Part shown: one piece after another, positions 1 through 64,000 of the stretch
Layout of the letters: the number at the start of each line of letters is the position of its first letter
Numbering within the stretch: the stretch's first letter is position 1
Assembly: GCA_964607415.1 (NCBI GenBank)
Contig: CAZSKK010000001.1
Coordinates: 196,190 to 260,189 of the forward strand
DNA length: 64,000 nucleotides
From: an uncultured Candidatus Saccharibacteria bacterium
Lineage (GTDB): Bacteria > Patescibacteriota > Dojkabacteria > J137
Reading direction: 5' to 3'
Notes under the pieces: model-generated
What the model was told of the DNA's origin: nothing
The model's database searches: none
What the model saw: the letters and a program-made list of their open reading frames with translations, nothing else
Program-made: the position numbers and the translations under genes

Positions 1-400
1 CTTTGTTTTCAGGCTTTAACAAGTCTGTAACAGTTTCTTTAGTTAATTTTTCAAAAGCTGTATTATCAGGGGCAAAAATTGTATATGAACCAGGTTGGTC
101 AAGGATTGCATCTAAACCTGTAACTTTTAAACCTTCTACCAAAGTAGTTAAATTAGAAGCACTGGATATATTCTGTTGAATAGATTTGTTCTTATAAGTT
201 ATAGCGCCACCCACAGAAATACTTTCATTCTGTGATGCTAAAGCTTCTGCTTTTTCATTTTCGTAAGCTGTTTTGAGATTACTTATCGTATCTTCATTTT
301 TTCTTTTTTGAATTTCAATTCCAATAAAAAAGCTACTGACTATTGATAGAAGCATTAATATGATTGTAATTTTAAAAAGAATTTTCTGTTTTTTGCTCAT
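1..400 (-). CDS. Fasciclin (FAS1) domain protein with N-terminal membrane anchor; C-terminus runs off the window
   Basis: Minus-strand frame from ATG (revcomp at 398-400): MSKKQKILFKITIILMLLSIVSS followed by SYTIFAPDNTAFEKLTKETVTDLLKPENK, a typical FAS1 signature. The frame is open to position 1. Confidence 0.55.
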   Translation of the reverse strand, partial: MSKKQKILFKITIILMLLSIVSSFFIGIEIQKRKNEDTISNLKTAYENEKAEALASQNESISVGGAITYKNKSIQQNISSASNLTTLVEGLKVTGLDAILDQPGSYTIFAPDNTAFEKLTKETVTDLLKPENK

Positions 401-520
401 AAAATATTTTGTTAACTATAATCATGTATAAGTTTAATAATAAAGCTAGAAAATGTAAATGCTTAAGTTGCTTAAGAAATAATAATGTTATAATTCAGTA
501 TAACTTTTAGGAACACCCAT

Positions 521-967
521 ATGTTCGATAAAGAAAGTACAGATTTTTCTTTACAGCACGTAGCTGTTTTAGATAATACTGCTTCTAAAGTCTTTCGTTC
601 CAACATTAATAACTTATTATCTGTATATGGTTTAGATATTAACCACTGGGCAATTCTGGGTTTACTAAAAAGATATAAAACATTTAATATGGCTGAACTA
701 TCTCAGGAGCTTAGACTAGATCCGCCTTTTATAACAAATTTGATTCACGACTTGAAATTATTAGGGTATATTAGGATAATTCCTTGTAACACAGATAAAA
801 GATGTAAATTAATTGAACTTACCGATAGTGCCAAAGAAATAATACCACTACTGGAAAGAAGAGTTGAAAAGAAGGCTAAAAAGCTTATTCATGCTTCCGA
901 GACTGAGACGGAATGCTTTATAAATACACTTAAAAAAGTTATTCAGAATGGTGAGCAATATATATGA
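521..967 (+). CDS. MarR-family winged-helix transcriptional regulator
   Basis: 148 aa. Central wHTH segment FNMAELSQELRLDPPFITNLIHDLKLLGYIRI is MarR-like. Its stop overlaps the start of the next gene (ATGA). Confidence 0.6.
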   Translation: MFDKESTDFSLQHVAVLDNTASKVFRSNINNLLSVYGLDINHWAILGLLKRYKTFNMAELSQELRLDPPFITNLIHDLKLLGYIRIIPCNTDKRCKLIELTDSAKEIIPLLERRVEKKAKKLIHASETETECFINTLKKVIQNGEQYI

Positions 968-2157
968 AATTTGCATTTATTTTAGGTAAAAACGAAGAAC
1001 TTTCTGCAGTAGAACTTTTCTCGGTTTTAAGATTAAAAAATATAACCTTTAGACTTATTAACAAGGTAAGTAAGATTATACTTCTTGAAATTGATTCTGA
1101 TGAGTTTGAGCCAAGCCAATTTATTGAAGAACTTGGGGGTTTAGTCAGAATTGTAAAAATATATGATTCACTAGATTATTTTGATGATCAACTTTTAACT
1201 AATCTTGATATCTACTTTATAAACGATTTTAATTATTCGTTTATTAACATTAATCTTTTAAAAGAAGAGGAGCAGTCGCTAAAAGCTTCATTTAAAGATT
1301 TTTTTAAGAAGAATAAGTTCAAAGCTCAGCTTAAAAGTTCGGAATACTCTTCAAAGGATAATGTTTCTGACCCTGCCAAATTTTTTTCCTGGAAATTAAA
1401 CGAAGGATTTGAATTTTTTACCATGAAGCTTGCAAGTGTCTACTATTATGGAGTTACAGATGCATGTACGAATGCTAAAAAGTATGTATTTTTAGACGAA
1501 AATAGGCCCCAAAGACTTTTTACCCACGGAACATCCTTTCGATTAGCACAAATAATGATTAACTTATTGCAGTTAAAAAGTGGTTCGACATTAGTTGATC
1601 CATTCGCAGGAACTGGAACGTTTATGATTGAAGGTCTGTTGCATGGTTTAAACGTAATTGGTGTGGATATTGATAGTGATGTTTTGTTTGCTGCGAAAAA
1701 AAACATTAATTGGGCTAAGACAACGTTTGCCAATAATCAAAAGCATATGTTGATACATGAATCATCTGAAACAGCAGATTTCAATGCAGATGCATGTGTG
1801 TTCGAACCATTCATGGGACCTTTTCTTAAAAATCTGCCAAGGTATGTTGAAGCTGAGAATACAGTCTATATGCTTACAAATATATATACTAATTTATTTA
1901 AAAATTTATATAAAAGTCTTCGTCAGCGTGAAAAAGGATTGCCGTCAGTAGTCTGTATTTTACCGGAATTTAAAACCAGAGAAGGTAAATTATTAAAACC
2001 AGACTATAATAAAATCTTTTCTTCAACCGGGTTCAAGTTAATGGATCTTAAAGAAATCGATACTTCGTTAAATATAAAAAATCCAATTTTATATCAAACA
2101 CCTGAAGGGAATAATATTATCAGGAAATTATATGTTTTGGAAAGAAAAACAGCATAG
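964..2157 (+). CDS. SAM-dependent methyltransferase, Trm11/Trm-G10 (UPF0020)-like, putative tRNA m2G methyltransferase
   Basis: N-terminus MKFAFILGKNEELSAVELFSVL resembles the Trm11/TrmG10 N-domain. Motif I is LVDPFAGTGTFMIEG. Motif IV is the unusual FEPFMG rather than (D/N)PP(Y/F). Translationally coupled to the upstream MarR gene. Confidence 0.5.
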   Translation: MKFAFILGKNEELSAVELFSVLRLKNITFRLINKVSKIILLEIDSDEFEPSQFIEELGGLVRIVKIYDSLDYFDDQLLTNLDIYFINDFNYSFININLLKEEEQSLKASFKDFFKKNKFKAQLKSSEYSSKDNVSDPAKFFSWKLNEGFEFFTMKLASVYYYGVTDACTNAKKYVFLDENRPQRLFTHGTSFRLAQIMINLLQLKSGSTLVDPFAGTGTFMIEGLLHGLNVIGVDIDSDVLFAAKKNINWAKTTFANNQKHMLIHESSETADFNADACVFEPFMGPFLKNLPRYVEAENTVYMLTNIYTNLFKNLYKSLRQREKGLPSVVCILPEFKTREGKLLKPDYNKIFSSTGFKLMDLKEIDTSLNIKNPILYQTPEGNNIIRKLYVLERKTA

Positions 2158-2264
2158 TTTTAAATTCTAAGCACTAAATTCTAAACAAATTCTAAATTTT
2201 TAAATCCCAAACTATAGACTTTTGTATTTGGGCATTTTATATTTTACTTCAAGTTTGCAATGTA

Positions 2265-2708
2265 CTAAATATTTAAAGCTCTTTGCAAAACATTCTTATG
2301 ATCAAATGCTAATTCAATTGATTTTAATTCCTCTTTGGCAATCCATTTAGCTTCCAAAGTTTCGTTTGCGATAGTAACAACTGGAAGCTCTTCTTTATCA
2401 CCAAGTTCAAGAAGAAATGCGATTGAAATAATACGTTTCCTTGGATCTCTACCTACTTTACCAAAAACACCTATTTCTTTTATGTTTTTTATTGCATCTT
2501 GGATATTTGTTTCTTCTCTAAGCTCTCGTTCTGCTGCCACTTCTAACTCTTCATCGGGCTTAATAAAGCCACCAGGTAATGCCCACTTGTCTTTGAAAGG
2601 CTCATATTGCCTTTTAATAAAGAGAATGTAATCAATATTTTTTACAGTTACTTTGCAAACTGCGTCAACAGCGATTTTTATTTCCTGGGTGGGTTCTATA
2701 TATTTCAT
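2265..2708 (-). CDS. Nudix hydrolase
   Basis: Nudix box GGFIKPDEELEVAAERELREETNI matches Gx5Ex7REUxEExGU. Confidence 0.75.
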   Translation of the reverse strand: MKYIEPTQEIKIAVDAVCKVTVKNIDYILFIKRQYEPFKDKWALPGGFIKPDEELEVAAERELREETNIQDAIKNIKEIGVFGKVGRDPRKRIISIAFLLELGDKEELPVVTIANETLEAKWIAKEELKSIELAFDHKNVLQRALNI

Positions 2709-3832
2709 TTTGTAGTCAATTTATTTAATCTATATCCTTTTCCATAAATAGTTTGTATATCTATATTGAACCCTAAATCAATAATCTTTTTTCTAAGTCT
2801 GGCTATTCTTTGATCTAAAGCCCATTCTGAGTATTTATTTTTAAACTCATCTTTCCATATTATTTTACCTATATCTTCTTTTTTTACAACAGAATGAGTT
2901 TTTAATAATGTTTCAATAATCTCTCTTTCCTTTACATTAAGTAAGTTCAGGTCAAGACCAGTAAGTTTATTCTCTTCCGTAAGATCAATATTTTTAAAGA
3001 TTATTATATTTTCTATTAGATCTTTTATTACCGGAATATTAATTTGGTTATCTTTTATAAATCCAACATTTTTATAATTCTCAAGAATTTCATTTTCTTC
3101 CACAGAAAGTTCAATTTGTTTGTTAATTTTTTTAAAAACGTTTAAAGCTTTCTCGTCAAAGTTTTCAATTAGAAGTTTTGCATACCGTTCGAAAGAATCT
3201 GTTTTCGCAATTTCGTCCTGAATTTTTCTTTTAGTTAACCCAAAATGCCCGTTTGTTAAAGTTTTACTCTCTAAAATCTTTTCCAAGCTAATCTCTGTAT
3301 GATATTGATTACTTAAAGTATCTCTTAACGACTCAACCGACCAATCCATTTCAATTTTTTGATAAATTATTCCTTCGAAGACTATGGATGCAGGATTTAC
3401 TTTATTCTTAATTTTATTTAAAAACATAGGATCTTCAGCCAAAAATACAAACTTTAACTTTCCTCTGTATTTTCTGTAAAAGCTATCGGCAATTTCAATT
3501 GCTTTTTCTGGTTCTTTTAGAAGAGCTAGATCATCCAAAATACATACAGTTTCTATGTTATGGCTAATAGTTTCATAAACATTATCACCAGGAAATTCGT
3601 CTCTAATCAGTCTTTCATTGATTCCGTTTTCAATATACAAGGGATCTAAAACAGGTAATGAATTAAGGGCAATATGAATAAATGAATATGTAGGGTCGTA
3701 ACCATTAGATTGTTGTGTTCCTTTTAAGAGCTTATCAAAAAGGTAATATAGTCCATCATCTGCAAAACCAATCACAGTTGGATTTATTCCCATGTTTAGG
3801 TAACTGATGACTTTTTCTTTCAAAAAATTCAT
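2705..3832 (-). CDS. Transcriptional regulator with C-terminal OmpR/CadC-type winged helix
   Basis: C-terminus ...ARLRKKIIDLGFNIDIQTIYGKGYRLN is the OmpR/PhoB wHTH signature. The N-terminal 280 aa are unassigned. Start overlaps the Nudix gene stop. Confidence 0.5.
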   Translation of the reverse strand: MNFLKEKVISYLNMGINPTVIGFADDGLYYLFDKLLKGTQQSNGYDPTYSFIHIALNSLPVLDPLYIENGINERLIRDEFPGDNVYETISHNIETVCILDDLALLKEPEKAIEIADSFYRKYRGKLKFVFLAEDPMFLNKIKNKVNPASIVFEGIIYQKIEMDWSVESLRDTLSNQYHTEISLEKILESKTLTNGHFGLTKRKIQDEIAKTDSFERYAKLLIENFDEKALNVFKKINKQIELSVEENEILENYKNVGFIKDNQINIPVIKDLIENIIIFKNIDLTEENKLTGLDLNLLNVKEREIIETLLKTHSVVKKEDIGKIIWKDEFKNKYSEWALDQRIARLRKKIIDLGFNIDIQTIYGKGYRLNKLTTK

Positions 3833-4128
3833 AATTTAGTTTTAGTTTATTAGTTAATTAGTTTTAAAACAAGTAAACCAATTAACTGTCAACAAATTAA
3901 CATGCTTATTATACCTCCAAACGCCTTTCTAGTCTAAGTTGTCAGAATTTAGTAACTTTCTGACAAGATTCGTCAAGTTTGAAGTAGCTTTAGAAGCGAT
4001 AATTCTTTAATCAATTAGTTTATTACGTTAAATCCTAAAATCTTATGCTAATGCATAAAAAATTAAGATTTGGTCAAAATTGATTTATCAATTAGGGAGT
4101 TTTTATATTATTTTTTAATTAATTATTT

Positions 4129-5175
4129 ATGTCAAGCGTTTACCCACAACAACATGGTGATGAAGAATTTTCTTCAATCACAGAAAATATCGAGTTGGCA
4201 GGCGCCCAAGATCATGTGCGCCTACTGTTATTGGTAAGTTCTTTGCATGAAAGTGCTGCTCAATTAGGCCAAGATGATTGGTTCAAAGCACAAACTAAAG
4301 ATGGAAAAAGAAATAGAGTCCCTTATTCATCCAGAAGTCCAGTTACGCTTACGCTTGACGGGCAAACTGTAGGAAAGGAAGGACACCAAGGATTAATGTC
4401 TTATGAGACAATGAAAACTATTGCACATAGCCCTGATACGGTGACTAGAGAAGCATTAAAAGAAATGCTAACAAAGGATTTTCAGGCGGTTGGCTATAAT
4501 CTGGATTTTTCATATTTAGATTCTATTACAGAAGAACAATTTAAGGCCTGGATGCAAGATGTTGCAACAAAAAGAATCCATGATAACGATGCCTGGGGAA
4601 AAACTGCTACAGGTTTTCTGGAAGCGCAAGGTATCAATATTTTAAAGTTAAAATCAGGAGAATTGACAGTTGAGCAAGTTCAAATGATTTTTGATTTAAA
4701 AAAAGGGATAAATTCTATTTGGAATCCTAAAACTACTAGTGAATTTAGAACTTTGCTACAAAACAATGTTGCTTTAAAGGTGGCAATGGTTACAGCTCAC
4801 TCCAACTGGCGAAAATCAAAATACACTCAAGACGAAAACTATCAAAATTTTTCTATTGAGAATTCAATAAATGAAGCTAAATCAGCCTTAACTAGAGCTG
4901 ATATTGAACTCGAAGCGATCGAAAGCCAAATAAATAGTGTTCGTGAAGGTGCGCATAAATCGCCAACTATTAGTCCTGAGATAAGTTTTGAGCTAATGCT
5001 AAAGCTATGCGATATGTTGGAAGAGGTAGCTTCGAAACACGAAGATGTGATAACAAGAGCAAGGATCCTTAATCAAAGAGACAAGCTTTTGGATACAATA
5101 AGATACGATGCAAACACTGCGATTACGGATTCTGTTATACAAATGGGTAATTTAAAAGATCAAACAGAAAGTTAA
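4129..5175 (+). CDS. Hypothetical protein, coiled-coil rich, encoded in a GC-richer islet
   Basis: 348-aa ORF. Local GC is about 42% against a roughly 30% background. Followed by a strong GC-rich hairpin terminator. Confidence 0.5.
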   Translation: MSSVYPQQHGDEEFSSITENIELAGAQDHVRLLLLVSSLHESAAQLGQDDWFKAQTKDGKRNRVPYSSRSPVTLTLDGQTVGKEGHQGLMSYETMKTIAHSPDTVTREALKEMLTKDFQAVGYNLDFSYLDSITEEQFKAWMQDVATKRIHDNDAWGKTATGFLEAQGINILKLKSGELTVEQVQMIFDLKKGINSIWNPKTTSEFRTLLQNNVALKVAMVTAHSNWRKSKYTQDENYQNFSIENSINEAKSALTRADIELEAIESQINSVREGAHKSPTISPEISFELMLKLCDMLEEVASKHEDVITRARILNQRDKLLDTIRYDANTAITDSVIQMGNLKDQTES

Positions 5176-5185
5176 GTTTTTAAAA

Positions 5186-5220
5186 GGCGGGTTTTAGGTT
5201 TACCTAAAACCCGCTAAATA
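5186..5220 (+). terminator. Rho-independent terminator
   Basis: GGCGGGTTTTAGGT-TT-ACCTAAAACCCGC hairpin followed by TAAATATT. Confidence 0.6.
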
Positions 5221-5304
5221 TTCAACGCTCACTACTAACCCGCTTCTTTCTTTTGATGACAAATCACACTCTACCTAGTATAATTGCTTAAAACGTAACA
5301 ACAT

Positions 5305-6171
5305 ATGGATAAGTTACTATCTTCAATAAAAACCTTAGCAACTCCCAAAAACGTTGCAGTACTTTCCTTGGGATCTTTTCTTTTATTAATGAGTTTTTTA
5401 ACTCCTTTAATTGGAATTCCTCTTTTATTTGATTACAAAATAGATATTAATCCAGAAATTAAGTTCGATAAAAGTATTTTAGAATGTCTAACTCAAAGTG
5501 ATGTTCTAACAACAGCAATTACTGAACCACAAAAAAGTGATTTTTATTCAGATGAAACAATAAATCTGACTGGTGAATATTTGTTTAAATGTAGTAAAAC
5601 CAGTTTAGAAAATGTAAAGCTTTCTTGGTTGTTAAATGATGAAAAAGAACCATTTTCAAAAGACAAAACTGCTTCACTTTCTAATTTAAAAGCCGGAAAT
5701 TACAAAGTTACTTTTAAAGTTAACGGTACTTCGGAAACAGGAAAAGTTATTGAAAATAGTGAATCAAAAGATTTTGTAATTACAGATAGACCAGCACCTA
5801 CGCCAGTATATGTTCCACCAGTAAATCCACCAGCTCATGTAAATCAAGGACCAAGTGTAAGTATAGTGTCACCTAAATTTACGCCAACACCATACAATCA
5901 AGGTCAAACTGTAAGATTTGCAGGAATAGGAACCGATCCAGAAGATGGAAATCTGTCAGGTGCATCTTTGCAGTGGAGCTATGTGTTAAGTTATAACGGA
6001 ATTGACGATCCAGAAGTAAATTTTGGGTCTGGAACATCAGCTAGTTTAAATTTAACATTGCCACCAGCAGTTTACTTTGCAACCTATACGGTGTCTTTAA
6101 GAGCAACCGATTCTAACGGCGCAACTGCGCAAACAAGCTTAGTTTTAAATGTCGGTTATATTTTGTATTAA
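5305..6171 (+). CDS. Secreted or membrane-anchored beta-sandwich (Ig/PKD-like) protein with Pro-rich linker
   Basis: N-terminal hydrophobic anchor VAVLSLGSFLLLMSFLTPLIGIPLL. Linker PAPTPVYVPPVNPPAH. Two Ig-like segments. The stop TAA overlaps the next ATG (TAATG). Confidence 0.5.
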   Translation: MDKLLSSIKTLATPKNVAVLSLGSFLLLMSFLTPLIGIPLLFDYKIDINPEIKFDKSILECLTQSDVLTTAITEPQKSDFYSDETINLTGEYLFKCSKTSLENVKLSWLLNDEKEPFSKDKTASLSNLKAGNYKVTFKVNGTSETGKVIENSESKDFVITDRPAPTPVYVPPVNPPAHVNQGPSVSIVSPKFTPTPYNQGQTVRFAGIGTDPEDGNLSGASLQWSYVLSYNGIDDPEVNFGSGTSASLNLTLPPAVYFATYTVSLRATDSNGATAQTSLVLNVGYILY

Positions 6172-7202
6172 TGAAAAAAGTAAAATTAATCGCAACAATA
6201 ATTTTTGTTCTTGCACTACTTCTCGTTAGCTTAGGGGCTTTGTATTTATATTTATTCCAAAAATCAGACAAATTTTTACTTGTAAAAGAGAGCGGTGCTG
6301 TTTTTTACAAATTACCAAATGAAATTGAATATTCTGAATTAACTTTGGATGAAAGAGAATTCCCAGCTGGGACCTATATAAAAACAGATGTTTTAAGCTA
6401 TGCAAGAGTATTTTTGCCAGATAATTCTTTAATTTCAATTGATGAAAAAACGGAACTTCAAATTAATTACAACAGTAATAAAGTTTCAATTAAACAGTTT
6501 ATAGGCAAAACCTGGAATAGAGTTGAATCATTAAGCAAAGGCCAGGAGTTTGAGGTTGAAACTCCAAATACTATAGCAGCGGTTCGAGGGACGATTTTTG
6601 GGGTTGGAGTTGATAATGATCAACTCTCAAGAGTATTTGTTGAAGAACATACAGTTGATGTTTCCAGATTTAACGAGTCTGAAATTCTCGAAACTCAAGA
6701 TTTAGATGAAAGTGATATTGCTCAAATTATTAAAGACGAAACTCAATACAAAATTTTAAAAGAAAAAATAGGTGACGATCTGAGAAACTCATTATGGTAT
6801 AAAAGAAACAAGCTTGTTGATGAAGAATATAAAAAGCTTAAGCAACGAAGATTTGTTTTAGACTTTAGAAAAACATTAAAGGATAATTTAGAAAAACGAT
6901 CTGAGTTTAACGAATATAGGTTGGGGTTAAAATCAAATCTTTCTAGAGAAAAAATTGAAGATCAATTAACTAACGTCTATGATATTTCAAAAATTTCTGA
7001 AAAAACTTGTACAAGTTATACCTCTGTAAGCATTCAAGATGCTATAAATAAAGTTAGATATTATAGAAATTATATTAATAAAGCAGATCAAATCGAATCT
7101 TTGTTATCTAATTTAAAAGAAACTTGTTCGGATTCCGAAATGACTTTAAATGAAGCAATAGAGCTTGAAAAGCAAGTGAATCAAATAAACTCATCTAACT
7201 AA
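6171..7202 (+). CDS. FecR-domain protein, membrane anchored
   Basis: N-terminal TM segment. Motif AAVRGTIFGVGVD is the FecR (PF04773) core. Confidence 0.6.
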   Translation: MKKVKLIATIIFVLALLLVSLGALYLYLFQKSDKFLLVKESGAVFYKLPNEIEYSELTLDEREFPAGTYIKTDVLSYARVFLPDNSLISIDEKTELQINYNSNKVSIKQFIGKTWNRVESLSKGQEFEVETPNTIAAVRGTIFGVGVDNDQLSRVFVEEHTVDVSRFNESEILETQDLDESDIAQIIKDETQYKILKEKIGDDLRNSLWYKRNKLVDEEYKKLKQRRFVLDFRKTLKDNLEKRSEFNEYRLGLKSNLSREKIEDQLTNVYDISKISEKTCTSYTSVSIQDAINKVRYYRNYINKADQIESLLSNLKETCSDSEMTLNEAIELEKQVNQINSSN

Positions 7203-7208
7203 ATTCTA

Positions 7209-9149
7209 ATGAAATCTAAAATTATTTCTCTTTTAGTGTTTGTTATTGTTAACGCTGTAGTTTTTTTACTCCTTCAAGCTAATTTTGTTGGTGGAATTAA
7301 TAATCTTTATTCAGATACTCTTCAAGGTTCAATTGATGCAAGGCAGGAAATTGTAATTGTAGGTATTGATGACAAAAGCTTGCAACAAATTGGAAGTTGG
7401 CCTTGGGATCGCTCAGTGTTTGCTGAGGCCTTAAAAAAAATAGATTCGTCTAACCCTTCTGTGGTAGGTGTTGATGTCTTATTTTTAGAGTCCAGAAATG
7501 GTGATACACAAGTTGAAGATTTTTTAATTGACTCAAAAGCACAGGTTGTTATGGGTAGTAAGCTAGTGGATGAGCAGGTATTTGTTAGTGTTTATGATAC
7601 TAGGTCTGGTTTTGTAAACTTTGACCCTGATCCAGATGGGAAAATTCGTTCAGCACAAATGTATAGAGAAATCGATGGGAAATGCATGTCAAGCTTTTCG
7701 GTAGAGATTGTAAGCATTTATTTTGGAATTAACGATAAGTTTTACTGTGATGAAAACTTAAAGTTAAGAACCAGAGTTTATGATTTATCAAAGAATAATA
7801 CTTTAAGATTTGCATATACTAATGAAGACTTTGAAGTAATCTCGTTTTCTAACCTTTTAGATTCTAATTATAACTACAATTTTAAAGATAAAATTGTGTT
7901 GATTGGCTCAACTGCCCTTGATTTAAGAACAAATTTAAACGATAACTTTACAGATATTTTTGGTAATAGTATTCCTGGAATTGAAATTCATGCAAACATA
8001 ATAAACAGTTTTCTAAATGAAACTTTTTACACTACTCTTAATTGGGAACAGACTTTGGCGATTTTTTTAATTGTGAATACACTCCTTATAGCACTGAGTT
8101 TTAAAATTAAAAAAATCGCCTTTATAACTTTTATATTTCTTGCATTTATATTAATAACATTCGCATTAAGTCTTTTATTAGCTCAATTGAAAACTTTGCT
8201 TCCATTAATTTCAATTTTGGTAGGGCTTATTACTAATTATTTGATTATTCTTTTATACAAATATTTAACTCAATCAAAAGAAACAAAATTTATTAAAAAT
8301 GTATTTTCAAGATATTTGAATGAAAATTTGCTTAAAGTGTTGCTGGAGGACAGCTCAAAATTAAAACTGGGAGGTGAAGAACGAAACATGACGGTAATGT
8401 TTTCTGATATCAGAAGCTTTACTACAATTTCTGAAGGGCTAACGCCAACTGAATTAATCAATTTAGTTAATGATTATCTTAGTTTTATGTCAGATATTAT
8501 CCTCAACAATAATGGGACTATAGATAAATACATAGGGGACGCGATTATGGCTTTGTGGAATGCACCAATAAATGATGACAATCATTCTGTTAATGCTGTT
8601 AAAACAGCAATTGCAATGAAAGAAAGCTTAGACTTATTTAAAAAAACTTATCCTAATTATCCGGAAATTAATATTGGTATTGGAATAAATACTGGTCAAA
8701 TGACTGCAGGAAATGTTGGTGGTGAAAAGCGTTTTGACTATACTGTTTTAGGGGATAATGTAAATTTAGCCTCAAGACTTGAGGGTTTAACAAAAAAATA
8801 TGGTGTGACAACGATTGTAACAGAATCGGCGAAGAATGATTTTAAGACAAAAAGTAAAGAAACTAACATAGGTTTCAGACTTTTAGATGAGGTTATTGTA
8901 AAAGGTAAGAGCAATAGCATAAAGATTTTTGAGCCTTTTAAAAATAGCGATGATAAGTCGTCTAAGCTAATAAATGCTTACGAAGAAGCATTTATGCTTT
9001 ATCAAAAAGGTGATTTTGCAAAAGCTTTAGAAATTTTGAAGGAGAATAGAGATGATAAACCATCACAACTTCTAATTGAACGAATAAACTCCTTAAGTAA
9101 AGATCAGAAAACAAAATGGAGCGGCGTTTGGAAATGGGAAGATAAGTAG
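7209..9149 (+). CDS. CHASE2 sensor-domain adenylate/guanylate cyclase (class III)
   Basis: N-terminal TM, then an extracytoplasmic domain of about 270 aa, then three TM helices. Cyclase core is MTVMFSDIRSFTTISEGL...DKYIGDAIMALWNAP. C-terminal TPR-like tail. Confidence 0.75.
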   Translation: MKSKIISLLVFVIVNAVVFLLLQANFVGGINNLYSDTLQGSIDARQEIVIVGIDDKSLQQIGSWPWDRSVFAEALKKIDSSNPSVVGVDVLFLESRNGDTQVEDFLIDSKAQVVMGSKLVDEQVFVSVYDTRSGFVNFDPDPDGKIRSAQMYREIDGKCMSSFSVEIVSIYFGINDKFYCDENLKLRTRVYDLSKNNTLRFAYTNEDFEVISFSNLLDSNYNYNFKDKIVLIGSTALDLRTNLNDNFTDIFGNSIPGIEIHANIINSFLNETFYTTLNWEQTLAIFLIVNTLLIALSFKIKKIAFITFIFLAFILITFALSLLLAQLKTLLPLISILVGLITNYLIILLYKYLTQSKETKFIKNVFSRYLNENLLKVLLEDSSKLKLGGEERNMTVMFSDIRSFTTISEGLTPTELINLVNDYLSFMSDIILNNNGTIDKYIGDAIMALWNAPINDDNHSVNAVKTAIAMKESLDLFKKTYPNYPEINIGIGINTGQMTAGNVGGEKRFDYTVLGDNVNLASRLEGLTKKYGVTTIVTESAKNDFKTKSKETNIGFRLLDEVIVKGKSNSIKIFEPFKNSDDKSSKLINAYEEAFMLYQKGDFAKALEILKENRDDKPSQLLIERINSLSKDQKTKWSGVWKWEDK

Positions 9150-9240
9150 TTCAAGTGTAAGTTTAAGAGTAAGTCAAAGCTAAAAATGTTTTCATGCCTA
9201 GGTTAAGATGGTATAATTCGATGTTAAAAAATAAATATGT

Positions 9241-9313
9241 GCGCCGGTAGCTCAACGGATAGAGCAACTGCCTTCTAAGCAGTAGGTTAAAGGTTCGATT
9301 CCTTTCCGGCGTA
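9241..9313 (+). tRNA. tRNA-Arg (anticodon TCT)
   Basis: Manual cloverleaf. Acceptor GCGCCGG/CCGGCGT. D-arm TAGCTCAACGGATAGAGC. Anticodon stem ACTGC/GCAGT with loop CTTCTAA. T-arm AAAGG TTCGATT CCTTT. Confidence 0.7.
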
Positions 9314-9335
9314 AATCGAATTTTCTTCTCGTTTT

Positions 9336-9474
9336 ATGTAGGTTAAAGGTTAACTCAATAGTACAATGTGCTATTTCGTCTTTCCGACGTAAATAAACTT
9401 TCATATTAAAATTTTTTACTCAGGTTAAAGATTCGTCTCAATAACACAATGTGTTATTTCGTTTCCGCAGTAAA
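9336..9474 (+). repeat. Two degenerate direct copies of the tRNA-Arg 3' end (T-arm/acceptor), each interrupted by a roughly 28-nt insert
   Basis: AGGTTAAAGGTT...TTTCCGACGTAAAT and AGGTTAAAGATTCG...TTTCCGCAGTAAAT, compared with the tRNA 3' end AGGTTAAAGGTTCGATTCCTTTCCGGCGTAAAT. Confidence 0.5.
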
Positions 9475-9513
9475 TATTTTATTAAACTTCTTATAAGTTT
9501 TCCCTTTAATTGC

Positions 9514-9519
9514 TATAAT
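9514..9519 (+). promoter_or_regulatory. Possible -10 box (TATAAT) upstream of tRNA-Arg(TCG)
   Basis: TGCTATAATT lies about 14 nt upstream of the tRNA 5' end. No clear -35. Confidence 0.25.
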
Positions 9520-9532
9520 TGTTTGAAATCTA

Positions 9533-9605
9533 GCACCTGTAGCTCAATGGATAGAGCAACTGTCTTCGGAACAGAAGGTTGGGGGTTCGACTCCCTCCAG
9601 GTGTA
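9533..9605 (+). tRNA. tRNA-Arg (anticodon TCG, with an A-A mismatch closing the anticodon stem)
   Basis: Acceptor GCACCTG/CAGGTGT. D-arm TAGCTCAATGGATAGAGC. Anticodon loop CTTCGGA. T-arm GGGGG TTCGACT CCCTC. Confidence 0.6.
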
Positions 9606-9773
9606 TTTTGTTCTAACTCTTCTTTATTTACAAGTTTAGTTCTTTTTATAAGAAGTAAAGAAATCCTTTCCGCTCTTCGGCAGTCGCCTAAATTCGGTAA
9701 CAATGTTATAATATATCCACTAAATATTAACTGTAATAACGTGAGCGATCGGTTTACCCTACCTGAATCGCCC

Positions 9774-10274
9774 ATGGAGCTTGAAGAAGAAAGAGTTTTG
9801 GAAAGATATGAGGATACTTGGGACGAAATAAATCCTGATGCATCTTACTTGATTTCCAAAGAACTAAACTCACATAGAATTGAATATTCAGGGTCTAGAG
9901 CCTCTGACCCAGTTAATCATGATGGGAAATATCCTTTCATTTTTTACGGATGTTCTGACAACCCTGAGTATGTTACAGAGGGAGTTGTAGCGCTTTTTAA
10001 GCAACTCGATGAAGAGCATGGAGAACTACCAGAGATTGTAGTTCATAGAAGTTGCGCTTTTAGCGTAAATGATAATGTGCAAGCTTACTCGTATACTCTT
10101 TTCTATAAAGAAAACAAGGAGAGAGGACTGTATAGAATAAGCCTGACCGTTAAGGGCTTTAGTACACAAAGAACAGCTAAATTGGCTGAAACAAATAAAT
10201 GTATACAAATCTCTCTTGCAGAAAGCAATATTCATATAGGTCCCATTAGAGTAAAACCTGAAAGGGAACAATAA
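9774..10274 (+). CDS. Hypothetical protein
   Basis: The ORF track starts at 9579 inside the tRNA. The first Met clear of the tRNA is MELEEERVLERYEDTWDE at 9774. Confidence 0.4.
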   Translation: MELEEERVLERYEDTWDEINPDASYLISKELNSHRIEYSGSRASDPVNHDGKYPFIFYGCSDNPEYVTEGVVALFKQLDEEHGELPEIVVHRSCAFSVNDNVQAYSYTLFYKENKERGLYRISLTVKGFSTQRTAKLAETNKCIQISLAESNIHIGPIRVKPEREQ

Positions 10275-10277
10275 CCC

Positions 10278-11093
10278 TTATTCAATCACAAACTCACTAT
10301 TCATTAGGCTTTTGATTTTCGAATATGGAACCTCTACTATTTGAGGACCTACAGCATATGGGCCAACTTGATAGTCACCAAAGGTAAAATATAATCCTTT
10401 ATTGGTAACATTGAATAACATAAAATTGTCGTCAACAGGTCCTGCTCCAGATTCGATAGTATCATCAAGGCTTCCATCGCTAAATTTATCTTTTAACTTT
10501 TCAATTGAGTAGTCAGAAATAATGGTTAAATAGTCAGAATTATTTTTAAATAAATCAGAAAGTGCAATCTCAGTGTTATTTTCAAGATCATAATTTACCA
10601 CAACAAAAGTCGTGCCTGGATGTGCTCCACCTGCATAATAAGATCCGCTCAATAAAATGCTTACAAAATTGTCATTTTTTCCTTTCACTTCAAATGTTAG
10701 TTCAATCTTATTTTTACCACTCAATGTTTCGTCAAATGGAGCTTCTCTTGTTGAATCAGCGTTTGCATCTACAATATCTTTCACAAAATGGTTAAAGTCA
10801 TCTTGTGTCTCTTCATTAGAATAATCTTCAAGAACTGGATATGTTATATCTATAGAATAACTTGACCCTTCTTCGATTAGCTTTTTAGATCCTATCTTCC
10901 ACTCTTTTTCAGGTGTTAAATCTGAAGATTCTTCTTCAATATTATTTGTAGAGTCGCTTTGCTCTGCTTGATTGTCTTCGTCTTTGTTATCTTTATTTTC
11001 TAGATAAAACACAACTGCAGCTGTAGTTGCTGCAACACCCCACGCAATAAGGATAAGAACTAGAATAAGATTAAGCGCTCTTTTGATTTTCAT
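10278..11093 (-). CDS. Secreted DUF3298/DUF4163-like (RsiV/PdaC C-domain-like) protein with N-terminal anchor
   Basis: N-terminal TM ALNLILVLILIAWGVAATTAAVVFY. C-terminus ...TFGDYQVGPYAVGPQIVEVPYSKI is typical of DUF3298. Confidence 0.45.
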   Translation of the reverse strand: MKIKRALNLILVLILIAWGVAATTAAVVFYLENKDNKDEDNQAEQSDSTNNIEEESSDLTPEKEWKIGSKKLIEEGSSYSIDITYPVLEDYSNEETQDDFNHFVKDIVDANADSTREAPFDETLSGKNKIELTFEVKGKNDNFVSILLSGSYYAGGAHPGTTFVVVNYDLENNTEIALSDLFKNNSDYLTIISDYSIEKLKDKFSDGSLDDTIESGAGPVDDNFMLFNVTNKGLYFTFGDYQVGPYAVGPQIVEVPYSKIKSLMNSEFVIE

Positions 11094-11196
11094 AATAAAA
11101 AAAATTTAAATTAAAAATGATTATTATTTTATTATACATGAAATTGAGAACGAGGTATTATGAACAAGGAATTTTGGTGATAGGAGTATTTAAATG

Positions 11197-11271
11197 TGAG
11201 TCGGGCGGGATTCGAACCCGCGACCAATCCCGATCAGAGATCGGGACTGCTCTCTTGAGCTATAAGATTTT
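11197..11271 (-). pseudogene. tRNA-Lys-like pseudogene: intact T-arm and acceptor 3' strand, aberrant anticodon arm (9-bp GATC-containing stem with a 3-nt TCT loop)
   Basis: Its 3' 33 nt plus 19 nt of trailer are near-identical to the intact tRNA-Lys(CTT) 330 bp away. D-arm is TAGCTCAAGAGAGCAG. Anticodon arm is GTCCCGATCTCTGATCGGGAT. Confidence 0.5.
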
Positions 11272-11503
11272 CGATATATTTTTTGCTTTTCATTTTCTTA
11301 ATCTGTTTTTCTCTTTTTAGTGCTTTTGTTTTTTCAGTGAAAGTTTCATAATATACCAGTTTCCAGTCACCAATGTTTTTCCTTGTGAACTTTGATTTGT
11401 GATGGTGTTTGTTATGCTCTAAAAGCCTTAGATTAAGATTAGTTGTAAATCCAATATAATATTTGCCTATTTCGCTGTTATGAAGAATATAAACGTAAAA
11501 CAT
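11234..11503 (-). CDS. Small GIY-YIG nuclease-domain protein (UPF0213/YhbQ-like)
   Basis: MFYVYILHNSEIGKYYIGFTTNLNLRLLEHN... shows the GIY..YIG motifs and the R/E/N catalytic residues. 89 aa. Its 3' end overlaps the 5' half of the tRNA-Lys pseudogene. Confidence 0.7.
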   Translation of the reverse strand: MFYVYILHNSEIGKYYIGFTTNLNLRLLEHNKHHHKSKFTRKNIGDWKLVYYETFTEKTKALKREKQIKKMKSKKYIENLIAQESSPDL

Positions 11504-11525
11504 TTTTGATAGGAGTATTTTAATG

Positions 11526-11597
11526 TGAGTCGGGCGGGATTCGAACCCGCGACCAATCGCTTAAGAGGCGACTGCTCTACCACTGAGCTACCAACCC
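11526..11597 (-). tRNA. tRNA-Lys (anticodon CTT)
   Basis: Revcomp GGGTTGG TA GCTCAGTGGTAGAGC A GTCGC CTCTTAA GCGAT TGGTC GCGGG TTCGAAT CCCGC CCGACTC A. The acceptor has two G-U pairs. Confidence 0.75.
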
Positions 11598-11759
11598 CAA
11601 AAAAAATAATATGCTGTTTGGCAAAACTAGGAACTATAAGATTTCCGCGTGTCTTGCAATGTATGTTACATATTACTAATAATGCTTGGAAATTATATCA
11701 CTATAAGTTAAACATGAGAATAAGAACTTTTTTATTAATATTATTTATAGCTAGGTCTT

Positions 11760-12251
11760 ATGAACAGTATAGAAGAAAAAGAACTAACTAACTTAATGCA
11801 AAAGTTACCAGACACATTCGGTTACGAGCTATTTTGTTCAGTAGCAGGAAAATTTGTTTTGCCCGCAGTTGAAGCTTTAATTTTTAGGGAGTATGAAGGT
11901 AGAAAACAAATACTTTTAATAAAACGGGATGCAAGAGATCATGTTTGGTCTAACCTTTGGCACAATCCTGGAACTATAATCAGAAAAAGCGATTTTACAG
12001 AATCAGGATTATTAAGTAACCAAACATTGCAAAAATGTTTTAAAAGACTGGAGTTTAATGAAATAAAAGGCAAATTTAAGTTTGAACCCAAATTTAAAAA
12101 TATTTATATAGATAAAACCAAAAGAGGTGTGGGGTTACACTTATTGTTTGAATGTGAGGTTGAGAACTTTTCCGAAGGACAGTTTTTTAATGTAGACAAC
12201 CTTCCAGAAAACAGAGTTGAAAATATTGAAAGGCTTTTTAAGTTAATCTAA
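11760..12251 (+). CDS. Hypothetical protein
   Basis: 163-aa ORF with no motif recognised. Start codon is uncertain. Confidence 0.4.
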   Translation: MNSIEEKELTNLMQKLPDTFGYELFCSVAGKFVLPAVEALIFREYEGRKQILLIKRDARDHVWSNLWHNPGTIIRKSDFTESGLLSNQTLQKCFKRLEFNEIKGKFKFEPKFKNIYIDKTKRGVGLHLLFECEVENFSEGQFFNVDNLPENRVENIERLFKLI

Positions 12252-12464
12252 TCATCTACTTTTAATTAGTTCGTCGATGCTAAAGTCGTCCAGCCAAAGC
12301 AAGAATAAGCCAAATGCTATTGATATTCCATAACTTATATCTTTGTGGTTTGGAAACAAATATTCATCGCAAAACCCCCAAACCCCTCTCCAAATTAGAA
12401 CAATAGCAATTGTCATTACTATAACTTTTAAGTTCTCTTTAAAATTTTTAACCTTCAATCTCAT
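12252..12464 (-). CDS. Small hydrophobic membrane protein (hypothetical)
   Basis: 70 aa with two predicted TM helices. It fills an otherwise empty interval. Confidence 0.3.
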   Translation of the reverse strand: MRLKVKNFKENLKVIVMTIAIVLIWRGVWGFCDEYLFPNHKDISYGISIAFGLFLLWLDDFSIDELIKSR

Positions 12465-12541
12465 ATTGTGGCTTATAAAATATAAATGTTTGACTTACTT
12501 AATTACTTTCAATAAAATTTTAGCAGATTTAACTTCAAACT

Positions 12542-13096
12542 ATGAGTAAATTCCTGCCTTTATTATTGACTATAACAATGGCCATTTCATCATGTGGAAA
12601 CGAAGGAACAAGCCATGAATCTATTCTACCATCAGCCCAATCATCACCAACACCTCTTAAGATTATAGATTCAGCGCCAGAATTTATTAGAGCTTTTAAC
12701 ATTTATGTTGTATCAGATTTGCCTACTCCAGATGAAATAATCTTTGAAATAAACAACTATTTAAAAGTTCAAGGTAGTACAGGTCAAATTGGTATAGGAA
12801 GAGACAGCGATGGTGCAGCCGTTTGTTCTATTGAAATTATCACTTCAAAAGATGGAGAAGTGTTAACAAGCGTTACAACAGCTCAGGGAACAATGTACTA
12901 TATGGAAGCTTATGGAGAAAGGGCAATGTATGTTCCAAACTTAGAACGAGTAAGAAAGGGAACAGAGACGACAATTTTGCAGCCAAATACTACTTATGCA
13001 GTTGACAAAAATGAAATAGATTTTGTTGTAAATGCTTGCAGTAGCTTTGATATGGAAGTTCAAGAAATTAGATATTCTTTAGATCCTGAAGCTTAG
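12542..13096 (+). CDS. Lipoprotein (hypothetical)
   Basis: Signal peptide plus lipobox LLLTITMAISSCGN. Confidence 0.5.
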   Translation: MSKFLPLLLTITMAISSCGNEGTSHESILPSAQSSPTPLKIIDSAPEFIRAFNIYVVSDLPTPDEIIFEINNYLKVQGSTGQIGIGRDSDGAAVCSIEIITSKDGEVLTSVTTAQGTMYYMEAYGERAMYVPNLERVRKGTETTILQPNTTYAVDKNEIDFVVNACSSFDMEVQEIRYSLDPEA

Positions 13097-13440
13097 GAAA
13101 TTTGCTGTTTTTTAAGCTCATTTGCAATCCTTATCAGTGAAACTTTTAAATCTTTAATAAGATCACTTCTTTCATCTTCACTGCTATTCTTTGCTTTATT
13201 AAATTCTTTATCTAGAGCTACAATATCTTTTTTGATTTTTTCAAAATCCTTTTTAGATTCTTTAGATTTAATAATTTCTTCAAGTTGCGTTTTTATTGTT
13301 TCAAATTCACAAGCTAGTTCTTCGAGCTTTGATTTAACTTTTTGTTTATCTTCTGAGCTTGAAAATTTAGCAACAATTGCACCAATTAATGAGACAAGAA
13401 ATACTGCCCTAAGAATGTTTTTTATTATTTTCATAGACAA
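13093..13440 (-). CDS. Secreted coiled-coil protein (hypothetical)
   Basis: N-terminal signal/anchor followed by a Lys/Glu-rich heptad-like sequence. Confidence 0.4.
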   Translation of the reverse strand: MSMKIIKNILRAVFLVSLIGAIVAKFSSSEDKQKVKSKLEELACEFETIKTQLEEIIKSKESKKDFEKIKKDIVALDKEFNKAKNSSEDERSDLIKDLKVSLIRIANELKKQQIS

Positions 13441-13562
13441 CGAATTAAGATACCAAAATTATAAAAATTAACAATTTGAAGAATTTACAATTTTCATTAT
13501 TTTAGTCTTCCCAATGTATTTGAAAATTTTTAAAATTGAGAATTGACAATTATGCTTTACTT

Positions 13563-13934
13563 TCAGTCATTCTCAGGTTTAGTTGCCTGAACTGTTCCTT
13601 CGGGATGCTGAGGTGGAGCATAAATTGTATAAAGCTTAAGTTCTCCGTCACCAATATTAATAACGTTGTGTTTTGTTCCAGCTGGTACTATTAAAACATC
13701 ATCAACATTTAATTCAGACTCTTCACCATTTAGGATAGCTTTGGCTTTACCCTGCTCAATCCTAAAAAATTGATCATGGGTTTCATGTACTTCTTCGCCT
13801 ATTTCCTCGCCAGACTTCAACATCATGACTACCAGCTGCATATTCTTTCCAGTATGCAATACCGCCCTGTAGTTTGAATTGTGGATAGTCTCGTCATCTA
13901 TATTTGAAACGTAACCTACTTTAGATCGGTTCAT
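13563..13934 (-). CDS. Cupin-domain protein
   Basis: ETHDQFFRIEQGKAKAIL...VLIVPAGTKHNVINIGDGELKLYTIY carries the cupin-2 motifs. Confidence 0.6.
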   Translation of the reverse strand: MNRSKVGYVSNIDDETIHNSNYRAVLHTGKNMQLVVMMLKSGEEIGEEVHETHDQFFRIEQGKAKAILNGEESELNVDDVLIVPAGTKHNVINIGDGELKLYTIYAPPQHPEGTVQATKPEND

Positions 13935-14240
13935 AAGAATGATTTAAGAATTAATAGTAAGTAAAGTTGAAAGGCTTTAAAGTTTGAACGTTAAAACATT
14001 ATAACTTTGTAACCCTCCCCTATATTCTAGTACTGATTGGTATAAAGAGCAAATTACAGATGAATACCTAAGCCTAAATTGCAAAGTGCAGTAAACAAAT
14101 TCAAAATACTGTTCAAAAATTCAAAAAATAAACTGAAATTTTATGCTTGTATTGTTTTTATTTTTTTGAATCCTAAATCATTATTCCTGAATCATTTTAT
14201 CTATGCTATCATTGTTGGTCTTACACTTTTGTTAAATTTT

Positions 14241-15686
14241 ATGGAAAAGCAAAAAATAATTGTTCGATTTGAGGATGTTTCATTTAAGTATTCTGACGAA
14301 AAAATAATCTTGGATAAGGTTAACTTTAACGTTCGTGAAAATTCCAAAATCACCATAATGGGACAAAATGGAGCGGGTAAAAGTACAATTTTTAAACTTC
14401 TGACCGGAAATTTAAAACCTCAAGAAGGACAAATCCATATTGATAAAACTGCAACTATTGGTATTGCTGAGCAAATGGTTCCTAAAGACAAATTGGAATT
14501 AACAATTTTGGAATATTTTAAAACTGCATTTAAAGAACCTGTTTATGGAATTGAAAAAAATATAAAGGATGTTCTGGAAATTGTAAATTTAAGTGTATCA
14601 AATGATAAAAAGGTCAAAGAGCTTTCTGGAGGACAAAAAGCTAGACTTCTTTTAGCCTATGCTTTAATTCAAGATCCGGATATTTTACTTTTAGATGAGC
14701 CCACAAACAATCTTGATCACGATGGTATAGAGCATTTAACAAATTTCTTAATGTACTATTGGAAAACAGTAATTGTAATTTCCCACGATGCAGATTTTTT
14801 AAACTCATTTACTGATGGAGTTTTGAACTTAGATGTTAGGACAAAAAAAGTAGAACAATTTGTAGGAAATTATTACGATGTAATGGATCAAATTGCGCAA
14901 CACATAGAAAGGCAACGATTACTCAATGCTAGAATTGAGAAAAGTGTTAAGGATAGGTTTGAAAAAGTTAATAAATTAGGGGGGAAAAGTGTTGCAATGA
15001 GAAGATTGGCAAATAAAGTTAGAGCTGATATTGAAGAAGACAGAGCTCAAATGGTAGAAATTAGAAGAGATGATAAAACTTTGCCTGATTTTATCATTCC
15101 TACAACCGATTACTCTTACCCGCTAATTAAAATAAATAAAATTAGTTTTCTCAAGCATGGCGAAGTTCAGGAAAAAGAAGTTGATATTGAGATAAGAAAA
15201 GGTAAAAAGCTTTTAATTTCAGGTCCAAATGGTATTGGAAAATCAACTTTATTAAAAGCCATTTTAAATGAAGAAGGCGCAAAATTAGGGGAAGATGTTA
15301 AGGTTGGATACTACAGTCAAGATTTTTCTGAGCTTGACTTTGAACAAACAGCAATGGAATCACTACAGAGTGTTTGTGATGAGGTGGATTTACAAAAGAT
15401 TTATGGCACAGCTGGTAGATTTTTACTTAATGGAGAATTATTAAATAATAAAGTTGGAAGTTTGTCTGAAGGACAAAAAGGATTACTTTGCTATGCAAGA
15501 TTTATGCTTCAAGAGCCAGGGTTACTAATAATGGACGAGCCAACAAATCATATAAACTTTAGGCATATTCCTGTTATTGCAAAAGCTATTCAAAACTATA
15601 AAGGCGGACTAATTTTAATAAGCCACTTAAAAGATTTTGTAGAAAGTATACATGTTGATCAGGAGCTTGAGTTAGGGAAATACTAG
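14241..15686 (+). CDS. ABC-F family ATPase with duplicated ATP-binding cassettes and no transmembrane domain
   Basis: Two cassettes: Walker A GQNGAGKST and GPNGIGKST; signature motifs LSGGQKARL and LSEGQKGLL; Walker B LLLDEPTN and LIMDEPTN. The start is moved to Met55 (MEKQKIIVRF) of the track ORF. Confidence 0.75.
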   Translation: MEKQKIIVRFEDVSFKYSDEKIILDKVNFNVRENSKITIMGQNGAGKSTIFKLLTGNLKPQEGQIHIDKTATIGIAEQMVPKDKLELTILEYFKTAFKEPVYGIEKNIKDVLEIVNLSVSNDKKVKELSGGQKARLLLAYALIQDPDILLLDEPTNNLDHDGIEHLTNFLMYYWKTVIVISHDADFLNSFTDGVLNLDVRTKKVEQFVGNYYDVMDQIAQHIERQRLLNARIEKSVKDRFEKVNKLGGKSVAMRRLANKVRADIEEDRAQMVEIRRDDKTLPDFIIPTTDYSYPLIKINKISFLKHGEVQEKEVDIEIRKGKKLLISGPNGIGKSTLLKAILNEEGAKLGEDVKVGYYSQDFSELDFEQTAMESLQSVCDEVDLQKIYGTAGRFLLNGELLNNKVGSLSEGQKGLLCYARFMLQEPGLLIMDEPTNHINFRHIPVIAKAIQNYKGGLILISHLKDFVESIHVDQELELGKY

Positions 15687-15691
15687 ATTAA

Positions 15692-16441
15692 TTAAATTTC
15701 CTCAGGATTGTCTTGCTCGTACTCACTGTTTTTCCAGTCTTTTACAAAACCTGATATTGAGCAGTTTCTACCATTTATTTTAACTAACATTTGTCTGAAT
15801 TTGGCTTCTTCACTTGACTGGTCTTTCCAAGTTGTGCCTTTTCCTTCAATCGACTGCAAGGATTGTATGATTGCCTCGTAACTATATGCAATAAAAACAC
15901 TAACACTTCTATCAAAATTTTGACCATTATAAGTAGGTGATGAGAAGTTATGCCTAGCTTTTGGATCAGCAAAATCATTGTAATAATTAAAAATGTTTGC
16001 TGGCGATACTAAATAATAGATTCCGATTTCTTTATTTTTAAGAACGGTTACATAGTGATAGTCAAAATACTTTAACTGAGGTGAACCTGATGCTAAAAGC
16101 CAGCAGTCAAATTTATCACTAAGGTATTGTTTAACAAATTCATGTATAACTTTAGAAGCAACATCGCATCTCCCTTTTGTTATTTGATGAAACCAAAAAA
16201 TATCATTAAGTGAGTCATCGTTATCCTCAAGTCCTAATGTGTTAGCTAAAATTACCCTGTCTTCATCACCTAGTTCTAATTCCCCTACCTCGGTTACTTT
16301 ATATTTAAATTTGTAAAGTTCAACTATAAAATCAAAGGCGCAGGTCATTGCTGCCTTGATATCTACAAGATCAGGATAATTTTCCAAATCCTCGGGATTA
16401 CGAACATTGGCGATTTGACTTTTACTCTCCTCTATTCCCAT
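15692..16441 (-). CDS. Hypothetical protein
   Basis: 249-aa ORF with no recognised motif. Confidence 0.4.
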   Translation of the reverse strand: MGIEESKSQIANVRNPEDLENYPDLVDIKAAMTCAFDFIVELYKFKYKVTEVGELELGDEDRVILANTLGLEDNDDSLNDIFWFHQITKGRCDVASKVIHEFVKQYLSDKFDCWLLASGSPQLKYFDYHYVTVLKNKEIGIYYLVSPANIFNYYNDFADPKARHNFSSPTYNGQNFDRSVSVFIAYSYEAIIQSLQSIEGKGTTWKDQSSEEAKFRQMLVKINGRNCSISGFVKDWKNSEYEQDNPEEI

Positions 16442-16534
16442 ACGCTAAATTAATATATCATTATAATATATCGTTCAATGGTTGTCACTTAAAGAACTTC
16501 TTTACATTCTTGTTTTTCCGTTCTAAATTAAGTA

Positions 16535-16774
16535 ATGGCTTATTACGTTTATATACTAAAATGTTCAGATGATTCTTTATATACTGGCATTACCAATGAT
16601 TTAGATAACAGACTTTTAATGCATAAGTTAGGTAAAGGTTCCAAGTATGTTAGGTCGAGACTTCCATTTAAAATTGTATATAAAGAAGAATTAAAAACTA
16701 AGTCTGAAGCTTTAAAAAGAGAGATTCAGATTAAGAAGATGAATAAAAATGCAAAAATAAAGCTTTTACAATAA
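16535..16774 (+). CDS. Small GIY-YIG nuclease-domain protein (second paralog)
   Basis: MAYYVYILKCSDDSLYTGITNDLDNRLLMHKLGKG... is the same family as the 11234..11503 gene. Confidence 0.7.
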   Translation: MAYYVYILKCSDDSLYTGITNDLDNRLLMHKLGKGSKYVRSRLPFKIVYKEELKTKSEALKREIQIKKMNKNAKIKLLQ

Positions 16775-16778
16775 TATT

Positions 16779-19076
16779 TTATGCCTTCTGAATTCTTGAA
16801 ATTTTATCAACACAAATTTTAAGAGTTAGACCTAAAAGATAAATTACCTCGTCCGAAATAAAGTCTTTAGGTTCAAGCAATCCATGTGCAAGTTTATTCC
16901 TTAATCCATATTGATCCGAAACAAGTAGTAGCTCGAGTTGATTAATTTCATCTTCACCAATTAATTGCTCAAGCTCTACTCTATAAGTTGTAATAAGTTT
17001 TCCAAGCGTAAAATCATCCTGAACATCGTCAATTAACATGGCTGTAATTTCACCATTTTCTTCTAAGATATCTCTTAATGACTCTTCCAACTGAGGTATT
17101 AGAAAGTGCATAGCCTCAAGAGGTTTACCTGAAAGGGTTGCATGTAATCCTCTAAACCAAAGAATCGTTTGAGCTTCAGGTACAAAGTTACTTGAAGTCA
17201 AAATTGTATATTGAAAAAGTTTGTTTATTTCTTTTGCTAATTCCTGAGAATTAGCTATTTCAACAAGACTACCAAGTATCAAATTTCTATTGTGGATTAT
17301 ACCAGTACTTGGTTGAACTTTATTGGCTAACCCAACAAGGGTTTTATGAATAGACTGAGTTTCAACCAATTGTTGACCTTCTTTAAACTCGGCGTTATTT
17401 TGATCTATTTGTGAATCATGGATTGAGCTAAGATTTTGTAGTTGAAGTACATTAGTTCCAAACTTTCGCGTACTAATCTCTGCCATTTTCATTATAAGCA
17501 TTGACAAATAGAGCCCATCTACATTTGTAAAAGGCAGTTGTTGATCTGCAATTAATCCATGCATAATATTATTTCGTAGATTGGAACCAAATCTCTCAAC
17601 AAGTAGGCATCTTAAATTGAAGTATAGATCCTCACCAAAAATGTCAATTAAAGCTATTTTTGTTTCTTCCTGGTAAAGAAATTGATCGAGCTTATAGCTT
17701 TCTTGGATTTCTTCTGTTGTTAAATTAGGTGGAATTGTTCCATTTAAAACTAATGCATGCCTTAAAGACTGTTCAACTTGCGGAATTAGTAAGTGAATAC
17801 CTTTTGCATAATCTCCGTTTAAAATTGCATCTAAACCTACTTTAAAAATTTCTTGTCTATTTGCTGGAATAAACTTACTTTCTATTACAAAGTCAGGAAT
17901 TTCGATTAAACCTTCTTGCTCTTTTCGCAAAGCTTCTAGTGCTCCGTAAAATAAGACTGCATGCTCAGTTTGTTTAACTCTTGCTCTGTAAAAAACATGG
18001 TGGTTTAAACCATCTTCTGGAGTACCAACACCTTTATATTTATCATCTTTATCAATTACTATTGCAGGTATTGCACGCTCAAGTGGCGATAGTGTTGCTT
18101 CTAAATCTATAGATTTAGGTAGAAAATCCAACTGCATTAAATCGATCAATAAAGCGTCAATTGCCTTTCCTCTACCTAATGCATTACCTTCATTGAATAT
18201 TTTATCAACTGCATCTTGATCGTACGATTGTGGCCTTAGCTTTAGAAAGTCATTAGTAAAAAATCTTCCTCTGTCAGGAAGTTTTGCAGCTTCTTTTTGA
18301 TAGCTTAAAATTAACTTATTAAAGGCCTTGATTTCTGGTCTGAAAGTACCGATATTTCTAATTAAGGGTGGTCTTGCTGATGTATCAGTTAATCTACCTA
18401 ATGCGATTTCAGCTTCAAGCAGGGCTTCATTATGGTTTAAATACCCTTTTTTTAATCCTTCATTTATATATTCTGTGCCACGTATATTAACTGAATTTAA
18501 AAAAGCTTGCCTTGCGCTAATCTCATCTGAATTGAGCATATGAATCTGAGCTTTAATTTCGAAGTATTCACTTTTTCTGATAAAAAGCATAGCTCTAATA
18601 CGTACATCAGAACTAGTATCTAATAGTTCGTTGAATTCTAGTATTTTTGCTTCAATTATAGGTAAATAAGTTGAAGGATCGCATTCATTAAAATCAATAA
18701 GATGTTGAATCAAATTTTTTTGATAAATAATTTCTGCAATATCTAATGTAGGGAAAACTTTTGAATTTATTCTTTGAACTTCACTCTTTATATATGATAT
18801 GGATTGAGTATATATAGGATTATTTTTACCTAACTGCAAGGATATTTTGCATGCTCTGGACGCTCTTTGTAGGGAAAATTCGTAAAGCTGTTGTCGCTTT
18901 GCAGGAGATTTTATTGCTTTGTCTCTTAATTCCTGAGCACTTAAAATATAATTTTCTGCTGCACTTTTAGTAAATGGATAAAGATTTCTTACATCTTGCA
19001 TTGTAAGTTTGTATCTTAGTAAATCGTGAACTATTGCAGCTAGTTCTGGATTTTTAACTGGAAGAATGCTATTCAA
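16779..19076 (-). CDS. Large protein with two tandem C-terminal repeats each carrying an Rx4HG (HEPN-like) motif; possibly DUF4209-related
   Basis: Repeats: HLLIPQVEQSLRHAL...SNLRNNIMHG and HFLIPQLEESLRDIL...GLRNKLAHG. The track start is TTG. The frame stays open upstream to 19361 with no canonical start. Confidence 0.55.
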   Translation of the reverse strand: MNSILPVKNPELAAIVHDLLRYKLTMQDVRNLYPFTKSAAENYILSAQELRDKAIKSPAKRQQLYEFSLQRASRACKISLQLGKNNPIYTQSISYIKSEVQRINSKVFPTLDIAEIIYQKNLIQHLIDFNECDPSTYLPIIEAKILEFNELLDTSSDVRIRAMLFIRKSEYFEIKAQIHMLNSDEISARQAFLNSVNIRGTEYINEGLKKGYLNHNEALLEAEIALGRLTDTSARPPLIRNIGTFRPEIKAFNKLILSYQKEAAKLPDRGRFFTNDFLKLRPQSYDQDAVDKIFNEGNALGRGKAIDALLIDLMQLDFLPKSIDLEATLSPLERAIPAIVIDKDDKYKGVGTPEDGLNHHVFYRARVKQTEHAVLFYGALEALRKEQEGLIEIPDFVIESKFIPANRQEIFKVGLDAILNGDYAKGIHLLIPQVEQSLRHALVLNGTIPPNLTTEEIQESYKLDQFLYQEETKIALIDIFGEDLYFNLRCLLVERFGSNLRNNIMHGLIADQQLPFTNVDGLYLSMLIMKMAEISTRKFGTNVLQLQNLSSIHDSQIDQNNAEFKEGQQLVETQSIHKTLVGLANKVQPSTGIIHNRNLILGSLVEIANSQELAKEINKLFQYTILTSSNFVPEAQTILWFRGLHATLSGKPLEAMHFLIPQLEESLRDILEENGEITAMLIDDVQDDFTLGKLITTYRVELEQLIGEDEINQLELLLVSDQYGLRNKLAHGLLEPKDFISDEVIYLLGLTLKICVDKISRIQKA

Positions 19077-28657: not shown

Positions 28658-28947
28658 AAGAAGATTTTAATTTTAGTTGAAGCAGTAGTCTAGTAAAGTT
28701 GAATTTACTAGTATTGTTCACAATAAAGAACTAAGGCCATCTTGTATTCAGTTAAAGTTGAATGATCAAAATTTTCATCTTCTAAAACCTTACTAAAAAT
28801 TTCTAGAGTTTGGTATGCATAAAAAGGACTGTTCTTAAAAAGAAAGACAAAACTTGCTAAATCTTCATGTAAATCCTCAACAATCCCGTACTGCGTTAGA
28901 AAATCAGCAATTTCGTAAACTTTGCTTTTTAAACTTGAGGAATTACC

Positions 28948-29493
28948 TTAATGATAATCTTTAACCATGATAAACGTATCAGAAAGAATTCTTTTGAAAG
29001 TTCCAGTTAGATCTTTTAAGCCGAATTTTGTTAGGCTTGTATTAGTTACTGTCACTAAATTTTGAACAAAGTCGTTACTTCGAATCATTTTCCTGAATTT
29101 ATCCCTATCTATTAAACCATTTTGAGCATGAATAATTAAAGATGCAACATGGGGATCGTTTAAAACTAAGTGTCTAAAATAAACTGTGTCAATCTTTTGA
29201 ATAAAAACCCTACAGCAGTTCTCTGCAACTAAATGATATTTATCTAACTCTTCGCCATCTAGATCAAAAGCTTGCAATGTTTTATGGACATGTGAAAATA
29301 TTGTCTTGGTGTGGACCAACTCTCCTTCTTCCAGTTTAGTCTTAACAATATCCCTAATAACGCTAGTAAAATATTGTTCAGGATTTTCGATTAGTTGCTG
29401 AGGTTTAAATTGATTAAATTTTGATGGATCTGAATCGTTCATTGGAGGATTATACCAGATATTGCCAATGTATATGAAAGGCCGAGAAAGCAT
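28948..29493 (-). CDS. Hypothetical protein
   Basis: 181-aa ORF. Confidence 0.4.
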   Translation of the reverse strand: MLSRPFIYIGNIWYNPPMNDSDPSKFNQFKPQQLIENPEQYFTSVIRDIVKTKLEEGELVHTKTIFSHVHKTLQAFDLDGEELDKYHLVAENCCRVFIQKIDTVYFRHLVLNDPHVASLIIHAQNGLIDRDKFRKMIRSNDFVQNLVTVTNTSLTKFGLKDLTGTFKRILSDTFIMVKDYH

Positions 29494-29501
29494 TTATAGG
29501 C

Positions 29502-29702
29502 TTATTTTTTATATTCCAAGATATCTCCTGGCTGACAATCTAATGCTTTACAAATCTCCTCTAATGTCGAGAGTCTAATAGCTTTAGCTTTTCCATTTTT
29601 TAGAATCGAAATATTTGCCATAGTTATTCCAACTTTCGCGGCAAGCTCAGTCACACTCATTTTTCTTTTGGCAAGCATTACATCAATATTTATTATAATC
29701 AT
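29502..29702 (-). CDS. XRE-family (Cro/C1-type) HTH transcriptional regulator, YozG-like
   Basis: MSVTELAAKVGITMANISILKNGKAKAIRLSTLEEICKALDCQPGDIL. Confidence 0.75.
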   Translation of the reverse strand: MIIINIDVMLAKRKMSVTELAAKVGITMANISILKNGKAKAIRLSTLEEICKALDCQPGDILEYKK

Positions 29703-29712
29703 GATACTTTAT

Positions 29713-30189
29713 TTAAACAGTTAACTCGTTTTCGGATTTAATATCTGCGCCATTTTCCAAAAGTTTTTGAAAAACAATAGTTGCTGCTACAACAACAAAG
29801 ATTGCAAAAATTACATAAATGCCTAAAGCCACTGGGCCTGAACCGTCCTCTTCGCCCCAGAAAGATATGTATGATATTGCAACTGCAATAAAGATGATTA
29901 ATGCCAACGAGTAATATCTAATATTTCTTACACACTTTATGGATGGTTTGGTGAAAATTTTATTTGCCTCAATATAACCTATTAATTTAAATACCTGGTA
30001 CAGTGCTAAAAAAAATGGAGTTGATCCTATGTAAACAAACCACAAAAATGGATCTTTTAAATAAATTTCCAGTAATGTTGCATCCACGTTTCTACCTTCT
30101 AAGTGTGGGAAGATAAGCATTCCAATAAGAGCAGCTATACCAATAAGTAAGATTACTAGCTTAAGGAATAAAGTTGATGATGGCTTCAT
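29713..30189 (-). CDS. DUF2975-like integral membrane protein (usual partner of YozG-like HTH)
   Basis: Four TM helices. Immediately upstream of, and co-oriented with, the XRE gene. Confidence 0.5.
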   Translation of the reverse strand: MKPSSTLFLKLVILLIGIAALIGMLIFPHLEGRNVDATLLEIYLKDPFLWFVYIGSTPFFLALYQVFKLIGYIEANKIFTKPSIKCVRNIRYYSLALIIFIAVAISYISFWGEEDGSGPVALGIYVIFAIFVVVAATIVFQKLLENGADIKSENELTV

Positions 30190-30353
30190 GCGATAAAATT
30201 AATATTTAATAAGTTAATTTATCATATTAAATATTATATTACAACAAAAATATATTGAATTACAACAAATGGTTTATTATTTGCATTTGAACAAGCAAGG
30301 TAATTACACTTTAAAACTAATACTCTGGCTGTTATAATAGCATGAACTTTGAT

Positions 30354-30426
30354 GGTGGTCGTAGCTCAATGGTGGAGCACCTGTTTGTGGAACAGGGGGT
30401 TGAGGGTTCGAGCCCCTCCGACTACC
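30354..30426 (+). tRNA. tRNA-His (anticodon GTG) with encoded G-1
   Basis: G-1 plus GTGGTCG TA GCTCAATGGTGGAGC A CCTGT TTGTGGA ACAGG GGGTT GAGGG TTCGAGC CCCTC CGACTAC C. Confidence 0.75.
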
Positions 30427-30457
30427 CCAAAACTACACACCATCTACCCTCGCAACT

Positions 30458-30895
30458 CTACTCTCCTTCCTTCCACAATATCCTATCAATAGGCCCATTC
30501 TTCGATTTTTCTTTTATATTCATATACGATTGTTGAAGAATTTGTTCAAGAATCGGAAGCCTGATATCGTTAAGTGTTTTAATATAAATGCAATATCCTG
30601 TAATTGTATGCTTACCCAAGTTTTCTAATAGCTTAGCATAACGCGCAGTACCATCCATCATGTAAATAGTAATTTTACCCTTTCTTGGATAAAACCCAAT
30701 AATAAGACCATCACCTTCTCTTCCACTTTTGTACTTATAATGGTAGGTATCAAATCCTATTGTTCCTACATTCCAAAGTTTTGGTTCTTGGCCACTTATT
30801 TTCTTCATTATTTTAAGTAGCACTTGTGAATCTTTTATAGTTTGCTCATCATTTAGTGAAGCTATATATGTGGTTACTGTATGGCTATTACTCAT
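30458..30895 (-). CDS. DUF1801 (YdhG-like) domain protein
   Basis: 145 aa. Overlaps the upstream gene by 4 nt. Confidence 0.4.
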   Translation of the reverse strand: MSNSHTVTTYIASLNDEQTIKDSQVLLKIMKKISGQEPKLWNVGTIGFDTYHYKYKSGREGDGLIIGFYPRKGKITIYMMDGTARYAKLLENLGKHTITGYCIYIKTLNDIRLPILEQILQQSYMNIKEKSKNGPIDRILWKEGE

Positions 30896-31446
30896 GCTTT
30901 ATTATACTGTAAATGTACAAATCCATTTTCAAATTTTTCTAGGCTAACCAACTTAAGATTAACTCTAGTATCTTTTGGTAGCCAATGATTACCATTCCCA
31001 ATTATTTGTGGAACAATAATTTGATGATATTCATCTACTATATTAGCTCTTATTGCCTCCGCAGCTAAATGCGGTCCTCCAATATCAAAATCTTTATTTG
31101 ATTCTTTAACCATTTTCTGAACGATTTTGGGATCAAATGAATGCTCAATTATTGCATTTGCAATTTCGAGTTTTTTAAGCGAAGTTGAGTAAACTATCTT
31201 TTTTGTTGAACGCCAAATTCTAGCATAATCATTCATTGCTGGACTTGTTTCATCAGTTGGAATAGTATCCCATACTTTCATAACCGCATACATTTTCCTG
31301 CCAATAAGTGAAGTTCCAACATTGCGGACAGTATCATTTACAAATGAATGTACTTCTTCTGTTGGCATTGCCCAATCAAAATTACCGTTTTGATCTGCAA
31401 CAAAACCATCTAATGATGTTGTGATTAAGTATACTAATTTACCCAT
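30892..31446 (-). CDS. RibD C-terminal-domain / dihydrofolate reductase-like family protein
   Basis: MGKLVYLITTSLDGFVADQNGNFDW is the PF01872 hallmark. Confidence 0.65.
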   Translation of the reverse strand: MGKLVYLITTSLDGFVADQNGNFDWAMPTEEVHSFVNDTVRNVGTSLIGRKMYAVMKVWDTIPTDETSPAMNDYARIWRSTKKIVYSTSLKKLEIANAIIEHSFDPKIVQKMVKESNKDFDIGGPHLAAEAIRANIVDEYHQIIVPQIIGNGNHWLPKDTRVNLKLVSLEKFENGFVHLQYNKA

Positions 31447-31470
31447 TTCTATATTGCTGGATTTATAATT

Positions 31471-31656
31471 TTACATCGCTAAATGTACCATTAGTTCATA
31501 TACAACAAATGCTGGCCAAACAAGAGCTTTTAAAACTCCAACTAAGCCTTCTCCAAAAGTTGAAGCTTCCGAAATGTAATATACCAATGCTCCAATTAAC
31601 CCAAGGCCATAAACTGCACCTGAAGAAGCATTGTTTTGAACCACAGTTCTTGACAT
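31471..31656 (-). CDS. Small membrane protein
   Basis: 61 aa with two hydrophobic helices (YGLGLIGALVYY...). Confidence 0.35.
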   Translation of the reverse strand: MSRTVVQNNASSGAVYGLGLIGALVYYISEASTFGEGLVGVLKALVWPAFVVYELMVHLAM

Positions 31657-31761
31657 TTTGTAAATAATAAAAAATAGTATTTAAAATTACAATTAAATAC
31701 TATACCTAAAGAATTTGAGTGTAAAGTTGTAGAAGTATAAAAAGTCTTTTGTACCTGCCCT

Positions 31762-34700
31762 CTAATACAAATTTTTTTTCAAATTTTTTAAAGCTTGTTC
31801 TATTTTTACAGCTTTTTCTTCAAGTTGAAGCTCATTTTTATAAATTCCTAGTGCATTTTCTAAATTTAAAATTGCAGTTTTAATGTCTCCGTCAGTTTCT
31901 GCAAGTTCACCTAGATATATTAATTCTTCTGCAATTTGAATTGTGACCTTTTTATCCCTATTTTGACAGCCTAAGCTATTGAGTAATTGCTCCCTTGCTG
32001 TATAGTAATCACCTAACATGGCGTGTGATTTTGCAAGCCAAAGATAGTTAAGTGATAAGTTTTGCCATCTTCTTTCTGTATCTATGTTTGGCGCATCTGA
32101 TTCCAAAAAACCAATATTTATTTGCAAAAGTTCAATAGCTGTTTGATACTCTCCCAAATCATAGTTGCATTTTGCAATCTGATATTCTGCAGCAATTCTT
32201 CTAGATGTATTAGTATTATAATCAAGATTTATGCATTGCTGATAAAGATATATAGCGGCATTCAGATCTATTTTCGATTTCCTGTAAAATTCAGCCCATT
32301 TGAAATATTCACTTCCAATTGAATGGTCTGTTCTACCCGCTTGAGTCATAAACTCAACTTTTTCCAAAATGTAGTCTTCAAGTTTTTCTTTAATTGAAAT
32401 GTCGAAGCGATTAGCCTCAAGAGCATTACTATAGTTTGATAAAACTTTATCTAAACTATACAATATACTTCTTAAGTTATGTGCCAAATTTTTCCTATGC
32501 TGTAATCCTTGTTCATGTGCTCTTGCTGCTGCGTAAAAATCACCACGGTTGCTATAAAGTTCTGCAAGTGCTTCAAAAATATAAGGAGCAAATCGGTAAT
32601 CATTTGTTTCAAATAAGTCGGATAAGCTTGCTTCAAAATATGTAAGTGCAGTCTCTTCATTTCCCAGTGCATACTCATTCTTTCCTAAATTAAATTCTAC
32701 AAATGCTTTTGTTTTTAAATCGTTGCTGCTTTCCGCAATCGCATAGGCCTCTATTAATGCATCGTTTGCCTGTGCATACATACTTAATTCTGTGTAAGAT
32801 CGGCCTAAATTATTTAAGGTATGTGCTTTGGATCTTCCTGTATCGCTGTAGTTTAGAGCCAATTGAAAATCTGCTGTGGCTTTATCAAATTGTTTTAACT
32901 TATGATAAGTTTCACCGCGTTCATTTAAGAACAAATTTAAGTCATTTTCATTGGCAGATTCGATTAATAAGTCTAGAATCTCTAGTGCTGATTCATACCT
33001 TTTGGTTTTAGCATATAGTTCTGCTAAGCCTGCGTAAATGTATTTTATTGGGCCTTGAATTTCATAATTATTTGGTGCTAAGTCTATAGCTTTTTGGTAT
33101 TCGTGAATTGCGTCAGAATACATTCCTAGTTCTTGGTACACTTGTGCAATTTTGCCTATTGCGTACATAACCATATCCAAATTCCCACGACCTGATTCAT
33201 AAACAATATCTATACTTCTTTGATAAGCTTCTATTGCCTCTGGCATCCGGCCTTGCATGGTATATAACTCTCCCAATTGAGAGTATGTGTAGGATAGCTC
33301 TTTGCCATTTTTCAGCTCGGTAGATAAATTTAAGGCTTTCATGGCGTACTCAAATCCCATATCTATGTTATTAGCTTCAATGTAGGCTGTAGATAGATCA
33401 TTGTAAATTCTAATTCTGTCATATCTTTCGCCTACTTCCCATTCTGTAATTAATGCTAGATTGGCTTCAAGATAATTAATTGCTGCGCCTGGGTTTGTTC
33501 TTTTTTGCAAATTACCAAGTCCTTTTTGAAGGTCATACCTAAGTTCTATGAGATGCGTATCGGTTTCTTTTAGATATCCCAATCCCTTTATGTATGCAGT
33601 AATTGCTGCTCCTTTGTCTCCATCTTCTTCATATCTTTTGCCGCATTGAAAATAATATTCTACTCTTTCGCATCTGAAATAATTTGCCTTAACAACATAT
33701 GTGTTTATTTTTTCTTCAAGTTCTTCAGTATTAACCTGCGCAACATAACTACTTGTTATAGGATGTAAACAAATCACCCCAAATTCTGAGTATTCTATCA
33801 GCGATAGATTTTCAAGTTCCTCTAAAACCTTTTGAATATCATCGACATTGGAAAGATCTATTAACTCTAATTCAGTAGCTCCACTTGGAAATAAGCTAAG
33901 GCTAGTTAGCAAACTTTTAGCACTGTCACTAAGCGATTTATATAAATTTTCAAAGCAATATCTTGCAAGTTCAGATTGACCGTAAAGATTAAAATCTTGT
34001 TCAATTTCAAAAATGGTTTTGTCGCTTCTTGCAATATCCGAAACAACCCAATTAATTACTGTTGGAAGACCTTTGGTAAACATGTATATTCTTTGAATAT
34101 CATTTTGAGTAAGACTTTTTTTTGCATTTTTATTGTTGCTATCCCATACTTGTCTGATTAATTCCTTTGAAGCTCTTTCAGTTAAAGGGGGGACTGCTAC
34201 TTCAACACCCAAGTTCTGGGGTCTAGTAGATGTAACAATTATTTTTACATTAGGAAAGTTGCTTGCAAATTTTAAAAATTCAACCACTTGATCATCAACT
34301 GTATCAATGTCGTCAATTATAAAAAGTGCTTTTTCATTATTTGCAAAACAGGAATTTTTTACAGCAATTATTCGATCTTCAATTGAAACATTTTCGCTAA
34401 AAGCTGAATTACCATAGAATGTTGAAATTTGAGTTAATATACGACTTAATGTGTTTCCTAAATCATCTTTTGGGGTTGGTATGACTGAGTTTGTAGAAAT
34501 ACTTTCATCCCTAGCTGACAAAAATAGTATATACTTAAACGTTTCTTGGTCAGGAACTATCTGAGCGTTATCTTTAAATTCATATGCTATTTGTTTTGCT
34601 AATTCGGTTAGACCAACCGCAGGATGTCCACAAAGTTCAATAATCGATACATTAGGATCGTTAAGCATGCTTTCTACTTCTTTATTAATATCATTCCTTC

Positions 34701-35382
34701 TTAGAGGTGTTTCAGGACGTTTATATAAGTTAAGTTTTGGAAATTTTTCCTGCATTTCATCGGGATTAGATTGCATGTTAATCAAATCTATCAATTTTCT
34801 ATTAGTATCTGTTGTTGTTTCTTCAATTATGTTTAGTTTTGGTAGCACCTCAGCGTCTAATATGTTGATCGTATCTTCGTGTCTGGCTACAATTTCAGGG
34901 TGCATTTCATTCAAACGTTCCAAGACAGTATTTACTTCTCTTAGTATTTCATCTTCAAATTGAGCATGTAAAATTGCAGCATCATCAAGCTTGTGGCTTA
35001 TAACTCTTACAAATCTTCTGATTTCTTCATCGTTAATGTTTTTACCTTCAGCTACTTTCCCCAATATGTTTCCTGTTGCTTCACCAATAAGGCTCATTAC
35101 AAGATCTTTTGCAGGTTGACTAAGTGCTATGCCTGCAAGAACCGCTGGTGGTGGGACACCTATAAGTACACTTGCGCCTAACGCAATAAGTGATACATTA
35201 ATAACTTGTGCTGCTTTTGCTGGAGCTATATCTTTAACTCTGTCTAAAAAACTCAAAACGTTTTCGGTTCTTGCTAAATTTTCCGATTCACCAGAAGAAG
35301 AATTAAACCCGCCTCTACCACCATCTGGCGCCAGAAATATTTGAAAGATGTCATTATCCATAAGTGAGGGTTTATAATTCAC
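31762..35382 (-). CDS. STAND NTPase (NB-ARC-like, degenerate Walker A) with long C-terminal TPR array and N-terminal hydrophobic domain
   Basis: GHPAVGLTEL sits where GxxxxGK[ST] is expected. Walker B is LFIIDDID. GLPTVINWV resembles the NB-ARC GLPL motif. Roughly 700 aa of TPR-like repeats. N-terminal VINVSLIALGASVLIGVPPPAVLAGIAL. Confidence 0.6.
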   Translation of the reverse strand: MNYKPSLMDNDIFQIFLAPDGGRGGFNSSSGESENLARTENVLSFLDRVKDIAPAKAAQVINVSLIALGASVLIGVPPPAVLAGIALSQPAKDLVMSLIGEATGNILGKVAEGKNINDEEIRRFVRVISHKLDDAAILHAQFEDEILREVNTVLERLNEMHPEIVARHEDTINILDAEVLPKLNIIEETTTDTNRKLIDLINMQSNPDEMQEKFPKLNLYKRPETPLRRNDINKEVESMLNDPNVSIIELCGHPAVGLTELAKQIAYEFKDNAQIVPDQETFKYILFLSARDESISTNSVIPTPKDDLGNTLSRILTQISTFYGNSAFSENVSIEDRIIAVKNSCFANNEKALFIIDDIDTVDDQVVEFLKFASNFPNVKIIVTSTRPQNLGVEVAVPPLTERASKELIRQVWDSNNKNAKKSLTQNDIQRIYMFTKGLPTVINWVVSDIARSDKTIFEIEQDFNLYGQSELARYCFENLYKSLSDSAKSLLTSLSLFPSGATELELIDLSNVDDIQKVLEELENLSLIEYSEFGVICLHPITSSYVAQVNTEELEEKINTYVVKANYFRCERVEYYFQCGKRYEEDGDKGAAITAYIKGLGYLKETDTHLIELRYDLQKGLGNLQKRTNPGAAINYLEANLALITEWEVGERYDRIRIYNDLSTAYIEANNIDMGFEYAMKALNLSTELKNGKELSYTYSQLGELYTMQGRMPEAIEAYQRSIDIVYESGRGNLDMVMYAIGKIAQVYQELGMYSDAIHEYQKAIDLAPNNYEIQGPIKYIYAGLAELYAKTKRYESALEILDLLIESANENDLNLFLNERGETYHKLKQFDKATADFQLALNYSDTGRSKAHTLNNLGRSYTELSMYAQANDALIEAYAIAESSNDLKTKAFVEFNLGKNEYALGNEETALTYFEASLSDLFETNDYRFAPYIFEALAELYSNRGDFYAAARAHEQGLQHRKNLAHNLRSILYSLDKVLSNYSNALEANRFDISIKEKLEDYILEKVEFMTQAGRTDHSIGSEYFKWAEFYRKSKIDLNAAIYLYQQCINLDYNTNTSRRIAAEYQIAKCNYDLGEYQTAIELLQINIGFLESDAPNIDTERRWQNLSLNYLWLAKSHAMLGDYYTAREQLLNSLGCQNRDKKVTIQIAEELIYLGELAETDGDIKTAILNLENALGIYKNELQLEEKAVKIEQALKNLKKNLY

Positions 35383-35662
35383 GGAATTTTAACACAAAAA
35401 ATACTCAAATATATAAAATATAATGCAAAGTAAGCTAAACAGTTAACGGTATTAAAATCTAATAATTAATTCCCCAATTACTGGCGGCAATCAAATAAAA
35501 TGAGATTAAAAGCTTTATGATTGTTTATTTATAAATATATTAAAGAGTTGTATTTATTATAAATCTTCCAGAACATTTTGACGTACTATTCAACTCTCTA
35601 AAAAACTATGTGATAATGACGCATGGCAGCTACTGTCATTTTATATTTTTTAAACCCTTTAT

Positions 35663-36532
35663 ATGTGGATTCTTCTTTCGGTGCTCTCAACAATAAGCCT
35701 TTCAAGTAAAAATTTGCTAAGTAAATTTGGCGCCGGCAAAACAAATGAATATGTAAATATGTGGGCAATGGCTTTTTTTACTTTACCTGTTGCTGGAATT
35801 GCATTGTTATTTAGTGATTTTGAAATATCTGACAACAAGTTTTGGCTTTTGATTGGTCTAAGAATAATTCTTGAAAGCATTGCATTAGTAGCTTTTTTTA
35901 GAGCTTTAAAATTTAAATCGGCATCTTTTGTTATTTCAATAATGTCGCTTCAGCCTGCTTTAACAATAATCACTACTTTTTTTATAAGCGACCAGAAAGT
36001 TCCTTTACTTGGAATTGGTGCAATTTTGGTAATTGTTGCTGCAAACTTTATGCTTTTTCAGTCTGAAAAAAAGTTAACAAATAAAGAAGATATGCCCAAC
36101 CTAATTAAGGCTACTCTTCTAATATTTACCACTACTTTGCTGTTTAGTGTTTTGGATCCATTGCATGGAGAGATAATTGAAGTTTCAAATCAATTTACAT
36201 ACTTTTTTGTAAGTGAGCTTTGCTTTACTGTTGTTTACAGTATTTTAGTTGGAGCTAGATTTAGAAAGGAATTTAAGCAAACATTCTCTAATAAAAAGAA
36301 TGGTTTATTAATTGCAGGAATTGGTGTTTCATTTGGGTTTGAACTTTTAACTTTGTTTGGAGCAATAACTTCAAGCGATTATGTTTCTTACGTTTCAGCA
36401 ATAAGAAGTGCAAATATTGCATTAACTGCAATACTTGCTTTCTTTTTGTTTAAGGAAAAATTAAGTAGACTTAAATTATTTTCAATAGCTCTTATGACTC
36501 TTGGGGTGTTGATCCTGGTCTTATCAAAGTAG
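35663..36532 (+). CDS. EamA/DMT-superfamily transporter
   Basis: Ten predicted TM segments in two EamA-like halves. Confidence 0.55.
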   Translation: MWILLSVLSTISLSSKNLLSKFGAGKTNEYVNMWAMAFFTLPVAGIALLFSDFEISDNKFWLLIGLRIILESIALVAFFRALKFKSASFVISIMSLQPALTIITTFFISDQKVPLLGIGAILVIVAANFMLFQSEKKLTNKEDMPNLIKATLLIFTTTLLFSVLDPLHGEIIEVSNQFTYFFVSELCFTVVYSILVGARFRKEFKQTFSNKKNGLLIAGIGVSFGFELLTLFGAITSSDYVSYVSAIRSANIALTAILAFFLFKEKLSRLKLFSIALMTLGVLILVLSK

Positions 36533-36535
36533 ATA

Positions 36536-36964
36536 CTAGTTAAAGTAGTTGGTTCTAGAATTTATTCTGGCTAGTTTATCTGCAAAGTAATAATGGCAAT
36601 TTTTAAGAACGCCTAAAGTTGATAGCCAAATTCTCTGAATATCTTCAGGGGTTTTACTTGCCTTGGGCGTATACAAGCTAGAATAATAACCACTATATCC
36701 AAAAGAAGATTCTGCAGTCTGTTTTAGCTGCTCTAGAACTCTCACAAGCATACCTAAACTATTGTTATTAAAAGCAACCTCTAGATCAGAAATCAGAATA
36801 GTTGCTGATTGTTCAATGTCAAGGTTAGGTTCTGATCTACTTACAAAATTTTTTACTGACTCCATTAAAAATCCACTCAAAAGTTTTTCGTTTTCCATAT
36901 CTAAAATTGATTTTAATACTTCAGGTTGAATAATTTGAGTATTGCCAGATTCTTTGTTTTCCAT
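36536..36964 (-). CDS. Hypothetical protein
   Basis: 142-aa ORF. Confidence 0.4.
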   Translation of the reverse strand: MENKESGNTQIIQPEVLKSILDMENEKLLSGFLMESVKNFVSRSEPNLDIEQSATILISDLEVAFNNNSLGMLVRVLEQLKQTAESSFGYSGYYSSLYTPKASKTPEDIQRIWLSTLGVLKNCHYYFADKLARINSRTNYFN

Positions 36965-37107
36965 TCTTCAAAATTTAAAAAATACTAAAAAGTTTAGCTT
37001 TTTAAAAAGCACGAGTCAACGATTTTAGACAATAAAAAATAATGACATTGCAAAATGGCAGAAAATATGTAAAATTTATTGTCCTTAATTTACAAGAATA
37101 ATTTTTT

Positions 37108-38454
37108 ATGCTAGCTGCTAAAGATGATAAAATACCAACAGTAAATGACAGTATTTATATTGTACCGTCAAGTAATGTTGGAACAAGAAGTGAAATTATT
37201 CATATTAATGGCAATGCTAATTATTTGGTAATCGATAGAAATAATCGAGATGGTTTTCCTTTTGAAACAATTTCAGAACGCGTACCGAGGATAATAAGTG
37301 ATGTTATTAAAAATAATGAAGGAATTTTGTCTCCAGATATAGTTTCTGAGCTACAAGCTTTGCATCAAGAAATAAGATCAGGTGAAATAATAAGAAAATT
37401 ACCAGAAGGTACACCTCCGCATATTTTAGACATGTGGAATGATTTACAAATTCAAATTACTGAAAATCAATTAACGTGGCACGATGCTTTACCTCTTTAT
37501 CCTATAGAAAAATATGTTTATACGCTCTTAAATGTAATAGCAAAACACCAGGATGCAAGATTTGATTTATTTGGATCACGTAAAGAACAGGAGTTTCAAA
37601 AACAAGAGTTTTGGGCTAATCTTCAGTTTTTCATTGCCGAATTAAATAATAAATCAAACGCAAAAGATAAGTTAGCATTGGCTCTTCAGGTTGCATTATA
37701 TGGAAATACAGGTGATTTTGCACATATAACTGGTGACATGGGTGATCATTGGCATGCGGATAACATAGTAATAAACCATAGTGATGAAATCGCTCTTTTA
37801 TTACTTCAGAACCCGGATGCGGATATTAGCATTATTGCTGATAATGCTCCAATAGAGCTTTATACCAACTTATGCTTGATAAAAACTTTATTGGAAACTG
37901 GTGGTTCTGATCGAAAAGTTACTTTTAACGTCAAAGGCATGCCTCTTCTTGTTAGCGATACAACTGCTGATGATGTAAATATTTTTATTAATAAACTTCA
38001 CGCTAAGGCATTCGAATCTAAACAAAATGAACTTGCAGAATTGTTCTTTTTTCTTGAAGAAAATATTAGAAACCACCAAATTATTATAAGGTCTGATAAT
38101 TATTGGAACAGTGGTAATAGGTCAGATCAGATATCTTCAAATATTAAAGAACAGTTAAGTGCAGCTGATTTTGTATTCTTTATGGGAGATATGAACTCAA
38201 GGTGGATGACTGAAGCCAACGGAGAACAAGCATTAGCGGAAATTAAAAAGTATTTAGGTTTCATTAAAAACTTAGTACGTATCGCTACGTTTAAAAGCCA
38301 AAATGCTAACTTTGGTGTTCCAGAGGAAATCTCACAACAACTTGAGGAGGAAATTCCAAGCTTTGCTAGGAAAGGTAAACATGGGGCTATTATGCATTTT
38401 AAGAAGGGTGTCCTTTCAGAAGGTAAGCATATTTTAAGTCTTGACGAACAATAA
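37108..38454 (+). CDS. DUF89/ARMT1-like (damage-control phosphatase family) protein
   Basis: IIADNAPIELYTNLCLIKTLL matches the DNxGxE motif. FFMGDMNSRW matches the KGDxNYR motif. Confidence 0.45.
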   Translation: MLAAKDDKIPTVNDSIYIVPSSNVGTRSEIIHINGNANYLVIDRNNRDGFPFETISERVPRIISDVIKNNEGILSPDIVSELQALHQEIRSGEIIRKLPEGTPPHILDMWNDLQIQITENQLTWHDALPLYPIEKYVYTLLNVIAKHQDARFDLFGSRKEQEFQKQEFWANLQFFIAELNNKSNAKDKLALALQVALYGNTGDFAHITGDMGDHWHADNIVINHSDEIALLLLQNPDADISIIADNAPIELYTNLCLIKTLLETGGSDRKVTFNVKGMPLLVSDTTADDVNIFINKLHAKAFESKQNELAELFFFLEENIRNHQIIIRSDNYWNSGNRSDQISSNIKEQLSAADFVFFMGDMNSRWMTEANGEQALAEIKKYLGFIKNLVRIATFKSQNANFGVPEEISQQLEEEIPSFARKGKHGAIMHFKKGVLSEGKHILSLDEQ

Positions 38455-38483
38455 AACAGAACTTTAATTTTTACAATAGATCT

Positions 38484-39236
38484 ATGAATGGACAAGAAAA
38501 CACAGTAGATCCTAATGACCATCAGGATCTTGAAAGAAACCAGCATCTTAGTTTTATGCAAACTTGTGAAGCTTATTGGGATCTTTTACCAAAGTATATA
38601 AAGGTTCAGGTATTTACTTATATTACAATTGCTACAATTGTCTATGGTGGTTTGTTTCTTACACGGGACGATGCACCAATGCTTAATCAGGTTTTCGATA
38701 CTCCAGCCAGAGTTTGGTCTTGCTCCAACAAAGGGAATGAATACACTTTAGTAGAGGTTAGATCAGAAAGAGATAGGTTAAATGTTTTGAAGGAATGGAT
38801 GATTGAGGGAGAAGCTGGCTCAACTTTTAGCTATAAGTTTCCTATTGAGGTTGAAAAAGGAGTACTTGATTTTCTTGAATTGCAAATAACAAAAAATTAT
38901 GTTGCTGGTGGAACTGTAGAATTCGAAGTTTCGCCTATTTTTACTGAAGAACGAGGATTTTACAAGCAAATTACTTTAGATACGGGTCGAAAAATTACGG
39001 TAACTGATTCAATAAATGCCATAAGAAGTATATTTGAAAGTAAGGATTTTGAGCAGGCAAAGAGATTATTTTATGTTATTCCACACAATGAATATGTCAC
39101 TAGATTTGAAATACTGCCAAATAACATTATTGTGGAGGACGAAGTAAATGGCTACAGTTGTGGTAGCCCAGCTTTGGCTAACGTGAGAAATGATATTAGT
39201 ATGGAAATAGGAAAAACAGTGCAGGTAAGTGAGTAA
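38484..39236 (+). CDS. Hypothetical membrane-anchored protein
   Basis: 250 aa with one TM. Confidence 0.4.
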   Translation: MNGQENTVDPNDHQDLERNQHLSFMQTCEAYWDLLPKYIKVQVFTYITIATIVYGGLFLTRDDAPMLNQVFDTPARVWSCSNKGNEYTLVEVRSERDRLNVLKEWMIEGEAGSTFSYKFPIEVEKGVLDFLELQITKNYVAGGTVEFEVSPIFTEERGFYKQITLDTGRKITVTDSINAIRSIFESKDFEQAKRLFYVIPHNEYVTRFEILPNNIIVEDEVNGYSCGSPALANVRNDISMEIGKTVQVSE

Positions 39237-39273
39237 AGTTTGAAATTCCCTTCCTGCAAGTTTATAATGCTTT

Positions 39274-40671
39274 TTGATGGGAAAATATATTTCAAAGATT
39301 AATTTACAAAATTCATTTTTAATCCTTGCATTTTTAACTTCAATCATTGCAGGTTTATTTTCCAGGATAAACATAATTGGATCATCCAATTTCTGGTATG
39401 ATGAATCTTTTTCTGGAATGCTAATGAAGGAAGACTTTATTGATCTTTATAAAATAATTATAAAAGATAAAGTTCATCCACCAATCTACTATACCCTTCT
39501 AAAAATTTGGAGTTTGCTTTTTGGAAATACTGATGTTGCCTTAAGATCCTTATCTTTAATAATAGGAATGGCTTTAATTATAGCTTCTTTCTATTTTGTC
39601 TATAAGACTTTTGGCAAAAAAGCTGCCTTAATTTCAAGTATTCTTTTTTCTTTTAGTCCGTTTTTTATTCTCTACTCTGTTGAAGCAAGATCATATATAA
39701 TGCTGGCTTTGGAATCCTTAATTTACGTATTTTTGTCAATTAGAGTTTTAAAAAAGAAAATATCGAATTTTGAAATTTTATTTAAAGATAAAGATTTCAG
39801 AGCATTTATGCTTCTTAGTATAGTTTTGGTTTTTACACACTTTTTGAGTGTTTTGTTAATGGTTCCAATTGGTATCTTATTTTTATTAAGTATTAAAAAA
39901 AGCTTTGGAAAAGCTATTTTGGCGAGCTTGATTTTTTTGGGATTTGTTTTAATTGTCAATGGAGTTATTACAGAAACTTACAGGATTGTTCCAGAAGAAT
40001 ATACACACACTCATTGGCTTTCTGATCCAGTACCATGGGATATGGGTGAAATGTTTTATTCATTTTTACTTGGTGTAGATTCGCAATCTTTAGGTGATCC
40101 ACAATCTTTCAAAATACAGAATGTAAATGAGGGCGATTTTAATTATGACTTTATTTATGGTACGTTGCTTATTTTGATTATGATTCCCGCTACATATTTA
40201 AGCATAAAATCAAAAGATGAAAATTTAAAACAACTTTCAAGGTTATTTACAGTTAGTACACTTTTTGTTGTAGTAGTATCACTATTTGGAATTAATTTTT
40301 TTCTACCTAGATACCTGATGGTTTTGGCAGTGTTATTTATTATTTGGATCAGTGCAGCTTTATCAAAGATTAAATTTAAATTTGGGCTTTTAATAACAGC
40401 TTTATATCTTGCCACATTAACTCAGGTTGTATGGTTTGACTCCAACAGAAATTATGACGAAATTGTCCAAGGAGTGTTGGATACAGATAAAAGAGTTGTA
40501 TTTGAATCTCCTTTTGATTTTTTAACAACAAAATACTACATAAATGGTAAGAAAAAAATCTACTTTCTTGATGGTGTTAAAACTCAAATGTACCAAGGTA
40601 GCTGGGGGTATTTTGATGAAGACGAGCTGGTATATGAATTAAAGCCTGACGACTATTACGTGGAAGACTAA
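39274..40671 (+). CDS. Glycosyltransferase family 39 / PMT_2-type (ArnT-like) membrane glycosyltransferase
   Basis: N-terminal ...YDESFSGMLMKEDF...VHPPIYYTLLKIW... followed by many TM helices. Confidence 0.55.
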   Translation: MMGKYISKINLQNSFLILAFLTSIIAGLFSRINIIGSSNFWYDESFSGMLMKEDFIDLYKIIIKDKVHPPIYYTLLKIWSLLFGNTDVALRSLSLIIGMALIIASFYFVYKTFGKKAALISSILFSFSPFFILYSVEARSYIMLALESLIYVFLSIRVLKKKISNFEILFKDKDFRAFMLLSIVLVFTHFLSVLLMVPIGILFLLSIKKSFGKAILASLIFLGFVLIVNGVITETYRIVPEEYTHTHWLSDPVPWDMGEMFYSFLLGVDSQSLGDPQSFKIQNVNEGDFNYDFIYGTLLILIMIPATYLSIKSKDENLKQLSRLFTVSTLFVVVVSLFGINFFLPRYLMVLAVLFIIWISAALSKIKFKFGLLITALYLATLTQVVWFDSNRNYDEIVQGVLDTDKRVVFESPFDFLTTKYYINGKKKIYFLDGVKTQMYQGSWGYFDEDELVYELKPDDYYVED

Positions 40672-40732
40672 GAATAGAGTAAATATAAAGTTATTCCTAG
40701 ATGATTTGACATTGTTTTGAGCTTTACTCTTA

Positions 40733-41362
40733 TTATTTAGCTCTTACTGCAAGCTTATTGTTAATCCAAGTAAATAGCGCTCCCATTAACAAGAAAAAAA
40801 CACTCATTGCAACTATATTTACAGTTAATTCCCATGCAGTAAGTTCAGATGCATCGATGAATGGATAAGGATAAAAGTTAGTTATTGCTCCTCTAATCAT
40901 TGTGTATATAAAATAAATTACTGGATATAAAAACCAATATCTGGAAACCTTATAGCTTAAGACTTTTTTGGGAAGAAATAACAAAAAGTAAAGTAAAAAT
41001 AACAGAGGAGTTACGTAATGTAATAATGCATCAGCAATAAATGCTAGCCCTTTAGGATCCCAAGCTTCAGTCAGTAATGTTGCGTAAACAATTCCTGTGA
41101 TTAAAATATTAATTAATGTTCCAAGTAAAATAAAATTCTCTGCCTTGGTATATTTTCTCTGGTATATTAATAAATATCCACTAGCCATTACCACCAATAT
41201 ATTACTTTGAATTGTGAAGTAACTGATTGCATTTGAAAGTGTAAAATCTAATCTTCCTGCAGGATTATCGCGCAAGTTTATGAAAGTTATTAAAATAAGC
41301 CCCATAATAGCTGATGTTAAAGTAAGCCCTAATAACAATCTTGATACGTTTGTTTGCCTCAT
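40733..41362 (-). CDS. Integral membrane protein (six TM), unknown function
   Basis: 209-aa ORF. Confidence 0.4.
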   Translation of the reverse strand: MRQTNVSRLLLGLTLTSAIMGLILITFINLRDNPAGRLDFTLSNAISYFTIQSNILVVMASGYLLIYQRKYTKAENFILLGTLINILITGIVYATLLTEAWDPKGLAFIADALLHYVTPLLFLLYFLLFLPKKVLSYKVSRYWFLYPVIYFIYTMIRGAITNFYPYPFIDASELTAWELTVNIVAMSVFFLLMGALFTWINNKLAVRAK

Positions 41363-41646
41363 TGGTTTACTTTAAAAATTAGATTAACTTATTCTCTCAT
41401 AAATTAGAAGTGATATTAAGTTCATAAATGTTATTTAGACTAAAGGCTAATGGTTTTGTGCATGCAACATGCAGTGTAGCGCAAAGTGGATGCTCTTTAC
41501 TATTAATGCAATATGGGTTATTGTTTAAGTAGCACATAGAGTATAGCCATTAGCAGATAGTTTTAAACTTTATTTTAATTTTCTATTCGCTACATGCTAT
41601 CAGCTATAAACTGGGTATTATCTATTACTTATTAGCTATTTAATAT

Positions 41647-42261
41647 ATGGCAGAGAAATCTTCTCCAAAAGCTGAAACTCCTACAGCAACAAACGTAGAG
41701 TCTAAGCCAAAAAAGGGCAATAAAATGCTTTTCATAATTATTGCAGTTATTGTTGCAGCTTGCGTAATTTGTTCAGGTATAGGTTTTGTCGTAACAGTTG
41801 TGTTAGATAAAGCTGGAGACGAAATAGAGGATGAGCTTGATGATATTAATGAAGATTCAATTGAAGACAGCATTGAGGATAGTCTTGAAGATAGTTTTGA
41901 AGGTGATTCAGATGCAGATGTTGATTTTGATTTTGATGGTGGAGCAGATTTACCTGAAGGGTTTCCATCAGAAATAAAGATGTATGATGACACAAAGATT
42001 TCATCATCAACTAGAGTAAAGGATGACAATGGTAATTATGAATATACAGTAATTGCAACTGCAGATGCAAGTGCTGAAGACGTAATTGACTTTTTTAAAG
42101 ATAGCTTGGATGGAAAGGGATGGGAAGTTACATCAGAGTCTAATATTTTTGGTTCATCTTTAACAATGGAAAAAAACGGCATGACTTTGACTGTTGTTGC
42201 CTTCGGTGATTTTACAGGAGGTGACGGTTCTACTTATACTTTAACTTTAGTTGAAGAATAA
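41647..42261 (+). CDS. Membrane-anchored acidic protein
   Basis: TM segment LFIIIAVIVAACVICSGIGFVVTVV followed by Asp/Glu-rich repeats (DSIEDSIEDSLEDSFEGD). Confidence 0.45.
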   Translation: MAEKSSPKAETPTATNVESKPKKGNKMLFIIIAVIVAACVICSGIGFVVTVVLDKAGDEIEDELDDINEDSIEDSIEDSLEDSFEGDSDADVDFDFDGGADLPEGFPSEIKMYDDTKISSSTRVKDDNGNYEYTVIATADASAEDVIDFFKDSLDGKGWEVTSESNIFGSSLTMEKNGMTLTVVAFGDFTGGDGSTYTLTLVEE

Positions 42262-42292
42262 GATAATTTAACGGCTAGTTCGGAGAAACTTA

Positions 42293-42342
42293 AAGCCGCT
42301 CAACACTTTCTAATTAAAAAGATTGCGTTGAGCGGCTTTTTA
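42293..42342 (+). terminator. Rho-independent terminator (long-loop hairpin)
   Basis: AAAGCCGCTCAAC ... GTTGAGCGGCTTTTTAT. Confidence 0.45.
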
Positions 42343-42449
42343 TGGTTTTAAATAAAGTTGTACGATAGCATTTGTATATACTTGTTCTATACCTTGCATT
42401 CTGAAAATTCTTTCTTTGTGGTATAATAAATAGCATTATCACTGGCGCT

Positions 42450-42869
42450 ATGACTATAAGCTTACCGTTAGAAATACTCTCAATTTATGAATTAAATTCT
42501 TTTGAAAGAGTTTACGTTCCCGATAATCATAAAGCGTCAGTTCAAATAAATGAAGTTGCAAAAAAGCTTATTGGCTTGGGGTATTCCGTTAAGGCTTGTG
42601 AAGAATCGTTTGGAGAAAGTAATGAACATTTGTTTTTGGTCCCTAAAAATTCTAAACCGCTAAGTAAAATTTTTTTTATTCAGCAAAATCCTGATTATCA
42701 CGATTCTACATCAACTCTTATTTCACATATATTGAATGATGAACATTTGAAAAGTTTGATTGAAGCTAATGGAAATTATATTTTCTTTAATCCCGAAGTG
42801 TCAAACCCTAATAAGCCTGAAGGTGAAATTTTAATTCTTCAACCTTTTGGCAATGAATCCGAATCATGA
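42450..42869 (+). CDS. Hypothetical protein
   Basis: 139 aa. Overlaps the next gene, suggesting an operon. Confidence 0.4.
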   Translation: MTISLPLEILSIYELNSFERVYVPDNHKASVQINEVAKKLIGLGYSVKACEESFGESNEHLFLVPKNSKPLSKIFFIQQNPDYHDSTSTLISHILNDEHLKSLIEANGNYIFFNPEVSNPNKPEGEILILQPFGNESES

Positions 42870-44010
42870 TTTACCTCCTATAAGTCCTTATAAAAGTATG
42901 TTTGAATACCCTGAAAGGGAGATGGTTTCTATGCTATCTGAACTTTTAGGAACTGAAGTTTTACCATCATCAAGTTCTAACTATGAGTTGAAGAAGAGCT
43001 CCTTTTCATGTGTTTCAAGATTGGATTTTAATATAGTTTTCGAATTGGCTAACTGCAATGTCCAACAAATATTCGAAAATTGTGAATTACACTTTACCAG
43101 TGACGAATTTCAAAGAAAAGTATGCGCCGACATCACTATAGCGCAAACTGTTTTTTACCAATTAAGAAAAGAATTTAAGAGTGGCGAGTTGGTCGATTTT
43201 GATATAAAAAATGTGTTTGAGGTCTTTCCTAATCTAATTACGATGGGTATTAGTGGAAAAGAAATATTAGATTTTTTTAGAGAAAGAGGTCAGTATCCAA
43301 TTGTTAAGTCCCTTTTTTTAGAAGAACTTGCAAGTGGACGCTTTGAGTATAAATTGTCATTTGCCTGTAAAGCGATGAACATAAAAAACGAATATAAGCT
43401 AAGAAATGAAGTTAGTATGTATAGCCAATTTTTTGAAAATGGACTAGCTACATTTTGCGCTAGCGAAAAAGTTCTTGTAAATGAAGAAAAAAACTTAAGT
43501 TATAACTTTACATTTTGGAGAAAAAATATGTTTTTACACGTTCATAACAAATCAATTTTCTCTGCAGCTTCTGGTACTTTAGAAAAAACAAACCAAGCCT
43601 TACTTCTTATGCACGAAAGATTCTTCCATTGTGACTTACATTTTCATAATATAGCTACTACTGAAGATTTCGAAGAGTTTGAGGAAAATATTTTACTGTA
43701 TGATTTGATTAGTGCTTATGTTATAAAATCATTTGCAAATCTTGGTGAGTCTATATTACCTGACGTAATAGTCTATTTGGGTAGTTTAACTTCGTCGTTT
43801 AATTTATTGTTTGAAGAGGGAGTTATTGGTGTTGATGACGCAATGCATACTATAAAAGTGATGCAAGAATATAAAGAAGGTCTGAAAAAACTTTGTCTTA
43901 ATCAACCTAATGCCCTATTCAGGATGGACAACAATATAATTAAGCAATTGGAGATTGAAGTTGAAGCATTTATAGAAAATGTAAGGTATTTTTTAAATCA
44001 AATAAACTGA
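42847..44010 (+). CDS. Hypothetical protein, possibly kinase-like (APH/choline-kinase fold)
   Basis: HCDLHFHNI resembles the H-x-D-x-H-x-x-N catalytic loop of that fold. Weak evidence. Confidence 0.35.
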   Translation: MAMNPNHDLPPISPYKSMFEYPEREMVSMLSELLGTEVLPSSSSNYELKKSSFSCVSRLDFNIVFELANCNVQQIFENCELHFTSDEFQRKVCADITIAQTVFYQLRKEFKSGELVDFDIKNVFEVFPNLITMGISGKEILDFFRERGQYPIVKSLFLEELASGRFEYKLSFACKAMNIKNEYKLRNEVSMYSQFFENGLATFCASEKVLVNEEKNLSYNFTFWRKNMFLHVHNKSIFSAASGTLEKTNQALLLMHERFFHCDLHFHNIATTEDFEEFEENILLYDLISAYVIKSFANLGESILPDVIVYLGSLTSSFNLLFEEGVIGVDDAMHTIKVMQEYKEGLKKLCLNQPNALFRMDNNIIKQLEIEVEAFIENVRYFLNQIN

Positions 44011-44015
44011 TTATG

Positions 44016-44052
44016 AAGCGGCCGTGAAGTTAATTCACGGCCGCTTTTTTTC
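44016..44052. terminator. Bidirectional rho-independent terminator between convergent genes
   Basis: GAAGCGGCCGTGAA-GTTAA-TTCACGGCCGCTTTTTTT with A-rich sequence on the other side. Confidence 0.6.
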
Positions 44053-44076
44053 TCACACTAAACCCTAACCCTTTTT

Positions 44077-47000
44077 TTAAAGTTTTGTGTGGCTATAACT
44101 AGCAACTGCACCACCACCTGCCTCATAATATTCAACTCTTACTGTATGTTCTCCTGCTGTCATTGTTCGGTTAACATCATAGTTTGTTCCTCCATGATCA
44201 GTCCAGAAATCTATAACCAAAACATCGTCGACATAGACCCTTATACCATCATCACTGTAGGTGTGAAATCTATATGTTCCAGCATCAAAGTTAAACTTAC
44301 CATACCATTTTGCAGAAAAATTATCAGTTGCTACTCCATTACCAGGCCCACCTCCGCCCCAGTCAAGATGAAAGCTGGATGCGTTAATGGAAGTACTGTA
44401 TGTCAACATTTGTGCCCATGGAGTAGTTGTTCCATTATAGTACTCTGCGCAGAATTGACCTGTCGGCAAGTTGCAAACTGGTGTGCTGTTGTTTCTCCAT
44501 ACAAGTTTCGAAATAGCTCCACCACCCTTTTCATAAAACTCCATTCTGATTTTATGAGAACCTGCTGGCAAAGTTATATATCCATAATCATATGTGCTTC
44601 CATGGTCTGTCCAGTTATTAATAATTAGTGTATCATTTACCCAAAGTCTGACACCATCATCAGTTAAAGTTCTAAATGTGTATGCTCCAGCAGTTAAAGT
44701 GTAATAACCTTCCCATCTAACAGAAAAATTATCGTTGCTTATTCCATTACCTGGTCCACCTCCGCCCCAGTCGTAGTTAATACTTCCTGTACAATTTGTA
44801 TATATTACATTTGCACTTAAGGTAGTATTATAGTAATAAGAACCTCTAAAGTTATTTTCTGCGCAGTAACCTGCTCTAACAGCAACCTGATTTTCAGCAA
44901 ATAACCCTCCGCTATCAGTTACCCTAAAGGTTAAATTTTCTACTCCATACCAGCTTGAAGGATAGGATATTGTAGCTGTATCACCTATAAATGAAACTTG
45001 GATATTTGTATTTCCACTTACGCTCCAGGTCGAAGTATCACCTACGTCTGGATCTGATCTATAGCTTGCAAGATTAACCTGTTTTGAATATTGGCTGAAT
45101 AAAAGTGATTGATCAGGAATATCTTGTAGTACTGGTGCATGATTTACATTATTTACCTGAAATAGTGCTGAATCGCTGTCTGATAAATTCCCAGAATCAG
45201 TTGCAGTAAATGTGATTGTTTCGCTTCCCGTCCAGTTTGCGGGATAAGTTACAGTAGCTACATTCTCTTGATTAATTGAAACTGTAAGATTTGTATTTCC
45301 AGAATTTGACCACGTTACTGTATCATTAGGATCCATTACATAATTATCAAGATCAAATGTTGTAAAATTTGAACCTGCATCAATTACTTGATCTAGAATA
45401 TCAGAAACTACTGGAGCACTATTTAATTGAGTAACTGTAAAAATTACATCCTTTGATGTGGACAAGTTTGTGCTGTCGGTAGCAATAAATGTAATGGTCT
45501 CTGCCCCCAACCAGTTCTGAGGATATGTAATAGTCACAACTTTATCCGAATCCATAGCTACGTTTAAGCTTGATTGACCCGAATATGACCACGTTATGGT
45601 GTCGTTAGGATTAATATCTGTCACATAATCATCCAAATCAAATAGTTGAAAATTTTCACTACCTGATATTGTCTGTCCTTGCAAGCCTTGAATTACTGGA
45701 GGTTCATTTGTAGCTATTGCTAAATTTGTAAGTATTTTTGCATTGCCATCCAGTTCTAAATATTCAACTTTTATATTGTGAAATCCTGGTGTCAAGCTTA
45801 CAAAAGAATTTATTACTGATGGTCCAGTGTACCATTCATCCAGTATAAGTGTGTTATCAATCCAAACTTTAGCACCATCGTCAAAATCTATGTTGTAAAT
45901 ATATGTACCTGCTTCAGAGATTTGAACAAAGCCATCAAATCTTACAGAAAAGTTATTTGTAACTCCTGGATTTGGGCAAGAAAAGGTGCTAACCACTTGC
46001 GCCAAAGTTACCTCTCCAGTTAAAGATTCGCATGTCAAAACTTTTATGTACCCATTGCCACCAATTCCTCCAGCACCTGCAGGAGAACCACCGCTACTTC
46101 CTCCTAATCCACCATTGGCTTGTACAAGATTGGATCCAATATCCATGATATTTGCTTTTAGAATGACAGTTCCTCCAGCTCCTGCACCACCACCACCAGA
46201 TCTTCCATAAATATTTTCTGGTGGAGGGTTATTATATGACCCATTACCACCATCGGTACCTTTTGCCACGACTACACCAGAGCTAGAAATGTTTAACTTA
46301 TATGCCTCAATAATAATTATTCCACCTCCATTTCCACCTGTACCTCCAAGGTTTGAGTAAGCTCTTCCTCCTCCACCTCCAGCACCACCAAGTAATGCTT
46401 TATTTACATCAGGATTAGTTACTGCACTTCCAGCAATGCCTGGTGGATTAGCTCCCCCGTTGGCACCATTTGCTCCTGCTGTAGCATTTCCACCACCTGC
46501 GCCACCTGGACCACCTTCTAATGCATTGGTTCCACCTCCACCACCATTTGCATTGTTATACCATTGGTTTATTATTTGACCATTTATGCTTTCACCAGTT
46601 TTTCCATAAGAGCTTAAATCGCTTACTCCACCTCTATATCCTTTTCCGTTTACATCAACTATTCCATTAATTAATATTTGATCTCTAACTTTAAATGCCA
46701 TTACACCTCCCGTTGATCCATCCCATGGATGTACAGTTAATGTTCCATTTACTGTAAGATTGTTGTATTCATTAACTTTTAGTAGTTGAACTTTATTATT
46801 TGTATCAGCTGTATAGCTATTTATTATTCCGGATTCTAAGGTTAAAGTATTGCCGGCAATATTTGTAATTTTCCCAAATTCATACGTTCCCGTTCCAGAT
46901 CCTTGCATTTGAATTATCAAAATCTCATTACCAATTGCGAATCCTGCTGAATTTGAAACTGAGACTTGGCTTGCACCAGCATTTAGTGTAGTTGTAACAC

Positions 47001-50000
47001 TCGTTCTAATGTCATCGGTATAGCTTGTTACACCTGAAGCTACAGTTAAATCGCCATCAGTTCCATTACCGGGTCTTTGCATTGCTGGAAAGCCTTCTGG
47101 CCCACCGCTACCCCAATCATAGTTAACGCCCGGAACACAGTTTACAAATGAAGGGTCTCCGCTCAGTCCAGTATTATTGAAGAACTCAGCATTATATTCA
47201 CCTTCATTACAAAGACCTCCCGCAAAAGTTGCCGTATCTTCAACAAATTCATTGTCTTCATCGGTAATTCGGAATGTTATATTTTCTGATCCCAACCAAT
47301 TAGCTGGCTTAGTTATTGTTACAATATTTCCTGCGTCTATATTCACGGTAAGCTCAGTGTTTCCAGTATAAGACCAACTAACCTGTTGATAGGTATTAGG
47401 ATCTGATCCAAAGTTATCTAAATCAAAGCTCTCAAATTCGTTATTCACTCCAACCAGTTGATTAGGAATATCAGAAATGGTTGGTGGGGTATTCTCGATT
47501 TCTATAATATTCATATCTATTTCTGCAGTTAAATCGTTCTCAAAGTATTCAACTTTAAGCGTATGTGTCCCAGCTAAGATTTCCGAAACTTCGCTAATGG
47601 TTTTGGCTCCATTGGTCCATTCATCTATAATTAAGTTTTGATCTAACCAAACTCTTACACCATCATCAACATTCAAGTTAAATTGGTAGGTTCCTGTGGT
47701 GAACTCTTGTGACTTTTCCCATCTTGCTGAGAATGTATCTATTTCGCAAGCGGCTTGAGTTTGATTTAAAGTTGGGCTGGTTGTTCCTGTTGTGCTATTA
47801 CAGTATTGAATTGCAATTCGTCCAACACCTCCTGCACCACCAGGTCTATTACCTCCACCTACTCCACCCAAAGCTACTACTTTATTTGTACCCAAATTTG
47901 CGTTTTCAACCTCTAACTTTATAGAACCACCAGCTCCAGCCCCTCCTCCAAAGTGAGTTGCATGAATTCCACCATCATTCCCACGAGATGTTATTTGTCC
48001 GTTTACAGTTAAAGTTTTAGCTGCAATACCAATAATTCCACCACCATTTCCTCCTGCTTGTCCATTTTCCATTCCTCCTCCACCTGAAGCTGCTGCTCCT
48101 CCTCCGCCACCAAAATTCAGCTTAGATAGGTCAGCTGTTCCTACTGCATTACCTCCTTGAGAACTGTTAGAATGTCCTCCAAGTCCGGCTGTTCCATTAC
48201 CTCCTCCAGCACCGCCATTGTTGTCAGGTTCTCTACCACCACCACCACCATTTGTAGTAGCAACATTTGTCCTTGCACTAGCTAGAGGCATAGAAGCTTC
48301 GCCTGCATATCCATAATGTGGTCCTTGCGGTGCATTGGTTTGTGCTCCTCCTCTGAATCCTTTTCCTTGTGCAGATATTGTTCCATTTACAGTTATGGTG
48401 CCATTAGCATAAAAGTATAGAATACCACCAACTGCACCGTTCCATGCCTTAGCTGAAAGAGTAGCACCATTATTGATAGTAACGTTTGAATATTGCTTTA
48501 TTACCAAAACTTGTGCAATATTCCCTGCTCCATCAGTAGCATAACTAATATTTAAAGGATCTTTTACAGTTATAGTTCCTGGAGAATAAGCTACAATCTC
48601 ATTTATTTGATAAGTACCATAGTTAGTTCCAATTGTTTGATGTATTAAGATTTTTTGTCCAGTTGCAAAGTTTGGATTTGTAGAATAAAGAGTTGTTGTT
48701 CCTTGCAATCCCGATGTTTGAGCATCAATTGGATTATCTATTGTATCTGTGCTTATTATCAACTCTCCATCTTGTCCATTCCCAAACTTATCAGATGAAA
48801 CTGGCCCACCTGCACCCCAGTTATGCGTAAGAGCACTCTCACACCCAATAACTTCAGGAGTACCTTGCAATGTTGTATTATTGTAATATTGAGTTTTAAA
48901 TTCACCAATATTACACTCCAAAACTTCATATCTTACTGTTTGGGAATTTTTTGCACCCCATGAATCTTCAGCTTCAAAAGTAATATTTTCAACCCCAAAC
49001 CAACCTACAGGATAAGTAATTGTAACTATATTATCTTGATCTTTTTGAACAGAAAGTGAAGAGTTCCCAGTATACGACCACGTGATAGGATCGTTATCTG
49101 CATCTGATCCAAATGTATCTAGATCAAAAGTTGCGAATTGTGTTGTTTGCCCTATGGTTTGATTTTGAATTCCACTTACAATTGGTGCATTATTTGTGAA
49201 TGGGTATATTGCAAGATCAATATCTGCAGCACCAGTTGAATCAAAATATTCAACCTTAATGTCGTGATAGCCTTGAGTTAAAGTTAACTCAGCTTGAGTA
49301 TCAGTTTGGCCTATAATCCAACTATCTATAAGAATGTTGTTGTCAACCCATAGTCTAACACCATCATCAGACTGTAAAGTGAATGCATAGCTTCCAGCAT
49401 TAAAGTATTGAATCTTATTCCATCTTGCAGAGAAATTATCTTTAGCACAAGATGTTATTGTGTTTGGGTTACTAGTTACACTTCCAGTTACACTGTTACA
49501 AGTATATGTCATTATTCTGCCTGAACCTCCTACACCACCATTTCCTGCTCCATTAGCACCTGCTCCCCCTCCGGCTCCACCAGCATGTAAAACAGAGTTT
49601 GAAGTAAAGTTTTTGGCTCTAAGTTTAATTGAACCTCCTGAACCACCACCACCACCTCCACAATTACTGCTAGAATTACCACCTGCTATTCCATTGACAT
49701 TAACTGTTCCATCTACTGTAAGATTACCTGTAATTTCCATTAATAATGCTCCCCCACCTGCTCCCCCTTCACAACCTCCAGGGTTTGGTGGATCTTTTGC
49801 TCTACCACCTGCTCCCCCTCCAGAACCTAAGTAAAGTTCATCAACAAGAGCCGTTCCGTAAGTTGCACCTGCACTTCCTCCTGCGGCACCGCTAACCGAA
49901 ACGCCATTTGCTCCAACGGTTGCATATGAACCACCACCTCCTCCTCCACCAACATCTGGACCTCTTCTACCTCCTCCACCAGAACCTGCTCCACCATTTA

Positions 50001-53000
50001 GCGCACCAGATGGTGAAGGACCTTCGTTTCCCCAGGTATGTATCCATGGGATTTGCCCTCCTGTATAAGATTCACCGCTTTGACCTGTAACTGCATCATC
50101 ATCACCTTCTTCGTTTCTGTATGGTTTACCACCTCTAAAGCCTTTACCTGATAATTCTATCGTACCTGTTGAGGAAACATTTGCATTATTTGCTTTTATT
50201 GCAAGGATACCTCCAACATCACCATTCCATGCATTTATAGTAAGTGTTCCTTGAATAGTAATTTGGCCGTATTTTTCAATCTTTATAACTTGAGCCTTGT
50301 TATTCGTTCCAACCGTATATGTATTTGTTAAATTTGTTCTTAAAGTCAAACTATTTGATGTTATTGAATCAATTCTTGCATATTCATATTTACCTGCATT
50401 TGTTCCCATCATTTGAATTACTAAGACTTCATCATTAACTGCAAAACCTGATGTACTTGATACGGTAATTGCACTCTGACCGCTATTTGCAGTTGCTGTA
50501 ATCTTACTTTCAACTGTATTTGCTGTATATGTTGTATTTGCGGCAACATTTAAGTCTGGAAGGCTTGAATCAATAGGGCCTTCATTTCCCCAATCATGAG
50601 TTACACTAGGTTCACAGATGCTGAATTCTGCTTCACCTTGTAAATTGTTATTTAGAAAGTACTCTCCTTTGTACTGATCTAGATTACAAGGTGTTACTTT
50701 AAATATTGCAGTATCGGTATCAAATCGATTATAAATATCAACTGCCTTAAAAGTTAGTGTTTCTTCACCCGACCATCCTTGTGGTTTAGCAATTGAAACA
50801 ATATTTTCGGAATCCTTAGATACAATTAGGTTTACGTTTCCAGTAATTTCCCATGTTACAGGATCATTATTTGGATCAGTTACTAAAGTATCTAGGTCAA
50901 ATGTTGCAAAAGTATCATTTATACCTATTAATTGATCAGTAATGTCGCTTACTACTGGAGCTTCATTAGTTGAAGGAGAAACACTAAATAAAATGTTAGC
51001 GTTTTCTGTTGCTTCAAAGTATTCAACTTTAAGATTATGCAATCCTTCGGTAAGAGTAACTTCCACTTGGTTTTCATTAACCCCTGAGTTCCAATCGTCA
51101 ATTACAATATTATTATCAATCCAAGCTCTAATTCCATCATCAGATTGGCTGGATATAAAGTAATTGCCAGCTACGAAGCTATCAGTTTTGCTCCACCTTG
51201 CAGAAAAATTATCTTTTGCACAAGAAGTTTGAGTATTTGGTGTGGTTGTTATGTTCCCTGTCAGTTCGTTGCAGCTGTAAGTCATTACTCTTCCAGCTCC
51301 TCCATTTCCTCCATTCCCCCCACCGTTGCCTGTGCCTCCCACTCCACCATTTACATAAATAGTAGAGTTTGAAATAAAGTTTTTAGAAATAAGCTTAACA
51401 GATCCTCCAGCACCTCCTCCGCCTCCTCCACAATTATTATGACTACTTCCTCCACCAATTCCATTTGAGTTCATTGCACCGTCAAGTGTGAATGTTTCTG
51501 CTGCTTCAATCAATATAACACCTCCACCTACTCCACCATCACAGTAAATTGGATGAGGTGGATCCTTTGCTCTACCACCTGCTCCCCCTCCAGAACCCAA
51601 GTAAAGTTCGTCAACAAGTACATTTCCATGTACTGTTCCTGCACTTCCGCCAGCAGCTCCACTTGAAGTTATGCCGTTTGTGCCAGCTGTACCGTATGAA
51701 CCACCACCACCGCCTCCTCCTGTATCAGGACCTCTTCTACCTCCTCCACCAGAACCTGCTCCTCCATTTAGCGCACCTGATGGTGAAGGACCTTCTCCAC
51801 CCCAAGTATGGATCCAAGGAATTTGGCTACCTGTGTAAGATTCACCGCTTTGACCTGTAGCCGAATCATCCTCTCCTAGTTCATTTCTGTAAACTTTACC
51901 ACCTCTAAACCCTTTTCCAGATAATTCTATATTTCCAGTTGATGAAACGTTTACATTATTTGCTTTTATTGCAAGGATACCTCCAATATCACCGTTCCAT
52001 GCGTCAACTGTAAGTGTTCCGTCAACATTTACTTGATCGTATTTTTCAACTTTTATAACCTGTGCTTTATTGTTTGTACCCACTGTATAAGTATTTGTTA
52101 GATTTGTTGTGAGAGCCAAATCAGTAGCTGTTAGTGATGCAATTCGTGCGTATTCGTACTTACCGGCATTGGTCCCCATCATTTGAATAACTAAAACTTC
52201 GTCATCGATTGCAAATCCACCGGTATTTACTAGGGACACAATATTTTGTGCTCCTGTTGCTGTTGTTGTTAGTTTTGATTTAACATAATTTGCAACATGA
52301 GTTGTATTTTGTGTAACTGTAAGATCAGGCTGTGCAAGATCAGTAGGTCCCTCTAAAGACCAGTTATGATTTACATTTTGCTCACACTCTCTAAATGCTG
52401 GGCTTCCTTGTAGGTTATTATTAAAATAGTATTCGGTTTCATAAGCCCCTGCAGTACAATCAATACTGATTAGATGTGTGTCTGAAACAGTGCTACTTGC
52501 ATTTGAAACAGTAACACTGATTTGTTTTTCACCATAATCAAAGAATTTGTATGTTGCTGTTGCAGTGCCTTGGCCGGATTGTGGTGTAGGTATCCAATTG
52601 TAATTTATTGGAACTGTTGCATTGCCAGGATTAAAGCCTGCATTAAAAATATAATCAGTTTCTACTGTTCCAGAAACTGCTCCAGTTATTGTTACATCGG
52701 TTAGAGTAATATCCTGGACTCTAAAGCTCCAAGTTGGGCTCCAGCTTCCTTCCCCAAAATCATTCCAAGATTTAACTCTCCAATAATATGGATTTACAGA
52801 TGGAGTTAAGTCAGTTTTTGTCCAGTATGTTAATGTATTTATGCCCCTTCTTATTGGTTGGGATAAGTTGCCTCCCGACAATTCGATATCATAGTCATAC
52901 CCATTTCCAAACCATTGCATTGTTACAGTGCTTCCTGTTGGATATAGAGTTCCGTTAGAAGGTATAACATTTGTTGGTGCTAATGGTGCTGGTGGACATG

Positions 53001-64000: not shown

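Follow-up and report, generated by a model that had tools for sequence, protein, structure and literature searches.

What is a gene for an 89-aa GIY-YIG protein doing between two copies of the 3′ end of tRNA-Lys(CTT)? This arrangement was found in a 64,000-nt stretch of DNA (the window) whose source genome is Candidatus Dojkabacteria (WS6, CPR). An initial annotation had proposed that a mobile or selfish GIY-YIG cassette was inserted into, or duplicated with, the tRNA-Lys gene, had suggested looking for empty sites in related genomes, and would have been refuted by the absence of any presence/absence variation. That search was run, one relative (L097) is empty at this site and a second (L098, a more distant lineage) likewise lacks the cassette, so that the proposal is supported and the refuting outcome is not what is seen.

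A 348-nt insertion at the 3′ end of tRNA-Lys

The features of the locus are collected in Table 1. The empty-site sequence, L097, is a 1.2-kb Logan contig of sample SRR27676189 from a different species-level lineage, with 82% nucleotide identity to the window, and carries the same locus with tRNA-Lys(CTT) present and no cassette, flanked by a gene whose protein is 86% identical to that of the window. The intact tRNA-Lys is identical in the two alleles and is followed on its 3′ side by CAT... in the occupied allele as opposed to CCA in the empty one. The comparison was made as a reconstruction test, in which the 348-nt segment was deleted from the window and the remainder compared with L097, giving an exact junction (...AATTTTGG / TGAGTCGGG, the slash marking the join) directly 3′ of the tRNA discriminator base. 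The junction is ambiguous by 4 nt (GTGA on the + strand, TCAC on the − strand), which allows the ends to fall at 11177-11181 and 11524-11528. A 348-nt insertion at the tRNA-Lys 3′ end is shown by this comparison, which rests on one short empty-site contig from another species-level lineage; that the difference reflects gain in the window and not precise loss in L097 is a parsimony call. Logan contigs from the same species were uninformative on empty alleles because every one of them breaks off within the repeat, after k-1 = 30 nt of the 37-nt exact run. The contig ends of L094-L096 were considered as a sign of occupancy and rejected, as they do not lie k-1 into the repeat.

Table 1 Features of the tRNA-Lys cassette locus and of the second GIY-YIG gene in the window
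Feature	Position	Strand	Evidence or remark
Trailer copy 2, CATTTAAATACTCCTATCA	11178..11196	-	18/19 identical to copy 1; host CCA and flank come next
Insertion, 348 nt relative to the empty allele	11178..11525	-	Window minus this segment collinear with L097
Direct repeat copies DR1 / DR2	11178-11229 / 11507-11558		51/52 identical; longest exact run 37 nt
Second copy of tRNA-Lys 3′ part, 33 nt	11197..11229	-	33/33 identical to 11526-11558; begins at hairpin 3′ edge
Pseudo-tRNA-Lys	11197..11262	-	Alignment to real tRNA; DNA and RNA folds
Palindromic hairpin TCCCGATC-AGA-GATCGGGA (general form TCCCGATC-N3-GATCGGGA)	11228..11246	.	Motif scan; fold
GIY-YIG ORF, 89 aa	11234..11503	-	Pfam PF01541, E=6e-16, residues 1-76
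Trailer copy 1, CATTAAAATACTCCTATCA (- strand), between tRNA and ORF start	11507..11525	-	Sequence
Intact tRNA-Lys(CTT), target gene	11526..11597 (ARAGORN start 11525/6)	-	ARAGORN call; Rfam 72.8 bits
Promoter-like site TTCTCA-17-TGnTATAAT, upstream of tRNA-Lys	11692..11720	-	Scan; conserved in empty allele
Second GIY-YIG ORF	16535-16774		47% identical to cassette protein

The insert consists of a 19-nt trailer, the GIY-YIG gene and a pseudo-tRNA-Lys, with the tRNA 3′ part and the trailer repeated. The initial annotation had placed the direct repeats correctly and had put their identity at 50 of 52 nt, one too few; its division of DR2 into 33 nt of tRNA and 19 nt of trailer held, as did its statements that the ORF fills the interval, 4 nt from DR1 and 3 nt from DR2, and that its 3′ end overlaps the pseudogene. 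At a lower similarity of 86% the repeat reaches 71 nt, and the 23-nt tRNA-Lys 3′ end occurs exactly twice in the 64 kb, with 0 occurrences expected. Trailer copy 1 contains a TAAAAT hexamer 17 nt past the T-loop TTCGAA. The 19-mer trailer is missing from the empty site, indicating that it is element DNA and not host DNA. Upstream of the tRNA, the −10 region of the promoter-like site (11692-11703) is identical in the window and L097 and the −35 hexamer differs by one base, and a scan of the 21 nt separating the tRNA and the ORF found no terminator-like site. It is likely, though inferred from sequence alone, that this site drives co-transcription of the tRNA and the ORF.

A hairpin in place of the anticodon arm

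The pseudo-tRNA retains a D-arm remnant, an intact variable loop, the T arm and the 3′ acceptor strand, lacks the 5′ acceptor strand, and carries the hairpin where the anticodon arm was. It does not meet the criteria for a functional tRNA (an acceptor-stem cloverleaf and a 7-nt anticodon loop), having a 3-nt loop, and it was not called as a tRNA by ARAGORN or Rfam, the Rfam match being to the T arm only; a search of the region against Rfam at E≤1 placed no known RNA family over the hairpin or the pseudo-tRNA. The hairpin stem is 8 bp as DNA (−7.8 kcal/mol, z=-3.4) and as much as 10 bp when folded as RNA (z=-3.7), and its motif has one match in the 64-kb window against 0 expected. The last ~10 codons of the ORF fall in the 5′ part of the pseudo-tRNA, with the TGA stop inside the hairpin loop. 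The pseudogene and its 3-nt loop had been recognized in the initial annotation, which gave the stem as 9 bp (a GATC stem) and described it as what the anticodon arm had become; the structure is not the product of arm decay, being a conserved motif present in dozens of unrelated loci. The hairpin could be the recognition element of the nuclease, a presumption made by analogy and without binding data.

The cassette protein is a minimal GIY-YIG domain under purifying selection

The AF2 model of the 89-aa protein is one compact GIY-YIG domain (pLDDT 82) whose fold matches UPF0213 and Slx1, these and not I-TevI being the nearest structures. Residues Y5, Y16, G18 and H30 are invariant in the family, and R26 and E65 nearly so. 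No linker, C-terminal DNA-binding domain or other extra domain was found in the protein, and its score against TIGR01453 (16.8 bits) is far below the cut-off of 56. The match to the UPF0213 structure 1zg2 is weak (E=3.6e-6, 30 bits), compared to E=1.8e-17 for the protein encoded at 16535, and we lean towards placing the cassette protein in a sister group of UPF0213 and not among its core members. The comparison with T4 seg genes made in the initial annotation holds functionally only, as the cassette encodes a bare Slx1/UPF0213-like domain with no DNA-binding module. Nuclease activity of the cassette protein is inferred.

The cassette ORFs are under purifying selection, with dN/dS of 0.03-0.20 in the five orthologous pairs for which dS could be estimated; dS was at least 1.5 in four of these five pairs and saturated in four further pairs. 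Despite the high or saturated dS between orthologous pairs, the repeats stay identical inside each genome.

The second GIY-YIG gene of the window, which had been listed as a paralog of the same small protein, exists and was rejected as a second cassette. Its protein is an ordinary UPF0213 (E=1.8e-17 to BH0048), a different subfamily, its best matches rank it with Firmicutes-type genes, and no tRNA or hairpin was found near the ORF. The grouping with Firmicutes-type genes rests only on that ranking. A division of the family into A and B clades by bit score was discarded, since Pro- and Ser-type cassette proteins were mixed with UPF0213-type proteins.

The design recurs at many tRNA genes in several phyla

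In GTDB species genomes, 481 homologous stretches were confirmed. Among the best 80 of these, a same-strand tRNA lies upstream of the ORF in 46, nearly always within 200 nt (types include Val, Asp, Ala, Pro, Ser, Arg, Met and Gln), and an intact tRNA overlaps the ORF end in four more (Glu in L010 and L030, Gly in L043, Gln in L079). A degenerate copy of the same tRNA follows downstream in ~35 of the 80. The direct repeats at these loci span 19-257 nt, and 100% identity between the copies is frequent. The combination of a tRNA, a small GIY-YIG gene and a hairpin-bearing pseudo-copy of the same tRNA, the hairpin being either TCCCGA..TCGGGA or GCCCCGC..GCGGGGC, is present at most of the ~60 non-Firmicutes loci, from Bacteroidota, Ignavibacteriota, Omnitrophota and CPR and at no fewer than 10 tRNA types. 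Tandem arrays are common, and many related loci lie in such arrays or at contig ends, as repeats do. The two closest relatives of the cassette protein (59% and 53% identical) show the same design at tRNA-Ala and tRNA-Met, with ORFs that start 18 nt and 6 nt past the tRNA. About 21 Firmicutes-type UPF0213 loci were examined; these lacked the CCCG..CGGG hairpin, and a tRNA was adjacent in only one.

The CCCG..CGGG palindrome was found near the ORF end in 31 of 79 loci, compared to 0.0013 expected per locus (stem of at least 6 bp, start within -40 to +90 nt of the ORF end, background 3 in 308 kb); all hairpin scans demanded perfect pairing. Depending on the locus, the hairpin may stand in for the D, anticodon or T arm, and in 14 of 22 loci there is no gap between its 3′ edge and the near-identical repeat. 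Pro-type proteins are accompanied by the other hairpin, GCCCCGC.., indicating that protein and hairpin co-vary. Their pseudo-copies retain the acceptor, anticodon and T arms and are called as tRNAs by ARAGORN. The stop codon lies in or just 5′ of the hairpin in the window, in L002, L005 and L024 and at the Pro-type loci. Arrays of hairpin-bearing pseudo-tRNAs without an ORF also exist, upstream of a functional tRNA. Hairpin-substituted pseudo-tRNAs are sometimes annotated as real tRNAs, and the cassette repeats break short-read assemblies, both of which matter for annotation.

No homologues were found by tblastn against plasmids and phages, there were no matches in PADLOC or PHROGs, and the 10 homologues in IMG/VR viral contigs were weak, none of them beside a tRNA; a phage or plasmid vehicle is unsupported. 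The full-text literature searched gave no account of a small GIY-YIG gene accompanied by a pseudo-tRNA in a cellular genome, nor was there any paper linking Ssn-like or SegB-like proteins to cellular tRNA genes. The cassette family is widespread and, within the literature searched, without an earlier description.

Comparison with known systems

The Ssn family of single-domain GIY-YIG enzymes is, with SegB, the closest known system. These enzymes bind ssDNA at a TTCCCGCG..CGCGGGAA hairpin and make their cut on its upstream side (Chenal et al., Nat Commun 2025, PMC11893778). Ssn genes have such hairpins at both flanks (SsnA/NTS in Neisseria, SRM elsewhere), and the role of Ssn outside Neisseria was left open in that study. 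Both systems have a single-domain GIY-YIG protein of ~90 aa without a DNA-binding domain, though sequence kinship of the cassette protein with SsnA/cd10448 is not established, and both have a GC-rich palindrome beside the gene with the same core, TCCCG..CGGGA in the cassettes as against TTCCCGCG..CGCGGGAA in Ssn; locus L043 even carries CATTCCCGCGAAGCGGGAG. In both, hairpin units multiply into local clusters, the gene architecture resembles that of insertion sequences, and protein and hairpin appear to co-vary. The systems differ in that no tRNA is mentioned in the Ssn paper, whereas the cassette hairpin is an arm of a pseudo-tRNA in a unit 3′ of the matching tRNA, and in that cassettes usually have one hairpin per unit and not one on each side of the gene. 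The SRM motif HGTCWYN(0-2)YYVSBRHN(0-5)WNVSBRGN(0-2)RNCYNB was found near the ORF in 0 of 80 loci and nowhere in the window, while the same expression matched the canonical NTS. The orientation-defining SRM flanks (HGTCWY..RNCYNB) are missing from the cassettes, so that only the palindrome core is NTS-like.

SegB and the other free-standing GIY-YIG nucleases of T-even phages are likewise encoded among or beside tRNA genes, with presence/absence polymorphism and preferential inheritance (PMC2330249; PMC13096335). SegB drives tandem amplification of [tRNA + nuclease] units in which the ORF 3′ end is joined to the tRNA 5′ end (PMC13096335), and both the tandem units and this type of junction are seen in the cassettes. 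SegB, however, is a multi-domain phage protein (Seg type, ~200-250 aa) that makes double-strand breaks in dsDNA, without a hairpin or a hairpin-substituted pseudo-tRNA, whereas the cassette protein is cellular, 89 aa long and nearer to Slx1/UPF0213 than to I-TevI. The minimal fold and catalytic residues are common to the cassette protein and UPF0213/Slx1-like proteins (BH0048, 1zg2; EF2693, 1ywl; Dunin-Horkawicz 2006, PMC1564403), of which it is only a distant relative.

Tyrosine-integrase islands and prophages that target tRNA genes resemble the cassette in their insertion at a tRNA, the repeat of its 3′ end and the presence of an intact copy at one end and a partial copy at the other, but the cassette has no integrase, is 348 bp long and contains a near-whole tRNA copy with a foreign hairpin. 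IS200/IS605 and REP/RAYT systems share the idea that a small enzyme reads palindromic hairpins in ssDNA, and their hairpin units likewise multiply; they differ in using an HUH Y1 covalent intermediate and not GIY-YIG hydrolysis, in having hairpins at both ends, and in the absence of tRNA mimicry. No HUH (Y1) transposase ORF is present in the insert, which has a single hairpin and not one at each end.

A proposed mechanism for the cassette

Given the insertion, anatomy, recurrence, hairpin conservation and purifying selection, all of which are shown, we favor, by a modest margin, the reading that tRNA-Lys carries a selfish cassette that combines a hairpin-guided nuclease with homology-dependent copying. 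The nuclease activity, hairpin recognition, ssDNA specificity and copying route are inferred by analogy with Ssn, and there is no biochemical evidence for them. Members of the family sit at a tRNA gene and comprise an 80-90-aa single-domain GIY-YIG gene of the Slx1/UPF0213-like lineage, a pseudo-copy of the neighbouring tRNA into whose 5′ part the ORF 3′ end extends, and a conserved TCCCGA..TCGGGA hairpin that replaces one pseudo-tRNA arm and marks where the sequence becomes nearly identical to that of the functional tRNA. In the proposed mechanism, transcription reading through from the tRNA promoter would yield the ORF transcript, and the protein, by analogy with Ssn, would recognize its own hairpin in DNA made single-stranded by replication, transcription or transformation and nick nearby. 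The nicked end would lie in tRNA-derived sequence and would find homology in a neighbouring or allelic tRNA copy. Three consequences would follow: the two repeats would be held identical (concerted evolution), tandem arrays of units would arise, and the cassette would be copied into cassette-free tRNA alleles. The insertion would be tolerated because one functional tRNA copy is always preserved.

Several observations limit this reading. The window has a single cassette and a single hairpin, and the closest protein relative is only 59% identical, so that there is no sign of recent transposition in this genome. Cassettes in other phyla have been kept at orthologous tRNA loci across saturated dS and under purifying selection, and such long persistence fits a domesticated role no less than a selfish one. 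An extra step, such as a junction at the TCAC microhomology, is needed to produce the second trailer copy, a simple single crossover in the tRNA 3′ part being insufficient. Simple Campbell-type integration through the tRNA 3′ part, which fits L110 (whose pseudo-copy keeps the host CCA) and L112, does not fit the second trailer copy of the window and was rejected.

A bolder version of the selfish-cassette reading, which we consider rather less than an even prospect when its parts are taken jointly, is that these loci form a distinct class of minimal autonomous mobile elements of ~330-360 bp. The 80-90-aa enzyme would read the hairpin within a tRNA-shaped ssDNA cloverleaf, a structure like a four-way junction that would suit Slx1-like ancestry. 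The universally conserved tRNA sequence would serve as a built-in homology arm, so that the element could spread by copying to the cognate tRNA gene of whichever genome received it, with a working tRNA restored each time. If true, this would account for both the biological role of Ssn-like nucleases and the multi-phylum span of the design.

Alternative explanations

In SegB-type homing, the protein would cut double-stranded tRNA-Lys in cassette-free genomes, break repair would copy the gene, and the hairpin would serve only to protect the pseudo-copy. The GIY-YIG domain, the tRNA association of the loci, the presence/absence polymorphism (L097 empty, the window occupied, by exactly 348 nt) and the precedent of SegB, with its cutting in tRNA clusters and its [tRNA + nuclease] tandem units (PMC2330249, PMC13096335), speak for it. 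Against it, a bare catalytic domain of 89 aa has no DNA-binding module for a long dsDNA site, the nearest structures are Slx1/UPF0213 and not I-TevI with TIGR01453 far under its cut-off, the intact upstream tRNA of the occupied allele would still be a target, and disruption of a target cannot account for one hairpin sequence across phyla and arms. We regard this explanation as unlikely.

It is also unlikely that the locus is a domesticated host module, with nuclease and hairpin acting together to regulate recombination, transformation or integration at tRNA loci, whether by destroying incoming ssDNA, by blocking integrative elements that use tRNA 3′ ends, or as an 'accordion' for tRNA copy number. 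Strong purifying selection and lasting presence at orthologous tRNA loci are in its favor, as are the restriction by Neisseria Ssn of transforming ssDNA that bears its hairpin (PMC11893778) and the adaptive value of SegB amplification for phage (PMC13096335). A duplicated tRNA 3′ end is, moreover, the type of site used by integrases. Against this, the extra tRNA copies are disabled and amplification therefore adds no tRNA dosage, the cassette is missing from close relatives without visible compensation, many loci behave like repeats in lying at contig ends or in tandem arrays, and PADLOC gave no match.

A device acting at the RNA level is very unlikely. The GIY-YIG mRNA would then carry a tRNA-like 3′ element, made up of the pseudo-tRNA and hairpin, with a role in processing, stability or autoregulation; RNase P or RNase Z, for example, could cut away the stop codon. 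The DNA repeat would be a by-product. The probable co-transcription of the ORF with the tRNA, the position of the stop codon relative to the hairpin, the arms kept by Pro-type pseudo-copies and their detection by ARAGORN, and the RNA fold are compatible with this. The pseudo-tRNA of the window, however, has no acceptor stem and is therefore no substrate for RNase P or RNase Z, hairpin units occur in ORF-less arrays upstream of functional tRNA, and SsnA does not bind RNA (PMC11893778); the perfect Watson-Crick pairing of the hairpins also argues against it, but weakly, because the scans demanded such pairing.

Integrative elements that target tRNA genes are classically recognized by a direct repeat of the tRNA 3′ end on either side of foreign DNA. 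That the locus, with such a repeat, is an integrase-island remnant (attL/attR), or that a tandem duplication of the tRNA happened to capture an unrelated small ORF, is all but excluded, since the 348-bp insert holds only the 89-aa ORF and no integrase, the three-part design is found again in dozens of unrelated genomes, and the pseudo-copy derives from a nearly full-length tRNA, beyond an attachment core.

Significance

There are thousands of single-domain GIY-YIG proteins, most of which had not been characterised before the 2025 work on Ssn. With nuclease, hairpin and target copy contained in ~350 bp, and with empty and occupied alleles known, the cassette makes the question of an Ssn-type role directly testable. 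It may also offer new enzyme-hairpin pairs for cutting ssDNA in biotechnology, a suggestion that depends on cleavage that is inferred. If the proposed mechanism is true, the known tRNA-targeting elements would gain a very small member, and the cassette would be a cellular counterpart of the SegB-driven amplification of tRNA genes in phages.

Anatomy of the tRNA-Lys cassette

The cassette consists of a trailer, an ORF for a GIY-YIG protein, and a hairpin-bearing pseudo-tRNA-Lys, and adjoins an intact tRNA-Lys gene. All of the elements listed in the initial annotation were present, and only a detail failed, in that the copies of the direct repeat were identical at 51 of 52 positions rather than 50 of 52, with a 37-nt exact run in common. 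The 23-nt tRNA 3′ end had two exact occurrences in 64 kb, where none would be expected. The pseudo-tRNA retains the 3′ acceptor strand, the T arm, and the variable loop, and its D arm persists in shortened form; it lacks the 5′ acceptor strand and carries a palindrome in place of its anticodon arm. It also supplies the final ~10 codons of the ORF, whose TGA stop lies within the hairpin loop.

Features of the window and of cassette loci in other genomes (L-numbered)
Locus	Feature	Position	Strand	Remark
Window	Direct repeat, flanks ORF	11178-11229 and 11507-11558
Window	Pseudo-tRNA-Lys	11197-11262	minus	Includes second repeat copy
Window	Palindrome TCCCGATC-AGA-GATCGGGA	11228-11246		Replaces anticodon arm
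Window	89-aa ORF	11234-11503	minus	Pfam GIY-YIG, E=6e-16
Window	TTCGAA (T loop), 17-nt spacer, TAAAAT (element trailer)	11525-11558	minus	Below promoter-scan threshold
Window	Intact tRNA-Lys(CTT)	11526-11597	minus	ARAGORN; Rfam 72.8 bits
Window	Second small GIY-YIG gene, 79 aa	16535-16774	+	UPF0213/YazA-like
Window	120-nt tRNA-like gene	22615-22734	minus	Rfam 51.6 bits; ARAGORN no call
Window	Single 4,587-aa ORF	44077-57840	minus
L043	Hairpin CATTCCCGCGAAGCGGGAG	3395-3420		Peregrinibacteria; near-identical to Neisseria NTS/dRS3 core
L047	Five 55-nt Pro-type units	2605-2890		Hairpin in each, no ORF
L023	Four ~79-nt Ala-type units	60-420		Hairpin in each, no ORF
L039	Pseudo-tRNAs	2878-2954 and 3237-3313		Called tRNA-Pro by ARAGORN
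L051	Pseudo-tRNA	3231-3309		Called tRNA-Pro by ARAGORN
L025	Pseudo-tRNAs	2866-2942 and 3605-3681		Called tRNA-Pro by ARAGORN

An empty allele of the locus

A homologue of the neighboring 163-aa protein (P0076, 86% identity) is encoded on a contig, L097, on which a DUF3298 gene, tRNA-Lys(CTT), and the 163-aa gene follow one another as in the window, with no GIY-YIG gene, pseudo-tRNA, or hairpin at the locus. Removal of 348 nt (11178-11525) leaves the window collinear with L097 (1,202 columns, 81.8% identical), with an exact junction (...AATTTTGG|TGAGTCGGG). Read along the tRNA strand, the insertion point falls directly after the discriminator base and before the CCA of the empty allele, its position being ambiguous over 4 nt (TCAC), and the functional tRNA is followed by CAT in the occupied allele as opposed to CCA in the empty one. 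Two copies of the 19-nt trailer, CATTWAAATACTCCTATCA, are present in the window and none at the empty site, indicating that the trailer is element DNA. The main inference of the initial annotation, that a cassette was inserted here, is thus supported by the empty allele, and insertion is shown.

The L097 contig is short and belongs to another species-level lineage. Its assembly continues unbroken across the 33-nt 3′ part of the tRNA, which a second repeat copy in the same sample would normally have prevented in a de Bruijn assembly. In a more distant lineage (contig L098), the tRNA is inverted, lies 26 nt from the neighboring gene, and has no cassette; gain in the lineage of the window is the parsimonious reading. 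Same-species Logan contigs (L082-L093) all end exactly k-1 = 30 nt into the 37-nt exact repeat, so that they are uninformative on empty alleles; de Bruijn assemblies thus break up systematically at this tRNA locus because of the cassette.

Recurrence at other tRNA genes

Homologues were sought in one genome for each GTDB species; 481 homologous stretches were confirmed, of which the best 80 were examined. A same-strand tRNA lies upstream of the ORF at 46 of these, nearly always within 200 nt, and the tRNAs include Val-TAC, Asp-GTC, Ala-GGC, Pro-CGG/GGG/TGG, Ser-GGA, Arg-TCT, Met, and Gln. At four further loci (Glu at L010 and L030, Gly at L043, and Gln at L079; Omnitrophota and CPR), the layout is mirrored, with a hairpin-bearing pseudo 5′ half, cut short in the T arm, then the ORF, and then an intact tRNA that overlaps the ORF 3′ end. 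The L030 pseudo-copy has a ~70-nt insert in its anticodon loop that contains a nested hairpin. A degenerate copy of the cognate tRNA follows the ORF at ~35 of the 80 loci, with direct repeats of 19–257 nt, often 100% identical, that span the species-specific trailer and terminator. Tandem arrays of ORF plus pseudo-tRNA occur at several loci, including L005, L024, L034, L039, L051, and L065, and location at a contig end is common, as for repeats.

The two closest relatives of the window's protein share its layout: L110 (59% identity) at tRNA-Ala, with a D-arm hairpin, 18 nt between tRNA and ORF start, and the host CCA retained in the pseudo-copy, and L112 (53% identity) at tRNA-Met, with an anticodon-arm hairpin and a distance of 6 nt. 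At ~21 Firmicutes-type loci, no CCCG..CGGG hairpins were found, and an adjacent tRNA was missing at all but one.

The hairpin is the conserved non-coding element of the cassettes, substituting for the D, anticodon, or T arm of the pseudo-copy and occasionally for two arms. Its consensus is TCCCGA..TCGGGA, and Pro-type cassettes carry GCCCCGC..GCGGGGC instead, indicating that protein and hairpin co-vary. A hairpin starts between -40 and +90 nt from the ORF end at 31 of 79 loci, with 3 in 308 kb of distant flank, and its 3′ edge falls within 3 nt of the start of the near-identical repeat at 14 of 22 loci and likewise in the window. At L047 and L023, ORF-less arrays of hairpin and truncated pseudo-tRNA lie directly upstream of a functional tRNA.

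Protein, selection, and expression

Y5, Y16, G18, and H30 never vary in the family alignment, and R26 and E65 hardly do. AlphaFold models the cassette protein as a single GIY-YIG domain (pLDDT 82); UPF0213 is the nearest structure, Slx1 and At-HIGLE follow, and I-TevI comes last. Purifying selection is shown by dN/dS of 0.03–0.20 in the five orthologous pairs with estimable dS; dS was at least 1.5 in four of these and saturated in four further pairs. Despite such divergence, the flanking repeats are identical within each genome. Together, these results indicate a functional gene and concerted evolution of the repeats; nuclease activity itself is inferred.

Upstream of tRNA-Lys is a promoter-like site, TTCTCA-17-TGnTATAAT, whose -10 region is identical in the empty allele, and the 21-nt gap from tRNA to ATG has no terminator-like site. 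Read-through transcription of the ORF from the tRNA promoter is inferred and likely. The TTCGAA-17-TAAAAT sequence, which ends 13 nt before the ATG, resembles a weak sigma-70 promoter and could possibly serve as one, judging from sequence alone.

Host and other genes of the window

The ABC-F protein of the window is 70–71% identical to proteins named Candidatus Dojkabacteria / WS6, indicating that the host is a CPR bacterium. The second small GIY-YIG gene, called a paralog in the initial annotation, is present, and its product is 47% identical to the cassette protein, but a reading as a second cassette fails. Its match to UPF0213 BH0048 is far stronger (E=1.8e-17 versus 3.6e-6 for the cassette protein), it clusters with Firmicutes-type genes (51–64% identity), and neither tRNA nor hairpin flanks it; it is an ordinary stand-alone Slx1-like gene. 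It is convergent with a 765-aa DUF4209 gene, whose stop lies 4 nt from its end.

In the tRNA-like gene, the acceptor, D, anticodon, and T arms are normal, the discriminator is G, the anticodon loop (CUCCAAA) reads as CCA, Trp, and the variable region is self-complementary, AT-rich, and ~46–48 nt long; the gene possibly encodes an unusual tRNA with a long variable arm, or one that has gained an insertion. Across the 4,587-aa ORF, G+C rises from ~0.32 to 0.37–0.41 with strongly negative GC skew.

Known systems, mechanism, and alternatives

Among described systems, the Ssn family comes closest. Its members, single-domain GIY-YIG proteins (~94 aa, CDD cd10448), bind a hairpin repeat solely in its ssDNA form and cleave upstream of it; flanking hairpins accompany 71% of homologues in an IS-like arrangement, and tRNA is not mentioned (Chenal et al. 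2025, PMC11893778). The core of the cassette palindrome resembles the Neisseria repeat, NTS (CGTCATTCCCGCGMAVGCGGGAATCYRG; PMC11893778), and the L043 hairpin is located downstream of the cassette, within a degenerate copy of tRNA-Gly that is the third at this locus. The published search motif for Ssn repeats (SRM) matched at 0 of 80 loci and nowhere in the window. By analogy, it is plausible that the cassette nuclease works like Ssn; membership of the Ssn/SRM group is unproven, as the motif fails and homology to SsnA is undetermined. No cellular cassette was described in the full-text literature searched. Homologues were found on neither plasmids nor phages, without PADLOC or PHROGs matches, and viral contigs held only weak homologues, none adjoining a tRNA.

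We favor, with moderate confidence, a selfish tRNA-gene cassette as the mechanism. Read-through from the tRNA promoter would yield a nuclease that binds its own hairpin in single-stranded DNA and nicks close by; the nicked end, in tRNA-derived sequence, would then pair with another tRNA copy on the same chromosome, the sister chromosome, or a cassette-free allele, one functional tRNA copy being retained throughout. The specificity for ssDNA is inferred, as is the copying route. Such nicking and pairing would explain the identical repeats, the arrays, the hairpin at the repeat edge, and the spread to many tRNA species, and microhomology for target switching could come from the universally conserved T arm. 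The second trailer copy in the window would require an extra step, for instance copying from a tandem donor followed by joining at TCAC microhomology.

Among the alternatives, a SegB-like homing enzyme acting on dsDNA is unlikely, yet comes first. Phage SegB itself, a GIY-YIG nuclease and the second known parallel to the cassette after Ssn, drives tandem amplification of 718-bp units of tRNA-Tyr plus segB in the T-even tRNA cluster, joined from ORF 3′ end to tRNA 5′ end (PMC13096335; PMC2330249), a geometry equal to that of the cassette units, but it is a multi-domain, dsDNA-cutting phage enzyme. Next, and similarly unlikely, is a domesticated module controlling recombination or transformation, for which long persistence and purifying selection speak. 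An element acting at the RNA level as a tRNA-like 3′ end is very unlikely, and the remnant of an integrase island is all but excluded.

The pseudo-tRNAs of L039, L051, and L025 carry GCCCCGCC-N3/4-GGCGGGGC instead of a D arm, with acceptor, anticodon, and T arms intact. Their calling as tRNA-Pro is an annotation pitfall and raises the question of processing or even charging. The window's cassette belongs to a broad group of tRNA-associated elements that vary the nuclease-plus-hairpin theme and seem not to have been described before.

Follow-up and report, generated by a model that had tools for sequence, protein, structure and literature searches.

The STAND and NLR proteins are generally seen as nucleotide-driven switches, and the Walker A lysine is generally indispensable to the beta/gamma-phosphate binding in the P-loop NTPases. 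In the plant CNLs, oligomerisation is followed by insertion of the N-terminal helices into the membrane. Among the prokaryotic STAND sensors, most are TPR-like (PMC13581612). The defence by bNACHT01 is abolished by mutation of its Walker A lysine, and inactive bacterial STAND modules have already been noted computationally (10.1101/2022.07.19.500537). Some plant NLRs lack the P-loop or work independently of it and act as scaffolds or helpers (PMC3478704).

Here, we describe a STAND gene in a 64,000-nucleotide stretch of DNA (the window), whose product has a remodelled Walker A loop. Its best match of solved structure is PH0952 of Pyrococcus horikoshii (6mfv), both by profile (1.3e-7) and by full-length fold (2.9e-12). 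The two proteins share the NBD-HD-WHD module directly followed by a TPR sensor array. However, PH0952 has the canonical Walker A of GIGKT in 653 aa, whereas our protein has GHPAVGLT in 1199 aa, and no counterpart of its 225-aa N-terminal domain was detected anywhere.

The nearest relatives of the nucleotide-binding oligomerisation module (NOD) are NB-ARC proteins, with or without TPRs, of Anaerolineae, KSB1 and cyanobacteria, with 22–28% identity over 80–90% of the NOD. These proteins, typified by P0003, share with ours a pre-NOD NLPxP-like motif, the Walker B hhhhD and a GxP followed by W, and several of them carry TPRs as well. They differ in having GxGGxGK[ST] and LLP where ours has GHPAVGLT and LHP. 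Where they carry a TM-like helix, it sits at the very N-terminus and is joined by a short linker, while the hydrophobic segment of ours is embedded in the 225-aa domain. They are often auto-annotated as 'LuxR family glucitol operon transcriptional activator' or 'ATP-binding protein'.

The plant CC-NLR resistosomes ZAR1 (6j5t), NRC4 (9cc8) and Sr35 (7xc2) are the top Foldseek matches (~1e-9) of a model of the N-terminal domain and NOD together. They have the same plan, with helices at the N-terminus, NB-ARC in the middle and a repeat sensor behind it, and the membrane insertion by CNLs is a useful working analogy. Their activation needs an intact P-loop and their sensor is an LRR, whereas here the P-loop is remodelled and the sensor is a TPR array. 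The alignments have an RMSD of ~20 Å and the pLDDT of our N-terminal domain is below 66, which does not establish a likeness of the N-terminal domains. The comparison with the membrane-inserting executioner domains of the plant CC, HeLo/MLKL-like and bacterial Bell kinds is of the 'works like' kind only, our N-terminus being predicted as helical with a borderline TM segment and no family match.

Avs and bNACHT resemble our protein in their tripartite logic, in which an effector, a STAND NTPase and a TPR-like sensor are combined. Unlike them, it has no Avs HMM match, no effector of the nuclease, protease, SIR2 or TIR kind and no Walker A lysine, which bNACHT01 requires, and its gene does not lie in a defence island in the window. 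Rice Pb1 and Arabidopsis ADR1-L2 do not need the canonical P-loop mechanism for their function, for which a scaffold or helper role has been proposed (PMC3478704), but they are eukaryotic, LRR-based and related only at the level of the NB-ARC superfamily, while the remodelled loop here is strongly constrained. The MalT-type regulators share the MalT-like TPR with our protein but not the DNA-binding output (LuxR-type HTH or SARP) of the MalT/AfsR/GutR type, as no HTH, LuxR or Trans_reg_C match was found in it.

Results

Gene and domain architecture

An uninterrupted ORF of 1206 aa runs from a GTG on the minus strand (31762..35382, ORF listing), and it is confirmed as a real gene. Translation almost certainly starts from the ATG of position 35361 (Met8 in the 1206-aa ORF), which gives 1199 aa and the stop at 31762, because the gene calls in other assemblies and the 55% identical orthologue begin there; the calls P0001 and P0002, the latter being this orthologue, both start with MD. 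All residue numbers here follow the 1206-aa numbering, counted from the GTG at 35382. The gene is identical in at least seven sequencing runs with no within-species variability, and its ORF is intact in two species with 1199 and 1201 aa.

The three-part architecture of the preliminary description is borne out, with ~225 aa that form an N-terminal domain and include a hydrophobic stretch, followed by an NB-ARC-like NOD and ~640 aa of TPRs. The strings quoted in it are all present (the hydrophobic stretch at aa 57-88, GHPAVGLT at 252-259, LFIIDDID at 353-360 and GLPTVINWV at 438-446). The locus has the following features.

31762..35361, minus strand: STAND gene, 1199 aa and stop, from ATG 35361 (ORF listing and gene calls)
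34687..35361, minus strand: N-terminal domain without detectable homologues, aa 8-232 (exhaustive hmmsearch, Pfam/NCBIfam, AF2)
35119..35214, minus strand: hydrophobic segment, aa 57-88, AAQVINVSLIALGASVLIGVPPPAVLAGIALS, a candidate membrane-associating helix-PPP-helix (hydropathy)
33703..34686, minus strand: NB-ARC-type nucleotide-binding oligomerisation module (NBD, helical domain, winged helix), aa 233-560 (AF2, Foldseek, profiles)
34606..34629, minus strand: remodelled Walker A GHPAVGLT, aa 252-259 (BLASTP, HMMER and MAFFT alignments)
34303..34326, minus strand: Walker B LFIIDDID, aa 353-360 (aligned with hhhhDNLE of 87 relatives)
34219..34245, minus strand: sensor-1 (RNBS-B) region KIIVTSTRP, aa 380-388 (alignment with relatives)
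34063..34071, minus strand: GxP (GLPL-like) motif GLP, aa 438-440 (aligned with GVPLA of relatives)
33760..33768, minus strand: MHD-like motif LHP in the winged helix, aa 539-541 (alignment)
31765..33702, minus strand: TPR sensor region, aa 561-1206, ~33 helices in ~16 TPR-like pairs (Pfam, AF2)
31471..31656, minus strand: 61-aa protein of two hydrophobic helices, 105 bp downstream of the STAND gene in the same orientation (ORF listing, hydropathy)

The TPR region is modelled by AF2 with a pLDDT of 80–98 and matches TPR_12 (1.7e-29) and TPR_MalT (6.1e-17), each over its Pfam cutoff, the latter (PF17874) with 62.3 bits against 45.

NB-ARC module

The NTPase falls below every Pfam cutoff. NB-ARC (PF00931) scores 13.1 bits with the full-length protein and 17.0 bits with the NOD alone against a cutoff of 23.5 bits, and AAA_22 and NACHT are likewise under theirs. 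The assignment is nevertheless established because the homology to NB-ARC proteins, the profile matches and the predicted fold all point to it. P0003, a bona fide NB-ARC protein, is matched with an E-value of 2.6e-10 against 5.8e9 sequences and by BLASTP with 1e-14 over 342 columns, and 100 NB-ARC relatives were retrieved. The profile search finds PH0952, NRC1 (2.9e-4) and MLA13 (4.8e-3).

The NOD is modelled by AF2 with a pLDDT of 85–96 and the beta-alpha pattern of the P-loop fold. Foldseek matches the model of the N-terminal domain and NOD to PabY2304 (4.5e-10) and, at ~1e-9, to NRC4, NRC3, ZAR1 and Sr35, and also to CED-4, Apaf-1 and MalT (8bob). The Foldseek probability is 1.00 for NRC4, ZAR1, CED-4, Apaf-1, PabY2304 and MalT, so the NBD-HD-WHD fold is present. 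Hence, the NB-ARC-like NTPase proposed from the first inspection holds, and the protein is a bacterial relative of the NLR immune switches found in plants and animals.

Remodelled Walker A

Relative to GxGGxGK[ST], the loop GHPAVGLT has Leu258 in place of the lysine and Pro254-Ala255 in place of the two glycines, with Thr259 as the normal [S/T], and Cys251 replaces the aspartate just before it. The register rests on three independent kinds of alignment. BLASTP aligns the loop with GVGGIGKS of P0003, and HMMER aligns it with GIGKT, GLGKT and GLGKT of three solved NB-ARC/STAND chains, PH0952, NRC1 and MLA13, respectively. In the MAFFT alignment with 101 NB-ARC relatives, the lysine is found in all 101 and the central glycines in 98 and 100 of them, while the clade of the query carries L, P and A there.

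Thus, the preliminary description was right that the loop is non-canonical, with the lysine gone, but wrong that threonine takes the place of the lysine, and the loss of the two central glycines and the shift of the sensor-1 arginine go beyond it. The P-loop does not lie elsewhere, since the homologue alignments put GHPAVGLT exactly at Walker A and GK[ST] is absent from the whole protein of both orthologues. The lysine retention that it suggested checking in homologues is complete among the aligned NB-ARC relatives.

The other motifs are variably kept. In Walker B, Asp357 is kept and position 358 is Asp here but Asn in the orthologue (LFIIDN) and the relatives. The sensor-1 reads TSTR here, TGTK in the orthologue and TTR in 83 relatives, its basic residue being one position off and variable. 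The proline of the GxP motif is invariant throughout the alignment. His540 of the LHP is kept in the orthologue, and LLP stands at the same place in the GKS-bearing relatives.

Conservation and selection

With 75% identity to the orthologue, the NBD is better conserved than any other domain, and the TPR is the most divergent large domain with 49%; the fastest-evolving parts are the TPR and the helical aa 116-205. For this orthologue pair, dN/dS is ~0.19 in the whole gene and ~0.15 in the NBD, indicating purifying selection, although these measures compare only two distinct sequences and the conservation statistics are therefore thin.

The longest identical run between the orthologues is 31 aa (aa 242-272) and is centred on the Walker A loop. 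By our own arithmetic, its chance is ~5e-6 at 55% identity and ~5e-3 at the local 75% identity. The gene is functional and not decaying because its ORFs are intact in two species, dN/dS is low and the invariant run lies on the loop. The Walker A has been rewritten and then strongly conserved, and it is not decaying.

N-terminal domain

Searched exhaustively by hmmsearch against 1.84e9 representative proteins, the N-terminal 225 aa matched nothing beyond their own cluster and two spurious repeat-protein entries, and no family was found in Pfam, NCBIfam or PADLOC. AF2 predicts the domain as all-helical (pLDDT 26–76), and a conserved motif PDGGRGGF is at aa 19-26. Its segment of aa 57-88 has the protein's maximum hydropathy (KD19 of 1.98, threshold 1.6). 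The simple Hessa-scale sum of +3.2 kcal/mol makes it a borderline TM segment, where the AF2 confidence is below 50.

This segment is 69% identical to the orthologue with a dN/dS of 0.16 and contains small-xxx-small motifs. Membrane tethering recurs among the relatives, as 19 of the 100 related NB-ARC proteins show a TM-like helix at the N-terminus, ~70 aa ahead of Walker A. A membrane association of our protein through aa 57-88 is plausible from these sequence properties.

Genomic neighbourhood

The flanking genes are shared with the orthologue, and the chromosomal synteny is thus kept between the species. No plasmid homologue of the STAND gene was found. It is a core chromosomal gene, vertically inherited and not mobile cargo, and is lineage-restricted, being known so far from a few metagenomes and from two lineages at the species level. 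It lies beside, and outside, a tRNA-His island. In a sister strain, a Gabija-like pair is 1.5 kb downstream of the cluster, within the tRNA-His-integrated island that excludes the STAND gene. None of the 10 neighbours in the window is a defence gene, the genomes being too few for statistics on an enrichment near such genes. The window also encodes a giant RHS/PA14 protein and eukaryote-like domains, e.g. an ARMT1-like one.

Discussion

The best explanation, in which our confidence is evenly divided, is that a vertically inherited, lineage-restricted NB-ARC (AP-ATPase) STAND protein has turned into a pseudo-NTPase working as a membrane-associated scaffold or sensor. It keeps the NBD, helical-domain and winged-helix fold and the long TPR sensor. 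It could probably no longer use the canonical switch of ADP/ATP exchange and hydrolysis, because the lysine is missing and the phosphate-binding loop also loses a backbone NH to the proline. With this switch lost, the NOD would be a fixed structural or oligomerisation scaffold or would bind a ligand that is not a nucleotide.

The TPR array would bind a protein or peptide ligand. The helix-PPP-helix of the N-terminal domain, rich in Ala, Gly, Val, Ile and Leu, would attach the protein to the inner membrane or embed it there, at the site of the output, which may be regulatory scaffolding or membrane damage. We infer the loss of nucleotide binding from the loop sequence; some residual ADP/ATP binding may persist because Asp357, Thr259, the GxP proline and the MHD-like His540 are all still present.

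The same residues could serve a conventional nucleotide-switched STAND, with the nucleotide held by the backbone amides, Thr259, Asp357, the shifted sensor-1 Arg/Lys and His540. Of the six classical contact motifs, the protein keeps four (Thr259, the Walker B Asp, GxP and the MHD-like His), the MHD-like His is missing from the GKS-bearing relatives, and the extreme conservation of the loop fits a ligand-binding site. This is nonetheless doubtful, as the lysine is invariant in all the relatives aligned, Pro254 would remove a backbone NH donor and the two lost glycines would stiffen the loop. The rewritten loop might instead be a new, nucleotide-independent switch or ligand site controlling oligomerisation, formed by Cys251-Gly-His253-Pro-Ala-Val-Gly-Leu-Thr, for instance a metal or small-molecule site with Cys251, His253 and His540. 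The protein would then be a P-loop-free, resistosome-like membrane executioner or signalling hub with a membrane-inserting N-terminal domain of a new kind, which we consider improbable. A STAND gene that was once active and is now a decaying relic could explain the degenerate Walker A, the displaced sensor-1 and the sub-threshold Pfam NTPase scores; it is hardly credible given the intact ORFs, the low dN/dS, the NBD identity and the invariant loop, and these selection data effectively refute it.

As to function, an Avs-like abortive-infection sensor would see a phage protein by its TPR, oligomerise and permeabilise the inner membrane by its N-terminal domain, with or without the 61-aa protein, to kill the infected cell. 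The plan of effector, NOD and TPR sensor is that of Avs and NLR proteins, the fast evolution of the TPR and aa 116-205 agrees with it, and the Foldseek matches to the CC-NLR resistosomes span ~510–540 of 569 residues, into the helical N-terminus, albeit at the poor RMSD given above. Some of the NOD relatives carry caspase, TIR or Mrr domains (precomputed Pfam annotation), so a conflict or defence role may still apply. The Gabija-like pair is near the cluster, but its island does not contain the STAND gene. Such a sensor is unlikely, and the Avs-like antiphage role first suggested is possible but unsupported: the defence HMMs of PADLOC-DB, Avs included, yielded only two generic TPR models, Pfam recognised no effector domain, and the lysine needed by bNACHT01 is naturally missing. 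Moreover, the 10 neighbours in the window include no defence gene, the synteny is conserved with no within-species variability or plasmid relatives, and just 198 of 589 prokaryotic STAND clades are classed as defence-associated (PMC13581612). Export or injection into a eukaryotic host by a host-associated bacterium, where the TPRs would bind host proteins and the hydrophobic segment would target host membranes, is very improbable. The evidence for it is circumstantial: the genome is of low GC (0.31) and poorly sampled, its nearest ABC-F matches lie in uncultured Gammaproteobacteria MAGs at ~55% identity, no relatives of the N-terminal domain are found in bacteria, and the RHS/PA14 and ARMT1-like products are in the window. 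Close to the STAND gene, neither a secretion signal nor a gene of a secretion system was identified.

The P-loop, the most strongly conserved part of the protein although its lysine is lost, is a natural test case for the nucleotide-driven view. It could show what role an NOD has without the switch, be it a fixed scaffold, a binder of an alternative ligand or a helper, and the same question is raised by the plant helper and sensor NLRs working independently of the P-loop. If membrane-active, the N-terminal domain would be a new output module for the bacterial NLR repertoire. The impact is limited because the protein is so far known from only two species-level lineages and inactive bacterial STAND modules had already been noted computationally.

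The 61-aa protein is a possible partner of the STAND protein. The small two-helix membrane protein gene noticed earlier at 31471-31656 is real, and no terminator-like site was predicted in the 105-bp gap between the two genes. A functional link is weakened because homologues of the 61-aa protein with 39% identity occur by themselves on plasmids of Rhodococcus, without a STAND neighbour. On the other hand, the 61-aa gene adjoins the STAND gene in every one of 15 contigs, and its counterpart downstream of the orthologue on contig L002 reads MEKKTVVQNNASSGAVYGLGLIG.

Gene and domain architecture

The STAND gene (31762..35382, minus strand) is an ORF without interruption, with 1206 aa counted from a GTG. 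The true start is almost certainly the ATG at 35361, because the Met at residue 8 is the first residue in the gene calls of both the identical protein of other assemblies (P0001, 1199 aa) and the 55% orthologue (P0002, 1201 aa). Residues are numbered here on the 1206-aa form, and the AlphaFold numbering equals this numbering minus 7. The strings quoted in the preliminary description were all found at the positions it gave.

The TPRs are beyond doubt, as Pfam matches both TPR_12 (1.7e-29) and TPR_MalT (62.3 bits vs the cutoff of 45). The full-length AF2 model has a mean pLDDT of 82, and from aa 552 to the C-terminus it consists of about 33 helices, that is about 16 pairs, at pLDDT 80–98.

The central module scores under every Pfam NTPase cutoff, with AAA_22 at 2.2e-4, NACHT at 1.1e-3 and NB-ARC at 3.8e-3 (17.0 bits vs 23.5). 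Despite these scores, it is a genuine NB-ARC-type NOD (nucleotide-binding, helical and winged helix domains, aa 233–560), given its homology, profile matches and fold. A database search with the protein reached P0003, a bacterial PF00931/PF13191 relative, at E=2.6e-10, and BLASTP aligned the two over 342 columns at 1e-14. A three-sequence profile matched PH0952, a solved STAND-TPR protein (6mfv), at 1.3e-7, matched the NB-ARC domains of two plant proteins, NRC1 and MLA13, as well, and recovered 100 NB-ARC proteins.

AF2 on the profile-derived alignment gave aa 233–576 at pLDDT 85–96. Foldseek groups the NOD model with PabY2304, the NRC4, NRC3, ZAR1 and Sr35 resistosomes, CED-4, Apaf-1, RPP1, Roq1 and MalT, and ranks ORC/Cdc6 behind the NB-ARC-type structures and MalT. 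PH0952 is the best structural neighbour of the full-length model. The NB-ARC part of the earlier assignment holds by P0003, profile and fold, yet with all the Pfam NTPase scores sub-cutoff, and its Avs part finds no match in PADLOC.

The remodelled Walker A motif

Three independent alignments place GHPAVGLT (aa 252–259) at the Walker A position. It pairs with GVGGIGKS of P0003 by BLASTP and with GIGKT, GLGKT and GLGKT of PH0952, NRC1 and MLA13, respectively, by HMMER, and a MAFFT alignment with 101 relatives also sets it there. The preliminary description had read the loop as a degenerate P-loop with Thr in place of the Lys. The degeneracy is confirmed, as the Lys and both central glycines are missing, but the register was off. 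Leu258 occupies the invariant-Lys position and Thr259 is the usual [S/T].

In the MAFFT alignment, the Lys is kept in all 101 relatives and the central glycines in 98 and 100 of them, where the STAND protein has Pro254 and Ala255. The residue before the motif is Asp in 83/101 relatives and Cys251 here. GK[ST] is absent throughout both orthologues, so the loop is not a misplaced segment with a canonical GKT elsewhere.

Other NTPase features persist in part. Walker B Asp357 and the GxP Pro are retained, and the sensor-1 TTR reads TSTR in the STAND protein and TGTK in the orthologue. An MHD-like His540 (LHP) stands where the GKS-bearing relatives have LLP. The Lys and the glycine backbone amides of Walker A have established roles in NTP binding and hydrolysis, so both functions in their canonical form have very probably been lost, although some residual nucleotide binding might remain.

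The orthologue pair shares 55% identity overall, and the nucleotide-binding domain is the highest of the domains with 75%. Their longest identical run is the 31 aa DPNVSIIELCGHPAVGLTELAKQIAYEFKDN (aa 242–272) with the remodelled loop at its centre. By simple arithmetic, the expected count of such a run is ~5e-6 at 55% identity and ~5e-3 at the local 75%. The Nei-Gojobori dN/dS values of the pair, for which dS is near saturation, are as follows.

dN/dS between the two STAND orthologues
Whole gene: ~0.19
Nucleotide-binding domain: 0.15
Hydrophobic segment: 0.16
Helical 116–205 region: 0.63

The Walker A loop was rewritten and afterwards held fixed, in a gene that is not decaying. Of all that the protein shows, this fixed rewritten loop is of the greatest interest.

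The N-terminal domain

AF2 predicts an all-helical N-terminal domain with low to moderate confidence (pLDDT 26–76). Pfam, NCBIfam and PADLOC hold no family for it, and an exhaustive search of 1.84 billion representative proteins with the profile of aa 8–232 returned only its own cluster and two spurious matches. The latter, P0105 and P0106, were rejected as relatives since each is a protein with internal repeats that matches through a short motif.

The hydrophobic stretch noticed earlier is real, while its transmembrane character is borderline. The segment AAQVINVSLIALGASVLIGVPPPAVLAGIALS (aa 57–88) has the protein's top 19-residue Kyte-Doolittle score, 1.98 vs the threshold of 1.6. Summed simply on the Hessa scale it comes to +3.2 kcal/mol, the value of no more than a borderline transmembrane helix. 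It is well conserved and contains small-xxx-small motifs. Among the 100 related NB-ARC proteins, 19 begin with a strongly hydrophobic helix that lies about 70 aa ahead of Walker A, so predicted membrane tethering is recurrent among them. Hence, membrane association of the STAND protein is plausible but unproven, and calling its N-terminus a membrane-active effector is speculation.

Neighbours and distribution

The genes around the STAND gene are the following.

Upstream, 35663–36532, plus strand: EamA transporter
Upstream: 142-aa ORF
Upstream: ARMT1-like phosphatase
Upstream: 250-aa ORF
Downstream, 31471–31656: 61-aa two-helix membrane protein
Downstream: RibD_C
Downstream: DUF1801
Downstream, 30355–30429, plus strand: tRNA-His

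The upstream order is kept beside the 55% orthologue. The 61-aa gene also lies downstream of the orthologue and in 15/15 contigs of the window's species. The 61-aa protein has 39%-identical stand-alone homologues on Rhodococcus plasmids, which weakens a dedicated partnership with the STAND protein; such a partnership is not established. The 61-aa protein belongs to a wider uncharacterised family. A promoter and terminator scan gave results at chance level and was uninformative, except that the 105 bp between the STAND gene and the 61-aa gene showed nothing like a terminator.

The Rhodococcus homologues, on the linear plasmids of Rhodococcus sp. DK17, DK176 and DK180, are annotated as hypothetical proteins (e.g. 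4962–5144 of the plasmid locus L091) and adjoin universal stress protein and magnesium transporter genes. The STAND protein (…GGFNSSSGE…) and the 61-aa protein (…QNNASSGAV…) were considered as partners in BASS-like amyloid signalling through their N-termini, which was rejected, as the orthologue has DSSPSE at that position.

The EamA proteins of the window and of the orthologue contig L001 are 98.6% identical (dS 0.29), and the genes beside EamA are 55–72% identical between the lineages (dS 0.6–1.8). This difference suggests that the EamA gene alone was recently exchanged between the two lineages. The orthologue contigs (L001 3989–4533, L002 165–709) have two additional small genes of 118 and 41 aa between EamA and STAND. 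The window lacks both, and its intergenic region there is 35362–35662, about 300 bp.

The STAND gene is constant over at least seven sequencing runs with 0–3 nucleotide differences. Searches of 185,579 GTDB species genomes, of JGI metagenome contigs (with peptide patterns) and of plasmids (with tblastn) yielded no further family member, nor did a back-translated GHPAVGLTEL pattern. The host is a poorly sampled bacterium that is low in GC (0.31). The host ABC-F ATPase is about 55% identical to those of the nearest species genomes, uncultured Gammaproteobacteria MAGs.

Possible roles

The STAND protein is best seen as a chromosomally fixed, probably membrane-associated NB-ARC-TPR protein turned pseudo-NTPase. 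Its TPRs may serve as the sensor that binds a ligand and its N-terminal helical domain as a membrane-proximal output, while its NOD may be either a scaffold under constraint or a site for some other ligand. In its working it would come closest to TPR-STANDs of the PH0952 type and to bacterial NB-ARC-TPR proteins with a TM anchor. Like the active NB-ARC NTPases it has the fold, a Walker B, a GxP and an MHD-like motif, but it lacks their defining Walker A and falls under the Pfam threshold. It resembles the plant NLRs Pb1 and ADR1-L2 in P-loop independence; these are proposed scaffolds or helpers (PMC3478704). Inactive STAND modules in bacteria have been noted computationally before (10.1101/2022.07.19.500537).

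The preliminary description, which also allowed for a pseudo-NTPase scaffold, saw a match to STAND sensors including Avs-like antiphage proteins. An Avs-like role is not supported: PADLOC finds generic TPR models only and none of the ten neighbours is a defence gene. In a sister strain, the STAND cluster does have a Gabija-like pair (OLD-TOPRIM/UvrD) at a distance of 1.5 kb. However, this pair lies within ~8.4 kb of foreign DNA at the tRNA-His 3′ end, bounded by a 28-bp tRNA repeat, and the insertion excludes the STAND gene. A defence-island reading was thus rejected, the pair being absent from the window. An Avs-like role is rated unlikely, as only 198/589 prokaryotic STAND clades are defence-associated in a 2026 census (PMC13581612) and bNACHT01 defence requires the Walker A Lys (10.1101/2022.07.19.500537).

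Other genes of the window

The tRNA-His gene is the integration site of this insertion. The sister-strain contig (L003) is 99.8% identical to the window over 36100..30424 and then has the ~8.4 kb absent from the window (L003 5678–14133). The insert encodes the Gabija-like OLD-TOPRIM/AAA_15 protein (747 aa), the UvrD helicase (660 aa), a SpoVG-like protein and several unknowns. The 64-aa ORF at 30342–30536 (plus strand) is the translated tRNA-His and not a gene.

Directly past the tRNA-His lies a two-gene cassette of a DUF2975 membrane protein (158 aa) and a 66-aa XRE-type HTH protein (29502–30189, minus strand). Beyond the cassette come a 181-aa gene that matches no family and, at 27956–28657, a NUDIX-wHTH fusion. 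Farther genes are listed below.

7209–9149: CHASE2-adenylate/guanylate cyclase sensor
16779–19076: DUF4209 protein, 765 aa
19677–20753: AlkZ-like DNA glycosylase

A giant 4587-aa ORF (44077–57840, minus strand) has DUF6531, RHS repeats (9 stretches), Big_9 and seven PA14 domains. Its GC is 0.37–0.41, whereas the background has 0.31, and this points to an RHS-type toxin or adhesin gained by horizontal transfer.
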